Assembly: GCA_963677595.1 (NCBI GenBank)
Contig: OY782041.1
Location: 3,488,001 to 3,552,000 of the forward strand
Length of the DNA stretch: 64,000 nucleotides
Direction of reading: 5' to 3'
Origin: Spirochaetia bacterium
Lineage (GTDB): Bacteria > Spirochaetota > Spirochaetia > CAKZLE01
The notes beneath the pieces were generated by a model. The model worked only from the letters and a program-made list of their open reading frames with translations. It was not told the origin of the DNA and made no database searches. Position numbers and translations under genes: made by a program. This document shows positions 1-64,000 of the stretch, piece after piece; within the stretch, counting starts at the first letter, position 1; every line of letters begins with the position of its first letter.

Positions 1-161
1 CCAGTCGCGTATGCCTTCTCCTCGATGGCCTTGAAATCTTCGTTCTGACCAACGTCAGCAACATACGCGATCACGTCGAACCCCTTGTTGTCCAGCCATT
101 TCAGGATAACAGAGGTATCAAGACCGCCGCTGTATGCCAGGATAATCTTCTCTTTCTTCAT
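1..161 (-). CDS. argG: Argininosuccinate synthase, N-terminal part (runs off the window)
   Basis: Manual translation of the minus strand from ATG at 161 gives [39 protein letters not shown], with the [10 protein letters not shown] signature. Confidence 0.95.
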
Positions 162-188
162 CTCACTCACCTTCGCCTTGTTTGAGTT

Positions 189-288
189 ATTCAATATTTA
201 TGCATAAATACCTTGTATTCTGCATATAACTGTATAAATATGCAAAAACGGTAAAAATGTCAATGATATTTTTCAATATTTATACAAA
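189..288. promoter_or_regulatory. Three ARG-box-like ArgR operators around the argG promoter
   Basis: 18-bp boxes ATTCAATATTTATGCATA (189-206), ACTGTATAAATATGCAAA (229-246) and TTTCAATATTTATACAAA (271-288) resemble the TGAAT-N4-ATTCA consensus. Minus-strand TTGACA at 258-263. Confidence 0.7.
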
Positions 289-392
289 AAAAGAGAATTA
301 TCATGGATGAGGGACCTCCTGCGATTTTCCTTGACAGGAACGAGTATTTAGATGATTATCTAAATATAGAGCATAAGCTGTGTGGAGTGTAT

Positions 393-1130
393 ATGATAGC
401 GTTGGATCATGTCTATAAGAGCTACAATAACGGGGCCGTCCAGGCCGTGAGCGATCTCTCCCTGACCGTGCCTGAAGGCGAGATCTTCGGGTTCCTCGGG
501 CCGAACGGTGCCGGGAAGTCCACGACCATCAACATGATGATCGGGCTGCTCAGGCCTGATAGGGGCAGCATCGTCATGGACGGGCTGCAGGCGGGGAAGG
601 ACCTGCTGCAGATCAAGCGGAAGATCGGCTACGTGGCTGACGAACCGGTCTTCTACGAGAAGATGACCGGGCTGCAGTTCATCCGGTTCATCTCCGATAT
701 CTTCGAAGTTGCCCCGGAAGACCAGGGACAGCGGACTGCCGAACTGGCCGAACGGTTCGAGATCACCGATGCCCTCGGGGATGTGAGCTCCTCCTATTCC
801 CATGGAATGAAGCAGAAGCTCGCGATCATCTCCGCCCTCGTGCATGACCCGGACATCTTCATCCTCGATGAACCGATGGTAGGCCTCGACCCGAGGGCTG
901 CCTTCACCCTCAAGGAGATCATGCGTGAGTTGTGCGATGCCGGGAAGACTGTCTTCTTCTCCACCCATGTGATGGATGTGGCAGAGAGGCTGTGCGACCG
1001 GGTAGGGATCATCCGAAAGGGCAGGCTCGTAGCCTGCGATACCTTCGAGAACCTGCGGGGTGCCAGTGAGGCGACCCTCGAAGAGGTATTCCTGGAGTTG
1101 ACTGATGAAGCTGCTGATACTGCTCATTAA
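393..1130 (+). CDS. ABC exporter ATP-binding subunit (ABC-2 type)
   Basis: Walker A GPNGAGKS, signature YSHGMKQ, Walker B ILDEP. Start moved to ATG 393, after GGAG. Confidence 0.9.
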   Translation: MIALDHVYKSYNNGAVQAVSDLSLTVPEGEIFGFLGPNGAGKSTTINMMIGLLRPDRGSIVMDGLQAGKDLLQIKRKIGYVADEPVFYEKMTGLQFIRFISDIFEVAPEDQGQRTAELAERFEITDALGDVSSSYSHGMKQKLAIISALVHDPDIFILDEPMVGLDPRAAFTLKEIMRELCDAGKTVFFSTHVMDVAERLCDRVGIIRKGRLVACDTFENLRGASEATLEEVFLELTDEAADTAH

Positions 1131-2757
1131 GGCCCACCTGACCGGGAGTTCAGCGCTCTCACGCGGGAGGAGGGCAGAACTGAAGACCCAGAGGCAGCGG
1201 TGGCTCATCCCCGTCGCGGTCATCGGTATCGGGATGGCCATGGTCTCGCTGGGCTCGATGGAGGTCTCGATCTACCGGTCGCTCTATACCGTCGGGGAGA
1301 TGTTCGGCTACGGGGAGATCACGATACTCTTTGCCCTTGCCGCAAGCTGGGTCTTCATGTTCATCTTCTCCTTCATCTATGGGATCTCGATCCTCTTCCA
1401 GGCGAATGACCTGAGGCTGCTCATACCGCTGCCGGTAGGCAGCACCCTGCTGGTCTCCTCCCGGCTCGCTGTCGTCTATCTCTACATGATGGTCTGGAAC
1501 CTGCTCATCCTGCTGCCGGCCCTCATCGTGCAGGGCTTCATGGCAGGGGTGACCATCTGGTACGTGATCTATGCCATACTCCTCCTGCTCGTATCACCGG
1601 TCGTCCCCGTCCTCCTCTCCGCACTGCTGGGGACCCTGCTCGTCAGGACGACGGGTACTTTCCGCCATAAGACGCTCTACGAGGTCGCCGTCATGCTCAC
1701 CTCTCTCGCCGCGATCATCGGTCTGCAGTCGGTGCTCACCAGGATGAGCGTGGACCCGGATGCTTCCCTCCAGGTGATCTACACCTTCATAGACGGGCGC
1801 CTGGAATCGATCTATCACCGGCTGCCGCTCTTCGCGATCACTGCAGAGGGTGCCTTCACCACAGGCTGGCTGAAGGGACTGCTCGGCATGCTCATCATGG
1901 CTGCCTCAGGGGCAGTGCTGCTCCTGGTGATCTCCTTCCGGTACCGGGCCATCCTCTCGAACCAGGCCTCTACTGCCGCCTACAGCAGGAAACGGGGGAG
2001 ATCCCCGGCGCACGGCACGCCCGGCAGGCATCGCGGGATCTATCGGTCGCTTATGAGGAAGGAGTTCGATGTCATCGCATCCAACTCGACCTTCCTCATG
2101 GAGACGGTGATGCAGGTCTTCATCCTGCCGTTCCTGCTGATCATCTTCTATGTGACCGGTCAGCTCGGGGAAGTGTCGCAGTTCCTCGAGATGATCAGGG
2201 ACCTTCCGTACCTGGAACTGGCTGTCTTCGGGATACTGCTCCTCTTCGAGGCGCTGACCTCGGTCTCGTCCACGAGCATTTCACGGGAGGGGAAGCGGTT
2301 CGTGATCTCACGGCTGCTGCCGGTAGGGGTGAGGACCCATGTCTATGCCAAGATACTCTTCCAGTATGCGGTCTTCTTCCCGGTCTACCTGCTTTATATC
2401 ATAGGGATCTACCTGATCCTGCCGCTCGACGGGTCTGCCTTGGTATTCATCATTCCCGGAGGCCTGGTATCGGTCGCGCCCTGCGTCATGCTCGGGCTCT
2501 ACATCGACCTGAGGAGGCCGCTGCTGCAGTGGTCACATCCCCAGCAGGCGATGAAGCAGAACCTCAACGTGCTCTTCTCGATGGGGGTGAATATCGCGTA
2601 CCTGGCGCTGCTGGCAGGGATCGCAGCTGTAGGGCTCCTGGCAGGACTCCCGGTCGTGATCATAGGGCTCTCTCTCCTGGTGGTATCAGGGGGAGTAGTG
2701 ATCCTGCTGAGGGGAAGACTGCTGGAGGCGGCTGAGACCTGCTACAATCCGGCCTAA
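1105..2757 (+). CDS. ABC-2 type permease (multi-TM)
   Basis: 550 aa with about 12-14 hydrophobic segments and an SISREGK motif. Overlaps the ATPase gene. Confidence 0.85.
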   Translation: MKLLILLIKAHLTGSSALSRGRRAELKTQRQRWLIPVAVIGIGMAMVSLGSMEVSIYRSLYTVGEMFGYGEITILFALAASWVFMFIFSFIYGISILFQANDLRLLIPLPVGSTLLVSSRLAVVYLYMMVWNLLILLPALIVQGFMAGVTIWYVIYAILLLLVSPVVPVLLSALLGTLLVRTTGTFRHKTLYEVAVMLTSLAAIIGLQSVLTRMSVDPDASLQVIYTFIDGRLESIYHRLPLFAITAEGAFTTGWLKGLLGMLIMAASGAVLLLVISFRYRAILSNQASTAAYSRKRGRSPAHGTPGRHRGIYRSLMRKEFDVIASNSTFLMETVMQVFILPFLLIIFYVTGQLGEVSQFLEMIRDLPYLELAVFGILLLFEALTSVSSTSISREGKRFVISRLLPVGVRTHVYAKILFQYAVFFPVYLLYIIGIYLILPLDGSALVFIIPGGLVSVAPCVMLGLYIDLRRPLLQWSHPQQAMKQNLNVLFSMGVNIAYLALLAGIAAVGLLAGLPVVIIGLSLLVVSGGVVILLRGRLLEAAETCYNPA

Positions 2758-3179
2758 AACACCGGGACGAGGGTCTCTGAGATGGTATCGGGATTCCCCC
2801 GGGTGAGCACATCGGTATCCCCGGCACTCTGGTAGATGGCTGTCTCGCCCTCGTAGACGGCGATCCGCACGACATACCGGCCGAACGGCTGGATATCAGC
2901 CTGATCGAACCTGAGGAGGAAGTTGATCCGGCTCTTGTTCGGGTTCTTGATGATCTGCTTCGAGAGCTGGATCTCCTCGTCCCCGGCCACCGTCACATCC
3001 AGTAACCGGATCTCAAGGGCGATCCCGGTCTTCAGGACGACGGACTCGTCCATAATGATCGAACCGGTGATCGGCTTGTAGGAGAGCTGCTCGAGCTCTT
3101 CCGGCGAGGAGGTGCAGCCGGCGGCGAGTACTGCGGCGAGAATGATGAGAATGTAGAAATACGATCTCCTGGTACTCAT
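2754..3179 (-). CDS. YbaY-family lipoprotein (T3SS pilotin-like)
   Basis: Lipobox LAAGC, plus LEIRLLDVT and FLLRFDQADI...YVVRIAV patterns typical of YbaY/YscW. Confidence 0.7.
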   Translation of the reverse strand: MSTRRSYFYILIILAAVLAAGCTSSPEELEQLSYKPITGSIIMDESVVLKTGIALEIRLLDVTVAGDEEIQLSKQIIKNPNKSRINFLLRFDQADIQPFGRYVVRIAVYEGETAIYQSAGDTDVLTRGNPDTISETLVPVF

Positions 3180-3310
3180 GCTACTAGCATAGTACCCTAT
3201 ATCAGATCTTTTTCCTATATCTATCTTTTTGAATCAGTGGTATTGACTTTCAATGGCTAATGGTATAAAAACATAATTGTAACTATAACAACTTAATGAG
3301 GGAGAATCCA

Positions 3311-3859
3311 ATGAAGCAGTTTATTTGTACCGTCTGCGGGTATATCCATGAAGGGGATACACCGCCTGAGTTCTGTCCGCAGTGCAAGGCACCGGCAGAG
3401 AAGTTCATCGAGAAGGTCGCTGACCAGAAGCTGGTATGGGCCGATGAGCATCGGGTAGGGATCGCCAAGGACCTGGACATCGAAGTGGTGAAAGGCCTCC
3501 AGGAGAACTTCATGGGCGAATGTACCGAAGTCGGTATGTACCTTGCCATGAGCCGCCAGGCAGACCGGGAAGGGTATCCAGAGGTTGCTGAAGCGTATAA
3601 GAGGATCGCGTTCGAAGAGGCTGAGCATGCTTCGAAGTTCGCTGAGCTCCTCGGAGAGGTCGTCACAGCCAGCACCGAGAAGAACCTGCAGATGCGTGTC
3701 GATGCTGAGTTCGGTGCCTGCGAAGGCAAGCTCGCACTGGCAAAGCTCGCAAAGAAGCTCGACTATGATGCTGTCCATGACACCGTACACGAGATGTGCA
3801 AGGACGAGGCTCGTCATGGTGCTGCGTTCAAGGGACTCCTTGACAGATACTTCGGTTAA
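3311..3859 (+). CDS. rbr: Reverse rubrerythrin (NADH peroxidase)
   Basis: N-terminal rubredoxin CTVCGY...CPQC, followed by a ferritin-like domain with EEAEH and DEARH di-iron motifs. Confidence 0.9.
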
Positions 3860-3887
3860 TAGTATTACGTACTGAGTCGAAACAAAC

Positions 3888-3918
3888 GGGGCTGTGTTCT
3901 CTAGCGGGACACAGTCTC
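3888..3918 (+). terminator. Stem-loop between rbr and perR
   Basis: GGGGCTGTGTTCT-ctagc-GGGACACAGTCTC, 13-bp stem with G-U pairs and a weak U tail. Confidence 0.4.
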
Positions 3919-3971
3919 TACTCGTTTCCCGCTCAATGTGCGGGAACATCGTCAATGTGAAGGAGTCTACC

Positions 3972-4397
3972 ATGTCGAACGAACAGGTGATCGGTATCCT
4001 GCAGGAACACGGTATCAAGCCGTCCTACCAGCGGATCAAGATCTATGAATATCTGATCTCGAAGAAGAACCACCCCACAGCCGATATGATCTACAGAGAC
4101 CTCGCTCCCGGGATCCCGACACTCTCGAAGACCACGGTCTACAACACCCTGAAGCTCTTCGACAGCGTGAATGTGGTCCAGAAGATCATGATCGAGGACA
4201 ATGAGGTGCGGTTCGATGCCGATATCCTCACCCACGGCCACTTCAAGTGCCTCGCCTGCGGAGAGATCTTCGATTTCCCTGTCAGGAAGGGGTCGATCGA
4301 CTATGCCCTCTCAGAAGGGTTCGAGATCGAGCATGAACACATCTACTGCACCGGCTATTGCCCGGAGTGTGCGGAACCGGTCTCAAAGAGTTCCTGA
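3972..4397 (+). CDS. perR: Fur-family regulator, likely PerR
   Basis: HPTADMIY, LSKTTVYNTL, HGHFKCLACG and CPEC motifs. Directly downstream of rubrerythrin. AGGAG SD before ATG 3972. Confidence 0.75.
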   Translation: MSNEQVIGILQEHGIKPSYQRIKIYEYLISKKNHPTADMIYRDLAPGIPTLSKTTVYNTLKLFDSVNVVQKIMIEDNEVRFDADILTHGHFKCLACGEIFDFPVRKGSIDYALSEGFEIEHEHIYCTGYCPECAEPVSKSS

Positions 4398-4441
4398 TAC
4401 CAGCGGTATGGTCCCTGCATACCGCTGAATCTTCCCCCCCC

Positions 4442-5851
4442 CTAGAATACCAGCGACCCGCTGAAGGTGATCGAAGGTCCTGCAATATCCCCGAGTCCCT
4501 CGAGTGCTGTCTCGACCTGTCCGGATCCAGGGTCTGACATCTCCCCGAGTATCGCTTCCGCCAGGAGTGCCGGCATCGAGCAGGCAAGGTCGAACCTGGC
4601 GACGAGCAGCCGTGCCCCTGCCCCGAAAGAGAGCGTTCCCGTACTGAAGTCAATCATCTCACTGACTGAGAGGTCCTCGAGCTTACCCGCCAGATCCTGG
4701 CTGTACCCGGCCCGTACGGCAGCTGTGAGCCAGTCTGCCAGCTGCAGTCCCAATTCAGCTCCAAGATGGAGCGACCGCCCTTCATCATCGCCGAAGCGGT
4801 GTATATCGGCAGCGACGAGGAGGTTGAGCAGGTCCTCATCGAAGTCCTGCTTCCGCCTGTTCGACTCATAGGCGATACCAAGGTCGAGCTGTTTCATGGC
4901 TGTCTCGACCGGTGTCTCCCCATCCGCAATGATCGTGCCCAAGTCGCTGAGTGAAGCACCTACGGTGAGTGAGCCCAGGCTGATCATGGTCCCGGCACCG
5001 AAGGTGAGGGAGGTATGGGTATCAGCCCCATCGAAGAGCGCACCGGTGAGTGCCTCGATGGTGATCTCTTCAGGGTCGCTCATGCCGAAGGTCTCGGCGA
5101 TCAGTTGATTGTAGGACGTGAAATCTGCGAACTCGGGTGTCTCGATGCCTACCGTTGCCGTGCGGGTGTAGTCAGCATTGATGCCGAGCGAGATCGGCCC
5201 GAACCGTCTGGCCAGTGCCGCGGCTGCAGATCGTTCACTCGAGATGCTGATCTCGTCAGCTCTCTCCGGAGTGCCGAGGATGCTGATGCCCTGCTCGAAG
5301 GAGAAGCCGACCCCATGGTTGACGTAGGTGACGTTGGGTGCTGCCTGCAGGGAGAGCAGTGCGGTATCGAGCAGGTCAAGGACTGAGACGAGGTCATACC
5401 AGCTGGTGACCTCTCCAAGATCCTCACACGAGATCGTCGACCCGTCGGAGGAGAAGCCCAGGTCCGTGAGGACCGAGGTGAAGCTCAAGCCTGCGTTCTC
5501 GCCTTCCTGGATGAGGAACTTACCCTCGCCATCGACCAGGTCGTCAAAGATGCCGCCGGTAGACGGGTCATACCTGAGCTGGAAGGGAATGATACCGCCG
5601 AGTTCTGCTACTTCAGGCAGGGTGTAATCGAGGAGGGCAGCTGACGGCTGGATGCCGGCAGAAGAGGAGATGACGAGTTCCATATCCTCGATGAAGCCGA
5701 GGCCTGCCGGGTTGGCAAGGATCGTGTTCGCATCATCGCCGATGGCGGTAAAGGCCCCGCCCATTGCCGCATACCTGGCATCTTTGGCATGAAGGGCCTG
5801 CATCGAGATGATTAACGAGATGCACAGGAGCAGGGACAGCTGCTTTCTCAT
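4442..5851 (-). CDS. Putative outer-membrane beta-barrel (FadL/PorV/TraF-like)
   Basis: Signal peptide, AMGGAFTAIGDDANTILANPAGL motif, alternating beta strands and C-terminal Phe. Confidence 0.65.
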   Translation of the reverse strand: MRKQLSLLLCISLIISMQALHAKDARYAAMGGAFTAIGDDANTILANPAGLGFIEDMELVISSSAGIQPSAALLDYTLPEVAELGGIIPFQLRYDPSTGGIFDDLVDGEGKFLIQEGENAGLSFTSVLTDLGFSSDGSTISCEDLGEVTSWYDLVSVLDLLDTALLSLQAAPNVTYVNHGVGFSFEQGISILGTPERADEISISSERSAAAALARRFGPISLGINADYTRTATVGIETPEFADFTSYNQLIAETFGMSDPEEITIEALTGALFDGADTHTSLTFGAGTMISLGSLTVGASLSDLGTIIADGETPVETAMKQLDLGIAYESNRRKQDFDEDLLNLLVAADIHRFGDDEGRSLHLGAELGLQLADWLTAAVRAGYSQDLAGKLEDLSVSEMIDFSTGTLSFGAGARLLVARFDLACSMPALLAEAILGEMSDPGSGQVETALEGLGDIAGPSITFSGSLVF

Positions 5852-5969
5852 ACAAGACTCCGGTAACTATCTACTTACTACTCAACCTGTTACAAACGGT
5901 ATAGGAGAAATGGCCACTTGTAAAGGGTTTTTTAGTGACGAAGTACCGATTTCCCGGTACTATGAGACC

Positions 5970-6836
5970 ATGAGAATGAAGAAAGGATCCGTGAACCAGC
6001 TCTCAGACATCCCCGGGATAGGGGACTTCCTCGATATAGCCGTACCGGGGATGGATAGGAATGCCTACCTCCAGTGCGACAGCCGTATGGATTTCCATGA
6101 CGGGATCGCCAACTACTTCGCCTGGTACCAGGGACGAAAGCTCATCAGCCTCCTCACCATGTTCACCCCCTGGGAGAAGACGGCGGAGGTCTCGGCAATG
6201 ACCCTGCCGGACCATAGGCGGGAAGGTCTGTTCGGCAGGCTGTACGAGACGGCAAAAGAGGAACTGCTCCGTTTCGGCTATGAGTCGCTCCTGCTGGTGG
6301 AGTCGAGCCTCATCACCACGGGGTTCTCCCTGCCGGGCAGCCTCGGTCTGAAGAAGGAGCACTCTGAATACCAGCTGGTCTATGAGAAGGGTGCCTCTGC
6401 CGTCTCTGCCGACCCTGGAACACTGACGGTCAGGAGGGGGGAGCCTGCTGACAGGGAGCTGCTGCTGGATCTGAATCAGAAGATATTCCCCGGGGATGCC
6501 GCGACCTCGGCTCATATCATAGACACGACCCTTGCCGATGAGACCCGGGAGTTCTACCTCTGCTTCGCCAACGGGACGCCGGTAGGCATCTGTGCGGCGG
6601 CTTTCGCCGACAAGGTCTACCTCTACAGCATCGGGATCAGCCCCGAACGTCAGGGCCAGGGCTATGGGAAGGGGTTCCTCCATCTGGTCTTGGACCTGCT
6701 GTCCCCACGGGGGTTTGTCATATCGCTCGAGGCGGACAGTGATAATGAACGGGCTCTTCGCCTCTACCGGGGCGCGGGGTTCGTCGATGCCCTGGAATAC
6801 CGGTTCTACCGGGTACCCTTGAAGGAGGAACAGTGA
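5970..6836 (+). CDS. Tandem-domain GNAT acetyltransferase
   Basis: Two acetyl-CoA motifs (HRREGLF and RQGQGYG) and NERALRLYRGAGF. ATG 5970 lies 6 nt after TACTAT. Confidence 0.85.
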   Translation: MRMKKGSVNQLSDIPGIGDFLDIAVPGMDRNAYLQCDSRMDFHDGIANYFAWYQGRKLISLLTMFTPWEKTAEVSAMTLPDHRREGLFGRLYETAKEELLRFGYESLLLVESSLITTGFSLPGSLGLKKEHSEYQLVYEKGASAVSADPGTLTVRRGEPADRELLLDLNQKIFPGDAATSAHIIDTTLADETREFYLCFANGTPVGICAAAFADKVYLYSIGISPERQGQGYGKGFLHLVLDLLSPRGFVISLEADSDNERALRLYRGAGFVDALEYRFYRVPLKEEQ

Positions 6837-7123
6837 TGTATACCGCAACCATGAGATACCGTATCAAACCCGGGAAGCAGGAGGAGTTCGTCAGGCTCTG
6901 GAGTGAGCAGGTCCTCTCGAAAGCGAAAAGCCAGCCCGGTCTCCATCGCATGATGCTCCTGGAGTCAGCAGGTACCGTCATGGCACTCGGCTCCTGGGAG
7001 GATAAGTCCTATGCTGAGGCGTTCATGCAGACCGGTGTCTTCAAACTCCTCATGGACCAGGTGGAGAGCTGGCTGGAAGAACCGCCGCAACCTGAGCTCT
7101 GGGAGATGGAACACTACCTATGA
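6836..7123 (+). CDS. Antibiotic-biosynthesis-monooxygenase (ABM) domain protein
   Basis: IKPGKQEEF...WEDKSYAEAF dimeric alpha-beta barrel pattern. AAGGAGG SD. Alternative GTG start at 6833. Confidence 0.75.
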   Translation: MYTATMRYRIKPGKQEEFVRLWSEQVLSKAKSQPGLHRMMLLESAGTVMALGSWEDKSYAEAFMQTGVFKLLMDQVESWLEEPPQPELWEMEHYL

Positions 7124-8152
7124 TTCGTCAATGGCATGCAGTGCCATGTCTCCGAACCTGATCCAGCCCTTCTTCCGCATGAACTCACTGACGAGGAGGG
7201 TCAGGACTGCAGGGCCGATGATATGGAGCAGGAGGACCGGCACCAGTGCCGAGGAACCCATGACTTCCAGGGTGGCGAACTGGCCGACCAGCCCGCTCGT
7301 GCCCATACCGGCCCCAATCCGGTTGTTCTCCATCTTGAATACCATCGTGGAGACCGGTCCGAGGATCGCCGAGGCGATGATCGGCGGGATCCAGATCTTC
7401 GGGTTCTTGATGATGTTCGGGATCTGGATCATGGAGGTGCCAAGCCCCTGGCTCACCAGCCCTCCGATCCTGTTCTCCCGATAGCTCGCTGCCGCGAACC
7501 CGACCATCTGGCAGGCACAGCCAACCGTTGAGGCCCCTGCGGCTAGCCCGCTTAATCCCAGTGAGATCGCGATGGCCGCGCTGCTGATCGGCAGCGTGAG
7601 GATCATGCCCATCGATACGGCGATGAGGATGCCCATGGGAAGCGGGTAGAGGGTCGTCAGGTAGTTGATGAACGACCCGATTGCTGCCATCATCGCAGCT
7701 ACAGCCGGTCCCACGAGGACACCTGCAAGCCCGCCGAGGATGATGGTGGATGCCGGCACGAGAATGATGTCGACCTTGGTCTTTCCCGCGATGAGTTTCG
7801 AGAGCTCGGCGCCGACGAGGGAGGCGATGAGTGCCCCTACCGGTTCACCGATCGCCAGGGTCGCTGCCCCTGCCTCGGGGAAGACGACTGTACCGGCCCC
7901 GATGGCTCCCGTGATGATGGAAGCGAAGATCCCCAGCGGGGATGCATGGACAGCGAACGCGACGCCTGCCCCGATGGCTGGACCCATCATGTACTGGGCG
8001 ACCTGACCGAAGTCCGAGAGGACATCCAGCCCTGAGTAGGTGCCGATCTGCTTGAGGATCAGCCCGATGATCAGCGATGCGAAGAGCCCCTGGGCCATGC
8101 CGTTGAGTACCCGAATGATGTATTCCCTGATCCTGCCTCTTTGCCCTTCCAT
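7118..8152 (-). CDS. PfoR-like / PTS_EIIC_2-family membrane transporter
   Basis: LNGMAQGLFASLIIG, LPISSAAIA, QGLGTSMIQIPNI and GAGMGTSGLVG motifs. AAGGAGG SD before ATG 8152. Confidence 0.8.
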   Translation of the reverse strand: MEGQRGRIREYIIRVLNGMAQGLFASLIIGLILKQIGTYSGLDVLSDFGQVAQYMMGPAIGAGVAFAVHASPLGIFASIITGAIGAGTVVFPEAGAATLAIGEPVGALIASLVGAELSKLIAGKTKVDIILVPASTIILGGLAGVLVGPAVAAMMAAIGSFINYLTTLYPLPMGILIAVSMGMILTLPISSAAIAISLGLSGLAAGASTVGCACQMVGFAAASYRENRIGGLVSQGLGTSMIQIPNIIKNPKIWIPPIIASAILGPVSTMVFKMENNRIGAGMGTSGLVGQFATLEVMGSSALVPVLLLHIIGPAVLTLLVSEFMRKKGWIRFGDMALHAIDES

Positions 8153-8317
8153 GCGCTGGCACCTCCTTGAGTCTATTTTTCCATGATACCGATACTGCCG
8201 GTTTTTACAATGCCGGTGCAAGGAATTTCTCCTGAAATCCCATACATTACTTATTTTTTCAACCATTTCGGTATATACTTACCAGATAACACGTAAAAAA
8301 AGCAAAAAGGAGATTCT

Positions 8318-9535
8318 ATGGGCCTGAATCATGTGATCTGTTTCAATGGGGGAAGCTCTTCGATCAAGGTAGCGGTAAAGGAAGTGTCTGAGAATGGGGT
8401 CAGCTCGGTCGTCGATTTCAACTGTCAGGGGCTCGGTACCCCGCACGGCTATGTCGATGTCGCAAGTGAAGAACGCAAGGAACGGTGGGAGATGGTCCTC
8501 GACGACCACAGCTCAGCCCTCCACGCGATCACCGAGATCATCGGGAAGGAGTTCCCGGACCTGAACATCGTGGCAGTGGGACATCGTGTGGTACATGGCG
8601 GTACCGACTTCACCGAATCAGCCCTCATCGACGGGATCGACGGGGAGGTCCAGGCGAAGGTTCTCGAGTGCTCGGCACTCGCCCCGCTCCATAACCCGGC
8701 GAACCACCAGATCATCATCGCATCATTGAAGGATCCGGTCTTCGGGGCTGTCCCCAACGTGGCAGTCTTCGATACACAGTTCCATTCACAGATGCCCGAC
8801 CATGTGAAGTATTACGGGGTCCCGAAGGAGTGGGTCTCCAAGTACGGGATCCAGCGCTACGGATTCCACGGGACCTCCTATGCCTATATAACCGGCAGGT
8901 TCTGTGAGCTGACCGGCACCCCTGCTGACGAGTGTTCGATCGTGATCGCCCATCTCGGTAATGGCTGCTCCATGGCGAAGGTGGAGAAGGGTGTCGGGGT
9001 GGACACCTCCATGGGAGTCACTCCCCTCGAGGGGCTGATCATGGGCACCCGCTCGGGTGACGTGGATCCCGGTATGCTCGAACTCATGGCTGATAACCTC
9101 AAGGTGGATGTCAAGGAGATCGTGAGAATCCTCAACCGGGAATCCGGGGCATGGGGGCTCTACGGCAAGGGTACGAAGGAGATCTACAAGATCAGGGAAG
9201 CGGCTCAGGCAGGGGACGAGGACGCAGCCCTCACCCTCGATGTCATCTCCTACCGGATCGCCAAATACTTCAGCGAGTACCTCGGTACGCTCGAGGACCC
9301 GCAGGGGATCGTCTTCACCGGCGGGGTCGGGGAGAACGAGGGGTATGTCCGCAGGAAGGTGCTCTCGTTCATGAAGATGTTCGCCTGGAAGGTAGATGAG
9401 GAGGCGATCATGACCCGGAACGAGGAGGTCGTGATCGCTGAGAGCGGTATCCTCAAAGGTCTTAAAGCCTGGGTCATCCCGACCAACGAGGAGAAGGTCT
9501 TCGCCCTGGAAGCCCTGAAACACGCAGGGCTCTAA
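8318..9535 (+). CDS. ackA: Acetate (short-chain acid) kinase
   Basis: NGGSSSIK, GHRVVHGG, LAPLHNP, YGFHGTS, HLGNG, GTRSGDVDP, VFTGGVGEN and IPTNEE motifs. Confidence 0.93.
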   Translation: MGLNHVICFNGGSSSIKVAVKEVSENGVSSVVDFNCQGLGTPHGYVDVASEERKERWEMVLDDHSSALHAITEIIGKEFPDLNIVAVGHRVVHGGTDFTESALIDGIDGEVQAKVLECSALAPLHNPANHQIIIASLKDPVFGAVPNVAVFDTQFHSQMPDHVKYYGVPKEWVSKYGIQRYGFHGTSYAYITGRFCELTGTPADECSIVIAHLGNGCSMAKVEKGVGVDTSMGVTPLEGLIMGTRSGDVDPGMLELMADNLKVDVKEIVRILNRESGAWGLYGKGTKEIYKIREAAQAGDEDAALTLDVISYRIAKYFSEYLGTLEDPQGIVFTGGVGENEGYVRRKVLSFMKMFAWKVDEEAIMTRNEEVVIAESGILKGLKAWVIPTNEEKVFALEALKHAGL

Positions 9536-9550
9536 CCAATCAACACGCCC

Positions 9551-9931
9551 TCAGGGATTCCTGGGGGCGTCTGTGCCTTCTGTCGGGAAGCCTGCTTTCA
9601 CCCAGCCGGAGAAGCCGCCGCTCAAGTTGAAGCACTTCCCGTACCCGACTGACCTGAGGAAGACGAGGGCCATGGCGGACTGCACCGAGCCGTTGCAGAC
9701 GCAGATGACCGTACGTTCTGTATCGGGGAGCTGCTCCCCATACCGGTCCGGGAGTTCCTGGATGGGAAGCTGCACAGAGCCCGGGATACGGGCCTGTTCC
9801 CAGGCATTCCTCCCCCTGAGGTCTATGATATCGAGCACCTCACCCGAATCGAGCATCTCCCTGAGCTTGTCACGGTTGAGCATACCCATCCCGGGTTCCA
9901 TCTCTCTCAGCACATCAGCAGCGGTTCTCAT
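9551..9931 (-). CDS. Single-domain rhodanese
   Basis: IIDLR...IPGS, active-site loop VCNGSVQS and NLSGGFSGW. Confidence 0.85.
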   Translation of the reverse strand: MRTAADVLREMEPGMGMLNRDKLREMLDSGEVLDIIDLRGRNAWEQARIPGSVQLPIQELPDRYGEQLPDTERTVICVCNGSVQSAMALVFLRSVGYGKCFNLSGGFSGWVKAGFPTEGTDAPRNP

Positions 9932-9944
9932 TGATACGATCTCC

Positions 9945-10295
9945 TTATAATGATATATGGAAATGACGAAGGACTAAGACCAGCAGCAGGTAGAGTGCCA
10001 CGGTCATGCCTGAGGCGATCCCCAGGCTGCCCCAGAAGCCGGTGCCCCGGTCCAGGAGGTAGGGGAAGAGGAGGAAGAAGCTCAAGGACGGCAGTACGAG
10101 CCAGAAGATGGATCGCGACAGACCGGCAACCGCTGAGTTTTCCACCTTCTCTACGTGCATCCAGAGGATAGCCAGGAGGGAGGTGAGCGGCAGGGAGGCG
10201 ATGAGGGCCCCGATGAGCGAACTGTGTTTCGCCGTCTCGCTGACGGCAACGATGATCACCGCCGAAATAAGTACCTTGATGATGTAATAGAGCAT
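9945..10295 (-). CDS. DUF3147-family small membrane protein
   Basis: KVLISAVIIVAVSE...GALIASLPLTSLLAILW pattern, with 4 TM segments. Confidence 0.75.
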   Translation of the reverse strand: MLYYIIKVLISAVIIVAVSETAKHSSLIGALIASLPLTSLLAILWMHVEKVENSAVAGLSRSIFWLVLPSLSFFLLFPYLLDRGTGFWGSLGIASGMTVALYLLLVLVLRHFHISL

Positions 10296-10313
10296 ATGAA
10301 ACCTCCTGTGACG

Positions 10314-11216
10314 CTATTCTACTTCCACCGTGATATGGCTGCAGCTGCAGCGCGAGCGAATCTGGTCAGTGAATACCTGCTTGTCGAAGGACTCGCCGGG
10401 GTGTACCTGCAGGATGACCGCTTTCCCCGACTCCGAGGTCTTCCAGATGTGCAGGTCCTGTATGACCGTACCGGTCGATCCGGCGATCTCGGAGATCATC
10501 TTCTCATCCTCTGCTGCCGGGTGGTAGTCGACTAAGAGCTTTCCCGAAGAGAGGAGCAGGGAATATGCCCACTTGAGGATCACGACAGCCCCGAGGATGG
10601 CGACGGCGGCATCAGGCCAGGTATGTCCGAGGAAACGACCGGTGAGCAGTGCCCCGATCGCCAGCACCGAGGTCAGGGCATCGGTGATGACATGGACATA
10701 GGCGGCCCGAAGGTTGTGGTCCTGGTGGTCATGATCATGAGAATGACCATGATCATGATGGTGATGTTCATGGCCCCCTGCTGAGAGCAGGGCGGCACTG
10801 ACGAGGTTGACGGCCAGCCCGAGCACCGCGACCAGGAGGGCCTGGTCGAAGCGTATCGTCTCAGGGTGGATCAGCCTGCCGATCGCCTCATAGCCCATGT
10901 AGAGGGCCGTGATGCCGAGCAGGATGGCGTTGGTATAACCTCCGAGGATCCCCACCTTGCCGGTGGAGAAGGCGAAGTTGGGGTTATGTGCATGCCTGCC
11001 GGCAAGCACATAGGCGATGAGGGTGATGACCAGTGCGAAGGTATGTGTCCCCATATGGATCCCGTCTGCAAGCAGGGCCATGGACCCGGTAATCAGCCCG
11101 TAGGTGATCTCCGCGACCATCGTCAGGAGGGTGATGACCACGACGATTGCTGTCCTCCTCATGGGGGAGCGGCTGTGTGCATGGTCTATATGCTGGCTGC
11201 AGGTTCGTTCGTTCAT
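10314..11216 (-). CDS. dmeF: CDF-family Co/Ni/Zn efflux transporter, DmeF-like
   Basis: GSMALLADGIHMGTH, a His-rich loop and DHNLRAAYVHVITDALTS. Confidence 0.85.
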   Translation of the reverse strand: MNERTCSQHIDHAHSRSPMRRTAIVVVITLLTMVAEITYGLITGSMALLADGIHMGTHTFALVITLIAYVLAGRHAHNPNFAFSTGKVGILGGYTNAILLGITALYMGYEAIGRLIHPETIRFDQALLVAVLGLAVNLVSAALLSAGGHEHHHHDHGHSHDHDHQDHNLRAAYVHVITDALTSVLAIGALLTGRFLGHTWPDAAVAILGAVVILKWAYSLLLSSGKLLVDYHPAAEDEKMISEIAGSTGTVIQDLHIWKTSESGKAVILQVHPGESFDKQVFTDQIRSRCSCSHITVEVE

Positions 11217-11228
11217 TCGCTGGTTCTC

Positions 11229-11639
11229 CTATAGGATCGTGATGAGGGACTCGAGGTCCCGGAAGAAGCTGCTGCTCTCCTCCTCCCCGAGGGTTTCCGT
11301 GATCTCGTCGATCAGGTGCCCGTGCATATGGTGGTGGTTGTCGTACTCCTGCCTGCCGGACTCCGTTAGCTTGATGAAGAAAGAGCGTCCATCCTCCGGG
11401 TCCTTCTCACGTACCAGATACCCCTTCGAGACGAGCCGGTGGACCATCACCGTCAGGGTCCCGGTGGTGACGCCGAGCCTCTCGGAGAGCTCCTTCATGC
11501 GAAGCGTCCCATGGTTCCCGACGACCTCGAGCAGGTGCATCTGGGCAAGGGAGATCTCCCGCCCCTCCACGATACCGTTTTCCCAGGAGGTCATCCTCTC
11601 GAAGAACTCGACTAAGATATTCGAATATGTTTCATTCAT
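11229..11639 (-). CDS. MarR-family regulator with a His cluster (AdcR/ZitR-like)
   Basis: Winged HTH (MKELSERLGVTTGTLT...DPEDGRSF), then HHHMHGH in helix 5. Confidence 0.85.
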   Translation of the reverse strand: MNETYSNILVEFFERMTSWENGIVEGREISLAQMHLLEVVGNHGTLRMKELSERLGVTTGTLTVMVHRLVSKGYLVREKDPEDGRSFFIKLTESGRQEYDNHHHMHGHLIDEITETLGEEESSSFFRDLESLITIL

Positions 11640-11648
11640 AGTATTTAC

Positions 11649-11688
11649 CTTGATAATCAAGATACATCTAGATAGTTTGAATGTCAAG
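11649..11688 (-). promoter_or_regulatory. marR-dmeF promoter with two TTGA-N3-TCAA operators
   Basis: TTGACA (11687-11682)-17 nt-TATCTT (11664-11659). Palindromes CTTGATAATCAAG (11649-61) and TTTGAATGTCAAG (11676-88) overlap the -10 and -35. Confidence 0.65.
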
Positions 11689-11753
11689 ATAGTTTAGGGA
11701 GAATGTTCTTCTATCGTATGTACGAAAAGGGGGAGGAGGACCGTCCTTGTTTG

Positions 11754-12542
11754 TTAGGGGGTATACCGCAGCTTGCGTGAGATCTCCTTGCCGTACCGTA
11801 TCACCTCATTGAGCATGAAGTTGAACTTGTTCCTATTATGGTAGTCCTGGATATGGCCGACGATGCCTATGGCACAGACGACCTGTTTCGTGTAGTCATA
11901 GACCGGGACTGCAAGGCTCCCTATGCCAAGGGAGTACTCTTCGAGATCGGTTGCGTACTTCCGCTCCTTAGCGAGGAAGATCTCCTGCTTATAGGTCTCG
12001 AGGTTGGTAATGGTCTTTTCCGTGTTCGTTGGGACGAACCGCCAGGCACGCCGCAGGAAGTTCTCCTGTTCCTGCTTCGGCATAAATGCGGTGAGGATCT
12101 TCCCGCTGGCAGTCAGGTTGATCGGGATCTTCTCCCTGATCGTCGACATGATCCCCACGGGTTTTGAGGGGAGCACCTGGTCGATGACCATGACCCCGTC
12201 ATCATGGACGACTGCCAGGGTGCAGGCCTGAACCGTCCGCTCCGCTATGGTTCGCATGAACGGTCGTGACTGGGTCGCTAAGTCATTCGCGTTCTGGACG
12301 TGTTGGGAGATCTCGAGGATCCGGGGGCCTGCGATGTATTTCCCGCTCGAGCGATAGTCACCGAGAAGGTAGTTCTTGTCCAGCAGAAGTCTCACGATCC
12401 GGTAGACCGAGGCTATCGGCAGGTCGAGTTCCTGAGCTATCTCCTGTGCGGATAATGATATGCTTGAAGCAGCGATGAGCTCTATGATCTGCAGGGTTCG
12501 CAGTGCTGAAGGAGGGTAGCTGCTGTCCGATGAATTCTGCAT
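11754..12542 (-). CDS. IclR-family transcriptional regulator
   Basis: N-terminal HTH, TASGKILTAF and YATDLEEYSLGIGSLAVPV. Divergent from the GRE operon. Confidence 0.9.
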   Translation of the reverse strand: MQNSSDSSYPPSALRTLQIIELIAASSISLSAQEIAQELDLPIASVYRIVRLLLDKNYLLGDYRSSGKYIAGPRILEISQHVQNANDLATQSRPFMRTIAERTVQACTLAVVHDDGVMVIDQVLPSKPVGIMSTIREKIPINLTASGKILTAFMPKQEQENFLRRAWRFVPTNTEKTITNLETYKQEIFLAKERKYATDLEEYSLGIGSLAVPVYDYTKQVVCAIGIVGHIQDYHNRNKFNFMLNEVIRYGKEISRKLRYTP

Positions 12543-12605
12543 CCTGAAGGTCCTCCATGGAGTGGTTGTTGAGAACTATATCATAATTCTTCATTCTCAG
12601 CAATA

Positions 12606-12759
12606 TATCAAATAAGATTATTAAAGTATCAAATATGATAATACAAATAAATATAGAAAAAAATTCTCGAGAAAAACCACTCATAAATGTATATATTATC
12701 ATATATGATATATATAAAATCATATAGAATTTGACAGCTGGAATTTTCGGTGCTAGTAT
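12606..12759 (+). promoter_or_regulatory. GRE-operon promoter and four TATCAWATATGATA-like operators
   Basis: Boxes start at 12606, 12627, 12697 (perfect palindrome TATCATATATGATA) and 12718. TTGACA (12731-36)-17 nt-TAGTAT (12754-59) with an extended TG. Confidence 0.7.
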
Positions 12760-12781
12760 TCCATCACAAGTGAGGTTTGAA

Positions 12782-13729
12782 ATGGGTCATGAAATTATCT
12801 CCATAGGCGGGCTGCTCGTTGAGATCATCAGGAAGGAACATGGAAGGACGCTGAGTGAGTCAGCAGACTTTGCCGGTCCCTATCCCAGTGGTGATACACC
12901 TATTTTCATCCATGCGGCTGCGAAGCTGGGAAAGGACTGCGGGTTCATCGGTTCCTGCGGGAATGATGCCTTCGGAGACTGTGTCTATGACCGGCTTGCT
13001 GCAAGCGGGGTCGATATGACGCATGTCAAGAAGATCCCCGGCTTGATGACCGGTACCACCTTCGTCATGTATGAGGAAGACGGCACGAGGAAGTTCATGT
13101 ACCACCTGCAGAACTCCGGTTCAGCGGTGGTCACGATCGACGATGTGAGTTCAGAGTACTTCAAGGGCTGTAAGTGGGTGCATTATACCGCATTCAACCT
13201 TGAGATCAGTGACTCGGTCAGGAGTGCTATCTACCGTTCCATGCAGCTGCTGGATGATGACACGATCGTGAGTTTCGACCCTAACGTCCGATTCGAGCTC
13301 TATTCACCGGAACAGCTCAAGAAGATGTGTGAACCGATCCTGAAGCGGGCAAACGTGATCCTGCCGAGCCAGTACGAGTTCTCCAGGATGTACGGCAAGA
13401 CTGATGATGAGGTCTGTACTGAATGGATGGACAAGGGCAAGCTCGTGATCCTCAAGCTTGCAGACCAGGGCTGCCGCATCTACGAGAAGGGAAAGATCGT
13501 GGATGTTGCACCGTTCAGGACTGTTGAGATCGATGCTACCGGGGCAGGAGATATCTTCTGTGCAGCATTTGCCGTTGCCAGGCTGGATGGTAAGTCGATC
13601 CATGATGCAGCGGTCTACGCGAATGCAGCCGGCGCCTTCTCGGTCACCAGGATGGGGCCGATGGAGGGAACCGTCTCCAAGGAAGAGCTTGAGGAGTTCC
13701 TCAGGACCGAACAGGCTGAGATCTTTTAA
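12782..13729 (+). CDS. PfkB-family sugar kinase (1)
   Basis: GNDAFG, SFDPNVR and DATGAGDIF ribokinase-family motifs. Confidence 0.9.
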   Translation: MGHEIISIGGLLVEIIRKEHGRTLSESADFAGPYPSGDTPIFIHAAAKLGKDCGFIGSCGNDAFGDCVYDRLAASGVDMTHVKKIPGLMTGTTFVMYEEDGTRKFMYHLQNSGSAVVTIDDVSSEYFKGCKWVHYTAFNLEISDSVRSAIYRSMQLLDDDTIVSFDPNVRFELYSPEQLKKMCEPILKRANVILPSQYEFSRMYGKTDDEVCTEWMDKGKLVILKLADQGCRIYEKGKIVDVAPFRTVEIDATGAGDIFCAAFAVARLDGKSIHDAAVYANAAGAFSVTRMGPMEGTVSKEELEEFLRTEQAEIF

Positions 13730-13782
13730 TTATTTGGGAATCGATCTTCGTATGGAAGATTTGAATAAACAGGAGGACTGAT

Positions 13783-14784
13783 ATGAAACGAGTATTGATG
13801 ATTATGCTGGTCATGATCTCTCTGACAGGGATGCTGTTCGCAGCAGGAGCTCAGGAAGCTTCAGACAAGGGCGATTATGAGATCGTTGTGGTACCGAAGG
13901 ATGCAACCATCCCATGGTTCGTACGAATGGATGTTGGTGTGAAGGAGTTCGCTGCGGACTCAGGACTCAATGTCTACATGAAGGGACCTTCAGCTACTGA
14001 CGTGACCCAGCAGGCAGAAGTGATCGAGGACCTGATCGCACAGGGTGTTGATGCACTTTGTGTCGTACCTGTAGACCCTTCAGCTCTTGAGCCGGTACTG
14101 AAGAAGGCAATGGACAGGGGTATCGTCGTCGTTACCCATGAGGGATCGACCCAGAAGAACACCATGTACAATGTCGAGGCGTTTGACAACGCAGGATACG
14201 GTGCGTTCATCATGGACAACCTCGCTGCAGCGATGGGAGAGACTGGTGTTTACACTACCATGGTAGGACATGTCACCAACGCTTCCCACAACGAATGGGC
14301 AGATGGTGCCGTGAATCGACAGCTCGAGGCTTACCCGAACATGACACTCCTTGCTGCTGACCCCCGTGTCGAGATCATGGACGATGCAAGTGTCACCTAT
14401 GAGAAGGCAAAAGAGCTCTTCAAGAAGTATGCTGAACTCGAAGGTATCGTCGGGACTTCAGCACACGTCGTTGCGAATGTCCCGAGGGCGATCGAGGAAC
14501 TCGGTCTTGTTGACAAGGCATTCGTCAGTGGTACAGGCCTCCCGTCACAGGCTGGGCAGTACATCAAGAGCGGGTCAGTGAAGTCGATGACCCTCTGGGA
14601 CCCGGCAGATGCAGGCTATGTCATGGCTGCCCTTGCTGAGAAGATCCTCGATGGGGAAGAGATCACCAACGGTGTAGACCTTGGCAAGCCGGGGTATGAG
14701 AACATGATTCTCAAAGGCAACCAGCTGCAGGGTGCAGGGTGGATCACGATCGATGCATCCAACATCGACCAGTTCAACTTCTAA
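13783..14784 (+). CDS. Sugar ABC transporter substrate-binding protein (LsrB/RhaS-like)
   Basis: Signal peptide FAAGAQE, VVPKDATIPWF and LWDPADAG motifs. Confidence 0.88.
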   Translation: MKRVLMIMLVMISLTGMLFAAGAQEASDKGDYEIVVVPKDATIPWFVRMDVGVKEFAADSGLNVYMKGPSATDVTQQAEVIEDLIAQGVDALCVVPVDPSALEPVLKKAMDRGIVVVTHEGSTQKNTMYNVEAFDNAGYGAFIMDNLAAAMGETGVYTTMVGHVTNASHNEWADGAVNRQLEAYPNMTLLAADPRVEIMDDASVTYEKAKELFKKYAELEGIVGTSAHVVANVPRAIEELGLVDKAFVSGTGLPSQAGQYIKSGSVKSMTLWDPADAGYVMAALAEKILDGEEITNGVDLGKPGYENMILKGNQLQGAGWITIDASNIDQFNF

Positions 14785-14797
14785 TCTAGAATAAGAT

Positions 14798-14827
14798 GGG
14801 GCAGAGTTTAGCTCTGCCCCTGTTTTT
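14798..14827 (+). terminator. Intra-operon hairpin after the binding-protein gene
   Basis: GGGGCAGAGT-tta-GCTCTGCCCC followed by TGTTTTT. Confidence 0.6.
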
Positions 14828-14854
14828 CCTACAGAGAAAGCGGGTTTAATAATT

Positions 14855-16351
14855 ATGGATGAATACATACTGCGTGCGAAGGCGATCACCAAGAATTTCG
14901 CCGGAGTGCAGGCACTGCGGGGAGTCTCCCTGGACATCGGGAAGGGTGAGATCCACTGCCTCGCAGGAGAGAATGGAAGCGGGAAGTCGACATTGATCAA
15001 GATCATCTCCGGTGTAGAGGAGATGAACTCCGGTGAATTGGAGATCAAAGGCAAGTCCTATACGAAGATCACACCGATCGAGTCGATCAGGAACGGGATC
15101 CAGGTCATCTACCAGGACCTCTCAGTCTTCCCGAACCTCACGGTAAAAGAGAATCTAGCATATAATACGATCGTAGCTGACCGGAAGAAGATAATAAACT
15201 GGAAAGAGATCGAATCACTGGCCAAAGAGGCTTTGGGCAGGATCAACGTCAATATAGATCTGAATGCGATAGTGGGCGATCTCTCGATCGCTGACAAGCA
15301 GCTAATCGCTATATCGCGGGCGCTGCTGAATAATGCTGAGCTGATCATCATGGATGAGCCGACGACAGCCCTCACGAGGAGGGAGATCAACAACCTTTTC
15401 AAGATCATCAAGCAGCTGCAGGAACGGGGAATATCGATTCTCTTCGTCAGCCACAAGCTTGATGAGGTCTTCGAGATCTCGGACAGGTTCACCATCTTCC
15501 GGAATGGGGAGAATATCAAGAGCGGTGCTACCTCGGAACTCGATGACAAGAAGTTCACCTATTACATGACCGGTAGGGAATTCGAGGAGAAGAGGTTCTC
15601 CTACACCAGGCCGGATGATACGCCGCTTCTCTCGGTGAAGGACCTCACACTCAACCATGGGTTCTCTGATGTCTCGTTCGACCTCTATAAGGGTGAGATC
15701 CTCGGCATCACCGGACTGCTCGGTTCAGGAAGGGCAGAGTTGGCACTTGCCCTCAGCGGCTACTACAAGCCCGACAGCGGTACGTTCCGGCTCAAGGGTG
15801 AGGAGAAGAGATTCTCCAGCATCACCGATGCCATAGCATCGAATATCGGGTATGTGCCTGAAGACCGGCTCACTGAAGGGCTCTTCATGCCGAAGGCAAT
15901 TGGGCGGAACATCATCCTGCCGAAGATCCAGAAGTTCGCGAGTCGGTTCGGATTCCTCAACAAGCAGGCGATCCAGGACGAAATCGACTCCTGGGTATCC
16001 AGGCTGGCGATCAAGACACCGGATGCCGCGAATCCCGTACGGACATTATCAGGGGGGAATCAGCAGCGGGTCGTGCTGGCAAAGTGGCTGGCGATCAATC
16101 CCGAGGTGCTGATCCTCAACGGGCCGACGGTCGGAGTAGACATCGGTTCTAAATATGATATCCACGAAGTCATCAAGGAACTCTCATCCAAGGGGATCGG
16201 CGTGATCGTCATCTCCGATGACCTGCCGGAGATCCTGTCTGTCTGCAGCAGGGTCCTCATCATGAAGGCCGGCAGGGTGACCTCAGAATATGAGACGGCT
16301 GACATGCAGGTCCATGAACTGACGGTTGAGATGACCGAAGATATCGAGTAG
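14855..16351 (+). CDS. Sugar ABC transporter ATP-binding protein (two ABC domains, CUT2)
   Basis: GENGSGKS, MDEPT, LSGGNQQR and PTVGVDIGSK. Confidence 0.92.
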   Translation: MDEYILRAKAITKNFAGVQALRGVSLDIGKGEIHCLAGENGSGKSTLIKIISGVEEMNSGELEIKGKSYTKITPIESIRNGIQVIYQDLSVFPNLTVKENLAYNTIVADRKKIINWKEIESLAKEALGRINVNIDLNAIVGDLSIADKQLIAISRALLNNAELIIMDEPTTALTRREINNLFKIIKQLQERGISILFVSHKLDEVFEISDRFTIFRNGENIKSGATSELDDKKFTYYMTGREFEEKRFSYTRPDDTPLLSVKDLTLNHGFSDVSFDLYKGEILGITGLLGSGRAELALALSGYYKPDSGTFRLKGEEKRFSSITDAIASNIGYVPEDRLTEGLFMPKAIGRNIILPKIQKFASRFGFLNKQAIQDEIDSWVSRLAIKTPDAANPVRTLSGGNQQRVVLAKWLAINPEVLILNGPTVGVDIGSKYDIHEVIKELSSKGIGVIVISDDLPEILSVCSRVLIMKAGRVTSEYETADMQVHELTVEMTEDIE

Positions 16352-16369
16352 ATAGGTGAGGTAAGAACA

Positions 16370-17365
16370 TTGAACAAGCTACTGAAAAAGAATGAATTCT
16401 ATGTCTTTCTGACAATCATATTACTCAGCCTGATCATACAGATGCGAAGCGGCCAGTTCTTCACGCCGAACAACATCGTGGATCTCGTGGTATCGATGAT
16501 CGTACCTGCGATGCTGAGTCTCAGTGCCTTCCTGGTGATCATATCAGGCGGCATTGATGTATCGTTCCCGGCAATTGCATCGTTGAGCATGTATGTGACG
16601 ACAGAGTTGATGGTGAAGTTAAACTTCGCAGGCCCGATCTGGGTGGTGTACCTCATTGCTGCCGGCATCGGGATCCTGCTGGGTTCCTTCAACGGCCTGC
16701 TGGTCGTGCTGCTGAAGCTGCCGACCCTGATCATCACGCTGGGTACCTCGAGCGTATTCATAGGCATCATGCTCGGAGCCCTGAAAGCCCGGGAGATCGC
16801 TGACCTGCCCGTAACCATGCAGTCCTTCGGCAATGCGTCGCTGTTGGTGGCAAGGAACGCCGAGAGCGGCCTTACTTCGAACTTGCCGCCGACGGTCCTG
16901 CTGCTTGGAGGGATCGTGCTGATCCTCTTCCTGCTGCTGAAGTTCACCGTACTCGGGCGCTCGATCTACGCAGTAGGTGGTGATGAGATCGCCGCAAGGC
17001 GGTCCGGTTTCCCGGTAGACAAGACCAAGATCTTCGTCTACATGCTCTCAGGCTGTATCGCCGGGATCGCAGGGATCTCACGTGTCTGCATGCTGCAGAA
17101 CTGCTATCCGACCAACCTGCTCGGAACTGAGTTGAACGCTATCGCAGCGGTAGTCCTCGGTGGTGCGAGCATCACAGCCGGGGGGATCGGCACACTGACC
17201 GGGGCCCTCCTGGGAACTGCGCTGATCACGATCATGGCCAACAGTATGATCCTTCTGGGAATACCGACCTACTGGCAGAGTTTCTCTACCGGTATGCTCA
17301 TCCTGGTAGGAATCGGGGTGTCGGCATATCAGACGATGAGAGCCCAGACTCGAATCAAAGATTAA
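16370..17365 (+). CDS. Sugar ABC transporter permease
   Basis: SGGIDVSF, YAVGG and AAVVLGG RbsC-type motifs. TTG start. Confidence 0.9.
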   Translation: MNKLLKKNEFYVFLTIILLSLIIQMRSGQFFTPNNIVDLVVSMIVPAMLSLSAFLVIISGGIDVSFPAIASLSMYVTTELMVKLNFAGPIWVVYLIAAGIGILLGSFNGLLVVLLKLPTLIITLGTSSVFIGIMLGALKAREIADLPVTMQSFGNASLLVARNAESGLTSNLPPTVLLLGGIVLILFLLLKFTVLGRSIYAVGGDEIAARRSGFPVDKTKIFVYMLSGCIAGIAGISRVCMLQNCYPTNLLGTELNAIAAVVLGGASITAGGIGTLTGALLGTALITIMANSMILLGIPTYWQSFSTGMLILVGIGVSAYQTMRAQTRIKD

Positions 17366-17380
17366 TGACAGGAGAATCAG

Positions 17381-18400
17381 GTGAATACTAAGCATAATAA
17401 CGGCTTCTTAACAACGTTAGACAGATTGTATAAGAAGGACACGAACTACGGAAGATTACTGATCATCCTGATCATATCGGTGGTGTTCCTCGGGATACTG
17501 AAACCCTCGAAGTTCCTGACCTTCTACTCCTTCCAGTCGATGGCATACCAGTTCCCGCAGTTCGGGCTGCTTTCCCTCGGTGTCATGATTGCTATGATCA
17601 GCGGCGGTATCGACCTCTCTGTGGTCGGGATTGCCAACCTCTCTGCAGTCATGGCGGCTAAGACCCTGCTCGTCCTCATCCAGGAGGATTCCACGGGTAT
17701 TTCCCTCGGGTTTGGGATCATCATCGTCATCCTCGTTGGACTGGTGGTCGGCATGATCGCCGGCCTGCTCAACGGGCTGTTGATCTCGAGGATCGGTATA
17801 CCTCCTATCCTGGCGACGTTGGCGACCATGCAGCTCTTCAGGGGTGTCACAGTCGTCCTCACGGAAGGCAGGGCGGTGAGCCATCTGCCTATCCAGTTCT
17901 CGAATATGGGGAATGCGACGATCTTCGGGATCATACCTGTACCGACCCTCATATTCATCCTTGCAGCCCTCGGGGTCAGCATCCTGCTCTCGAAGACCGT
18001 CTACGGTGAGAGGCTCTTCATGCTGGGGACGAACCCTGTTGCCGCCCTCTACAGTGGGCTGAAGATCAAGAACCTCTTGGTCAGGGCTTATATGCTCTCC
18101 GGAGTGATGGCAGCCCTCGCAGGGATGGTCATGATGGCCAGGATGAACTCGGCACGAGCCGACTACGGCACGCAGTATACCCTGCAGAGTATCCTGGTGG
18201 TCGTTCTCGGGGGAGTCGATCCGAACGGGGGTACCGGCCGCGTCGGGACGGTAGTGCTGGCGATCATCGTGCTGCAGATGCTCTCCACCGGGCTGAACAT
18301 GTTCCCCTCGATAAGTAACTTCTACCGGTCGTTCATCTGGGGGATGGTCCTGCTGGTCATCCTCGGCTGGAACGCTCTCCACAAGCGGAAGAACTCGTAG
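17381..18400 (+). CDS. Sugar ABC transporter permease
   Basis: SGGIDLSV, PPILATL and VVLGG RbsC-type motifs. GTG start after AGGAG. Confidence 0.9.
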   Translation: MNTKHNNGFLTTLDRLYKKDTNYGRLLIILIISVVFLGILKPSKFLTFYSFQSMAYQFPQFGLLSLGVMIAMISGGIDLSVVGIANLSAVMAAKTLLVLIQEDSTGISLGFGIIIVILVGLVVGMIAGLLNGLLISRIGIPPILATLATMQLFRGVTVVLTEGRAVSHLPIQFSNMGNATIFGIIPVPTLIFILAALGVSILLSKTVYGERLFMLGTNPVAALYSGLKIKNLLVRAYMLSGVMAALAGMVMMARMNSARADYGTQYTLQSILVVVLGGVDPNGGTGRVGTVVLAIIVLQMLSTGLNMFPSISNFYRSFIWGMVLLVILGWNALHKRKNS

Positions 18401-18448
18401 GGTGGGCAGTTGCGTAAGTGTAAAAATCATTTCATAGAGGAGTCAAAT

Positions 18449-19399
18449 ATGAGATTCGATATAGTCTCGATCGGTGCACTTCTGGTTGAGATCATGAGAA
18501 AGGACAAGAACCAGGATTTTAATGTACCGGCTGAGTTCATGGGGCCGTTTCCCAGCGGGGATACCCCGATATTCATCAATGCCGCCTCGAAACTGGGCTT
18601 CAAGTGCGGGTTCATCGGGACCGTCGGCAATGACGGGTTTGGGCAGTGCGTGATCGAGCGTCTCCAAGAGAATCATGTGGACACCGAGTGCATCAGGGTG
18701 ATCGACAGCCTCTCCACGGCAGTGACCTTCATTGCCTATTTTACCGGCGGGAACAGGAAGTTCCTCTACCACCTGCACAATGCAGCTGCCGGAGATCTGA
18801 GGCCATCTGATGTGAAGAAAGAGTATGTCAGTGATACCAAATGGGTTCATCTTACCGGATTCGGCCTCTCAGGGAGCGTGAGTTCCCGTGAAGCTGCCCT
18901 GAAGATCCTCGACTATATTCCCGATTCGGTACAGGTGAGTTTCGATCCCAATATCAGGACGGAAGCCCTGAGCCTTGAAGAACTCAGGGAGATCTCGATG
19001 CCGGTGATCGAGCGCTGCAGCGTCTTCCTTCCCAGCGAAGGCGAAGCAAAGGAGATCATGGGGATGGACAGTGATGAGGAAGCCTGCAGGTACCTTGCAT
19101 CCCAGGGAAAGATCGTTGCCCAAAAACTTGGGCCTGCGGGGAGCAGGATCTATGCAGGGGACCAGGTGATCGCCGTACCGTCATTCCCTGCAGTTGAAGT
19201 GGATCCGACCGGTGCAGGCGACACCTTCAGTGCCGCGTTCATCGGGGCGCTGATCGAAGGTAAGGATCTCTATGATGCGGGGCTATTCGCGAACACTGCG
19301 GCAATGCTCTCCATCGGCAAGAAGGGCCCTATGGAAGGAGCTCCTTCCAGGGCTGAGGTGGATGACTTCCTCAAAGAGAAAACTGAAGCAGTAATCTAA
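18449..19399 (+). CDS. PfkB-family sugar kinase (2), paralog of 12782
   Basis: GPFPSGDTPIFI, GNDGFG, SFDPNIR and DPTGAGDTF. GAGGAG SD. Confidence 0.9.
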   Translation: MRFDIVSIGALLVEIMRKDKNQDFNVPAEFMGPFPSGDTPIFINAASKLGFKCGFIGTVGNDGFGQCVIERLQENHVDTECIRVIDSLSTAVTFIAYFTGGNRKFLYHLHNAAAGDLRPSDVKKEYVSDTKWVHLTGFGLSGSVSSREAALKILDYIPDSVQVSFDPNIRTEALSLEELREISMPVIERCSVFLPSEGEAKEIMGMDSDEEACRYLASQGKIVAQKLGPAGSRIYAGDQVIAVPSFPAVEVDPTGAGDTFSAAFIGALIEGKDLYDAGLFANTAAMLSIGKKGPMEGAPSRAEVDDFLKEKTEAVI

Positions 19400-19436
19400 C
19401 CGTCTGCGTACGGATTTGAATGAATTGGAGTTGAAC

Positions 19437-20285
19437 ATGGTAATAGACATACATGCCCATCCGGGCTTCATCAAGGAGATCAGTGAGGACTCAGAGCGGG
19501 TAGCGTTCAGGAGGGAGAGCTTCTTCCTCTACAAGCAGCACGTATGGCCGATAGAGCTGGTCATCAAGCAGCTCGATGCGGCTGGGATCGACAAGTCGGT
19601 CCTGCTGCCGGAAGATGTCACGACACGGTGGGGTGACACGATCGTCTCGAACGAGGAGGTCGCGAAGCTCGTTGAGCTCGTCCCGGACCGGTTCATCGGG
19701 TTCGCGAGCGTCGACCCGAACCGGGAGGATGCCGTCGAGGTGCTCGAGCAGGCCTTCACCGACTACAAGCTCTCAGGGTTGAAGCTCAACCCGTCGAACC
19801 AGCGGTTCTACCCGCAGGATGAGAAGCTCGCACCGATCTATGAACTGTGCGTGAAGCACAACAAGCCGATCCTCTTCCATGCAGGGATGACCTGGCTCAA
19901 GGAGTCGCCGGCAAAATACTCACAGCCGCTGAACTTCGAGGACGTGGCGATCGGGTACCCGGAACTGCGGATCAGCCTCGGCCACTTCGGGTGGCCGTGG
20001 GTGATGGACACGGCGATGCTGCTGCTGAAGTACCCGAACGTCTATGCGGACACAGCACTGCTCTACTTCGACTCCCCGAAGCAGTTCTTCGATACGACCT
20101 TCAACAACCAGCTCGGTCCCTACTGGATCGACCGGATGCTCGCTGACAAGGTCATGTTCGGGTCGAACTACCCGAGGATCGAGCAGAAGCGGATGAAGGA
20201 TGCCCTCGACGTGCTGAAGCTGCGGGATGTGAACCGGAAGAAGGTACTCGGCGGGAACGCAATGAGATTCCTCAGTATAGAATAG
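19437..20285 (+). CDS. Amidohydrolase_2-family metal-dependent hydrolase/decarboxylase
   Basis: IDIHAH, GLKLNP, ILFHAG, GHFGWP, NVYADT and MFGSNYP. Confidence 0.85.
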   Translation: MVIDIHAHPGFIKEISEDSERVAFRRESFFLYKQHVWPIELVIKQLDAAGIDKSVLLPEDVTTRWGDTIVSNEEVAKLVELVPDRFIGFASVDPNREDAVEVLEQAFTDYKLSGLKLNPSNQRFYPQDEKLAPIYELCVKHNKPILFHAGMTWLKESPAKYSQPLNFEDVAIGYPELRISLGHFGWPWVMDTAMLLLKYPNVYADTALLYFDSPKQFFDTTFNNQLGPYWIDRMLADKVMFGSNYPRIEQKRMKDALDVLKLRDVNRKKVLGGNAMRFLSIE

Positions 20286-20294
20286 GAGAGAAAG

Positions 20295-20723
20295 ATGACA
20301 GAACATCATGAGATATATGTCCTGACGGACGATGACTACGACGTGAAGTATATCGGGGAGCAGGTCAAGGCGACGGTAGCGAACTCGAAGATCCAGAACG
20401 GGATCGTGACGATCGTCACCTCCCATACGAGTACGGGGATCAGCGTAACCGAGCCGCTCGACTGCATCCTGAGCGACCTGGAAGTGCTGATGCGCAAGCT
20501 CGTGAATGACGATGAGGAGTACTCGCATGCCCACTTCCTGCCGACCTACGGGAGGACCTCGGCCAATGCGCCTGGGCACCTGCGGTCGATCCTGACCGGG
20601 AACAGCTGCATCTTCCCGATCCAGGGGAAGAAGATGATGATGGGAGCAGCCCAGGAGATCCTGCTGATGGAGTTCGACGGACCCCAGAATCGCAAGATCT
20701 ATATCGATATCATAGGAGACTAG
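20295..20723 (+). CDS. yjbQ: YjbQ (UPF0047) family protein
   Basis: SHTSTGISVTE, NAPGHLRSILTG and EFDGPQNR match the YjbQ HTTA..NE / NA..HL / EFDGPR motifs. Confidence 0.85.
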   Translation: MTEHHEIYVLTDDDYDVKYIGEQVKATVANSKIQNGIVTIVTSHTSTGISVTEPLDCILSDLEVLMRKLVNDDEEYSHAHFLPTYGRTSANAPGHLRSILTGNSCIFPIQGKKMMMGAAQEILLMEFDGPQNRKIYIDIIGD

Positions 20724-20731
20724 CTAGGTAT

Positions 20732-23143
20732 ATGAGTAGAGTAACCCCCTCGAGCTCACACGATTACACAGGATACCTCAAGGACTTGAAGGCTCTCGGA
20801 CCGACCGACCGGATTACGACTGCAAGAGAGAGGATCTTTACCGAGAAGCGGTACCTGACGATCGAGCAGGCCCTGATCATCACCGAGACATACAAGCAGC
20901 ATGAAGGTGAGTCAAGGATCCTTCAGCGGGCGTATGCGCTCGCTGAGGCGCTGGAACGTCTCGAGATCAGGATCGACCCGGAAGAGTTGATCGTCGGGAA
21001 CCGGACTGCGGGTATCCGCTACGGGGTGGTCTCTCCTGAGGCCGGGATCGAATGGGTTGACCAGGAGCTTGAGACCTTCCCGACGCGGGAGCAGGACCAG
21101 TTCAATGTCCGGGAAGAGGACAAGGAAATCTTCCGGAACGAGATCCTTCCCTACTGGAAGGGCAAGGGGTTGCGGGACGAGATCGAGCGTGCCGACGGGA
21201 AGCAGATCAAGCTTCTTGAGAAGGTCGCGAAGATCAACCAGAAAGACCATGCCCAGGGACACATCTGCCCGGATGTGGAGAAGTGGCTTGAAGTCGGTCC
21301 TTCAGGCTTGAAGGAAGCGTGCCGGCAGAAACTGCTTACGGAGACAGATCGGGCAAAGAAGGATTTCTATATCGCCCTGATCCTGGTCCTTGACGGGACG
21401 ATAACCTTCATCGAACGCTACGAGAAGTTAGCCTTGGACATGGCTGGGAAGTCTGAATACAGCGACGTCGCTGAAGACCTCAAGCTGGTCGCGGCGAACT
21501 GCCGCAGGCTCAAAGACACTCCCCCGGAGACGTACCATGAAGCCCTGCAGTCGGTCTGGTTCCTCTTCGTCGTCATGCACATGGAATCCAACGCGAACTC
21601 TTTCTCCCCTGGACGTATGGACCAGTACCTTTACCCTTATTTCGAGAAGGAGTTCTCAGGCGGTACGCTCTCCCTGGAGCGTGCCCTTGAACTCACGGAT
21701 GCGTTCTACATCAAGCTGAACCATATCGTCTATATGCGGAACAAGTATAGTGCCCAGTACTTCGCTGGGTTCACGACCGGGTTCAACGTAGCCCTCGGGG
21801 GCCTGCTGCCAGACGGCAGTGACGGTACGAACCTGCTATCGTTCATCTTCCTCAAGGCCCAGGAGCATGTGCAGCTTGCACAGCCGAACCTCTCGGTACG
21901 GCTCCATGACGGGGCACCGGATGACTTTGTGAACGAGAGCAGCAGGATCATCAGTCTCGGCACCGGCATGCCGCAGGTGTTCAATGATGAGAGCATCATC
22001 CCGGCCTTGCAGCGGCAGGGTGTGGCTGATGAGCATGCGAAGGATTATGCGATTGTAGGCTGTGTCGAGCTCACTACGCCGGGCAACAACCTCGGTTGGA
22101 GCGATGCAGCCATGTTCAACATCCTCAAGGTACTCGAACTGACGATGAACAACGGGTACTGCCTGCTCACCGGCGACCTGCTGGGGCTGCAGACGGGCTA
22201 CCTCTATGACTATGGGACCTATGCTGAGTTGGAGGAGGCGTTCCGGAAACAGCTGGACTACTTCATCGCCAGGATGCATGAGAGCTCGATGGTCGTTGAT
22301 CGGATGCATGCAGAGGTGCTGCCTTCCCCATTCCTCTCCTCCGTGATCTCTGACTGTATCGAGAAGGGGATGGATGTAACTGCAGGGGGTGCCCACTACA
22401 ACTACAGCGGTATCCAGGTCATACAGGTCGCGAACATCGCAGACTGCCTCGCAGCGCTGAAGGTCGGGGTCTATGAAGACAGGCTCGTGGATGCGAACGA
22501 ACTCCTTAAGGCCTTGAAGGATAACTATGAGCATGATGAACCGCTTCGGCAGATGCTCATCAACAAGATCAGGAAGTTCGGCAATGACCACAGCGAGATC
22601 GATGAGCTTGCAAACCACTGGATCACCTATATCGAGCAGAAGATCGGTGCCCTGAAGAATGTCAGGGGCGGTAAGTACCAGGTTGGACTCTATACCGTCT
22701 CTGCCCATGTCCCCATGGGATTGAACGTCGGGGCTACACCCGACGGGAGGAAGGCCCGGGAACCCCTGGCAGACGGCGGTATGTCCCCTGTCTACGGGAG
22801 GGACCTGCTCGGCCCGACAGCCGTACTGAAATCGGTCTCGAGGGTGAACTCGCTCCTCGGGAGCAATGGTACGCTGCTGAACATGAAGTTCACCCCTGAT
22901 TTCTTCAAGACAGATGAGGATATAGCGAAGTTCTCGAGTTTCCTGCGGACCTTCGTGAAGCTCCATATCAACCATATCCAGTTCAATGTCATCACCGAGA
23001 AGGATCTGCTCAATGCGCAGAAACACCCGGAGAAATACCAGAACCTGCTCGTGAGGGTAGCGGGGTATACTGCCTACTTCACAGAACTTGCGAAAGACTT
23101 GCAGAATGAGATCATCCAGCGGACGACCCACGGGGAGCTATGA
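20732..23143 (+). CDS. Glycyl radical enzyme, PflD-like eliminase/isomerase clade (not pyruvate formate-lyase)
   Basis: 803 aa. Single-Cys loop IVGCVE, glycyl loop LVRVAGY, and ESNANSFSPGRMDQY, YFAGF, YTVSAHVP and NGTLLN segments shared with E. coli PflD as recalled. Confidence 0.9.
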   Translation: MSRVTPSSSHDYTGYLKDLKALGPTDRITTARERIFTEKRYLTIEQALIITETYKQHEGESRILQRAYALAEALERLEIRIDPEELIVGNRTAGIRYGVVSPEAGIEWVDQELETFPTREQDQFNVREEDKEIFRNEILPYWKGKGLRDEIERADGKQIKLLEKVAKINQKDHAQGHICPDVEKWLEVGPSGLKEACRQKLLTETDRAKKDFYIALILVLDGTITFIERYEKLALDMAGKSEYSDVAEDLKLVAANCRRLKDTPPETYHEALQSVWFLFVVMHMESNANSFSPGRMDQYLYPYFEKEFSGGTLSLERALELTDAFYIKLNHIVYMRNKYSAQYFAGFTTGFNVALGGLLPDGSDGTNLLSFIFLKAQEHVQLAQPNLSVRLHDGAPDDFVNESSRIISLGTGMPQVFNDESIIPALQRQGVADEHAKDYAIVGCVELTTPGNNLGWSDAAMFNILKVLELTMNNGYCLLTGDLLGLQTGYLYDYGTYAELEEAFRKQLDYFIARMHESSMVVDRMHAEVLPSPFLSSVISDCIEKGMDVTAGGAHYNYSGIQVIQVANIADCLAALKVGVYEDRLVDANELLKALKDNYEHDEPLRQMLINKIRKFGNDHSEIDELANHWITYIEQKIGALKNVRGGKYQVGLYTVSAHVPMGLNVGATPDGRKAREPLADGGMSPVYGRDLLGPTAVLKSVSRVNSLLGSNGTLLNMKFTPDFFKTDEDIAKFSSFLRTFVKLHINHIQFNVITEKDLLNAQKHPEKYQNLLVRVAGYTAYFTELAKDLQNEIIQRTTHGEL

Positions 23144-24045
23144 TGCTGGGAACTATCTTCGATATCAAGCGTTTCTCCGTCCATGACGGCCCGGGACTGC
23201 GGACTACCGTCTTCCTCAAGGGCTGCCCGCTCACCTGTCTCTGGTGCCAGAATCCGGAAGGTCTCTCCCGTGAGATCGCCCTCTGGTACTTCCCGAACAA
23301 GTGTATCAGCTGCGGCAGGTGCATAGAGGCCTGCCCGAATGATGCCCTGCGAATGGAAGACGGGAAGATCATCATCGACCGGGACCTCTGCAGGAAGTGC
23401 GGCAGTTGCACGAAGGCCTGCCCGACGAATGCCCTGGCCTTTGACGGGAGGGTCGTTAGCGTGGATGAGGTCATGGAGGAAGTTCTGAAAGACCGGCAGT
23501 TCTATGAGACCTCAGGAGGCGGTATCACCCTCTCCGGGGGGGATGCCCTCGGCCAGCACCGGTTCGCCGGGGAGATCATGAAGCGGTGCAAGGAAGAGGG
23601 AATCCATACGGCCATGGAGAGCTGCATGTTCGCCACTGAGGAACAGATAGCTAGCGTCCTGCCGTATCTCGACTACTTGATCATGGATGTCAAGCACCAT
23701 GACAGCAGCCTGCACAGCAGGTATACCGGTGTCTCCAATGAGCGTATCCTCAAGAACCTCAAGGACATCGCAGCGGTATTCCCGATAGAGCAGATGCTTG
23801 TACGTATCCCCCTCATACCCGGTTATACCGCTGATCCAGCAAATGTGAAAGCCATCGCGGCGAAGGTTTTCGCCATCGATCCTGGCCTGCAGATCGAGCT
23901 GATCAACTACAATCCGCTTGCACCGAACAAATACCGGATCCTGCAGAAGGACTATGTGCCGGGAACTGATCTGAAGCCTCTTTCGGAGCAGGAGATCAGT
24001 GATCTGTATGCTATAATCGAGGAAGAGAGAAGGAGTACCCAATGA
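23140..24045 (+). CDS. GRE-activating radical-SAM enzyme with a 2x[4Fe-4S] ferredoxin insert
   Basis: HDGPGLRTTVFLKGCPLTCLWCQNPE, CISCGRCIEAC and CRKCGSCTKAC. ATGA overlap with the GRE gene. Confidence 0.93.
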   Translation: MMLGTIFDIKRFSVHDGPGLRTTVFLKGCPLTCLWCQNPEGLSREIALWYFPNKCISCGRCIEACPNDALRMEDGKIIIDRDLCRKCGSCTKACPTNALAFDGRVVSVDEVMEEVLKDRQFYETSGGGITLSGGDALGQHRFAGEIMKRCKEEGIHTAMESCMFATEEQIASVLPYLDYLIMDVKHHDSSLHSRYTGVSNERILKNLKDIAAVFPIEQMLVRIPLIPGYTADPANVKAIAAKVFAIDPGLQIELINYNPLAPNKYRILQKDYVPGTDLKPLSEQEISDLYAIIEEERRSTQ

Positions 24046-24722
24046 AGCGTTCAGAGATAAATGATATCATGAAAGAGGCCACGGAATTCATACACGAACA
24101 CGGGTTCGTGCTCCCTCCCTTTGGGTACTGGACCCCGGCCGACTGGGCATCCAAGGGGACAGAATGCATCGAGATCGTGGATAATATGCTCGGCTGGGAT
24201 ATCACGGACTTCGGTTTCGGGAACTACGAGAAGATCGGGCTGCTCATGTTCACCCTGCGAAACGGCAACTTCAACAAAGAGGCCTATCCCAAGGCCTATG
24301 CAGAGAAGCTCCTCATCTCAAAGGAGGGGCAGGTGACCCCCTTCCACTTCCACTGGTCGAAGATGGAGGATATCATCAACCGCGGCGGCGGCAACCTGGT
24401 CATCGAGTGCTGGAACAGCGACCCGGACGGAAAGAGGCTCGATACTGACGTCCAGCTCCATGTGGACGGGACGGTCATCACGGGTAAGGCCGGGATGAGA
24501 CTGACGCTGCACCCGGGAGAGAGCATCACGCTGCTTCCCTACCAGTACCATGCGTTCTGGGGTGAGAAGAGATCAGGGACGGTGCTCATCGGGGAGGTCT
24601 CCTCGGTGAACGACGACCGGGTCGATAACCGGTTCCTTGAGAAGACAGGACGGTTCCCCGAGATCACCGAGGATGAGGCCCCGCTCCACTACCTGTGTAA
24701 CGAGTACCCGAAACTGGGTTAA
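24042..24722 (+). CDS. D-lyxose/D-mannose-family cupin sugar isomerase
   Basis: MKRSEIN, LGWDITDFG, YAEK, PFHFHWSKMEDIINRGGG and GEVSSVNDD. Confidence 0.9.
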   Translation: MKRSEINDIMKEATEFIHEHGFVLPPFGYWTPADWASKGTECIEIVDNMLGWDITDFGFGNYEKIGLLMFTLRNGNFNKEAYPKAYAEKLLISKEGQVTPFHFHWSKMEDIINRGGGNLVIECWNSDPDGKRLDTDVQLHVDGTVITGKAGMRLTLHPGESITLLPYQYHAFWGEKRSGTVLIGEVSSVNDDRVDNRFLEKTGRFPEITEDEAPLHYLCNEYPKLG

Positions 24723-24925
24723 GAGAACAACTCCTCCCCGGTGATGAACTCTGGTGCTTCCTTCTTAGCAATATGGTCCTCGATGAACCTGATGTCCTGG
24801 ATATCTTCATAAAGTTCAAAGAGGGATTTCTTGAACAAAGATGATGCATCGGTAGCATAGTACTCCGTGAGAAATGCGAGGATCTCCTCTTCACGCTCGC
24901 TAAGTTCGAGACTGAGGACAGTCAT
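24719..24925 (-). CDS. DUF6290/RelB-like antitoxin (orphan)
   Basis: 68 aa, RHH-like N-terminus (VLSLELSEREEEIL) and acidic C-terminus (LFELYEDIQDI). AAGGAGG SD. Confidence 0.6.
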   Translation of the reverse strand: MTVLSLELSEREEEILAFLTEYYATDASSLFKKSLFELYEDIQDIRFIEDHIAKKEAPEFITGEELFS

Positions 24926-25095
24926 CTGGTTACCCCTCCTTATCTGGTATGATCATAGTGTACCGTACCCGCAGGATGGAATCAATCCTGGGCTTATCGC
25001 TCAGGTGTCGAGCCTTTGGTTCTTACCGTAAGGAACTGGATATTCCCCGCCTTTTCCGATAGAATGAGACAACCAAATCTATTGGAGCTGACACC

Positions 25096-25671
25096 ATGAA
25101 ACGAGTACTTGCCGTCAACGGCAGCCCGAGGGCAGCCGGCAACACCGCTGCCATGATAGAGACGATGTTCTCAGTCCTCTCAGAACGTGAAGATACCGTC
25201 TGTGAGATGGTCCATATCGGGGGGAAACCCTTCCGGGGCTGTACCGGCTGCGGGAGTTGCGTGCGCAACCAGGACCGGAAGTGCATCTTCGACGATGACC
25301 CTGTGAACGGGTGCATCGCGAAGATGATCGAGGCCGATGTCATCATCCTCGCATCCCCGACCTACTTCTCGACCCTCACACCGGAGCTGAAGGCCCTTAT
25401 CGACCGGGCCGGCAGGGTGACTAGAGGGAACGGGAACCTCCTGAAACGAAAGATCGGGGCGGCAGTCGCCCCGGCCCGCAGGGCAGGGAGCCTCAACACG
25501 CTCCAGACGATACAGAACTTCTTCTTCATCACCGAGATGATCGTTCCCGGGTCCTCCTACTGGAACATGGCCCAGGTGAGGAATATCGGGGATCTCGAGC
25601 AGGATGCTGAAGGTATAGCTACCATGAAGAACCTGGCGGAGAACATCAGCTGGCTCATGGACAGGACCTGA
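25096..25671 (+). CDS. Iron-sulfur flavoprotein (flavodoxin-like fold)
   Basis: NGSPRAAGNT, CTGCGSC-x6-C and ASPTYF motifs. Confidence 0.88.
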   Translation: MKRVLAVNGSPRAAGNTAAMIETMFSVLSEREDTVCEMVHIGGKPFRGCTGCGSCVRNQDRKCIFDDDPVNGCIAKMIEADVIILASPTYFSTLTPELKALIDRAGRVTRGNGNLLKRKIGAAVAPARRAGSLNTLQTIQNFFFITEMIVPGSSYWNMAQVRNIGDLEQDAEGIATMKNLAENISWLMDRT

Positions 25672-25672
25672 G

Positions 25673-26821
25673 GTGAGTACGGAGCTTATCCGGTTCTCCG
25701 AACCGGAGACCGCCGGGAACCCGCAGGTAAGCCTGCAGAGGATCACCTCGATCGAGTCGGGCGGTGAGTACTATCGGGAGGCCTGCAGCCTCCTGCAGGG
25801 GATCGTACCGACGGATGGGATCTTCCTGACTGCATCAGGCTCACAGGCCCTCGAGTTCGCCGTGATGCTCGCCCAGGTGGGGCAGGGTGATGAGGTGGTC
25901 ATGCCCTCCTATACCTACTACTCAACGGCGAACGCCTTCCTGGCTGCCGGGGCATCCGTGGTCTTCGTCGATATAGACCCCGATACCATGACGATGGATG
26001 CATCACTGGTGGATGCTGCCGTCACGGCGGCAACGAAGGCCGTCGTCGCGGTCCATTACGGCGGCGCCTCCCCCGATATGGATAGGCTCCTCGAGATCTG
26101 CGACCGGTATGGCCTCATACTCATCGAGGATGCTGCCCAGAGCATCGGGGCATCATACAAGGGACGGCCGCTGGGTACGATCGGTGCGCTCGGGATCCTG
26201 AGCTTCCATGCCACGAAGAATGTCACCTCAGGCGGGGAGGGCGGAGCCCTCCTGGTGAATGACTCCTCCCTCATCGACCAGGCTCGTATGATCTCCCAGC
26301 ACGGGACGGACCGCTTGAAATTCCTCGCAGGGGAGAGTGATCACTATACCTGGCATACCGTCGGCTCCTCCTACATGCTCGGGGAGCTCTCCTGCGCATG
26401 GCTTGCCGCACAGCTTGGGGAATTCAGTACCATACAGTCCAGGAGGAGAAAACTCTGGGAGTTGTACCGGGAACTGCTTAAGCCCCTGGTTGAGAAGGGG
26501 GTCCTATCCATCCAGAGGGTACCGGCCTGGAACGACCATAACAGCCACCTCTACTATATCCTCTGCCGAGATGCCGGTGAACGCTCTCGACTGCAGCGAT
26601 ACCTCTCCGAGCTCGGCATACAGACGGCGACCCACTACATCCCGCTTCATACCACCCCCTACGGGAAGGATCATACCCGGTTCTCCGGGTCAGACCGCCA
26701 TACCAGCGATGCGGCAAGCCGCCTGCTTCGGCTCCCGCTCCATACGAACCTGACCGATGAGCAGGTAGGTGCCGTATGCCATGGTATCCATGAGTTCTAT
26801 GGGGACAGCAGTGATGACTGA
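25673..26821 (+). CDS. wecE: dTDP-4-amino-4,6-dideoxyhexose transaminase (WecE/RffA-like, DegT/DnrJ family)
   Basis: MPSYTYYSTANAF, IEDAAQ, PLP-Lys SFHATKNVTSGGEGG, YTW..VGSSY, HYIPLH and LLRLPL. Confidence 0.85.
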   Translation: MSTELIRFSEPETAGNPQVSLQRITSIESGGEYYREACSLLQGIVPTDGIFLTASGSQALEFAVMLAQVGQGDEVVMPSYTYYSTANAFLAAGASVVFVDIDPDTMTMDASLVDAAVTAATKAVVAVHYGGASPDMDRLLEICDRYGLILIEDAAQSIGASYKGRPLGTIGALGILSFHATKNVTSGGEGGALLVNDSSLIDQARMISQHGTDRLKFLAGESDHYTWHTVGSSYMLGELSCAWLAAQLGEFSTIQSRRRKLWELYRELLKPLVEKGVLSIQRVPAWNDHNSHLYYILCRDAGERSRLQRYLSELGIQTATHYIPLHTTPYGKDHTRFSGSDRHTSDAASRLLRLPLHTNLTDEQVGAVCHGIHEFYGDSSDD

Positions 26822-27548
26822 ATCTTCTGTCAGCGTCGTCATCCCCGTCTTTAATGCGGAAGCTTATATCGAAGAACTCTATCGGGAGTTGAAGACGGTA
26901 CTCTCCGAACATTTTAACCGGTTTGAGATCATCTTCGTCGATGATGCCAGCAGTGACAGGAGCGGAGATGCAGTCCATGCGATCGCGGAAGCTGATCCCT
27001 CCTGCACGGCAGTCTCCCTCTCTGAGAACGTCGGCCAGCAGAAGGCTACCTTCTGCGGGCTGCAGTATACATCAGGGGAGTATGTCGTCACCATCGATGA
27101 TGACGGGCAGTACGCCCCGGATGATATCATCAGGCTCCATGCTGCGATCTTAGAGGGGAAGTACGACTGTGTCTACGGGATCCCCTTGATCAGGAGCAGG
27201 AGGCTCATCAGGAGGCTGGGAACTTGGCTTACCGACCGTTCACTCTCACGGCTTACCGGGAAGGAGCCTGCCGTGAAGGTCAGCAGCTTCAGGATCATGA
27301 GCCGCGAGCTCGCCAGCCAGGTCCTTGCCTGTCCCTCCTGTGCGATCTACCTCTCTGTGGAGATCCTGAAGCTGACGAAGCGGATCGGGAACCTCCCGAT
27401 CGAACTCCGGCATGAGGAACGCGCGACGAGGTATACCCTTCGACGGCTCCTGAAGGCTTTCACGGCGGTCCACACCCATGGAGTCGGGGCTGCAGATGCA
27501 GGTGAACGCTTCATGATCGGGAAACTGACAGGAAGGGGATCAAGATGA
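26814..27548 (+). CDS. GT2 polyprenyl-phosphate glycosyltransferase (ArnC/GtrB-like, no TM tail)
   Basis: SVVIPVFN, FVDDASSD, NVGQQKA, TIDDDGQY and SSFRIM. Confidence 0.85.
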   Translation: MTESSVSVVIPVFNAEAYIEELYRELKTVLSEHFNRFEIIFVDDASSDRSGDAVHAIAEADPSCTAVSLSENVGQQKATFCGLQYTSGEYVVTIDDDGQYAPDDIIRLHAAILEGKYDCVYGIPLIRSRRLIRRLGTWLTDRSLSRLTGKEPAVKVSSFRIMSRELASQVLACPSCAIYLSVEILKLTKRIGNLPIELRHEERATRYTLRRLLKAFTAVHTHGVGAADAGERFMIGKLTGRGSR

Positions 27549-28771
27549 GGGTGCATGTGCTTGGCGGAGGCTATGCCCAGCTGAACATGATCAGGAGGCT
27601 TAAGGAACTTGGCCATACCGTGATCGTCTCTGACTACCTACCCGATGCCCCGGGGAAAGCCGATGCCCATTACAGCAGCATGGTGAGCACCTTCGATGCA
27701 GAAGGCATCCAGAGGATAACCTCCTCCTACCATGCTGACGGGATCATCACGCTCGGGACTGACCAGCCGGTACTCACGGCTGCGATTGTCGCAGGCCAGC
27801 TCGGGCTGCCTTCCTGTGTCACGGTCGACCAGGCCATGGCAGTCACCCATAAGCGGGTCATGAAGCAGGCCCTTGAGGCGTCCGGTGTTCCGGTCGTACC
27901 CTGGGCATGCGTACCCGAAGGCTTTGAGGATGAAGTACTCAAGGAGCTTATTCCTCCCTATGTCATGAAGCCCTTAGACAGCCAGGGACAGCGCGGTATC
28001 TTCAAGCTCGATACCATAGAGGAGATCAGAGCCCATATACTTCAGACCCTCTCCTTCTCGCGCGACTCGGAAGTGCTCGTAGAGCAGTACTATCCCCATG
28101 AGGAACTCACCGTGAGCGGCTGGGTCCATGGGGGACGATTGACAGTCCTCACGATCACCGATCGGATCACCCGTGACACCCCTCCGTCGATCGGGGTCTG
28201 CTTCGCCCACCGATTTTCCACGAAGCATATCGCGGAGGAAGCAGAGATCTGCGTGCTGTCGCATCGGGTCGTCGAGGCGGTTGGGATCAGCGAAGGGCCG
28301 GTCTACATCCAGCTGCTCAAGGGGGAGCGGGGATACCTTGTCAATGAGGTCGCCGCCCGGATCGGCGGGGCTTTCGAGGAGTATGTGATCCCGGCAGTGA
28401 CCGGCCTCCCGGTCGATGACCTCCTCATCAATGCCGTGCTCGGGGAATTCCCCGACCCTGCGGATACCTATAACCCGAACGGGGACCATGCATGGGTACT
28501 CTTCTTCTTCTCCCGGCCGGGGACAGTCGGGAAGACCGGGACGGTTGGAGAATTGATGGAGATCGAGGGGGTACTCACCGCTAGATATCTTGTCGGTGCA
28601 GGAGATACGCTCACCCCCGTGACCAATGCCACGCAGCGGGCTGGTTATGTGGTATGTGCTGCCCCTCCGGAGAGGATCGATGCGCTGAAGGAACAGCTCA
28701 TCTCGCTGTTCACTGTACAGGATGAGAACGGCTGTGATATGATACTGCCCATCGAGGAAGCCGGCAGATGA
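27545..28771 (+). CDS. ATP-grasp carboxylate-amine ligase
   Basis: VLGGGYAQ, HKRVMK, VMKPLDSQGQRG, VEQYY and NEVAARIGG. Confidence 0.85.
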   Translation: MRVHVLGGGYAQLNMIRRLKELGHTVIVSDYLPDAPGKADAHYSSMVSTFDAEGIQRITSSYHADGIITLGTDQPVLTAAIVAGQLGLPSCVTVDQAMAVTHKRVMKQALEASGVPVVPWACVPEGFEDEVLKELIPPYVMKPLDSQGQRGIFKLDTIEEIRAHILQTLSFSRDSEVLVEQYYPHEELTVSGWVHGGRLTVLTITDRITRDTPPSIGVCFAHRFSTKHIAEEAEICVLSHRVVEAVGISEGPVYIQLLKGERGYLVNEVAARIGGAFEEYVIPAVTGLPVDDLLINAVLGEFPDPADTYNPNGDHAWVLFFFSRPGTVGKTGTVGELMEIEGVLTARYLVGAGDTLTPVTNATQRAGYVVCAAPPERIDALKEQLISLFTVQDENGCDMILPIEEAGR

Positions 28772-29703
28772 GAAGAATCGCACTACTCTTCCTGCTCCTG
28801 CTCGTCATGCTGACGGGCTGCAGGAAGGCAGCAGAAGACAGGATAGTGATCGCGGAACAGTTTGGGCTTGCCTATGCCCCGGTACAGATCATGCGGCTGC
28901 AGGGACTGATCGAGAAGCGCGTCCCATCAGCTGAGGTCGTCTATGAGCAGCTGGGAAATACGGCAGCGATTAGGGAGGCCATGATCTCCGGGCACCTCGA
29001 CATCGGGTTCGGGGCGATACCGCCCTTCCTCATCGGGGTAGAGAACGGGATGGACTGGAGGCTCGCCTCCGGCGTGTCCCAGGTGCCGGTTGGGCTGGTC
29101 ACCCTCGATCAAGAGAAACGTTCGATCTCTGACCTCCGGGAACATGACAAGGTCGCGCTACCCCAGCCGGGAAGCATCCAGCATATGCTGCTCTCCATGG
29201 CGGCAGAGCGGGATTTGGGCTCGGCAGGCCTGCTTGATGACCGGATGGTGACCATGAGCCACCCTGACGGGTTCCAGGCACTCGCCGCAGGGGCTGTCAC
29301 AGCCCACTTCACCACGCCTCCCTACATCTTCAATGAGCTCGATCTTGAAGGGGCGCATCTACTGCTCTCGGGAACCGATGCCTTCGGCGGGGATTTCACC
29401 TTCATCGTAGGCTATGCGACTGAAGCCTTCCATGATGAGAACGGTGAACTCTATGCAGCCTTTATCGAGGCCTTGGAAGAGGCGATCGATTTCATGAGCG
29501 AACAGCCGAAAGAAGCAGCACGGCTGCTCTCCGGGGTCTATGAGATCCCCGATGAGACCATCTATGAGTATATAACCGCAGATGGGATGGTCTATACTCC
29601 CGGGATCACCGGGCTCGAACGCTTCGGGGCTTTCATGCATGAGCAGGGGTATCTCGAGGAGCCGGTCCCTGTTGCTTCATCCCTGGTATGGGAGCATCCA
29701 TGA
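28768..29703 (+). CDS. ABC importer binding lipoprotein (SsuA/TauA/NMT1 class)
   Basis: Lipobox LTGC, AEQFGLAYAP and VALPQPGSIQH. Confidence 0.85.
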   Translation: MRRIALLFLLLLVMLTGCRKAAEDRIVIAEQFGLAYAPVQIMRLQGLIEKRVPSAEVVYEQLGNTAAIREAMISGHLDIGFGAIPPFLIGVENGMDWRLASGVSQVPVGLVTLDQEKRSISDLREHDKVALPQPGSIQHMLLSMAAERDLGSAGLLDDRMVTMSHPDGFQALAAGAVTAHFTTPPYIFNELDLEGAHLLLSGTDAFGGDFTFIVGYATEAFHDENGELYAAFIEALEEAIDFMSEQPKEAARLLSGVYEIPDETIYEYITADGMVYTPGITGLERFGAFMHEQGYLEEPVPVASSLVWEHP

Positions 29704-30479
29704 GGACTCACGTCCGCAAGCGGATCCAGCGGATCGGGTGGATACTCTTCTTCCTGGCCATCTGGGAGGTCATCGCCAAGACGGGAATGGTCTCCGAGCT
29801 GATCCTCCCGCCCCTGGAAGATATCATCGGGGCATTCTTCGGCGACCTCATCCACGGGACTCTACTCCTGCGCATAGGAGTGTCACTAGCCGTCGTCGCC
29901 GCAGGACTGGTCATCGGGACCCTCATCGCAGCTCTCCTCTCGATCCTCTCCTACAGCTCACCGCTCGTTGCCAGCGGCGTGGAGGCCCTGACCTCGATCG
30001 CCCATCCGCTGCCCGGGATCGCGCTGCTCCCGCTGGTGATCCTCTTCTTCGGGACCGGGACCGCCTCGATCCTCATGATCGTCATCCATGCCGTGCTCTG
30101 GCCGATGGTGATCAACTTCAATGCCGGGTTCTCCTCGGTGAAGCAGACCTATATCGACCTGGGAAGGAACTATGAGTACGGGCGGATGGGGATCATCCGC
30201 CACATCCTGATCCCGAGTTCCTGGATCTATGTGGTAGCCGGCCTGCGGATCGCCTGGGCCCGTTCTTGGAGGGCTGTGATCAGTGCAGAGATGGTCTTCG
30301 GGGTCATCGGTGCCTACGGGGGGCTCGGCTGGTATATCTTCAACAAGCGTGTCTTCATGGATACTCCGGGCATGTATGCCGGTCTCCTCGTGCTCATCAT
30401 CATAGGGCTCGTCATTGAGGATACGGCCTTCGATTCACTCGAGAAGCGCGTACGCCATAACGCCGGGGGTCCCAGATGA
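29700..30479 (+). CDS. ABC importer permease (SsuC/TauC class)
   Basis: PLPGIALLPL and GLRIAWARSWRAVISAEM. Confidence 0.88.
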   Translation: MRTHVRKRIQRIGWILFFLAIWEVIAKTGMVSELILPPLEDIIGAFFGDLIHGTLLLRIGVSLAVVAAGLVIGTLIAALLSILSYSSPLVASGVEALTSIAHPLPGIALLPLVILFFGTGTASILMIVIHAVLWPMVINFNAGFSSVKQTYIDLGRNYEYGRMGIIRHILIPSSWIYVVAGLRIAWARSWRAVISAEMVFGVIGAYGGLGWYIFNKRVFMDTPGMYAGLLVLIIIGLVIEDTAFDSLEKRVRHNAGGPR

Positions 30480-31228
30480 GTACGATGGTCTGCTTCGAGG
30501 GGGTTTCCTTCAGTTACTGTACGGAAGGTAACAAAAACCAGGTCTTCTCGGGTCTGGACCTCTCCATCCCTGCGGGTGAGTTCACCTGCATCCTCGGGAA
30601 TTCCGGCTGTGGGAAGAGCACCCTGCTGCGGCTTGCCGCGGGTTTCGAGGTACAGGATCTCGGGACCATTCTCATCGACGGGAAAGCGGTCACCTCCCCG
30701 GGTATGGACCGTGCCATGGTTTTCCAGGAGTTCGACCAGCTCCTCCCGTGGAAGACGGTATATGAGAATATTGCATTCCCGCTTCACAAACGGTTCCCTG
30801 CTATGGGCAAAGGAGCTATGAAGGAGTATATCATGGACTCCCTGGCTATGACCTCGATGGAGGGGTACTCCGGCCTCTATCCCCATGAACTCTCAGGGGG
30901 CATGAAGCAGCGGGTAGCCCTGTCCAGGGCGCTTGCCGTGAAGCCGAAGGTGCTTCTGATGGATGAACCCTTCGCCAGCCTGGACCCGAAGGGCCGTGCT
31001 GCCCAGCAGCAGCTGGTCCTGAAGCTCTGGAAAGAGACAGGACTCACAGTCCTCTTCGTCACCCATGATGTCACCGAGGCGGTGCTCCTCTCCGATGTGG
31101 TGTACCTCATGGAAGGGGAGAGGGCAGGGAAGCTCTCACGGTATGAGAACCTGCTCCCACGGCCGAGGGACCGGGAACAGGAAGGGTTCAGGGAGTTCTG
31201 CGAGACGGTCCATACCGCTTACAGTTAA
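30476..31228 (+). CDS. ABC importer ATPase (SsuB/TauB class)
   Basis: GNSGCGKS, LLPWKTV, LSGGMKQR and LMDEPF. Confidence 0.9.
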   Translation: MSTMVCFEGVSFSYCTEGNKNQVFSGLDLSIPAGEFTCILGNSGCGKSTLLRLAAGFEVQDLGTILIDGKAVTSPGMDRAMVFQEFDQLLPWKTVYENIAFPLHKRFPAMGKGAMKEYIMDSLAMTSMEGYSGLYPHELSGGMKQRVALSRALAVKPKVLLMDEPFASLDPKGRAAQQQLVLKLWKETGLTVLFVTHDVTEAVLLSDVVYLMEGERAGKLSRYENLLPRPRDREQEGFREFCETVHTAYS

Positions 31229-32802
31229 TCGCGGATCTGGTAGATCCTGACGGACCACGGCTCATCAGCCTGGAAGCGCACGATCCTCATCGCGTAGGTT
31301 GGGCTCGTGAACTCCAAGACCAGGTCGCAGGATTGTTCCAGGAACTCCTGCATTTCTTCATACTGCAGTGAAATATTCCCGTAGACGACATTCCATACAG
31401 GCCGATGCTCATAGATGAAATCGATCTCATCAGGGTAGATGATATAGCTGATCCCCCGATCGGTGACATACTCTGAGAAGGAGATCCCCTCCCGGTAGGC
31501 AGGTTCCAGGTTCCTCCAGTCATAGAGCTCCCCGACCTCGAAGGCATACTCCGTGTTGAGGTTCCCCAGCACGACCGACCCGTCGGGGATGGCGGAGGAG
31601 ATCTCTTCCAGGTAGGCTTCATATTTTGAGTCTGTTTTGGTCACCTGCCGTATCTCGAGAAAGGAGTTCACTGCTGAGAGTAGGATGAGCGCCATCATCA
31701 ACAGGAGGTCAAACCGCACTGATCGTTTCAGTCGCTGTATGAGGAGCATGAGCAGCAGGAGGCTGAACGGCAGAAAGAGGATCACTGAGGGCTGCCCGTA
31801 CCTGCCGATGAGGATGAATCCTCCATGCATGGCCAGCAGTGCGGATAGGATCGGCAGGGTTTCCCTGCGGAAGCCCCTGCTGAAGATGGCCATGAGCACA
31901 GCAGCCAGGGAAGCCGTCCCATAGATGATGAGCTGTCCCTTGACCGGCGGGGTGTAGTAGGTCCCGCTGATCTGGTCAAACAGTTTTCTGTAGAAGTCAG
32001 GATAGCGACTTATCTTCGTGAATACAGATTCCCCGACCCCGAGGGTCTCGCCGTAGGCGGGGTAGGTGGAGAGGAAGTCATGGTTGATAATAAGGCTCAG
32101 GAGCAACAAACAGAGGACCGTCACTGCCATCGATAGGTAGGAGGTGAGCAGGGTCCGTTTCTTGTCTGGGAACAGGAAGAGGGTAAGGACTGCATACATG
32201 ATGCAGATCAGGGCCCCGTTGGGATGGATCCCGACAGAAAGGCCTGCCAGTATCCCGGTCAGGACCCGGTAGGATACGGAGACTTCCCGGTCTCTCTTCC
32301 GTACCGTGAGCCAGGTGACGAGAAGCAAGACGAGCACGAGCATCATCTCCTGCCGTGCGAAGTGGCTGATGTAGATGAACTCGATGTCAGCGGAGAGCAT
32401 GATCATGCCGGTAAGCGAGAGCCAGGGCCCGAGCCTGAAGGATCGCAGGAGAGCATAGAAGAGCAGTAGGGAGCCCGTGCCGCAGATGAGCGAGACCATG
32501 CGGACGGTGATGACCGAGTAGCCGAAGAGCGAGATCGCTGCCGCCTGTACCAGGTGGAAGATGACCTTGAGCGCATGGGGAGCACGGAAGTAGGTGTCGA
32601 AGAAGGGCTCGGTCACCCCGATATCGCCGGTGGTGAGGATGTACCTGCTCAGCCCGCTGAGCCAAGACTCATCGGAGTGGATGAAGGGGTAGGAGCTGAC
32701 CGTCAGGGTCTGGACGAAGAACCATACAGCACCATAGATGAGGACGAGCAGCAGTGAGATACGGTTCTTTCGTGTATCTAGGTCAGGTATGTTTTGTTTC
32801 AC
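31225..32802 (-). CDS. GT-C fold membrane glycosyltransferase (ArnT/PMT_2-like)
   Basis: First loop HSDESW (DE motif), ARQE and HPNG motifs, about 11 TM segments and a soluble C-terminal domain. Confidence 0.8.
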   Translation of the reverse strand: MKQNIPDLDTRKNRISLLLVLIYGAVWFFVQTLTVSSYPFIHSDESWLSGLSRYILTTGDIGVTEPFFDTYFRAPHALKVIFHLVQAAAISLFGYSVITVRMVSLICGTGSLLLFYALLRSFRLGPWLSLTGMIMLSADIEFIYISHFARQEMMLVLVLLLVTWLTVRKRDREVSVSYRVLTGILAGLSVGIHPNGALICIMYAVLTLFLFPDKKRTLLTSYLSMAVTVLCLLLLSLIINHDFLSTYPAYGETLGVGESVFTKISRYPDFYRKLFDQISGTYYTPPVKGQLIIYGTASLAAVLMAIFSRGFRRETLPILSALLAMHGGFILIGRYGQPSVILFLPFSLLLLMLLIQRLKRSVRFDLLLMMALILLSAVNSFLEIRQVTKTDSKYEAYLEEISSAIPDGSVVLGNLNTEYAFEVGELYDWRNLEPAYREGISFSEYVTDRGISYIIYPDEIDFIYEHRPVWNVVYGNISLQYEEMQEFLEQSCDLVLEFTSPTYAMRIVRFQADEPWSVRIYQIRD

Positions 32803-32835
32803 TTGGGTAGAAGTATACCATTAACAGGTAGGGAT

Positions 32836-33717
32836 GAGAAAGCACCCCGCAGGGTTTTTCACCCGGTGTCAGGTGATCCCATGGACATGCTCAAGGTTCC
32901 TGATCAGCCGTGAGACGAAGCGTGCAGCCGGGGCCCCATCGATGATATCATGGTCGAAGAGGATGGTGAGGTGGAGGATGTCGCGTATGGCGACTTCATC
33001 CCCCACGACCCAGGGTTTCCGGTTGATCGATCCGATCCCGAAGCAGATGTTGTGGATGCTCTTGGGGATGATCCAGCCGGAGATGTTCCCCATGCTGCCT
33101 ACATTGGTGATGATCGTGGTGCCCATCATGGCTTTCCGCTGGAATGGGTTCCTGAGCAGCATCTCCATGACCAGTACCCGGATTCGCTTGGGAAGCCTGT
33201 AGTAGATCCTCTGCCCCCGGTATGCCTTCTCATCGAGCACGAAGTCCTTCTCTTCGGTAACTTCGATGCCTTTGAACCCCTCGATCTCATCGAAGAGCTG
33301 TTCGATGGTCTTCGTATTCACCGCATCGATCTTTGCTACTAGGGGCACGAGCTCATCCCGGTACCGCTTCTCGACCATGATCGATATATCGACATCGGCA
33401 AAGGAGATGATTCGCTTCCTGCCGTGGAACATCCCCTGGACCTGGGGATCCTGGGCGATCGTGTCCCCGATGCACTTGATGATCCAGGTATTGAAGCTGA
33501 TCTTCCCGCCAGCCCTGATCCTCTCCTTGACGGCCTTTCTCGCATCCGTGATGTCGACCTCGACGAGCCCCGCGATATGGTGCTTCTTCCTGCCGATCAC
33601 CCCGACATCGAAGGTGGCAAAGCGTGAGATGGGGATCTCCCTCCCCTGGTATTCATCCATGATAAGCTCCTCACCTCATATGATAGTACAATTCACGGGC
33701 AAGAGAAAGCACCCCGC
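32836..33717. repeat. 15-bp direct repeat GAGAAAGCACCCCGC (32836-32850 and 33703-33717) flanking the E2-like gene
   Basis: Exact copies seen on both sides of the gene. The right copy is one arm of the sulfur-operon terminator. Confidence 0.7.
32869..33660 (-). CDS. Stand-alone 2-oxoacid dehydrogenase E2-like acyltransferase catalytic domain
   Basis: GTTIITNVGSMG and LFDHDIIDGAPAARF (DHxxxDG). No lipoyl or E3-binding domain. Confidence 0.85.
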   Translation of the reverse strand: MDEYQGREIPISRFATFDVGVIGRKKHHIAGLVEVDITDARKAVKERIRAGGKISFNTWIIKCIGDTIAQDPQVQGMFHGRKRIISFADVDISIMVEKRYRDELVPLVAKIDAVNTKTIEQLFDEIEGFKGIEVTEEKDFVLDEKAYRGQRIYYRLPKRIRVLVMEMLLRNPFQRKAMMGTTIITNVGSMGNISGWIIPKSIHNICFGIGSINRKPWVVGDEVAIRDILHLTILFDHDIIDGAPAARFVSRLIRNLEHVHGIT

Positions 33718-33731
33718 GGCTGCGGGGTGCT
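33701..33731 (-). terminator. Intrinsic terminator of the sulfur-relay operon
   Basis: On the minus strand: AGCACCCCGC-agcc-GCGGGGTGCT then TTCTCTT. Confidence 0.7.
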
Positions 33732-33765
33732 AAAACAATCATTCGGAAGTTAGCCTATCAGGTGC

Positions 33766-34749
33766 TTACTGGACGACGGGGAATCCCTCGTTTGCCCAGC
33801 CGTTGACGCTGGCAGGAGTACCCATGCCGCTCTTGATCGAAGCTGCATCGTAGCCGAGGAGCTTCATGATCGCAACAGTCTGGCCTGCAGTCTGTCCGCT
33901 GTAGCAGTAGACGAAGAGCTGCTGGTCCTTCGGGAGCTGAGCGAAGCTCTCCTGCATGCCGGTTCCCCAGGGGATGTTGATCGCGCCTTCGATATGGCCT
34001 GAGGCATAGGCGTCAGCCTGTCGGATGGAAACGACGACGATCTCGCCCTCTGATGCATCGAGCATCTCTTTCGCAGCTGCAGAAGAGATGATGTTGTTCT
34101 TGGTGTTGGGGTCAGCAGCGAGGTTGGCATAGTAATCTACGATAGCTGCCTCGATAGCCGGGTCGATCTTGGTCCCGAGGTCGTCAAGGAAGTTCGGGGT
34201 AGTCTCGATAGCTTCTTCATAACCTTCGACCTTCGAGATTCCGAGGGTATACCCGTAACGTACTGACTTTGCCTGGATACCAGCCACGTTCAGCAGTGCA
34301 ACGGTCTGGCCTGCAGTCTGCCCGGTGTAGCAGTAGACATATACTGGGACATCAGTCGGGAGCTGGCTCATGGCTGCAGGAATGTCAGTAGCGTTCCAGG
34401 GAACGTTGACAGCGCCCTTGACATGGCCTTCTGCATAGACGTCCGGCTGTCGGATGTCGACGATGACGAGGTCTTCACCGGCTTTCACTTTCTCGAGGAA
34501 CGCATCCTGTGCGATCATGTTGTTGTCATCTGCCTTCGGGTTGAAGTAGGCCATGGCAGCCTCTTCAACGGGATCAGCCTCAGGTTCCGGTGCCGGCTCT
34601 GCGGCTGCAGGCGCTGCCTCCACCTTCGCGGCGGGAGCTGCAGCAGTCGTTGTCGCCGCTGGTGCAGCCTCTTCCTTGGCACAGCCGATAAAGCTGACAG
34701 CCAGGATCATGGTAAGCAGTACGATGCTTATCAGTCTGATTTTTTTCAT
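33766..34749 (-). CDS. Tandem rhodanese lipoprotein with two catalytic Cys (RdlA-like)
   Basis: Lipobox SFIGC, Ala/Pro linker, and two repeats ending YCYTGQTAGQ and YCYSGQTAGQ. Start at ATG 34749 after AAGGAG. Confidence 0.85.
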   Translation of the reverse strand: MKKIRLISIVLLTMILAVSFIGCAKEEAAPAATTTAAAPAAKVEAAPAAAEPAPEPEADPVEEAAMAYFNPKADDNNMIAQDAFLEKVKAGEDLVIVDIRQPDVYAEGHVKGAVNVPWNATDIPAAMSQLPTDVPVYVYCYTGQTAGQTVALLNVAGIQAKSVRYGYTLGISKVEGYEEAIETTPNFLDDLGTKIDPAIEAAIVDYYANLAADPNTKNNIISSAAAKEMLDASEGEIVVVSIRQADAYASGHIEGAINIPWGTGMQESFAQLPKDQQLFVYCYSGQTAGQTVAIMKLLGYDAASIKSGMGTPASVNGWANEGFPVVQ

Positions 34750-34785
34750 TAGAACTCTCCTTCTCACTTCTTCTATACTCAACGC

Positions 34786-35694
34786 CTAGGATGCATCCTG
34801 GACGATTGATACGTTCTCTTTCTCCACCGGGAGCTGGATCGGCCTGCTGCCGTCCAGGATCCACTCAAGCCATGCGCCGTCATAGAGTTTCAGGTTCCGG
34901 TAGCCGGCATTGTAGAGGGCGAGGAATGTCTGGGCACCCCTGATCGAGGTCTTGCAGTACATGATCGCCGTGTCGTCGGTCCGTACACCTGCTTCCTTGT
35001 AGATGATCCGGATATCCTGGATCTTCCGGAAGGTGCCGTCCGCATAGTCGTTCCCCACGTAGTTGAGGTGGATCGAGGAGGGGATGGTCCCCGCGTCGAA
35101 CTCCTCATCGGTCCGCGTGTCGATCAGGAACACATCATCTTTCGGGTCATTGACCTGGGCGAGCACCTCGGCAGTGGTCGCGATCAGGGCAGTGTTCTTG
35201 GCTGCAGCCTTGAACGTCGCCGGTGATGCGGTAGCCGGAGTGGTAGAGACGGCGAAGCCTGCTCGTACCATCTCCTGGAGCCCCCCGCTGACGACCTTGA
35301 CGTTCTCATGGCCGTAGACGAGGAAGGTCCACCAGAGACGGGCAGCATCCATATTGTTGTTGTCATCGTAGATGACCACCTGGGTGCTGTTGCTGATGCC
35401 GCGGGATCCGAAGACTGCCTCGATCGTCGAGGCGTCTGCGAGCATGTTCACGACGAGGTCCTTCTTGACGATGTCGTTCCGCTGGATGTTCACCGCACCG
35501 TCGATATGCTCCTTGGCGTAGTTCGATGCAGTCTGTGCATCCACGAGGACGACACCCGAGGTGCCGACAAGCTTCGCAGCTTCCTTGCCGTCGATGATGA
35601 CCGTCCCCGATTCCTCATAACTGCCGCAGCTGATGAAGAGCAGCGCAGTCATCACCACGAGAGCAGCTGTGGTTAGGTATAATCTCTTTCTCAT
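34786..35694 (-). CDS. SseA/TST-type two-domain sulfurtransferase lipoprotein
   Basis: Lipobox FISC, AARLWW, active site MYCKTSIRG and LYDGAWLEW. Confidence 0.88.
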   Translation of the reverse strand: MRKRLYLTTAALVVMTALLFISCGSYEESGTVIIDGKEAAKLVGTSGVVLVDAQTASNYAKEHIDGAVNIQRNDIVKKDLVVNMLADASTIEAVFGSRGISNSTQVVIYDDNNNMDAARLWWTFLVYGHENVKVVSGGLQEMVRAGFAVSTTPATASPATFKAAAKNTALIATTAEVLAQVNDPKDDVFLIDTRTDEEFDAGTIPSSIHLNYVGNDYADGTFRKIQDIRIIYKEAGVRTDDTAIMYCKTSIRGAQTFLALYNAGYRNLKLYDGAWLEWILDGSRPIQLPVEKENVSIVQDAS

Positions 35695-35708
35695 GAGAAC
35701 TCCTCTCC

Positions 35709-36932
35709 CTACAGGTAGGCTTCAAGCGCTGTCTGTGAGAAATCGTCGGTGAGGACATCCACGATAGCCCCGTCTTTTACGACGGCGACGCTCGGGAAGG
35801 TCGTTATGCCCATCCGGTCTGACAGGCCCTTTGACTTATAGACATCGACCTTGCAGAAGCTGATCTTCCCTTCGGTAGCGTTCTCGACAGCCTCGATCTC
35901 GAGCAGTTTGTTCTGGCAGTTCGGGCAGGAGGCGTCATAGACATAGACGAAGTGGTTCTTCGCAAGGATCTGTGAGTTGTACTGCTCGGTCTCCGCGATA
36001 TAGCGCTCAGCGGCATAGCCTGCGACCGCACCGTCGCCGACTGCGGTGGATACCTGCTTCAGGAACTTCTCGGTCACGTCACCGGCAGCGAAGACACCGT
36101 CTACGTTGGTCTCCATCTTCTCGTTGACGAGTACGTATCCCCTGTCGGTCATATCGATGATGCCCTTGAAGATCTCGGTGTTCGGGATATACCCGATGAA
36201 CTCGAAACAGGTGTCGACGTCCACAGAGACCTCTTCGCCGTTACGCAGGTCGGTGAGGACTACCTTGTTCAACCGCTCCTCGGTTCCCTCGAAACGCTTG
36301 CAGACAGTGTTCCAGATGAACTCCATCTTGGGGTTCTCCAAGGCTTCAGCCTTGGCGATCTCGTTGCAGTCCATCTTGCCGTTCTCATGCATGACTGACA
36401 CGATGACCTTGTTGGCGAACTTGGTGAGGAACATGCCTTCCTCGATGGCTGCATCACCGGAACCGATGACCATGACGTCCTTTCCGGTGTTGGCTGCTGC
36501 GTCACAGGTGGCACAGAAGGAGATCCCCTTGTCGAAGAGGAACTGCTCCTCATTCTCTGCCTTGGTGATCCTTGGCCGTCCGCCTGAGGCGATGACGACG
36601 GTCTTCGCCTTGTAGGTGGTCCTGAATGTCTCGACGGTCTTCACCGGACCGTTGAGGTCTACCGACTTCACGTCAGTCCCCTTGAACTTGACGCCGAACT
36701 TCTTAGCCTGTTTCTGGAACAGCTCCATGAGTCCGAGACCCGTGGTACCTTCCGGGAAACCGGGGTAGTTCTCGATCTCGTTGGTATAGGTGGCGAGGCC
36801 GCCGACCAGTGATTTCTCGATCAGGATCGTCTTCAGTCGAGCCCGTCCTGCATAGATCCCGGCAGTGAGGCCTGCAGCCCCGCCGCCGATGATCACTACA
36901 TCATATTCTTCGATCTTCTTTTCTCTTGCCAT
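35709..36932 (-). CDS. trxB: Thioredoxin reductase with a fused C-terminal thioredoxin-like domain
   Basis: GGGAAG, ENYPGF, redox CATC and FAAGDV, plus a ~90-aa extension with CPNC and FPS (cis-Pro). Confidence 0.88.
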   Translation of the reverse strand: MAREKKIEEYDVVIIGGGAAGLTAGIYAGRARLKTILIEKSLVGGLATYTNEIENYPGFPEGTTGLGLMELFQKQAKKFGVKFKGTDVKSVDLNGPVKTVETFRTTYKAKTVVIASGGRPRITKAENEEQFLFDKGISFCATCDAAANTGKDVMVIGSGDAAIEEGMFLTKFANKVIVSVMHENGKMDCNEIAKAEALENPKMEFIWNTVCKRFEGTEERLNKVVLTDLRNGEEVSVDVDTCFEFIGYIPNTEIFKGIIDMTDRGYVLVNEKMETNVDGVFAAGDVTEKFLKQVSTAVGDGAVAGYAAERYIAETEQYNSQILAKNHFVYVYDASCPNCQNKLLEIEAVENATEGKISFCKVDVYKSKGLSDRMGITTFPSVAVVKDGAIVDVLTDDFSQTALEAYL

Positions 36933-36953
36933 GATATCTTTACTCCATTTATC

Positions 36954-37487
36954 CTACATGAAAAACTTGACCAGCAGCTTGCTGCCCACATACGCCCCAG
37001 CGAAGAGGAATACTGCGTAGACCCATCCTGAGAGTGAGAGGGAAGCGATACCGCTGTAGAGGGCGCCGATATTACAGCCAAAGCCGATACGTGCGCCATA
37101 GCCCATCAGGAGACCACCGAGGATCGCTGCGACTACTTGCCTGATAGCCTTGACCTTCTTGATCTTGAACTGGCAGGCTGCCAGTGATGCGAACAGGGCA
37201 CCGATGATGATGCCGATGTTCCTCATGGAACCGCCGTGCTGGAACAGACCGCCCTCGAGGGTGCGTTGTGCACCTTCTGATGCGAAGTAGTACCACTTGT
37301 CGACTGAACCGCCGACCAGTTCGTACAGCCATGCACCCCAGTAGGCCAGTACCCCGGAGACTCCCCATGGACTCCCCGTGATTGCCAGGGTCACGATCTG
37401 GAAGATCGAGAGGAGGACTGCACCGGTGACATACGGCCAGGCATCCTTGAACCATGCTTTATAGTGTTCGTTCTTTCTAATATCCAT
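36954..37487 (-). CDS. YeeE/YedE sulfur-transporter C-terminal half
   Basis: PWGVSG and GGLLMGYGARIGFGCNIGA (conserved Cys). Confidence 0.88.
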   Translation of the reverse strand: MDIRKNEHYKAWFKDAWPYVTGAVLLSIFQIVTLAITGSPWGVSGVLAYWGAWLYELVGGSVDKWYYFASEGAQRTLEGGLFQHGGSMRNIGIIIGALFASLAACQFKIKKVKAIRQVVAAILGGLLMGYGARIGFGCNIGALYSGIASLSLSGWVYAVFLFAGAYVGSKLLVKFFM

Positions 37488-37511
37488 ACTGGAACCTTCT
37501 CCCGGTATTCG

Positions 37512-37739
37512 CTATTTCATCTTCTCGATGATGACTTCCCACTCACCGTCGTCGACTTCATCGAGCTCGACGTTGTGACCCTGCTTCCGTGCCCACTCGG
37601 GGACGTTCTTCATGGCGCAGCTGTGATCGATCTGGACGATGAGGACATCGCCTACATTGAGTTTCTCGAGTTCTTTCTCTGCCTTGATCAGTGGTACTGG
37701 GCAAGCTTCCCCTAAACAATCCAATTCATATTCTGCCAT
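37512..37739 (-). CDS. TusA/YeeD-family sulfur carrier, copy 2
   Basis: MAEYELDCLGEACPVP (CPxP), 75 aa, own AGGAG SD. Confidence 0.92.
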   Translation of the reverse strand: MAEYELDCLGEACPVPLIKAEKELEKLNVGDVLIVQIDHSCAMKNVPEWARKQGHNVELDEVDDGEWEVIIEKMK

Positions 37740-37777
37740 GGTATTTCTCCTAATTATTTCGTATGTGTTTTTTCTGC

Positions 37778-38005
37778 TTATTTCATCTTCTCGATGATGA
37801 CTTCCCACTCGCCGTCGTCGACTTCGTCGAGCTCGACGTTGTGGCCCTGCTTCCGTGCCCACTCGGGGACGTTCTTCATAGCGCAGCTGTGGTCGATCTG
37901 GACGATGAGGACATCGCCAATATTGAGTTTCTCAAGTTCTTTCTCAGCCTTGATCAGTGGTACGGGGCAAGCTTCCCCTAAACAATCCAATTCATATTCT
38001 GCCAT
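37778..38005 (-). CDS. TusA/YeeD-family sulfur carrier, copy 1
   Basis: Same 75-aa protein except I/V at residue 29. AAGGAG SD. Confidence 0.92.
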   Translation of the reverse strand: MAEYELDCLGEACPVPLIKAEKELEKLNIGDVLIVQIDHSCAMKNVPEWARKQGHNVELDEVDDGEWEVIIEKMK

Positions 38006-38032
38006 AGTTCTACTCCTTGTTGATTACCTGTA

Positions 38033-38731
38033 TCAGTGGGAAGCTCCCTTCCTGTTCTCCCATTTCGTCGCTGCCACGAAGAGGCATCCGATGATCAGGA
38101 GCTGTACGACGATAGCACCTATCCAGCCGAAGACATCCGGCAGGAATATTGCTTTCCCTTCGAGCATGAAGTTCAGTTTCCACCACCCGAAATCATGGGC
38201 GCCCCAGAGGGAACCTACGATGAAGAAGAAGAGGGAGAGGATCTGCATGATGAATCCTTCCCCGACCCTCATGAGTGTACCTGACGCACAGCCGCCGGCT
38301 ATGACCATCCCGATACCGAACATGAACGCACCTGCGGCAGTCGCGAAACTGACCGGTACGACGTAGCTCTGCCCCGGGATCGGCTGTCCGTTGAGGAACG
38401 CACCGTACTTGATCGCCCAGAAACCGAGGGAGGTGAGGGCGAACGCGATAAGGACCGCTCTGGTGACAGTCGTACTGCCAGTCAGGGAGGGGTCCCTCAT
38501 CGATGCGGTGAAACAGAACCGTGCACGCTGCAGGATGAATCCGAATGACGTACCCGTCAGCCAGAAGACAGCAAGCAGTGCGGATGTCCTTGCCAGAAGG
38601 ATCGCTACCACCACGACCAGCACGAACAGTATCGCGGCATGGGGCAGGAGATTCTTCTTTTTCTTTCTTTGTCTAGTACTAGACCTGGAACTACGCTGGA
38701 TAGTCGATCCAGCGGCCTGGTTTTCGCTCAT
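38033..38731 (-). CDS. YeeE/YedE sulfur-transporter N-terminal half
   Basis: GFILQRARFCF and GMVIAGGCASGTLMRVGEG (two conserved Cys). Confidence 0.88.
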   Translation of the reverse strand: MSENQAAGSTIQRSSRSSTRQRKKKKNLLPHAAILFVLVVVVAILLARTSALLAVFWLTGTSFGFILQRARFCFTASMRDPSLTGSTTVTRAVLIAFALTSLGFWAIKYGAFLNGQPIPGQSYVVPVSFATAAGAFMFGIGMVIAGGCASGTLMRVGEGFIMQILSLFFFIVGSLWGAHDFGWWKLNFMLEGKAIFLPDVFGWIGAIVVQLLIIGCLFVAATKWENRKGASH

Positions 38732-38800
38732 CTAGTCCAATCCTCCATATTTTATCGTGTTTTTCTGTAATATCCATCACAGAATCTATAACTTACTGGG

Positions 38801-38896
38801 ATTATAAGCTAAGGGTTTATAAAAATCAATTAAAAATGAGAATCATTATTAAAAAAAGTTAATCATGGTATATATAGATATTAGTATGCACTAATA
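38801..38896 (-). promoter_or_regulatory. Sulfur-operon sigma70 promoter with an adjacent Fur-like box and a 7-4-7 palindrome
   Basis: TTGATT (38829-24)-17 nt-TATAAT (38806-01); AAAAATGAGAATCATTATT (38832-50); TATTAGT-atgc-ACTAATA (38879-96). Confidence 0.65.
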
Positions 38897-39053
38897 AATT
38901 ATTAAAGTTTATATAATGTGAATATAGGAATATTAAATAACCTAAAAACGTCGTTCTGGCAAGATTCTGTTTGCGTTCAGACTAACTCTATAGTATAACT
39001 GTAGTAGGGAGACATAGTGTACAGTACGCGATAATCTAAACCAGGGGGACTCT

Positions 39054-40208
39054 ATGAAAAGAAGTGTATTAGTGGTATTGGTCTTGCTGCTCAGCATGGG
39101 GATTGCCTTTGCTGATGAGTATGAGGGGATCTATGATCTCATCGTACCGACGAATTATGGTTTCCTGACGATCAATGGGGGACTTGGAAGTGCAGGGGGG
39201 ACCTCTGCAAGTCTCTACAACCAGCAGAACCTCATCGAGGTGAATGCCGCGACAGGGACGTTCACCTTCAATGTCGATGCGAACGGCAACTACTCCTATT
39301 ACAACCAGGATGAGACCACAGAGCTGGATCTCGATGCTGCCGGGAGCGTGATGGTGGGGACCACCAACGGCATCAGTTTTACACCGCAGGGAGACTATAC
39401 CTCCTATGGCCTCGATATAAACGGGCTCAAGGGGTTCTGGACCGCCGGCGGATGGGCTAACGTCAATGCCTCCACGACGAGTTTCACCTTCTCGCTCTTC
39501 CCGACTGCCGGTATCGGTCTCGGACGGCAGTACAACATTGCCAACATCTATCGGGCGAAGCTCATGATGGAGTACCTCGGGGTCACCCCGACACCGGAGA
39601 AGGTGAAGGCAGTGGTCACGGTATTCGAGAACTGGCCGGTCATCAGCAGTCGGTTCACGGAAGACTACAGCAAGGACGTACGTGAGTACTGGCAGAAGAT
39701 GGCTGATGCCATGGGAATCCCGAACCGGGTCGCAGATGTCATGACGATCAATAACTCCCAGCTCTATGCTTATGAACGGGCACGGACTACCGGGATGGAA
39801 TACGGCTGGCAGGCTATGCTGAGGGCGAACCTGCAGCTCGAGAAATTCACGACCTTCTCCTTCGGCGGGTCGGCAGGACCGGTCGCCTCGATCGCCGGGT
39901 TCGTCATGGATGACGCACTCTATTATGAGGCAGATGCAGATGCTTCGGTCACCTACTCATCTTCTACCGTCGGACTCAATGCCAATGCCGGCGGGGAGGT
40001 CATATTCCTCCCTGATGACTACCATTGGTGGGTAGAGGCGATTGCAGATATCAACCTGAATATCATACCGACCTTTGCGCTCGGGTTCGACGTCTCCGGT
40101 GCCGGGCATTACCTGCTCAATCCGAACTTCGAGACCTATGCAGGTCTCAGGCTTGATGACACAGCCGGGTTCACGATCTTCGCCGGCGGCGAGATCAGGA
40201 TCTGGTAG
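39054..40208 (+). CDS. Hypothetical exported protein, probable outer-membrane beta-barrel
   Basis: Signal peptide (IAFA-D), Gly/aromatic-rich beta strands around a helical insert, C-terminal EIRIW. Confidence 0.6.
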   Translation: MKRSVLVVLVLLLSMGIAFADEYEGIYDLIVPTNYGFLTINGGLGSAGGTSASLYNQQNLIEVNAATGTFTFNVDANGNYSYYNQDETTELDLDAAGSVMVGTTNGISFTPQGDYTSYGLDINGLKGFWTAGGWANVNASTTSFTFSLFPTAGIGLGRQYNIANIYRAKLMMEYLGVTPTPEKVKAVVTVFENWPVISSRFTEDYSKDVREYWQKMADAMGIPNRVADVMTINNSQLYAYERARTTGMEYGWQAMLRANLQLEKFTTFSFGGSAGPVASIAGFVMDDALYYEADADASVTYSSSTVGLNANAGGEVIFLPDDYHWWVEAIADINLNIIPTFALGFDVSGAGHYLLNPNFETYAGLRLDDTAGFTIFAGGEIRIW

Positions 40209-40217
40209 CATACGAAG

Positions 40218-40243
40218 ACAGCCTCCGCGATCGCGGAGGCTGT
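40218..40243. terminator. Perfect 26-bp palindrome between convergent genes (probable bidirectional terminator)
   Basis: ACAGCCTCCGCGA/TCGCGGAGGCTGT. Confidence 0.7.
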
Positions 40244-40266
40244 TCTGTACACGTGGTGTCCCTGTC

Positions 40267-40794
40267 CTAGATCGATGAATCAGGCCGTACCTGCCTGTTA
40301 AAAGCTACCAGGTGGCGTTCCGATCCCCGGAGTAGCCGTTCGTAGGTATCTTTCACGTCACTCGGGAGGCTGCTGCCCAGCAGGTCCTCCAAGTCCTTTA
40401 TATCGAGCTCCTCGATCATGATCCCTACCTCTATCGCGTCTGCCGCGGAGGTCGTCCCCTTGGCGACGAGGTCGTCGTAGAGCTGCTGCAGGTGCGCGTC
40501 GGTGAAGACGCCAATATAGTCAACGGTGATCGGGTCAGTCAGCCCATACCGGTCGATGATGACACCCATCGCATCCATGTGCTGCTGCTCGCTTCCTGCG
40601 ATGTTCTTGAAGGTGTTGATCTTCCAGGTATCATATAAGGTGAGGTAGACGTCCCGAGCGAGCTTCTCCTCTTCCCGCATGAGCAGGATCCCGTCTTCTT
40701 CGGCTGCCGAGAGTGTCTCTGCGGCAAAGAGTGCGCTTGGGATCAGCATCAGGCTGATCAGTACTATCATCATGCTTTTGGTTCTTGTATTCAT
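40267..40794 (-). CDS. DUF2202 ferritin-like exported protein
   Basis: Signal peptide, MREEEKLARDVY, SEQQHM, IEELDI and GSERHL. Confidence 0.85.
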   Translation of the reverse strand: MNTRTKSMMIVLISLMLIPSALFAAETLSAAEEDGILLMREEEKLARDVYLTLYDTWKINTFKNIAGSEQQHMDAMGVIIDRYGLTDPITVDYIGVFTDAHLQQLYDDLVAKGTTSAADAIEVGIMIEELDIKDLEDLLGSSLPSDVKDTYERLLRGSERHLVAFNRQVRPDSSI

Positions 40795-40922
40795 GGTTAT
40801 CCTCCATCTGTTCTCTCTTGATGTTCTGAATATACCCTATGACGGTTAAGATAATGGTATATGGAATATTGAGATTTCTCAATATGTTGCCTTTCTCTTC
40901 CCCTGCAGGTACAATGGGAACC

Positions 40923-41441
40923 ATGAAGATGGAACTGCGTGAACTCGACGAGGATGGTTTCGAAGACCTGCTGAAAATCTACCGGGAGACGTCCCAATGG
41001 CTGACGAGCAAGGGGTATGCCATGTGGAACCCGATCTATATCGCGGACAGGGGGACTTTCATCGCGAAATACCTCGATCCCCGGTGTTTCGGCCTCTATA
41101 TCGATGATGACCTCGCAGGCGGGTTCATCATCAAGAGCCGGGAGGACTTCTTCTGGAGTGATGACTTGGATAGAAACTGCTGGTATGTCCACAAGCTGGT
41201 CGTGGACCGCAACTACAGCGGTATGGGACTGGCTGACATCATGCTGCAGTGGATCCTTGCCGCGTCGGTGGAGGAGCGCATCGAGAGCGTCCGGCTCGAG
41301 TGCTATGCGGACCGGAAACCCCTCATAGAACTCTACGAGAGGAACGGCTTCGAGCTCAAGGAGGTCGAGACGATGGACGATGGTGTCCACATAGCGCTCT
41401 TGTTCCATGACAACACAGAGGTGATCGATGCGACTGAATGA
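40923..41441 (+). CDS. GNAT acetyltransferase
   Basis: YVHKLVV..YSGMGLA...RLEC...LYERNGF. TTGCCT-17-TACAAT ends 7 nt before the ATG. Confidence 0.85.
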   Translation: MKMELRELDEDGFEDLLKIYRETSQWLTSKGYAMWNPIYIADRGTFIAKYLDPRCFGLYIDDDLAGGFIIKSREDFFWSDDLDRNCWYVHKLVVDRNYSGMGLADIMLQWILAASVEERIESVRLECYADRKPLIELYERNGFELKEVETMDDGVHIALLFHDNTEVIDATE

Positions 41442-42171
41442 GATCATACTCACCCATTTCAAGGAGAAGGCTGCCTTCTCCATCATAGAGGAGATCCATC
41501 TCGGCCTCGGCTATTCGGTGGTAACCCTGACAGACGGGCGTTGCGGGTTGTGCCATACCTGGATCGATTCGAAGGATAGCTGCACCCTCTTCAAGGAGCA
41601 GGCCGACTTCGAGGGCGGGAGCGCATTAGAGTTGCTGCAGATGATCCACAGCGAGAACCACATCACACGCAGTGCAGTCATCGCCCTGGTCAACGCACTC
41701 AACCAGGGACAAGCTGCCTCCTTCCCCGACGATACCGGGACCCTGTTCGAGGACCTGGGCCTTAGACCAGGCAGTAGGCTTGCCATGGTGGGCTATTTCG
41801 CACCGGTGGTCAGGCGGCTGCAGCAGGCTGGTATCGAAGTGAAGGCCCATGATATCGGGAAGGGGGTAGGCGACCCTGATGAGTTCTACGGCTGGGCACG
41901 GAAGAGGGCAGATGCGATGATCCTTACCGTCACGAGTGTCATCAACAACAGTATCGAAGGAGTGTTCTCCTCGATGGGGTATCAGGAGATCCCGACAGCC
42001 GTCATGGGGCCGTCAACGATCATGGCCCCGGAGCTGTATGACCACCTTCCAGTCACCGTTCTTGCCGGTACGCTCCCCCTCGATACTCCAGGGGTGCTGA
42101 AAGCGATCAGGAACGGGAAGGGGACACCTGAACTGCTCAAGTTCTCAAAGAAGGTCTACTGGAAGCGATGA
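41428..42171 (+). CDS. DUF364/DUF4213 Rossmann-like putative metal-chelation protein
   Basis: IHLGLGYSVV, ALVNAL, AMVGYFAP, SVINNSI and MGPST pattern. Confidence 0.7.
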   Translation: MRLNEIILTHFKEKAAFSIIEEIHLGLGYSVVTLTDGRCGLCHTWIDSKDSCTLFKEQADFEGGSALELLQMIHSENHITRSAVIALVNALNQGQAASFPDDTGTLFEDLGLRPGSRLAMVGYFAPVVRRLQQAGIEVKAHDIGKGVGDPDEFYGWARKRADAMILTVTSVINNSIEGVFSSMGYQEIPTAVMGPSTIMAPELYDHLPVTVLAGTLPLDTPGVLKAIRNGKGTPELLKFSKKVYWKR

Positions 42172-42899
42172 TCATCGATGCCCATGTCCATGTAGAACTG
42201 TATGCCGACAAGGAAGATGCGATTCGGAGGATCGAGGCCCATGCCATCGAGACCTTCGCCGTCTCGATGGATCCTGCTTCCTACCGTGAGATCCAGGGAT
42301 TGGCAGGCAGGTGCGACCTGATCATCCCCTCTTTCGGGATCCATCCCTGGCATGCCCACCGCTATCGTGACAGGCTCGATGAGCTGGATGAGTACTGCCG
42401 GAGCGCCCCCATGCTCGGGGAAGTGGGGCTGGACTACTGCTGGGCAGAGAAGGAACATTTCCCTTCGCAGAAGCCGGTCTTCGCATACTTCTGCAGGGAG
42501 GCATCGCGTTCCGGGAAGCTTCTGAACATACACACCAAGGATGCCGAGGAGGAGGTGCTCGGCATCCTGAAGGAACACAACGTACCGCGGGCCCTCATCC
42601 ACTGGTATGCCGGACCCCATTCCCTGGTTCCTGCATACCTTGATCTTGGGTGCTATTTCACCCTGAGCGTGAGCATCCTGGGTGACCGGTATGGCTCTGA
42701 TCTCACAAAGATCATACCCCCGGACCGGGTCCTCCTTGAGACGGATAATCCCGGGGGCTATGACTGGCTCTACGGCAGGCAGGGACGCCCGGAAGATATC
42801 CTGGCGGTGTATGAGAAGGCAGCGGAGCTCTACACTATGCCGACTGATGAGTTTAGGGCACAGGTTGCCGAAAACCGGGACAGGCTGCTCACATCATAA
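42168..42899 (+). CDS. TatD-family metal-dependent hydrolase
   Basis: IDAHVH, GIHPW, GEVGLD, IHTK and LETDNP. Confidence 0.88.
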   Translation: MIIDAHVHVELYADKEDAIRRIEAHAIETFAVSMDPASYREIQGLAGRCDLIIPSFGIHPWHAHRYRDRLDELDEYCRSAPMLGEVGLDYCWAEKEHFPSQKPVFAYFCREASRSGKLLNIHTKDAEEEVLGILKEHNVPRALIHWYAGPHSLVPAYLDLGCYFTLSVSILGDRYGSDLTKIIPPDRVLLETDNPGGYDWLYGRQGRPEDILAVYEKAAELYTMPTDEFRAQVAENRDRLLTS

Positions 42900-42912
42900 A
42901 AGGAGTCTTTGC

Positions 42913-43848
42913 ATGGTATCTATTGAACGGGCGTATACGTACCTGGAGCGTCACAGCGAACCGCTGTACGCCTCCTATTTCTCTTGCAGGTTCCTAGGAG
43001 GGGACCGTGGTTCATTCCTCAATCTGCTTGCCTCCTGCCAGAATCCCGACGGGGGGTTCGGTCACGGGCTCAAGCCCGATTTCTGCCTCCCTGCTTCGTC
43101 CCCGATTGCAGTGACCAAGGCATTCCAGATGACTGAAGCCTTATCACTCCAGCCGCAGGAGATGACTTCCGGGGCTGTCGCCTACCTCGAGGACTGCTTC
43201 CTCCCTGAACGCCCAGGCTGGAAGACCGTGGGCAAGGGGGTGAACGACCACCCCCATGCACCCTGGTGGGAGTATAGGGAAGACTTCGACGGCACGGTAA
43301 TCGACCGGAGCTGGGGCAACCCGACAGCGGAACTCCTGGGGTACCTGCATGCAAACAAACAGTTTGTTCACAGACTTGATGTAGATGCACTCACCGAACA
43401 TGCGGTTGACCGGCTTGTTGCCTCCCCTGACATGGCCTCGGAACATGAGGCGTTCTGCTTCATCAGCCTCTACGACCATGCGGAGGAAGAGCAGCGGAAG
43501 AGGATGCGCCCGGTCCTGCTCGATATCATCAGGCGTCAGGTGACCCTCGACCCCTTAACATGGGGAGACTACGTTCCCCGACCACTCGATTTCATCAGCA
43601 GCCCTGACCATGACCTCTTCAGTGCCGTGGAGGAGGGTGCGCAGGCGCACCTGGACTACATCGTCAGGACTGCTGACGAGCACGGGCTCTGGGAACCGAA
43701 CTGGTCCTGGGGGCAGGGGCAGTACGAGAAGCAGTGGGTTCAGGCGAAAGAGAACTGGAAGGCGCTGCTTGCCGTGAAGTTCTACACGATCCTTGAGCAT
43801 TTTGAGTATATGGGAGGTGACAGAGATGAACATAGGGACCATCATTGA
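42913..43848 (+). CDS. Hypothetical protein, alpha-barrel prenyltransferase/squalene-cyclase-like repeat
   Basis: QNPDGGFGHGL and PHAPWW motifs. AGGAG SD before ATG 42913. Confidence 0.6.
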   Translation: MVSIERAYTYLERHSEPLYASYFSCRFLGGDRGSFLNLLASCQNPDGGFGHGLKPDFCLPASSPIAVTKAFQMTEALSLQPQEMTSGAVAYLEDCFLPERPGWKTVGKGVNDHPHAPWWEYREDFDGTVIDRSWGNPTAELLGYLHANKQFVHRLDVDALTEHAVDRLVASPDMASEHEAFCFISLYDHAEEEQRKRMRPVLLDIIRRQVTLDPLTWGDYVPRPLDFISSPDHDLFSAVEEGAQAHLDYIVRTADEHGLWEPNWSWGQGQYEKQWVQAKENWKALLAVKFYTILEHFEYMGGDRDEHRDHH

Positions 43849-44059
43849 GGATCACGGGACACAGGCTGTTCTCTTGCCGGCTGACACCCGGTTCCCGGAC
43901 CATGTGAAGCAGGTAAACGTTCGTGTAGTGGGGAATGCACGGGCACTCGAACCCCTGCACAGCACATGGGATAGTTTCTTCCATCCAACAGACGCAGGTG
44001 TCACCGATGACTTCATGGAAGACCGGGAACCTGAATCACATCTCAGTTCCGGTTCATGA
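43826..44059 (+). CDS. vapB: VapB-like (AbrB/MazE fold) antitoxin, orphan
   Basis: TQAVLLP..FPDHVKQV..VGNAR...TWDSFF...VTDDFMEDRE resembles enterobacterial VapB/VagC. GGAGG SD. Confidence 0.7.
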   Translation: MNIGTIIEDHGTQAVLLPADTRFPDHVKQVNVRVVGNARALEPLHSTWDSFFHPTDAGVTDDFMEDREPESHLSSGS

Positions 44060-44894
44060 TGAAGGCGAACTGGGACGCGAGCTTCAATGACTCGTTCGGG
44101 ACATGGAGCTTGAAGAGGGTCCTCTTCCCCCGCAAGATCCTCAGGTCACCAGTCGTCCCGCGGTCCTCGCAGGCGAACCTGAGTGTCTCATCCCCTTCGA
44201 TGTAGTTCATCTGCAGCCCGTAGTCGTCCGGGTTCTTCGAGATGTGGGCCTCCTCGTTGAGGAGGATGATCTCATGCTCTGTCTTCACGATCAGGTAGGG
44301 CGTGTAATAGTGCCGCGACTGGAAGTGGGACCTGATCCCTGTCTGCTCCGAACTCTTCTGGTAGTAGATGAGCTCCTTTCCGTGCCCGTCCGGCAGGATG
44401 GCAGAGAGGTAGTTGTACATCTTCAGGTTCTTGTGGAAGAGCATCTCCCTGATGGACCCTTCACCTTCGAGCAGGGTCTTGGTAAGCCCGTCATCGATGG
44501 TGAACTCAGGTGAGTGGTCCCTGATGTACTCACGGTAGGCCTTCACGAAGGGCAGAAGGTAGGAGTCCCTGGTCAGGTTGTACTCGACCCGGTAGTTCCT
44601 GTCGGCTGTCATGAGCATGAACTTCCCGAGCAGCAGGACGTTCAGGTGCCTGCAGGCGATGATATCCCCGAAGGGGATGACCATCCTCCTGGTCTTGTCC
44701 GCATAGAGGAACCCCCCATCGGTCAGTGCCATGATAACGCTTCGCCGTTTGAAGAGACTGAACTGCTGGGAGGGGAAGAACACCAGGTGCCGGTAGTTCA
44801 GTCCTGTCAATGCATCATCGACCCAGGATTCCGGAGACCGTTCGGTTTTTGTCAGCAGTAACGGCCAACCTGCCATCGTATCAACTGATCCCAT
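44043..44894 (-). CDS. Hypothetical protein
   Basis: 283-aa ORF with GAGGAGG SD and an upstream TGGTATAAT. Codon pattern matches neighbouring genes. Confidence 0.65.
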   Translation of the reverse strand: MGSVDTMAGWPLLLTKTERSPESWVDDALTGLNYRHLVFFPSQQFSLFKRRSVIMALTDGGFLYADKTRRMVIPFGDIIACRHLNVLLLGKFMLMTADRNYRVEYNLTRDSYLLPFVKAYREYIRDHSPEFTIDDGLTKTLLEGEGSIREMLFHKNLKMYNYLSAILPDGHGKELIYYQKSSEQTGIRSHFQSRHYYTPYLIVKTEHEIILLNEEAHISKNPDDYGLQMNYIEGDETLRFACEDRGTTGDLRILRGKRTLFKLHVPNESLKLASQFAFIMNRN

Positions 44895-45079
44895 GATAGA
44901 TCCTCCTCGTTTGATACTGGTTACGTACTGGTTCACATGTGTCTGTCTCTACCTGTATTATACCACCGGGCTGGTGAGCTTTACAGGGTTGGGACACGAT
45001 TTAATGGCGGGAGCCAGTGTCCTCTGTAGTCAAGGATTGTTGAATTTGGAACCTGAGAAGATTTGTTTGAGATACCTGC

Positions 45080-45125
45080 TTGACAAAACTAGGTTTCATG
45101 GTAAAATTACGTAAACGCTTACGTA
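45080..45125 (+). promoter_or_regulatory. lacI-family promoter with an autoregulatory operator
   Basis: TTGACA (45080-85)-16 nt-TAAAAT (45102-07, extended TG). Operator TACGTAAACGCTTACGTA (45108-25). Confidence 0.75.
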
Positions 45126-45153
45126 TCGTTTGAGAAGAACAGTTGGAGCAGGA

Positions 45154-46149
45154 ATGGCAATTAATATATCGGATGTGGCAAAACATGCAGGTGTCTCTAT
45201 AGCGACGGTCTCGCGTATCATAAACAACCTGCCGGGATACTCCGATAAAACCAGGGTCAAGGTGGAGAAGGCGATAGCCGAACTCGGGTACAAACCCAAC
45301 GCCATGGCTCGCGGGCTGGTGAGCAACAAGACAAATACCATCGGGGTCCTCCTTCCCTGTGTCACCGGGAGGTTCTCCTCCGAACTGCTGCGCGGTATCG
45401 AGAAGATAGCCCATGCAAAAGGCTACAGTGTCATTATCTGCAATACCGATGCAAACGGTGAGCGGACTATGTCCTACCTGCGTACATTGAGCGAGAAGCG
45501 TGTGGAAGGTATCCTGTTTATCAGCGAGTGGGTAACCGAAGAGTACGGTGAGTACCTGTCAGGACTCGATATCCCCGTTGTACTGGTTGCTACCCATTCA
45601 CCGAAATATGGGTTCCCGACCGTCAGGGTCGATGATTTTGCTGCAGCCTACACCGCGACAAGTTATCTGATAAGCTGCGGGCATACGCGTATCGGGATGA
45701 TCTCAGGATCGGAACACGATCGGATCGCAGGTGCCCCGCGTATCGAAGGCTACAAGAAAGCCCTCATGGATGCGGGAATCGACGTGGCCCCATCGTATAT
45801 AGCCTACGGTGATTTCCATTTTGAGAGCGGGATAGCTGCCATGGCGGTCCTGGATGCACGGGGATTGGGACTGACTGCCGTCTTTGCGGCTTCTGATGAG
45901 ATGGCTTCCGGGGCCATTACCTACCTGCACCGGTCAGGACGGCAGCTGCCTGATGACCTGTCAGTCATCGGCTATGACGATACCCTGGATGCCGTCATGT
46001 GCTATCCGTCCCTGACGACGCTGCACCAGCCGATCGAGGAGATGGGGGAATGTGCCATGGACCTGATCTGCAGGGGGATCACCGGAAGGCAGGATATGGT
46101 CCTGGACCATTATATGGTTGAGCGTGACTCCGTGAGGATCATCAAGTAG
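45154..46149 (+). CDS. LacI-family transcriptional regulator
   Basis: ISDVAKHAGVSIATVSR, YKPNAMARGL hinge and DLSVIGYDD. Confidence 0.93.
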   Translation: MAINISDVAKHAGVSIATVSRIINNLPGYSDKTRVKVEKAIAELGYKPNAMARGLVSNKTNTIGVLLPCVTGRFSSELLRGIEKIAHAKGYSVIICNTDANGERTMSYLRTLSEKRVEGILFISEWVTEEYGEYLSGLDIPVVLVATHSPKYGFPTVRVDDFAAAYTATSYLISCGHTRIGMISGSEHDRIAGAPRIEGYKKALMDAGIDVAPSYIAYGDFHFESGIAAMAVLDARGLGLTAVFAASDEMASGAITYLHRSGRQLPDDLSVIGYDDTLDAVMCYPSLTTLHQPIEEMGECAMDLICRGITGRQDMVLDHYMVERDSVRIIK

Positions 46150-46185
46150 CCTTTGAACGAAAAACTGTGTTTTTTTACCGTGCTA

Positions 46186-46212
46186 CGTAAGCGTTTACGG
46201 TAAACGCTTACG
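46186..46212. promoter_or_regulatory. Double LacI operator forming a 27-bp inverted repeat
   Basis: CGTAAGCGTTTAC-G-GTAAACGCTTACG, with the same core as 45108-45125. Confidence 0.8.
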
Positions 46213-46237
46213 CAATAGAGGGAATTATGACAAGGAG

Positions 46238-47362
46238 ATGAATGTGAATAGTAACGATACGATTGACCAGCTGAGGGATGTGAGCCGTGAACTGATCATG
46301 GGAAACCAGGATGAGTCGGGAGCCTATGTGGCCAGTCCGTCATTCTCACAGTACGGGTACTCCTGGATGCGGGATGGGGCCTATATAGCCTACAGCATGC
46401 TGGTATCGGGAAATCGGCAATCGACACAACGATACATCAGCTGGGTGGCTGAGGTCATCCAGCGGTACCGAGAAAAAGTTGATCGGCTGCCGGACCTGCT
46501 CGCATCAGGCAAGCCGATTGAGAACAACTGGTTCTACAGTGCCCGGTATACCATTGCCGGGGAGGAGGACACCAGTGACTGGCCGAATTTCCAGATTGAC
46601 GGCTACGGCTCCTGGCTGTGGCTGGTCGCTGAGTACCTGGGGCAATGCAGGGAAACGCTCCCGGCATCATGGGCTTCCAGCGCCGCGGTGGTGATCCGGT
46701 ATCTGGGGATCGTCTGGAAACTCCCGAACAGCGACTGCTGGGAGGAGTTCCCCGAGCACATCCACCCCGCAACCCTTGCCTGCCTGGCAGGAGGGCTGAA
46801 AGCGATCTCGAAGTATGTCGAACGTGAAGAGGCATCCAGCTGTATGGAACTCTCGGGAGAGATTACCGGCTACCTGCGGGCCCATGTCCATCCTGACGGG
46901 TTCTTCCCGAAGTATATCGGGTCAGGAACCATTGATGCGAGCCTGCTCTGGCTGAGCGTCCCCTATAATGTGATCCCGGCGGACGACCCGGCTATGAGAC
47001 GGACAATTGAGAGAATAGAGAATGAGATAACGATAGAAGGAGGTGTGAAGCGGTATCCTCAGGACACCTACTATGGGGGCGGGCGATGGATCATCCTGTC
47101 AGCCTTCCTCGGTATGTACTACCTGAGGATTGGAGAAGGGGACCGGGCTGCAGAACAGATGGCCTGGATCCTTGAGCAGGCTGAAGCTGACGGGCATCTG
47201 CCGGAACAGGTGCTGGACCACGTGAATGACCCGTCCATGATCGAACCTTGGGAGTCCAGATGGGGGCGTGTCGCCACCCCGCTCATCTGGTCGCATGCAA
47301 TGTTTCTGATACTCGATGCGGAGTTATCAGTATATAATCAAAAAGGAGACAAGAATGAGTAG
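46238..47362 (+). CDS. GH15-like glucoamylase/glucodextranase-type hydrolase (cytoplasmic)
   Basis: YSWMRDG, QIDGYG, DCWEE, LPEQV and PLIWSHA. Confidence 0.85.
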   Translation: MNVNSNDTIDQLRDVSRELIMGNQDESGAYVASPSFSQYGYSWMRDGAYIAYSMLVSGNRQSTQRYISWVAEVIQRYREKVDRLPDLLASGKPIENNWFYSARYTIAGEEDTSDWPNFQIDGYGSWLWLVAEYLGQCRETLPASWASSAAVVIRYLGIVWKLPNSDCWEEFPEHIHPATLACLAGGLKAISKYVEREEASSCMELSGEITGYLRAHVHPDGFFPKYIGSGTIDASLLWLSVPYNVIPADDPAMRRTIERIENEITIEGGVKRYPQDTYYGGGRWIILSAFLGMYYLRIGEGDRAAEQMAWILEQAEADGHLPEQVLDHVNDPSMIEPWESRWGRVATPLIWSHAMFLILDAELSVYNQKGDKNE

Positions 47363-48623
47363 GAAAAGCAGAATGAGTATGATGACGGCAGCAGTAATGC
47401 TGCTGCTGGCTGTCAGCTTGCCGCTGACGGCACAGGGAGCCGTGGAGAGGAAGACGACTATCGATTACTTCTCAGGCAGGGTCGAGACCGTCGACTGGAC
47501 CGATGAGAAGATTGCGGATTTCGAGGCCCTGTATCCCGACATCGTCGTGGAGCACGAGTTTCAGAAGGACGCTTCCAATGTAATCAAAGTGAAGCTGGCC
47601 TCGAATGAGATTCCCGATCTCACCACCGTCGTGACCCAGGATTTCATCGACCAGGGAATCTTTGCTGACATCTCAGACGCACCGTTCTGGGACAGGATCC
47701 TCCCGTCGGTGAAGGACCTCTGTACTGACCTGAAGACCGGGAAGCAGTATAAGGTAGCTACTAACGTGACCATGGGCGGGTTGTTCTACAACAAGGATGT
47801 GTTCGCCGAACTCGGGCTCTCTGATGCACAGACCTGGGATGGATTTGTCGCCAACCTGGAGACGATAAAGAAAGCCTATCCCGACAAGACCCCGCTGTTC
47901 TTCGGCGGGAAGGATTCATGGACCCTCGGCCATCTCATCGAGTTCTGGGCCCACGGGATCATGAAGCAGGAACTCGGCATTCCCGGCTCCCGTCAGGCAT
48001 TCCTTGACAATACGGTGGACTGGGATGCTCCCGGGGGGATCATGGAGAGTTTTGCCTCGGCACTGATGGAACTGGAAGAGAAAGGCCTGATTAACGATGA
48101 TGCCGTCACTGCCAGTTATGACAACCAGAAGGAGGCCTTTGCAAGCGGCGAGGCAGTCATGATCAACCAGGGCATGTGGGTTGTCGGCGATATCATCAAG
48201 CTGAATCCGGACATGGCCGACAACATCGGGTTCGGTCCTTTCCCCGCAGTGGTGGACGGATACAAACCGATGGTCCTCTGTGCAGAAGACTCGGTCTATG
48301 CTGTCTCGGCAACTACCGAGGATATGGACGCAGTCATGACCTTCCTTGACTACATGTTCAGCCCAGAGGTCCAGCAGGAGTACTGCGAAGTCCGGTCAAT
48401 GCCTTCAGCATTTACCGATGTCACCGCGGACTGGTCTCCCATCAAGGATGACGCGAAACGGCTGGTGGAGCGGTATGTGAACATCAACTTCTCTACTGAG
48501 GCGCCTTCGGGACTGTCTGTCGATGATACCGGCCGCCTGATCCAGAAACTGCTTAACGGCGACTATGATTCTGCAAGGGAATTCGCTGCTAACTACCAAG
48601 AACTCTGGAACGAGGCTTATTAA
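47355..48623 (+). CDS. Oligosaccharide ABC binding protein (MsmE-like)
   Basis: Signal peptide, GLFYNKDVF and AFASGEAVMINQGMW. Confidence 0.88.
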   Translation: MSRKSRMSMMTAAVMLLLAVSLPLTAQGAVERKTTIDYFSGRVETVDWTDEKIADFEALYPDIVVEHEFQKDASNVIKVKLASNEIPDLTTVVTQDFIDQGIFADISDAPFWDRILPSVKDLCTDLKTGKQYKVATNVTMGGLFYNKDVFAELGLSDAQTWDGFVANLETIKKAYPDKTPLFFGGKDSWTLGHLIEFWAHGIMKQELGIPGSRQAFLDNTVDWDAPGGIMESFASALMELEEKGLINDDAVTASYDNQKEAFASGEAVMINQGMWVVGDIIKLNPDMADNIGFGPFPAVVDGYKPMVLCAEDSVYAVSATTEDMDAVMTFLDYMFSPEVQQEYCEVRSMPSAFTDVTADWSPIKDDAKRLVERYVNINFSTEAPSGLSVDDTGRLIQKLLNGDYDSAREFAANYQELWNEAY

Positions 48624-48625
48624 TG

Positions 48626-48666
48626 CAGTGCTGCCATACCGGCCCACAAACCGGTATGGTACACTG
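48626..48666 (+). other. Intercistronic hairpin after the binding-protein gene
   Basis: CCATACCGG-cccacaaa-CCGGTATGG with outer CAGTG/CACTG arms and no U tract. Confidence 0.5.
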
Positions 48667-48700
48667 AAGTCAACAGAATATGAGATCGAATGGAGTGTGT

Positions 48701-49567
48701 ATGAAGATCAACAGCACAGCATGGCATAACTATATGGCACTACCTGCCTTTACCCTCTTCGGGCTGTTCTTCCTGTTCCCGCTTGTGCAGGGTCTGGGAT
48801 TGAGCTTCACGGAATGGGACGGGTTCTCCGCCCCTGAATTTATCGGATTGCGGAATTTCATCTCGTTCTTCACTGATGAACGGGCCCTGCGTGATGTCTG
48901 GAATACCATATTGTTCGCCCTCGGGAGCGCCCCGCTGCTGAACATCACCGGGTTGTCCCTTGCCCTCTTGCTCAACAGAAGATTCACCGGCAGGAACACG
49001 ACACGGGCGCTGCTCTACCTCCCGGCAGTGATCAGCCCCATGATCATGGGCTCGATCTGGTACCTGCTCCTGCAGCCCAAGCGGGGATTGGTCGCAGTGC
49101 TGGCTGGGCGGGTCGGGTTCGAGCTGTCCGGGAACTGGATGACCGGAGGGAACACTGCATTGCTGGTCATCGTCCTGGTAAACGTCTGGCAGTACGCGGG
49201 GATGACCATGATCATCTACTTAGCCGGCCTGCAGTCCATACCGGTTGAGCACTATGAGGCCAGCAGCGTGGAAGGTGCCACGGCTGGGCAGACCTTCCGG
49301 TACATTGTGTTCCCGCAGCTGCTGCCCTCCCTGAAGATCAATGTGATCACGAACATCATCGGGAGCCTCTCGGTATTCGATGTCATCCTGGCCCTCACCG
49401 ACGGGGGGCCCGGCTACGATACGGAATCTCTGAGTATCTATATCATGAGGATGTGCTACGGGAACAAGACTGGATACTCCACTGCTGTGGCCATCATCCT
49501 GTTCGCCATCATCCTGGTTCCCGTACTGGGATCCCTCCGGTTCTTCAACCGACTGGAGAACGCATGA
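48701..49567 (+). CDS. Carbohydrate ABC permease (MalF/MsmF-like)
   Basis: YLAGLQSIP..YEAS..EGA EAA loop and TDGGPG. Alternative start at 48680. Confidence 0.9.
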   Translation: MKINSTAWHNYMALPAFTLFGLFFLFPLVQGLGLSFTEWDGFSAPEFIGLRNFISFFTDERALRDVWNTILFALGSAPLLNITGLSLALLLNRRFTGRNTTRALLYLPAVISPMIMGSIWYLLLQPKRGLVAVLAGRVGFELSGNWMTGGNTALLVIVLVNVWQYAGMTMIIYLAGLQSIPVEHYEASSVEGATAGQTFRYIVFPQLLPSLKINVITNIIGSLSVFDVILALTDGGPGYDTESLSIYIMRMCYGNKTGYSTAVAIILFAIILVPVLGSLRFFNRLENA

Positions 49568-50418
49568 GTACGGCAGCATTACACACCAGGCCGCAGGGAA
49601 CTGGGGTGCACCTTCCCTGGTACCTGCGTGCAGCAGTCATCATCACTGCGCTCCTCGCCGCGGTCCCGTTCTACCTCCTGATCCTTCTGGCCCTCAAGCA
49701 GCCGGAAGGGGGGCTTGCCAGCATAACGCTCATTCCCGACATGCAGCTGAGCAACCTGGCTGAGGCATGGCGGAAGTCGGATCTCGGCCGGGCTATGGTC
49801 AACACGATCATCATGACCGTTGGCGGGGTGGGGCTGCTGATTGTCCTTGCCTCGATGGCCGGCTATGCGATAGCCCGGGTCAGGAGCAGGCTGAACAGGC
49901 TGATCTTCGGGATCCTGCTCCTGTGCATGATGATCCCCGGGATCATCAACACCGTCCCCCTCTACATGCTGCTGATCAGGCTGCACGGGGTAAATACCTA
50001 CTGGTCCATGATCTGTGTCATGGCAACGAATTCTATGCCCTTCTCGGTATTCCTCTACAGCTCCTTCATCCGGGCAATCCCGACTTCCTTGGAGGAATCG
50101 GCGGTCATGGACGGCTGCTCATACTTCGAGGCTTTCTGGAAGATCACCTTCCCGCTCATGGGGCCGGTCACCGCTTCAGTTGTCATCCTCCAGGGGCTCG
50201 GGATGTGGAACAACTATGCCCAGGCGGTCTTTTTCCTCCAGGATAAAGCCCACCGGAACATACCGCTGGCAGTCTCCCTCTTCTTCCAGCAGTATGGGGC
50301 GGACTGGCCGCTCATGGCAGCAGCCGCCCTGATCGGGCTGGTCCCTGCCGTGGCCATGTTCCTGCTCTTCCAGCGCTATTTCGTTGAGGGGATCACGACC
50401 GGGGCCATAAAGGGGTAA
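49564..50418 (+). CDS. Carbohydrate ABC permease (MalG/MsmG-like)
   Basis: IPTSLEESAVMDGC and FQRYFVEGITTGAIKG. ATGA overlap. Confidence 0.9.
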   Translation: MSTAALHTRPQGTGVHLPWYLRAAVIITALLAAVPFYLLILLALKQPEGGLASITLIPDMQLSNLAEAWRKSDLGRAMVNTIIMTVGGVGLLIVLASMAGYAIARVRSRLNRLIFGILLLCMMIPGIINTVPLYMLLIRLHGVNTYWSMICVMATNSMPFSVFLYSSFIRAIPTSLEESAVMDGCSYFEAFWKITFPLMGPVTASVVILQGLGMWNNYAQAVFFLQDKAHRNIPLAVSLFFQQYGADWPLMAAAALIGLVPAVAMFLLFQRYFVEGITTGAIKG

Positions 50419-50421
50419 GCC

Positions 50422-52098
50422 ATGCACAACACTGAAGGACAATTCATCATCTATCCTGAGTATTCCCGGATTCCACCTGCTGTCGATACCTTTGGGCTGA
50501 CCATTGCGGCTGCCGCTGACGGGTACCTGCCGGCGGAGATCAGGCTCTCCGTGCTGCATCTCACGGACTGCATCCTTGAGGAGCTGATCCACATAGGGGA
50601 GGGCTGCAGGACCGTATCACATACCGTCTCACTCGCGGGGCTGCCGCTCCCGCTGGACGGTCTAGGCCTGGGTATCGAGGCAACCTCGGATACCTGGACA
50701 GCCTCGACTGCCGTGGACCGCGGGAGCGGCCCCGTGCGGTACGGGTTCGTGAGTGACTTCACCCCTGAGGACCGCCGAAGGACCGGGGAAGCCGCGAAGT
50801 TCCTGCTGAGAAACCATATCACGCATGTGCAGTTCTATGACTGGGCATGCCGCCCCCACCAGTTTGGTCCTGAAGACGGCTGCAGCTGGTATGAGGACAC
50901 GATGGGGAAGCCGATCGATCTTACTGTGGTGAAGGAACTGATCGACAGTTTCCGCAGGAGGGGGATGCAAAGCCTGGCCTACGGTGCCGTGTATGCCGCG
51001 ACAGCGGATTATGCCAGGGAACATCCCGAACAGGCCCTTTACGATATCATGGGACAGAGGTTTGACCTCATCGGCAAGTTCTTCATCATGAACCTCAACA
51101 GCAGGGCATGGAGGGATCAGATCCTTGAGCAGTACCGGTATGCCGTGGAAACGGTCGGGTTTGACGGGATCCACATGGATACCTACGGCTACCCGAAATC
51201 TGGCTGGGGCTTCGGTGAGCAGGCGGCACGGTCGCTTGAACCTGACTTCATCTCCTTCATTGATGAATGGGCCCGTCACGGCGATGTGAATATCTTCAAC
51301 AATGTGGGAGGGTGGCCGGCTGCCTCTACTGCCGAGGCTGACCAGGCTGCCTGTTATATCGAGCTGTGGGACCCCTATACCCGCTACCGTCATATACGGG
51401 AACTCATCTGCAGGGTTGGGAATTCAGGGAAACCGGTGGTCCTCGCAGCCTACCTCCTGCCGTTCAAGCCCCGGGATGAGCAGAAACTGGCTGAAGGGCA
51501 CAGCCCGCTTCAGTCAGCCCTGCTGCTGACCGCGGCAGTCTCTTCCCTGGGGGCAACCTCGCTCCTGCTGGGGGAGGACGGTGTCATCCTGACCCAGCCC
51601 TATTATTCAGACTATTCACAGTTGTCTGGGGAGGAGCAGGAGCAGATCCGCCTGTATTATGATCACCAGGTACGGTACCGGGAACTCTTCTATGATCCTG
51701 ATGCGATAGATATCACGGGGAGCCATGTGGTTGGGGCTGACCGTGAATTCTCCATAGCCGCAGGAGACTGCCGGATCACGATTGATGGGGAACCGGGAAG
51801 CCTGTGGGTCATGGCGAAACGGACGGACACGAGAATCGTCCTGAACCTGGTCAACCTTCTAGACCAGGAGGATGACCTCTGGAACCAGGGGAAACGTCCG
51901 TGCGTGAGCAGGCCCGAGGTGACAATCGGGATCCCGAGATACAGTGACCGGATGAGCGTATGGTATACAGAAGCCGGTCATACCAACAGCAGGATGATCC
52001 CCCTTGAGACTTCAGCCTGCCAAGGGGTTCGAGGACCCTCTATCTCATGTACGTTACCTTCCGTAGGTCTATGGACCACCATCGTTTGCGAGCTGTGA
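50422..52098 (+). CDS. GH66-family dextranase / cycloisomaltooligosaccharide-active enzyme
   Basis: RYGFVSDF, QFYDW..H, AYGAVYA, FDGIHMDTYG (nucleophile region) and YIELW. No signal peptide. Confidence 0.8.
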   Translation: MHNTEGQFIIYPEYSRIPPAVDTFGLTIAAAADGYLPAEIRLSVLHLTDCILEELIHIGEGCRTVSHTVSLAGLPLPLDGLGLGIEATSDTWTASTAVDRGSGPVRYGFVSDFTPEDRRRTGEAAKFLLRNHITHVQFYDWACRPHQFGPEDGCSWYEDTMGKPIDLTVVKELIDSFRRRGMQSLAYGAVYAATADYAREHPEQALYDIMGQRFDLIGKFFIMNLNSRAWRDQILEQYRYAVETVGFDGIHMDTYGYPKSGWGFGEQAARSLEPDFISFIDEWARHGDVNIFNNVGGWPAASTAEADQAACYIELWDPYTRYRHIRELICRVGNSGKPVVLAAYLLPFKPRDEQKLAEGHSPLQSALLLTAAVSSLGATSLLLGEDGVILTQPYYSDYSQLSGEEQEQIRLYYDHQVRYRELFYDPDAIDITGSHVVGADREFSIAAGDCRITIDGEPGSLWVMAKRTDTRIVLNLVNLLDQEDDLWNQGKRPCVSRPEVTIGIPRYSDRMSVWYTEAGHTNSRMIPLETSACQGVRGPSISCTLPSVGLWTTIVCEL

Positions 52099-52219
52099 GG
52101 TGCTCTGCAACAGGTAGTTATTGAATCTGGAACCTGATTGTTCAGTTCAGGGTTCCATGCTACAATGGAGACAGGAATCCTACCTGCAGGAGTGGCACTG
52201 CTGAGAACCGAAGGGGGGA

Positions 52220-53314
52220 GTGATGGAGTCTCCAGGGGAAGAGAGAACCAGGTTTCGGGAACGCTGTGAGGAGGCAGTCGAAGACTACCTCAGCCACTAC
52301 TTCTCTTCCCGGGACATCGGGGAGTGCCTGAAACGATCGAGTGGCCGCCTTACAGGCTTCGGTCCGGGGCTTGATGATGGCTGCTTCTCCTTCGACCAGA
52401 GCCTCGAGCTCCTCCAGCGCGATTTCAGCCGGGTCCCCTCAGGCATCACCTGTATCGTCAGGCAGCAGAGGATCTCTCCCCTGTCTGAAGACCTGTTCAT
52501 CTGCATGGCCATGCTCGATCTCACCTATCCCACGGCAGACCAGGTAGGGAAGCGGCAGGACGGCCTCAGGATGACGCTCATCGTAAGGCTGATCGATGAC
52601 GGCTATCTCATAGAACATATGCATACCTCAGTACCTACCGATGGGGAGACCGTGACGGTGCGGAAAGCCCAATCCGGGGAGCTGCTCTCCGGGCTTGAGG
52701 GGGTGCTCGAGGAGTATCATGTACAAGATATACAGTCAGCCTACCATGAACTCGAGGTGATGCTCAGCATCGATGTACTGACCGGCTTGAGATCAAGGCT
52801 CAGGATGGACGAACTCCTCGTCGATGAACTCAAGCGAGCTTCGAGGTATGACACCACCTTCTCCCTGATCATGGTGGACCTCGACGACTTCAAGCTGGTC
52901 AATGACAGTTTCGGCCACCTGTTCGGCGACTATATCCTCAAGCGGTTCGGCAAGCTTCTGCAAACCTCACTCCGTGAGACCGATGCCGCAGGACGCTGGG
53001 GCGGGGATGAGTTCATCCTCATGCTTCCCCAGACGGATGAGGAGCATGCCCTCATCGTCATGAGGAAGCTGCTCGACCGGTATGGTCACGACACGCTGGA
53101 AGCCTGCATGGAGCAGTACCGGCTCGACCACCCTGAACTCGAGCTCGGGTGCGGCTGTGAGCGCCTCAGGCGTGAGCTTGCCCAATTCCCCTTCAGTCGC
53201 CTCTCCTTCTCCTACGGGATCACGGAATACCAGGTCTCAGATACCATCCCGAGGATGGTCAACCGTGCAGACCTCAGGCTGTTTCGGATGAAGTGTGACA
53301 AGAAGTCGGACTGA
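52220..53314 (+). CDS. Diguanylate cyclase with an N-terminal SnoaL/NTF2-like domain
   Basis: DVLTGL, DLDDFKLVNDSFGH, RETD I-site and RWGGDEF. N-terminal RMTLIVR..IEHMHTSVP. Confidence 0.85.
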   Translation: MMESPGEERTRFRERCEEAVEDYLSHYFSSRDIGECLKRSSGRLTGFGPGLDDGCFSFDQSLELLQRDFSRVPSGITCIVRQQRISPLSEDLFICMAMLDLTYPTADQVGKRQDGLRMTLIVRLIDDGYLIEHMHTSVPTDGETVTVRKAQSGELLSGLEGVLEEYHVQDIQSAYHELEVMLSIDVLTGLRSRLRMDELLVDELKRASRYDTTFSLIMVDLDDFKLVNDSFGHLFGDYILKRFGKLLQTSLRETDAAGRWGGDEFILMLPQTDEEHALIVMRKLLDRYGHDTLEACMEQYRLDHPELELGCGCERLRRELAQFPFSRLSFSYGITEYQVSDTIPRMVNRADLRLFRMKCDKKSD

Positions 53315-54164
53315 TCTTCCATACCAGCCTGAACAGGCTGAACCCCGTCATGACCCAGATCACCGGGATGATGCAAATCGCGGGAAAGATCTCTGCCCCG
53401 TACAGGCCCATCGCGACCAGTTTCGCGATCAGGGCCGCCATGAGGAAGAGGAGAAACACCAAATAGACCGGGCCGAGCAGGAACCCGAGGGGCTTCCTCC
53501 GGTAGAGGAGGATGCCGCTCACTGCCGAGAGCGGGAGCAGCAGCCCCAGGTCGAACCCCTGTACGATCAGGGTGGTGTAGTGGTCAACCTCGTCCGGGTA
53601 GAGGGATCCGTCCAGCAGGGGCGGGAGGATGGCGCTGAGCCAGAGTAAGAAGATGAGGGATGCGTTGATGACCAGGAACACCCCGCCAAGCCGTACGGGC
53701 GGGTTGCCGGCGAAGTGACTCATCGGCTTCCGGGCATGCAATGAGAAGAGCTGCAGGGCAAGCGAGAAGAAGCTCAAGCCCATCAGTGCGACATAGATGA
53801 GGAAGAGCTCATGGTACATGGCCATCGCTGTATAGAAGAGATAGGTCACGAAGAGGTAGAAGGTGATCCCTGCACTGAAGAGTTGGGCACGGATCGAACC
53901 TCGGAGTGAAAGGACCAGGGACAACACCAAGGCCGGGAGGGCAGCGAAGAGGGTGATGTAGTCCTGTGCGATCCCCTGGATCGCGACGTCGGCCGACATG
54001 TGTCGGTAGATCCCTGTTCCATGGAGGGTGACCTCCTCCCCGCGTACGCTCGTGTACGCATAGTGTCCGTCACTGCCTGCGGCGCGTATGCCCGTGACGG
54101 CGGCTGCTGCCGCCAGGATGACGATCAGGATCGTCAGTACTACTATGGTCTTTCGGTTAGTCAT
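53274..54164 (-). CDS. Hypothetical multi-pass membrane protein
   Basis: About 8 TM segments. Coupled to the TetR gene by a 4-nt overlap. Confidence 0.75.
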   Translation of the reverse strand: MTNRKTIVVLTILIVILAAAAAVTGIRAAGSDGHYAYTSVRGEEVTLHGTGIYRHMSADVAIQGIAQDYITLFAALPALVLSLVLSLRGSIRAQLFSAGITFYLFVTYLFYTAMAMYHELFLIYVALMGLSFFSLALQLFSLHARKPMSHFAGNPPVRLGGVFLVINASLIFLLWLSAILPPLLDGSLYPDEVDHYTTLIVQGFDLGLLLPLSAVSGILLYRRKPLGFLLGPVYLVFLLFLMAALIAKLVAMGLYGAEIFPAICIIPVIWVMTGFSLFRLVWKISPTSCHTSSETA

Positions 54165-54745
54165 GCTTCTTCCTCCTGTTGGGTAAAGATCAGCTTCCTG
54201 ATCAGTGCGGCTTCCTGGAGTATCTCCTCCCGGAGGCCGGGATCAGCTCCTGCGGTCCTGCCCATGACGACTTTCGAGAGTACGCCATGCAGGTAGCTGT
54301 GGAACATGCGGGTCTTCCTCCTCACCTCCGGTGTATGGGGGTACTGCATGCTGAACCACTGCTCCATGACCGCCCCGGGCCTGCCGAGAACGGCGATGAT
54401 CTCGGCAGGCGGAGCCCCGGGCATCTGCTCCATCCAGATCAGGCGATACCATGATGGATGGTTGAGGGCGAAATCGACATAGAGTTCCGGTATATCACAG
54501 GAGAGGAGGGAGTCAGGATCCAGGGGGCCGGCAGTAGCCAGCATGCGCCTGAGGGCCTCTGCAAGGGTGAACCAGGTCAGCTCCCCATAATTGCTGACAT
54601 AGTTGTAGACATTGGTATGGGCACAGCCGACCCGTTTGGCAACCTGCCTGAGATTAATGTCCCGGAAGGGAATCCCCTCGGTGAGCATCTCCAGCACCAT
54701 GCCGGTGAATACGTCCCTGTCCAGGTTCTTTCGTCGTTCTGCCAT
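54161..54745 (-). CDS. TetR-family regulator (WHG-type C-terminus)
   Basis: INLRQVAKRVGCAHTNVYNY and HSYLHG. GAGGAG SD before ATG 54745. Confidence 0.85.
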   Translation of the reverse strand: MAERRKNLDRDVFTGMVLEMLTEGIPFRDINLRQVAKRVGCAHTNVYNYVSNYGELTWFTLAEALRRMLATAGPLDPDSLLSCDIPELYVDFALNHPSWYRLIWMEQMPGAPPAEIIAVLGRPGAVMEQWFSMQYPHTPEVRRKTRMFHSYLHGVLSKVVMGRTAGADPGLREEILQEAALIRKLIFTQQEEEA

Positions 54746-54774
54746 AGGATGAACTCCTCGTATACGAATGAATG

Positions 54775-54829
54775 TATTACCATTGGTAATTACCAGTGGT
54801 AATATAACACTGGAACGGTACCCTGTCAA
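54775..54829 (-). promoter_or_regulatory. tetR promoter with tandem 7-1-7 operators
   Basis: TTGACA (54829-24)-17 nt-TATATT (54806-01). ATTACCA-T-TGGTAAT (54776-90) and ATTACCA-G-TGGTAAT (54789-803). Confidence 0.8.
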
Positions 54830-54851
54830 GGAGAAATATACCAGATAGATG

Positions 54852-56162
54852 TTAGCCCCTGCGGATGGATCGGGTCTTCAGGAAGAGGAAGAGCGTTTCG
54901 ATGATATAGGAGATGGAGAAGGAGACGGCTGCCGCATAGATGCCAGTGAAGTGAAGGCCGCTGGTGAGGGTGACGAGCAGCGACATCATCGTCACGACGT
55001 TAAGCACCACACCGGTCGTGATGACTGAGGTCCGGTGATGGATGACCAGCAGACCGCGGCTGAAGGAGACGATCGCGTAGCAGAAGGGTGTGACAGACAG
55101 GAATGCGAGGGTGAGCGGTATGAAGCGCATCAACTCCTGCGGTATCCCTGAGATCAGGACGAACCAGAACTCCTTGGCAGGAGTCAGGCCGATGACCATG
55201 CAGGCTGCCGTCAGGACCAGTGCTACCCGCATGACGAAGGAGGAGATCACCTTCAGGGTATCGTGGTCCTTCTGCTGTGCGATGACGATCTCCTGCAGCG
55301 AGAGCGATATAGACGTGAATATGAACATGAAGCCGAGGGTCACTGGCCAGAGGGCGAGGGACTCCAGCGGGAAGAGGCCCCTGGCTATCCCGAAACTGTG
55401 GAGTGGACGTGCGCCGAGCGTGATCAGGGAGGTGAGGGCGAGCGGGAAGTAGAACCGCATGATCTCCCCGGACGGCATGGGAGGGAACTCCCCGTCAGGA
55501 TCCCCTTCCGGCATGAGGTCTCGGATGACAGGCTGTGCGAAGTACCAGGCGGCGATCATCCCGGCAGTGACCCCTACCGTGAGTGAGAGTCCCCCGATCA
55601 CACCCCCGGGAAGTGTCTTGATGACCAGCCCAGTGAGGAGGACCACTGCCGCGACACCGAGCCTGATGTACATGATGATGGGGACGCCCCTGGTACGGTT
55701 GTACCGGATCAGCACACCCTGCCAGAGCCTCCGGTAGCCGACAGCGGCAGACCAGGGGATCATCATGGCAAAACTCCGGTAGGAGGGACCGATGATCTCT
55801 TCGGGTAAGCCCATGAGCGTGCCGGAGAACCAGTTAAACACTGAAGGGATGCAGAGGATGATGTGGACGACCGTGATCATGGCCCCAAGCGCGTGCATGA
55901 TGGACAGCAGCCTCCGGTAGGAGTGCCGGTCCCTGGCAAGCGCGGTAGCTGCAGAGAGCATCTGGACGATCGGCCCCTCGATGAAGAGCGCCAGGGAATA
56001 GGCATAGCCGAAGGCAGCCAGCTCGATCGTGGGGTTCGATAACCGAGAGATCACTGCCGTCACGGCAGGCTGTTCCACGGCCATGACGATCCACATGATA
56101 GCGAGCGGGATCCAGAGGGAGAAGAGGCGCTTCTGTGTAAGAGGTACTGATACAGTTTCCAT
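54852..56162 (-). CDS. MATE/MOP-superfamily transporter, ANKH-like
   Basis: 12 TM in two repeats (WIPLA / YFPLA), with ELAAFGYAYSLALFIEGP. Confidence 0.7.
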   Translation of the reverse strand: METVSVPLTQKRLFSLWIPLAIMWIVMAVEQPAVTAVISRLSNPTIELAAFGYAYSLALFIEGPIVQMLSAATALARDRHSYRRLLSIMHALGAMITVVHIILCIPSVFNWFSGTLMGLPEEIIGPSYRSFAMMIPWSAAVGYRRLWQGVLIRYNRTRGVPIIMYIRLGVAAVVLLTGLVIKTLPGGVIGGLSLTVGVTAGMIAAWYFAQPVIRDLMPEGDPDGEFPPMPSGEIMRFYFPLALTSLITLGARPLHSFGIARGLFPLESLALWPVTLGFMFIFTSISLSLQEIVIAQQKDHDTLKVISSFVMRVALVLTAACMVIGLTPAKEFWFVLISGIPQELMRFIPLTLAFLSVTPFCYAIVSFSRGLLVIHHRTSVITTGVVLNVVTMMSLLVTLTSGLHFTGIYAAAVSFSISYIIETLFLFLKTRSIRRG

Positions 56163-56238
56163 TGATGAGACAGTCTACCGGTTTGCAGGGGTTATGGCTA
56201 GAGGGAAAGCGGTTATGTCAATTGGATGGTTTTACCAG

Positions 56239-57009
56239 TTAATCCACCACGATACAGGTCACTCCCTCTTGTGCAAGTCTTTCTGTTAACTTTCTGTCTG
56301 TTAGGGGTTTTTCCGTGATGATATAATCAAGCTTCGAGAATTCAGCAAAGAGGTTGATACCGGAATTTGAGAACTTGGAGGAATCAATGACTGCGAACAC
56401 AGTCTTCGATGATTCGATCATGCACATCTTGAGCGTAGCTTCAAAGAGACTCAGGGAAGCCATGCCAATATCTGGCTGAACGCCGCTGGCAGCAATGAAA
56501 GCTTTGTTCACTGCGACTTTCCGAAAAAAGGCTTCAGCATCCGGTCCCTGAGTGGACATGTTCTTGCTGAACAGGATACCACCGGAAAGGGAGACTGATA
56601 CTTCCGTATTGGCAAGGATATTTGCTACGGGGATGGAGTTAGTGAGAACCGAAAGGTTCTTCCTGTCTACCAGGAGTTTTGCAATCTCGATCGTGGTTGT
56701 CCCGGAGTCCAGGATGATCGAGTCCCCATCCTCGATGAACTTCACGGCTTCCGCAGCTATAAGCTGTTTTGCCCGCTTATGAATCTCGCAGCGTGCCTCA
56801 AAAGCGGTTAATTCACTCGTTCTCGTGATGTGAGCTTCGCCCCGCTTCCGGAAGATGAGATTCGCTTCTTCAAGCGCTGCCAGGTCTTTCCGTATCGTGG
56901 CGGTGGAGACATCAAACAGCGGGAAAAGTTCCTGTACGTTGACCGAAGTCTTCTCCTTTATGATCTCAAGAAGTTCCTGCTGGCGTTTTGTCATTTGTCT
57001 GCTTTTCAC
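56239..57009 (-). CDS. DeoR/GlpR-family regulator
   Basis: VSTATIRKDL, ILDSGTTT and IDSSKF. Start uncertain (57030, 57009 or 56994). Confidence 0.9.
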   Translation of the reverse strand: MKSRQMTKRQQELLEIIKEKTSVNVQELFPLFDVSTATIRKDLAALEEANLIFRKRGEAHITRTSELTAFEARCEIHKRAKQLIAAEAVKFIEDGDSIILDSGTTTIEIAKLLVDRKNLSVLTNSIPVANILANTEVSVSLSGGILFSKNMSTQGPDAEAFFRKVAVNKAFIAASGVQPDIGMASLSLFEATLKMCMIESSKTVFAVIDSSKFSNSGINLFAEFSKLDYIITEKPLTDRKLTERLAQEGVTCIVVD

Positions 57010-57309
57010 TCTACCACCCTCGTATCGCATATCCGGTTTCTATCTTATAAAAGCACATGAAACTAAAAGAAGTTCATATGAAAGATCTCTGCTCAGAATC
57101 ATCCCTGACCGTCTATACCATTTATCAGTATAATACAATACAAGTTAGGGTAATGCAAGTTTTATTATTCAATTATGCCTAGAAGTGAAAGATTATAAAA
57201 GAAAATAAAAACAAATAAAATAATATTTGACAGATAAGAAATGCTATGCAACAATAAAACAACCTAATGAACAAATAAACGTTACTGACAGGGAAACAGG
57301 AGAGGATGA

Positions 57310-58260
57310 ATGGGGATTATCTGTGTTGGGGAGATGGTTGCTGATATCGTGGTGCATCCGGTAGATGCGATTGACTTCACCGTAGACAGTATGCTGGTCG
57401 ATGATATAGCACTGAAGAGCGGTGGAGACGCATTGAATGTTTCGCTGAACCTGGCGAAACTTGGTGTGCCTGTAAGCTTTCAGGGTAAAGCAGGAAATGA
57501 TATGTTCGGGCAGTTCCTGCTGGATAATGCAGAACGGACAGGAGTAGATGTCTCCCGATGCAGCAGATCTGAGAAGCGTCCGAACTCCAAGGTCGTCGGT
57601 TTGGTTCGCGAGAATGGAGAACGATGCTTTCTTCATTACCACGGAAGCAATGAAGAACTCAGTCTGGACGATATAGACCAGGGCCTGTTTTCCACAGCCG
57701 AACATCTGCATATCGGAGGATTCTACCATCTCCCTGAATTCGATGGTAACCCAGCAGCAGCATTGCTGAAAGCTGCGAAAGAAGCAGGGCTTACCACGTC
57801 CATGGATGTAGCCTGGTCTCAGAAGGGGAAGTGGCTGGAACTGATCAGTCCCTCACTCCCATACCTGGATTATTTCATTCCCAGCTTGAATGAGGCTCAG
57901 GAGATCACTGGTGCGGAGAAACCTGAGGAGATCGCCACCATCCTTGCTGATCATGGGATATCTGTTGTCATACTGAAACTTGGAAGTGCCGGCAGCTTCT
58001 GCAGGACTGCAGAAAGATCTTTTTATAGCAGTGCCTTTCCATCACCCGCCCTTGATACGACTGGAGCTGGTGATGCGTTCGTCTCTGGGATACTCACAGG
58101 GTTGTACAGGAAGATGAACATCGAGGATGCAATCACTCTGGGTACCGCTGTTGCTGACTTTGTCGTGCGAAAGCTTGGTGCGACAGATGGTACTCCCGAT
58201 TTCGAGACAGTATCGAACTATATTCAGACTCAAGAGGAGCTTAAACGTACATATGTCTAA
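57310..58260 (+). CDS. PfkB-family carbohydrate kinase
   Basis: SGGDALN, GNDMFG and DTTGAGDAF. Confidence 0.9.
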   Translation: MGIICVGEMVADIVVHPVDAIDFTVDSMLVDDIALKSGGDALNVSLNLAKLGVPVSFQGKAGNDMFGQFLLDNAERTGVDVSRCSRSEKRPNSKVVGLVRENGERCFLHYHGSNEELSLDDIDQGLFSTAEHLHIGGFYHLPEFDGNPAAALLKAAKEAGLTTSMDVAWSQKGKWLELISPSLPYLDYFIPSLNEAQEITGAEKPEEIATILADHGISVVILKLGSAGSFCRTAERSFYSSAFPSPALDTTGAGDAFVSGILTGLYRKMNIEDAITLGTAVADFVVRKLGATDGTPDFETVSNYIQTQEELKRTYV

Positions 58261-59137
58261 ACAAGATGAGAATAAGAAACAGTCATTGATACATATTGCC
58301 GATTCAGCAGGTTTCGCCATACCGGCATTCAACTACTCTGACCTTTGGGAGTACCTGGCGATCGTAGAAGCTGCTGATGAACTTGATGCCTGTGTGTATA
58401 CTGCCTCGAACATGCAGTCGGTGGAGACGAACAGGGTAGAGTACTGCGGTGCCGTTGGGAAAGAAACCTTCTCCCTCACCTCCGGTACCGTTTTTAATCA
58501 CCTTGATCATTCCAAGAGTGTCGAACTCTGTCTGGCGGCTATCGACAGCGGGTATCAATCAGTGATGATCGATGCTTCTACAGAAACCCTGAAAAAGAAT
58601 ATTTCAATGGTGCTGCAGGTCGTGGAGTATGCGCATGCGAACGGGGTCCTGGTTGAGGCAGAGATCGGTAGGATCATGGGCTCGAACGAGGAAGGAACCT
58701 ATACCGGCGGGGCGTTCCTGGCCGATGTCGGGGAGTGTATCGAACTCGTGGAGAGGACAGGGGTGGATTCCTTAGCTGTTGGTATCGGGAATGCTCATGG
58801 CTTCTATAAGACAGAACCTAAGATCTATACGCAGCGGCTGAAAGAGATCAATGATGTGATAGAGATCCCGCTCGTCCTCCACGGGAGTACAGGAATACCG
58901 TATGACGTGGTCAAAGAATGTATTTCTCTGGGTATGGCAAAAGTCAATGTAGGAACCCTCCTGCACAGGACGTATCTTGACCAGCTTAAGCATGAACTGC
59001 TCTCGAATTCCGGAAATAACGTTATTGATGTGATGCTTCCGGTCAAAGAAGCGATCAAGGATGCTGTCAAGGAATGGATTCGCGTCTGTGCCGCAGACGG
59101 GACCAGAAAATTAATCATGAATGGGGTGGCTGTATGA
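58253..59137 (+). CDS. Class II ketose-bisphosphate aldolase
   Basis: HLDH, VEAEIG, GIGNAHG, LVLHGSTG and KVNVGT. Confidence 0.9.
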   Translation: MSKQDENKKQSLIHIADSAGFAIPAFNYSDLWEYLAIVEAADELDACVYTASNMQSVETNRVEYCGAVGKETFSLTSGTVFNHLDHSKSVELCLAAIDSGYQSVMIDASTETLKKNISMVLQVVEYAHANGVLVEAEIGRIMGSNEEGTYTGGAFLADVGECIELVERTGVDSLAVGIGNAHGFYKTEPKIYTQRLKEINDVIEIPLVLHGSTGIPYDVVKECISLGMAKVNVGTLLHRTYLDQLKHELLSNSGNNVIDVMLPVKEAIKDAVKEWIRVCAADGTRKLIMNGVAV

Positions 59138-60159
59138 AGATGAACGCTGTGCTGTATGAAGGGAACCCTGAGATGGTTCTACGAGAGATCGATGCTGCAC
59201 CTGTTGGTGACCACGATGTGCTGATCGAGATTGACACTGCGACTATCTGCGGTACGGACCTCCACATTCTCGACGGGAAGTTCGAGGTAGCTCCCCCTGT
59301 CGTTCTGGGACATGAATTCTCAGGCTACGTCAGGGAGACGGGAACCCTCGTCAAGAACTGCAAAGTCGGTGACCTGGTCTCGGTAGAACCCCATATCTAC
59401 TGCGGGGTCTGCAAGTACTGCAGGATCGGTAAACCGAATCTCTGCACCGATAGAAAGGCCTGGGGGATCCATCTCAATGGAGGGTTCGGGCAGTTCGTGA
59501 CGGCACGAGATGATACCGTCTACACGATCCCTGCAGAGAGCGGCATAACGGCTGAGGATGCTGCGTTGGCTGAGACTATCGGATGCTGTCTCAACGGGAT
59601 CCAGAATGCACGGATCAGTACTGGTGATACCGTAGTAATACTCGGAGGGGGTGCGGCAGGCATCTTGCTTGCAGAGTTGGCAGTACTCCGGGGAGCCGCG
59701 AAGCTGATCATATCAGAACCTTCTACACACAGGAGAGAGTTTCTCTCGAAACGGGGTTATACCAGGATAGTCGATCCGCTCAATGAATCACTGAAAGAGG
59801 TCGTCCTATCAATGACCGGGGGCTATGGTGCTGATGTAGTCATCGATGCCGCTGGAAGAAAGGAGACTGCGGAACAGACGGTTCACCTGCTGGGACGGGG
59901 TGGTCGTGCCGTCCTGTTCGGGGTGGTCGCCCCGGGGGTGAAGATCGAGATAGAGCCTAACTACCTCTATGCGAATGAGATCTCCCTGATCGGATCGGTT
60001 CGGAATCCGTACGTGCACCACCAGGTGATGGAGATCATGCCGAGAATGAACCTGGAGGGGATCATATCCCATCGGTTCCCCCTTGACCAGTTCGAGGATG
60101 CTTTCCGGGTAGCCAGGGGCGGTGATGGACTCAAGGTCGCAATCACCCCCAACAGATAG
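59134..60159 (+). CDS. Zn-dependent MDR polyol/sugar-acid dehydrogenase
   Basis: ICGTDLH, GHEFSG, CGVCKYC..C and GGGAAG. ATGA overlap. Confidence 0.9.
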   Translation: MKMNAVLYEGNPEMVLREIDAAPVGDHDVLIEIDTATICGTDLHILDGKFEVAPPVVLGHEFSGYVRETGTLVKNCKVGDLVSVEPHIYCGVCKYCRIGKPNLCTDRKAWGIHLNGGFGQFVTARDDTVYTIPAESGITAEDAALAETIGCCLNGIQNARISTGDTVVILGGGAAGILLAELAVLRGAAKLIISEPSTHRREFLSKRGYTRIVDPLNESLKEVVLSMTGGYGADVVIDAAGRKETAEQTVHLLGRGGRAVLFGVVAPGVKIEIEPNYLYANEISLIGSVRNPYVHHQVMEIMPRMNLEGIISHRFPLDQFEDAFRVARGGDGLKVAITPNR

Positions 60160-60210
60160 TTTTGAGCTAATAACAATGTATATTGTTAGAAATATAAAAT
60201 GGAGGAAATC

Positions 60211-61230
60211 ATGAAGAGAAAAATGTTAGCAGTGTTGGTCATCTTCTGTCTTGCAGGAGCAATGGTATTTGCTGCAGGTCAGTCAGAGAGTGAGGATGTG
60301 AAGCCGATTATCATCAAGGCATCACATTCGGATGCTACAGGACAGATCACGGATCAGAACTTCCAGTTGTTCAAGCAGATCGTGGAAGAGAAATCAGGCG
60401 GGAGACTTGAGGTACAGATCTACCCGTCGAACCAGCTTGGTAGTGAAGAAGAAGTCATCCAAGCCCTTGGCAGGGGTTCCATCGAGATGGGCCATGTGTA
60501 CACAGGTAATATCGTGCCGTTCGCACCATCTCTTGGAGTCCTGCAGCTTCCGTACCTGTTCGGGTCAGGCGATGAGTTTATGAAGACCTATCAGCTGATC
60601 AAGGATGACATCAATGAAGTGCTGATCAAAGAGGCAAACGTACGGGCCCTTGCTTACCATGAACGTGGACCCCGGGTACTCTCAAACTCAAAGAAGCCTG
60701 TGAAGACTATGGAAGACCTCAAGGGACTCAAGATCCGTGTTGGGCAGATCCCCCTTACCATAGACACCTTCAAGGCTTGGGGACTTGACCCAGTACCTAT
60801 GGCATGGTCGGAAGTGTTCCCTGCCCTTCAGCAGAAAGTTATCGACGGTCAGGAGAACCCCTATACCACCTTGTTCCAGCAGAAGTTCTATGAGGTCCAG
60901 AAGTACGTGACTGAGATCACCTATGCACTCTGGACAGGTCCTATCCTGATCTCCGAGACATTCTTCCAGAGCCTGCCGGAAGATCTCCAGCAGATACTTG
61001 TCGAGGCAGGAGATGAGGCCACAAAAGCCCATGCAGAGGCTTTCGCTATCATGGACAAGGAATCACGGGAAGGCTGCTTGGCAAACGGTATGGTGCTTCA
61101 GGGACCTCCGGATGACGTAGAACTCTGGGAAGAGCGTGCACGATCGATCTGGCCGAAATACTACGATCAGGTCGGCGGCGAAGATTGGGTGAATTACGTT
61201 CTCAGCAAAAAAGACGAAGCTACAAAATAA
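60211..61230 (+). CDS. dctP: TRAP transporter substrate-binding protein
   Basis: YPSNQLGSE, GLKIRV (carboxylate-binding Arg) and DGQENP. Confidence 0.92.
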   Translation: MKRKMLAVLVIFCLAGAMVFAAGQSESEDVKPIIIKASHSDATGQITDQNFQLFKQIVEEKSGGRLEVQIYPSNQLGSEEEVIQALGRGSIEMGHVYTGNIVPFAPSLGVLQLPYLFGSGDEFMKTYQLIKDDINEVLIKEANVRALAYHERGPRVLSNSKKPVKTMEDLKGLKIRVGQIPLTIDTFKAWGLDPVPMAWSEVFPALQQKVIDGQENPYTTLFQQKFYEVQKYVTEITYALWTGPILISETFFQSLPEDLQQILVEAGDEATKAHAEAFAIMDKESREGCLANGMVLQGPPDDVELWEERARSIWPKYYDQVGGEDWVNYVLSKKDEATK

Positions 61231-61295
61231 AACGAAGCGTAACCCCGCGGGGGCAGGATTCCTGTCCCCGCATCCTTGAGTGAAAAGAGGCAAGT

Positions 61296-61802
61296 ATGGC
61301 AGTTAAGAATGAAAAAGAGAAATACCCGCCAGAAGCGTATCTGGGGGTCTTTCTTTTCAGTGTCCTGGTAGTCCTCCTGACCATGCAGGTTGTATTGAGG
61401 TATGTATTCAATAAGAACCTGTCCTGGTCAGAAGAGTTATCCAGGATGGTGTATGTATGGGGAGTGTATATAAGTTTCTGTGTTGCCGGGGCGACACGAA
61501 AACATATACGTATTACCTTTCTCGTAGATAAGTTCTCGAATAGGGTCAAGAAGGTGATTATGTTCCTTGCGGACCTGGTTTGGATCATATTCAATATGAC
61601 CCTCGTGATACAGGGAGTCTTATACGTATTGAGCATGCGGCAGTATCCCTACATATCTGCGGGACTGGGGATCAACTATATGTATATCTATGCCATCGTC
61701 CCTATCGGGTTTCTCGTATTGACCATTCGTAACATCATGAACATGATCCATCGGTTCAGGGAGGGAGAGATCGTCCTCACTGACATGAGACAGGAATTGT
61801 AG
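61296..61802 (+). CDS. dctQ: TRAP small permease
   Basis: QVVLRYVF..SWSEEL and HIRI. Confidence 0.9.
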   Translation: MAVKNEKEKYPPEAYLGVFLFSVLVVLLTMQVVLRYVFNKNLSWSEELSRMVYVWGVYISFCVAGATRKHIRITFLVDKFSNRVKKVIMFLADLVWIIFNMTLVIQGVLYVLSMRQYPYISAGLGINYMYIYAIVPIGFLVLTIRNIMNMIHRFREGEIVLTDMRQEL

Positions 61803-61812
61803 GAGGTTCAGC

Positions 61813-63096
61813 ATGGTTGGTATCATACTTCTTCTGTCATTCATAGTCCCGTTGATGTTTGGCGTCCCGCTCGCTGTATCCATGGGGCTGCCGGCATTGC
61901 TCGGCTATGTCTTCAAGGCTATCCCGCTCAGTTACCTGGTCCAGGGTGCATATACGTCGGTTGATGCTTTCACCCTGATCGCCATCCCCATGTTCATCCT
62001 GGCCGGTAACCTGATGATGCATGGAGGACTTACTGAAGGCATCGTAAACTTCTCAAAAGAACTGGTGGGTAAGGCCACTGGCGGGCTCGCTGCGGTAACG
62101 ATCGTCGCCTGCACCTTCTTTGGTGCGATCTCAGGCTCAGGACCGGCGACGACTGCAGCTGTTGGGTCGATCCTGATCCCTGCCCTCATCAAGTCGAATT
62201 ATGACAAACCCTTTGCAGGTTCCATCGCGGCCTGTTCCGGGGGGATCGGGGCGGTAATCCCTCCGAGTATCCTGATGATCATGTATGCGATCACGGCCGA
62301 ACAGTCCCCGACAACCCTGTTCATAGCCGGGATCATTCCAGGGATACTCCTGGGAATCTTCCTGTATGGTGCAGTCTTCATCGTCTCCAAGAAGAGGAAC
62401 TACCAGTCGCAGGCGAACAAGATGAATGTCAAACGTGTCCTGAAGAGTATGTATGAGGCAAAATGGGGACTTCTATCCCCGCTCATCATCTTCGGGTTCA
62501 TCTATACCGGCATAACGACCGTTACGGAAGCTTCAGTCATCCTTGTCGTATATGCCTTTATTATCGGTGTGTTCGTCACCAAGAAATTGAACTTCAGCAA
62601 CATCTTCGACTCCCTCTACGGGATGTTGAAGACCGTCGGTGCGATCTTCTTTATTCTCACAACAGGGATGGCTCTCGGCAGGATCATTGCGATCTACCAG
62701 CTGCCGCAGATCCTGAGTGAAAGCTTATCGGTATTCGGGAATTTTTCCTTCGTCATGATCCTCATCATCGGGGCGATCCTCATCTTTGTGGGGATGTGGA
62801 TGGAATCAAATACGGCAATCATCATCCTGACGCCGCTGTTCTTGCCGCTGATGATGAATGCAGGCTTGCATCCGATACAGTTCGGGGTGATGTTCGTCAT
62901 AGCATGCGAAGTGGGGTTTGAGACTCCACCCATGGGAGCGAACCTCTTTGTGGCAAGTGAGCTGTCAGGAGCTTCGATAGAATCGATCAGTAAAGAAGCG
63001 ATCATCTTTGCCGGGGCTGAGATCATCGTGATGTTCCTGGTTGCATTCATACCTGAACTCTCGTTGTTCCTCCCAAGGGTCATGGGAATGCTGTAA
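61813..63096 (+). CDS. dctM: TRAP large permease
   Basis: AIPMFILAG, GAISGSGPA, IPPSI and TPPMGANLF. Confidence 0.92.
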   Translation: MVGIILLLSFIVPLMFGVPLAVSMGLPALLGYVFKAIPLSYLVQGAYTSVDAFTLIAIPMFILAGNLMMHGGLTEGIVNFSKELVGKATGGLAAVTIVACTFFGAISGSGPATTAAVGSILIPALIKSNYDKPFAGSIAACSGGIGAVIPPSILMIMYAITAEQSPTTLFIAGIIPGILLGIFLYGAVFIVSKKRNYQSQANKMNVKRVLKSMYEAKWGLLSPLIIFGFIYTGITTVTEASVILVVYAFIIGVFVTKKLNFSNIFDSLYGMLKTVGAIFFILTTGMALGRIIAIYQLPQILSESLSVFGNFSFVMILIIGAILIFVGMWMESNTAIIILTPLFLPLMMNAGLHPIQFGVMFVIACEVGFETPPMGANLFVASELSGASIESISKEAIIFAGAEIIVMFLVAFIPELSLFLPRVMGML

Positions 63097-63265
63097 ATAC
63101 ATAAGAGCTGAAACAAGAAATAACCAGAACGTTTCAGGCTAATCGGAAGAGATGCACATACATATTTCCCTTAATGTTTCATTACATTCTCTGTAAAGGA
63201 ATGGAAGGGGGAAAGTAGTGCCCAAAAACCACCTGTTTTGGTGAGAAGTCTAGGAAAGGAACAAT

Positions 63266-64000
63266 ATGGGAAACGGTTATCAATTACGCATGACTGACAT
63301 CACAAAGAGTTTCTATGGAGTTGAAGTCCTCCATCATGTTGATTTACATGTGAGGAAGGGCGAAATTCATGCATTGATTGGAGAGAATGGTGCCGGAAAA
63401 TCTACCTTGATGAAAATTCTCAGTGGAGCGTATCAAAAAGACTCGGGAGAAATTTATCTAGCCGATACTCTTATTGAGGTTGATTCACCAAAGAAAGGTA
63501 TCCAATTGGGAATTGGTATTATTTATCAGGAACTGGAACTTGCTGAAGAACTGACTGTTGCTGAGAACATTTTCCTTGACCAGATTGGTGAAGGATCATT
63601 ATTTGTTAACTGGAAAAAACTTAAGCAGAAAGCCGAGAAAGTGCTGGCCGAACTTGATCTTCATATCGATGTAAATCGGGAAATTAAGCAATACAATATT
63701 GCATATCAGCAGATTGTTGAGATTGCCAAGGCAATCTCAAAAGATATAAAGATTCTTATCTTGGATGAACCAACCTCTTCACTAGCCCCGAAAGAAGTAG
63801 AATTACTTTTCAAAATTCTGGATAAACTTAAAAATAGGGGAGTAAGCATCATTTATATCTCTCACAGGATGGAAGAGATCTTCAGAATCTGTGATTCATT
63901 TACCACCTTGCGGGATGGGAAAGTTACCGGTGAAGGACGAGTGGCTGATTATACAATTGAAAACATAGTTGAGTTGATGATCGGCAGAAGCCTTAATGAG
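63266..64000 (+). CDS. Sugar ABC transporter ATP-binding protein (partial, runs off the window)
   Basis: Manual translation: MGNGYQLRMTDITKSFYGVEVL...GENGAGKSTLMKIL...LDEPT...ISHRMEE. Noticeably AT-rich. Confidence 0.9.
   Translation, partial: MGNGYQLRMTDITKSFYGVEVLHHVDLHVRKGEIHALIGENGAGKSTLMKILSGAYQKDSGEIYLADTLIEVDSPKKGIQLGIGIIYQELELAEELTVAENIFLDQIGEGSLFVNWKKLKQKAEKVLAELDLHIDVNREIKQYNIAYQQIVEIAKAISKDIKILILDEPTSSLAPKEVELLFKILDKLKNRGVSIIYISHRMEEIFRICDSFTTLRDGKVTGEGRVADYTIENIVELMIGRSLNE

Follow-up and report, generated by a model that had tools for sequence, protein, structure and literature searches.

A PflD-like glycyl radical enzyme in a conserved, PTS-free sugar operon of a Spirochaetia bacterium

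A PflD-like enzyme in a different gene setting

Glycyl radical enzymes (GREs) acting as isomerases have been described only recently and comprise three members (PMC13450708). The closest described system to the one reported here is the PflD-PflC branch of anhydroglycolysis (PMC13450708, section 5.7; PMC12441222, section 5.1), encoded in E. coli by frwCB-pflDC-frwD with ptsA-fsaB-gldA, in which PflD is a 1,5-anhydromannitol-6-phosphate C-O lyase (PDB 8ID0, 8YJO; PMC13450708, PMC12441222). The YbiW-YbiY-FsaA system employs a 1,5-anhydroglucitol-6-phosphate C-O lyase (PDB 8ID7), and the same class of chemistry is expected for our enzyme.

We analyzed a 64,000-nucleotide stretch of the genome of a Spirochaetia bacterium (GCA_963677595.1, contig OY782041.1), hereafter the window, which carries an operon of 11 co-oriented genes including a GRE, with an IclR-family gene diverging from it on the minus strand (Table 1). 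ORFs and profile matches bore out the content and orientation given for these 12 genes by an earlier sequence-only reading, with one promoter-proximal start corrected. Intergenic gaps in the operon are short, and the GRE, activase, and isomerase genes are joined by 4-base overlaps. The PflD system works with a PTS, Fsa, and GldA, and E. coli pflD sits among gldA, fsaB, ptsA, and frwCBD; the operon here instead combines an ABC importer and PfkB kinases with an amidohydrolase, a YjbQ protein, and an isomerase, and no PTS, Fsa, or GldA gene lies within the unit, as that reading had also stated.

Table 1. Features of the operon and its upstream region (window coordinates)
Feature	Position	Strand	Profile or evidence
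IclR-family regulator, divergent	11754..12542	-	PF01614 + PF09339
Promoter-like TTGACA-17-TAGTAT, extended -10 TG, AT-rich intergenic	12731..12759	+	10/12 consensus matches
PfkB kinase 1	12782..13729	+	PF00294
Solute-binding protein, monosaccharide class (RhaS/LsrB-like), Peripla_BP_4	13783..14784	+	PF13407
Hairpin then T run, between binding-protein and ATPase genes; putative function	14798..14820	+	
Sugar ABC ATPase, two-domain	14855..16351	+	profile matches
ABC permease 1	16370..17365	+	PF02653
ABC permease 2	17381..18400	+	PF02653
PfkB kinase 2; start taken as first ATG	18449..19399	+	profile matches
Amidohydro_2 barrel, degenerate metal site; start taken as first ATG	19437..20285	+	PF04909
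YjbQ/UPF0047 protein with subfamily insertion	20295..20723	+	TIGR00149
Glycyl radical enzyme (GRE), subtype A of PflD-sister clade	20732..23143	+	TIGR01774
Radical-SAM activase with ferredoxin-like insertion	23140..24045	+	TIGR02494
D-lyxose/D-mannose isomerase-like cupin (Lyx_isomer)	24042..24722	+	PF07385, E 5e-100

The corrected start is that of kinase 1. At 12731, where the ORF finder proposed a TTG start, lies the -35 box of the promoter-like site, and judged from the sequence the gene most likely begins at ATG 12782. Matches to this promoter pattern number 14, compared with 8.4 ± 2.8 in shuffles, and the site is credible by position only.

The operon is also present in an independent lineage (L089), where a nine-gene order is shared at 47–64% protein identity, and because it recurs at this distance the arrangement reflects more than chance. 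The regulator is not kept in this second lineage, which has a DeoR gene downstream. We rejected the explanation that the operon is a horizontal-island artefact; its GC content is 0.52–0.57 compared with about 0.58–0.59 in the flanks, and the gene order is conserved.

Several lines of evidence place the GRE among the CxE-type (eliminase/isomerase) PFL-like enzymes. It scores 784 bits against TIGR01774 (cut-off 678), contains PF02901 and PF01228, and carries the radical motif RVAG at 775–778 (Gly778) and the Cys loop GCVE at 443–446 (Cys444, Glu446), together with His177, Asn289, His331, Thr348-Thr349, and Asp458. The single-Cys loop noted earlier is thus confirmed, and pyruvate formate-lyase was rejected as an identity because the enzyme has no Cys-Cys. 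CutC, HypD, GD, and HpfG were likewise rejected, all scoring far below their profile cut-offs. A predicted model (pLDDT 87) adopts the GRE barrel fold, with a TM score of about 0.9 to GD, PflD, and PD, and the adjoining gene encodes a dedicated activase (TIGR02494, 324 bits, cut-off 174).

Within this class, no solved sequence is closer than PflD (E 2e-195, 44% identity), which is also sister to the clade of the GRE in our tree. The two enzymes share the CxE loop, the QGH His, the Asp after the Cys loop, the FAGF strand, YTVSAHVP, RVAG, and an adjacent activase. They differ in active-site strands and loops at positions 173, 289, 348–349, 456–457, and 565, such that TDKGQGH, ESNASS, FPTGY, and GLHDIA of PflD read KDHAQGH, ESNANS, FTTGF, and GWSDAA here, and the GRE reaches 775.6 bits against the PflD equivalog model PRK09983, below its cut-off of 1109. 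YbiW is more distant (34.5% identity); its ESNGH His and GKWGYRCTG loop are absent from the GRE, whose residue 289 corresponds to YbiW His282 and PflD Ser265. By its sequence, therefore, the enzyme is PflD-like but not PflD, in agreement with the earlier reading, and its active site is not identical to that of PflD.

A rare subtype nested within the sister clade of PflD

Phylogenetic analysis placed the GRE in a rare monophyletic group, which we term subtype A (support 1.0; 7 of its 120 best homologues), nested within a larger clade sister to PflD, subtype B. Subtype B is an uncharacterised clade organized as GRE, activase, and a 600-residue ROK-like protein, and it has in common with subtype A 55–63% identity, the DHAQGH and GWSDA motifs, and ABC uptake. 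Residue 289 is Asn in 8/8 subtype A enzymes and Ser in 57/57 of subtype B, and residues 348/349 are Thr-Thr in 8/8 and Pro/Ile in 57/57, respectively. These changes fall in active-site strands; an enzyme with Asn for Ser and Thr-Thr for Pro-Ile could nonetheless act on an unchanged substrate.

Gene neighborhoods separate the subtypes as well. Subtype B loci encode ROK-type kinases and often YbiW, with the ROK-like protein at 40 of 79 loci, and neither an amidohydrolase nor YjbQ was found at any of the 79. A lyxose-type isomerase occurs at five of them and so is not a marker of a new substrate. Subtype A is without the subtype B neighbors and has in their place a trio of PfkB kinase, amidohydrolase, and YjbQ and another importer. 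For five of the six other subtype A enzymes, equal-sized contigs carry orthologues of the binding protein or the amidohydrolase, compared with 0/112 for subtype B; two subtype A operons were read as DNA, that of the window and the near-identical pair L089/L109, and the others are linked by equal-sized contigs only. These data suggest that the subtype A GRE travels with this transporter and amidohydrolase and that subtype B does not, consistent with the expectation that the accessory genes are conserved neighbors. Uptake by an ABC importer plus kinase had been read as a distinguishing feature of the locus; the gene classes are present, but the whole parent clade shares ABC uptake with a kinase.

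Subtype A does not replace its parent. Our genome (G000) also contains an operon of subtype B and YbiW, in which the subtype B paralogue, at C1:1109482, adjoins a gene 56% identical to E. coli YbiW; G1053 likewise has an operon of subtype B and YbiW; subtype A is therefore an added paralogue. A scan of GTDB with the GRE returned only subtype B loci, which does not signify absence of subtype A, as the scan missed the subtype A operon of G1053. No short Fsa, which could have completed the known pathway from elsewhere, was found in our genome.

Importer, kinases, and accessory enzymes

The closest solved relative of the binding protein is PDB 5BRA (E 3e-77). Its orthologues at 60–82% identity are tied to subtype A GREs through equal-sized contigs, relatives at 55–62% lie beside a xylose-isomerase-like gene and a mutarotase, and those at 44–48% belong to deoxyribose (deoM-deoK-deoC) operons. 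With contexts this mixed, naming a ligand from the relatives failed. A search with the binding protein for the setting of its Microbacterium-type orthologues, through 301 genomes from the same class as G1050 and with at most seven candidates scored per genome, gave no match at E ≤ 1e-100.

The two kinases are 45% identical, and tagatose kinase (NF049991) is the best family for both, at 239.5 and 224.2 bits, below the cut-off of 420. Kinase 2 is the conserved kinase of the trio (58% identity to its L089 counterpart, 51% to that of G687; best PDB match 3IQ0, E 1e-55). Kinase 1 has no equivalent in the second lineage, so that across the two operons the second kinase occurs only with the isomerase, and it is likely a ketose kinase partnering that enzyme, with fructose (or tagatose/xylulose) as its predicted substrate. 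The terminal isomerase scores far above the cut-off of PF07385 and reaches 283.7 bits over its full length against NF051472 (cut-off 350); its closest solved relative is a D-lyxose/D-mannose isomerase (PDB 3KMH, E 2e-68), and blastn against E. coli genomes gave no match. In its place the second lineage encodes an AGE-family epimerase closest to PDB 8H1K, which we take to be the Runella AGE-family mannose 2-epimerase. The terminal position is thus filled by either of two folds, each of which acts on free mannose, and the activity of these relatives of 3KMH and 8H1K, which close the GRE operon, is a prediction.

The amidohydrolase (PF04909) has a barrel fold and no characterised orthologue; its best fold matches, 3IRS and 3CJP (Z 28.4 and 25.8), are themselves uncharacterised. 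Decarboxylation had been proposed as its role, and ACMSD, LigW, and related decarboxylases are indeed among its fold neighbors, at Z of about 22–24 and 15–22% identity. In ACMSD and LigW the metal ligand set comprises HxH, a beta-5 His, and a beta-8 Asp. The barrel is present here without this metal site: the beta-8 position is Asn251 in the window and Asp in 0/120 aligned sequences, and the second His of HxH (His15) and the beta-5 His (His155) are conserved in 21/120 and 22/120, although the copy in the window retains four His residues. Galactarolactone isomerase, which is non-hydrolytic, also has Asn at beta-8. As the beta-8 Asp is missing, decarboxylation by this protein appears unlikely.

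YjbQ scores 93.5 bits against TIGR00149 (cut-off 67.75) and keeps the conserved His44, Glu53, His78, Asn91, and His95. No native reaction is assigned to YjbQ/UPF0047 in the titles and abstract openings of the literature searched. The amidohydrolase and YjbQ genes are adjacent in 25/25 loci, always beside a PfkB kinase and mostly at loci without any GRE; 18 of the 25 are of fructoselysine type and three are TRAP/DHDPS-type acid-sugar operons. In fructoselysine (frl) operons, such as that on Enterococcus faecium DO plasmid 2, the two genes again adjoin each other and a PfkB kinase but are accompanied by FrlD/FrlB/FrlC and amino-acid transporters where our operon has the GRE, activase, and monosaccharide ABC importer. 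The pair is uncharacterised in frl operons too. In a single further setting, that of G687/G973, the trio instead accompanies a second, unrelated GRE lineage (YbiW-side, 30% identity) and Fsa, which places it in a ring-opening-plus-aldolase route. Close homologues of the amidohydrolase are abundant (1,639 at E ≤ 1e-40, several named as gut-type Clostridia), suggesting that the module is common though subtype A is rare. Searches of genome sets gave matches in 4/101, 5/401, 4/400, 3/251, and 11/256 genomes and in 0/5 further genomes.

Candidate routes through the operon

Our tentative preference, held at somewhat under even confidence, is that this PTS-free operon ring-opens an anhydrohexitol 6-phosphate unlike that of PflD, that the amidohydrolase-YjbQ pair reshapes the resulting 1-deoxyketose phosphate, and that the isomerase salvages mannose. 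The importer, given its class, would take up a small neutral sugar-like compound, and kinase 2 would phosphorylate its O6. The activated GRE, which has the catalytic residues, would then remove hydrogen from C2 while Glu446 deprotonates the C2-OH, breaking the C1-ring bond to give a 1-deoxy-2-ketose 6-phosphate, as in PflD and YbiW. The 1-deoxy-ketose 6-phosphates include both Amadori 6-phosphates and the products of GREs, and on this basis, from gene context, we predict that the pair is a non-hydrolytic epimerase/isomerase module that turns a 1-deoxyketose 6-phosphate of non-fructo configuration into its fructo counterpart. D-mannose, co-imported or released, may be converted to fructose 6-phosphate by the cupin isomerase and kinase 1, a salvage that the mannose 2-epimerase-like enzyme would perform in the second lineage. 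The operon encodes no aldolase, and aldol cleavage would fall to an enzyme encoded elsewhere or to a non-Fsa enzyme. Set against this preferred reading, the binding protein points to no single ligand, a mannose-handling gene suits a substrate of manno configuration, from which PflD-type ring opening would yield a product needing no epimerase, and the function of subtype B is itself unproven.

A broader proposal, to which we give distinctly less credence, is that subtype A neofunctionalised and now either cleaves C-N bonds in phosphorylated amino- or imino-sugars or opens a new anhydro-sugar, and that the pair forms a new two-subunit enzyme on 1-deoxy-ketose 6-phosphates. This enzyme would connect Amadori catabolism with the radical-based glycolysis of anhydro-sugars and would constitute the native function of the universal YjbQ family.

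Somewhat less probable again is a nitrogen-based route, in which the GRE cleaves a C-N bond of an amino- or imino-sugar (of the 1-amino-1-deoxy-mannitol or deoxymannojirimycin type) after O6 phosphorylation, and the pair unmasks or deaminates the sugar phosphate that carries the amine, either ahead of the radical step or following it. C-N cleavage is established for the CxE GREs CutC and HplG (PMC13450708), the residues altered in subtype A are polar and lie in active-site strands, and the preponderance of fructoselysine-type loci among those with the pair also fits. However, the amidohydrolases that accompany GREs do not group within the fructoselysine-linked clade (deep support in this tree is weak), the operon is without FrlB or an amino-acid permease, its kinases are tagatose-kinase-like rather than FrlD-like, and its transporter belongs to the neutral monosaccharide class.

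Equally improbable in our estimation is a known reaction in new wiring: the GRE opens 1,5-anhydromannitol 6-phosphate, PfkB replaces the ROK-like kinases, the pair disposes of or repairs 1-deoxyfructose 6-phosphate or side products, and the isomerase handles co-imported mannose. The nesting of subtype A inside B and the mannose-acting families of both terminal enzymes agree with this scheme, and without a short Fsa our genome needs another route for 1-deoxyfructose 6-phosphate. Yet both readable subtype A genomes already possess the operon of subtype B and YbiW, the subtype A residues are fixed, and the transporter is different; moreover, the trio coexists with Fsa in G687/G973 and is thus not simply an Fsa substitute.

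We regard as doubtful, more so than either of these, a dehydratase or furanoid ring-opening that converts an alditol phosphate or a 2,5- or 1,4-anhydro-alditol phosphate to a 2-deoxy-aldose phosphate. PfkB kinases usually act on furanose-type sugars, the more distant binding-protein relatives reside in deoM-deoK-deoC operons, and glycerol and propanediol dehydratases match the fold score of PflD, but sequence and tree group the GRE with PflD, the GD-type His at 289 is absent, and neither the operon nor L089 encodes DeoC. Least probable of all is the original suggestion, in which ring opening of an anhydro-sugar with a carboxyl group or a C-substituent yields a beta-keto acid for the amidohydrolase to decarboxylate. 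It has the fold neighbors, the four His of the window's copy, and the few acid-sugar loci in its favor but is opposed by the degraded metal site, uncharacterised best fold matches, an importer of neither the TRAP nor the acid-transporter type, and the predominance of the pair in fructoselysine-type operons without a GRE.

Retained beside its parent paralogue, subtype A offers a ready test pair for substrate change in GRE isomerases. YjbQ/UPF0047 is widespread, and its setting here supplies a fixed partner, a kinase, a screenable binding protein, and two GRE lineages, ties that should make its substrate findable by a few assays. The conserved gene set probably degrades some sugar that is not the known substrate of PflD; if so, it would provide a direct way to test the role of the YjbQ family.

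Operon structure and relation to PflD

All twelve genes that the sequence-only reading had listed, the divergent IclR gene among them, are present as described, and the operon is tightly packed. Judging by the names of the best matches, the host is probably a spirochaete. Its gene context for E. coli pflD also proved correct, and its account of PflD and YbiW, as enzymes that ring-open anhydrohexitol 6-phosphates, agrees with PMC13450708 and PMC12441222.

PflD is the nearest solved sequence to the glycyl radical enzyme (GRE) of the window, with 44% identity, and the PflD family model scores 776 bits on this GRE, under its cut-off of 1109. A tree built with FastTree from 39 sequences (eight of subtype A, to which the window GRE belongs, 13 of the 113 subtype B proteins, GREs from selected loci, and PflD and YbiW of E. 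coli) places PflD as the sister of a clade of 55–68% relatives. Judged by sequence, the window GRE is not PflD. Structure prediction gives it the usual GRE barrel, a fold that does not discriminate, since glycerol dehydratase, PflD and propanediol dehydratase score alike.

Two GRE subtypes and their neighbourhoods

Seven of the 120 best homologues (query included) carry ESNAN and FAGFTTG, which mark subtype A; the other 113 carry ESNAS (ESNSS in one), with FAGFP[IV]G wherever that pattern was matched. A 65-sequence alignment splits cleanly: position 289 is Asn in 8/8 A versus Ser in 57/57 B, positions 348 and 349 are Thr-Thr in 8/8 versus Pro-Ile in 57/57, and position 331 is His in 7/8 versus Gln in 56/57. 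The counterparts of position 289 are His282 in YbiW and Ser265 in PflD, and the strands bearing the A-specific residues presumably line the active site, as in the family generally. In the 39-sequence tree subtype A forms a monophyletic group, with local support of 1.0, inside B.

The A motif was absent from all 79 GTDB loci retrieved with the window GRE. Within flanks of at most 10 kb, on contigs that were sometimes short, these B loci contained no amidohydrolase or YjbQ match, one weak PfkB match and five lyxose-type isomerases. A 600-residue ROK-like protein without a Pfam match accompanies B in 40 of them, a count from which some GC-rich genes escape the ORF picker, and also in the B paralogue of the window's own genome, G000. 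B loci also typically hold a ROK kinase, a YbiW-type GRE and a different ABC importer. Lyxose-type isomerases 49–55% identical to the window's lie inside or beside Clostridia B + YbiW operons (L025, L035, L037, L041 and L039), 3' of the ROK-like gene in the first four.

Scanning metagenomes for the A motif turned up one locus, L089, which keeps the window's order (binding protein, ATPase, two permeases, PfkB, amidohydrolase, YjbQ, GRE, activase) at 47–64% protein identity and ends in an AGE-family gene. Genome G1053 holds a near-identical copy, so we count the two as one lineage; A operons were thus read directly in two lineages. For the six other A proteins the evidence is indirect: in five, the longest contig has exactly the length recorded for a binding-protein or amidohydrolase orthologue, versus 0 of 112 B proteins, within top-120 lists and leaving out the B paralogue of G000. 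Both readable A genomes (G000, G1053) also encode a B + YbiW operon.

Coordinates of features in the window, its genome (G000) and other genomes
Feature	Location	Content
Promoter-like site	window 12731–12759	TTGACA-17-TAGTAT, ahead of the operon in the AT-rich gap that separates it from the divergent IclR gene
Hairpin		3' of the binding-protein gene
Locus without relation to the operon	window 25673–32802	DegT aminotransferase, glycosyltransferase-like, ATP-grasp, ABC genes, PMT_2 membrane glycosyltransferase
Dextran/cycloisomaltooligosaccharide-type utilisation locus	window 45130–52098	LacI, GH15, ABC importer, GH66
Another sugar(-acid) operon	window 56239–63096	DeoR, PfkB, class II aldolase, Zn dehydrogenase, TRAP transporter
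Second GRE locus (L087/L088)	G000:C1 about 1109482–1130700	subtype B GRE, activase, 603-residue ROK-like protein (no NCBIfam match), ABC importer, ROK kinase; also YbiW-type GRE, GMC oxidoreductase, DeoR, second activase, Gfo/Idh/MocA; no Fsa
Fourth GRE	G000:C1:4057040–4060366	32% to window GRE, with its activase
Binding-protein paralogue (L111)	G000:C1:766000–785900	43% identity, own importer, dihydroxyacetone-kinase-like genes, FGGY kinase, BtpA-like gene
Binding-protein family at 61–63% (G195; also L123 in G241)	L122:4661–15436	xylose-isomerase-like gene, rhamnose mutarotase; adjoins subtype B GRE with RmlD-like gene 5' of it; in L122 no 600-residue ROK-like gene 3' of activase
Second trio-linked GRE (G973; also L098 in G687)	L104:8172–15896	GCSE loop, KVAG radical motif; 30–35% to window GRE, PflD and YbiW
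Possible catabolism of a fructosyl-oxoproline-type compound (G712)	L100:114–10432	hydantoinase/oxoprolinase-like gene, peptide ABC importer, FrlD-like kinase, YjbQ, amidohydrolase; no FrlB in view

The amidohydrolase–YjbQ pair and the sugar-handling genes

We fetched 25 loci around amidohydrolase relatives, 23 through genome and metagenome searches and two from 103 plasmid records; many are akin, and a stop is present in three matches. YjbQ lies directly 3' of the amidohydrolase, with a PfkB-family kinase nearby, in 25/25. Eighteen are of fructoselysine (frl) type, with an FrlD-like kinase at at least 35% identity and often FrlB and FrlC (gene families confirmed in sampled loci), three are TRAP operons with a DHDPS-type aldolase, and four are GRE operons of two lineages. 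The second lineage (G687, G973) reads cupin-PfkB-amidohydrolase-YjbQ-LacI-GRE-activase-Fsa; its GRE, 30% identical to the window's with a YbiW-type ESNGH, is an uncharacterised GRE class. Because this lineage is distinct from the window's and also carries the kinase–amidohydrolase–YjbQ trio, the trio has been joined to GREs twice. GRE-linked amidohydrolases fall outside the frl-linked clade in a tree whose deep support is weak. A literature search, with most subscription journals outside its coverage, found no description of the pair or of the subtype A GRE.

In the window amidohydrolase, Asn251 takes the place of the metal-ligand Asp of hydrolases and ACMSD/LigW decarboxylases. Among 120 aligned amidohydrolases, none has Asp there, and His15 and His155 are kept in 21 and 22; the metal site is degenerate. 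By fold, uncharacterised proteins match it best (3IRS, Z 28.4, rmsd 2.7, 261 aligned; 3CJP, Z 25.8), with ACMSD and LigW behind them. YjbQ retains its conserved His/Glu/Asn set.

Both window kinases match a tagatose kinase model best, at scores under cut-off, and the operon ends in a lyxose/mannose isomerase-like cupin; L089 has one kinase, and its terminal AGE protein is nearest PDB 8H1K (E 1e-104), which we take to be the Runella mannose 2-epimerase. Both families interconvert free mannose (PMC8718577). The simplest reading is two mannose-salvage routes, isomerase plus ketose kinase in the window and epimerase plus housekeeping glucokinase in L089. The contexts of binding-protein relatives point to no one ligand: distant ones occur in deoM-deoK-deoC operons (two records read among 174 from plasmids), and nearer ones adjoin a xylose-isomerase-like gene and a mutarotase.

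No short Fsa was found in G000, where PF00923 matched three long transaldolase-family genes and an E. coli FsaA query gave only a 79-residue match; the possibly incomplete G1053 genome gave no match. A class II aldolase elsewhere in the window, outside the operon, is a candidate enzyme for the cleavage step that the operon lacks.

Proposed pathway and alternatives

We tentatively favour, at somewhat less than even odds, a pathway in which the substrate would be imported and phosphorylated at O6, the GRE would abstract the C2 hydrogen and open the ring to a 1-deoxy-2-ketose 6-phosphate, and the amidohydrolase and YjbQ would rearrange this product. The last step is suggested by the single chemical feature that Amadori 6-phosphates share with the products of GRE isomerases, both being 1-deoxy-ketose 6-phosphates. 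The observed basis comprises gene content, catalytic and subtype-specific residues, co-variation of subtype A with its neighbour genes, coexistence with the parent paralogue and the degenerate metal site. Against this pathway, a manno substrate, suited to the mannose-handling genes, would require no epimerase; the isomerase is found in B loci too; and just two A lineages were directly read.

A C–N version of the GRE reaction is unlikely, and the known reaction on 1,5-anhydromannitol 6-phosphate, rewired into a new operon, is improbable to the same degree. We consider a deoxy-aldose route quite unlikely, and decarboxylation, which the sequence-only reading had floated for the amidohydrolase, the least probable of all. 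The operon would work like the PflD branch of anhydroglycolysis, yet it falls outside that branch in both sequence and gene context.
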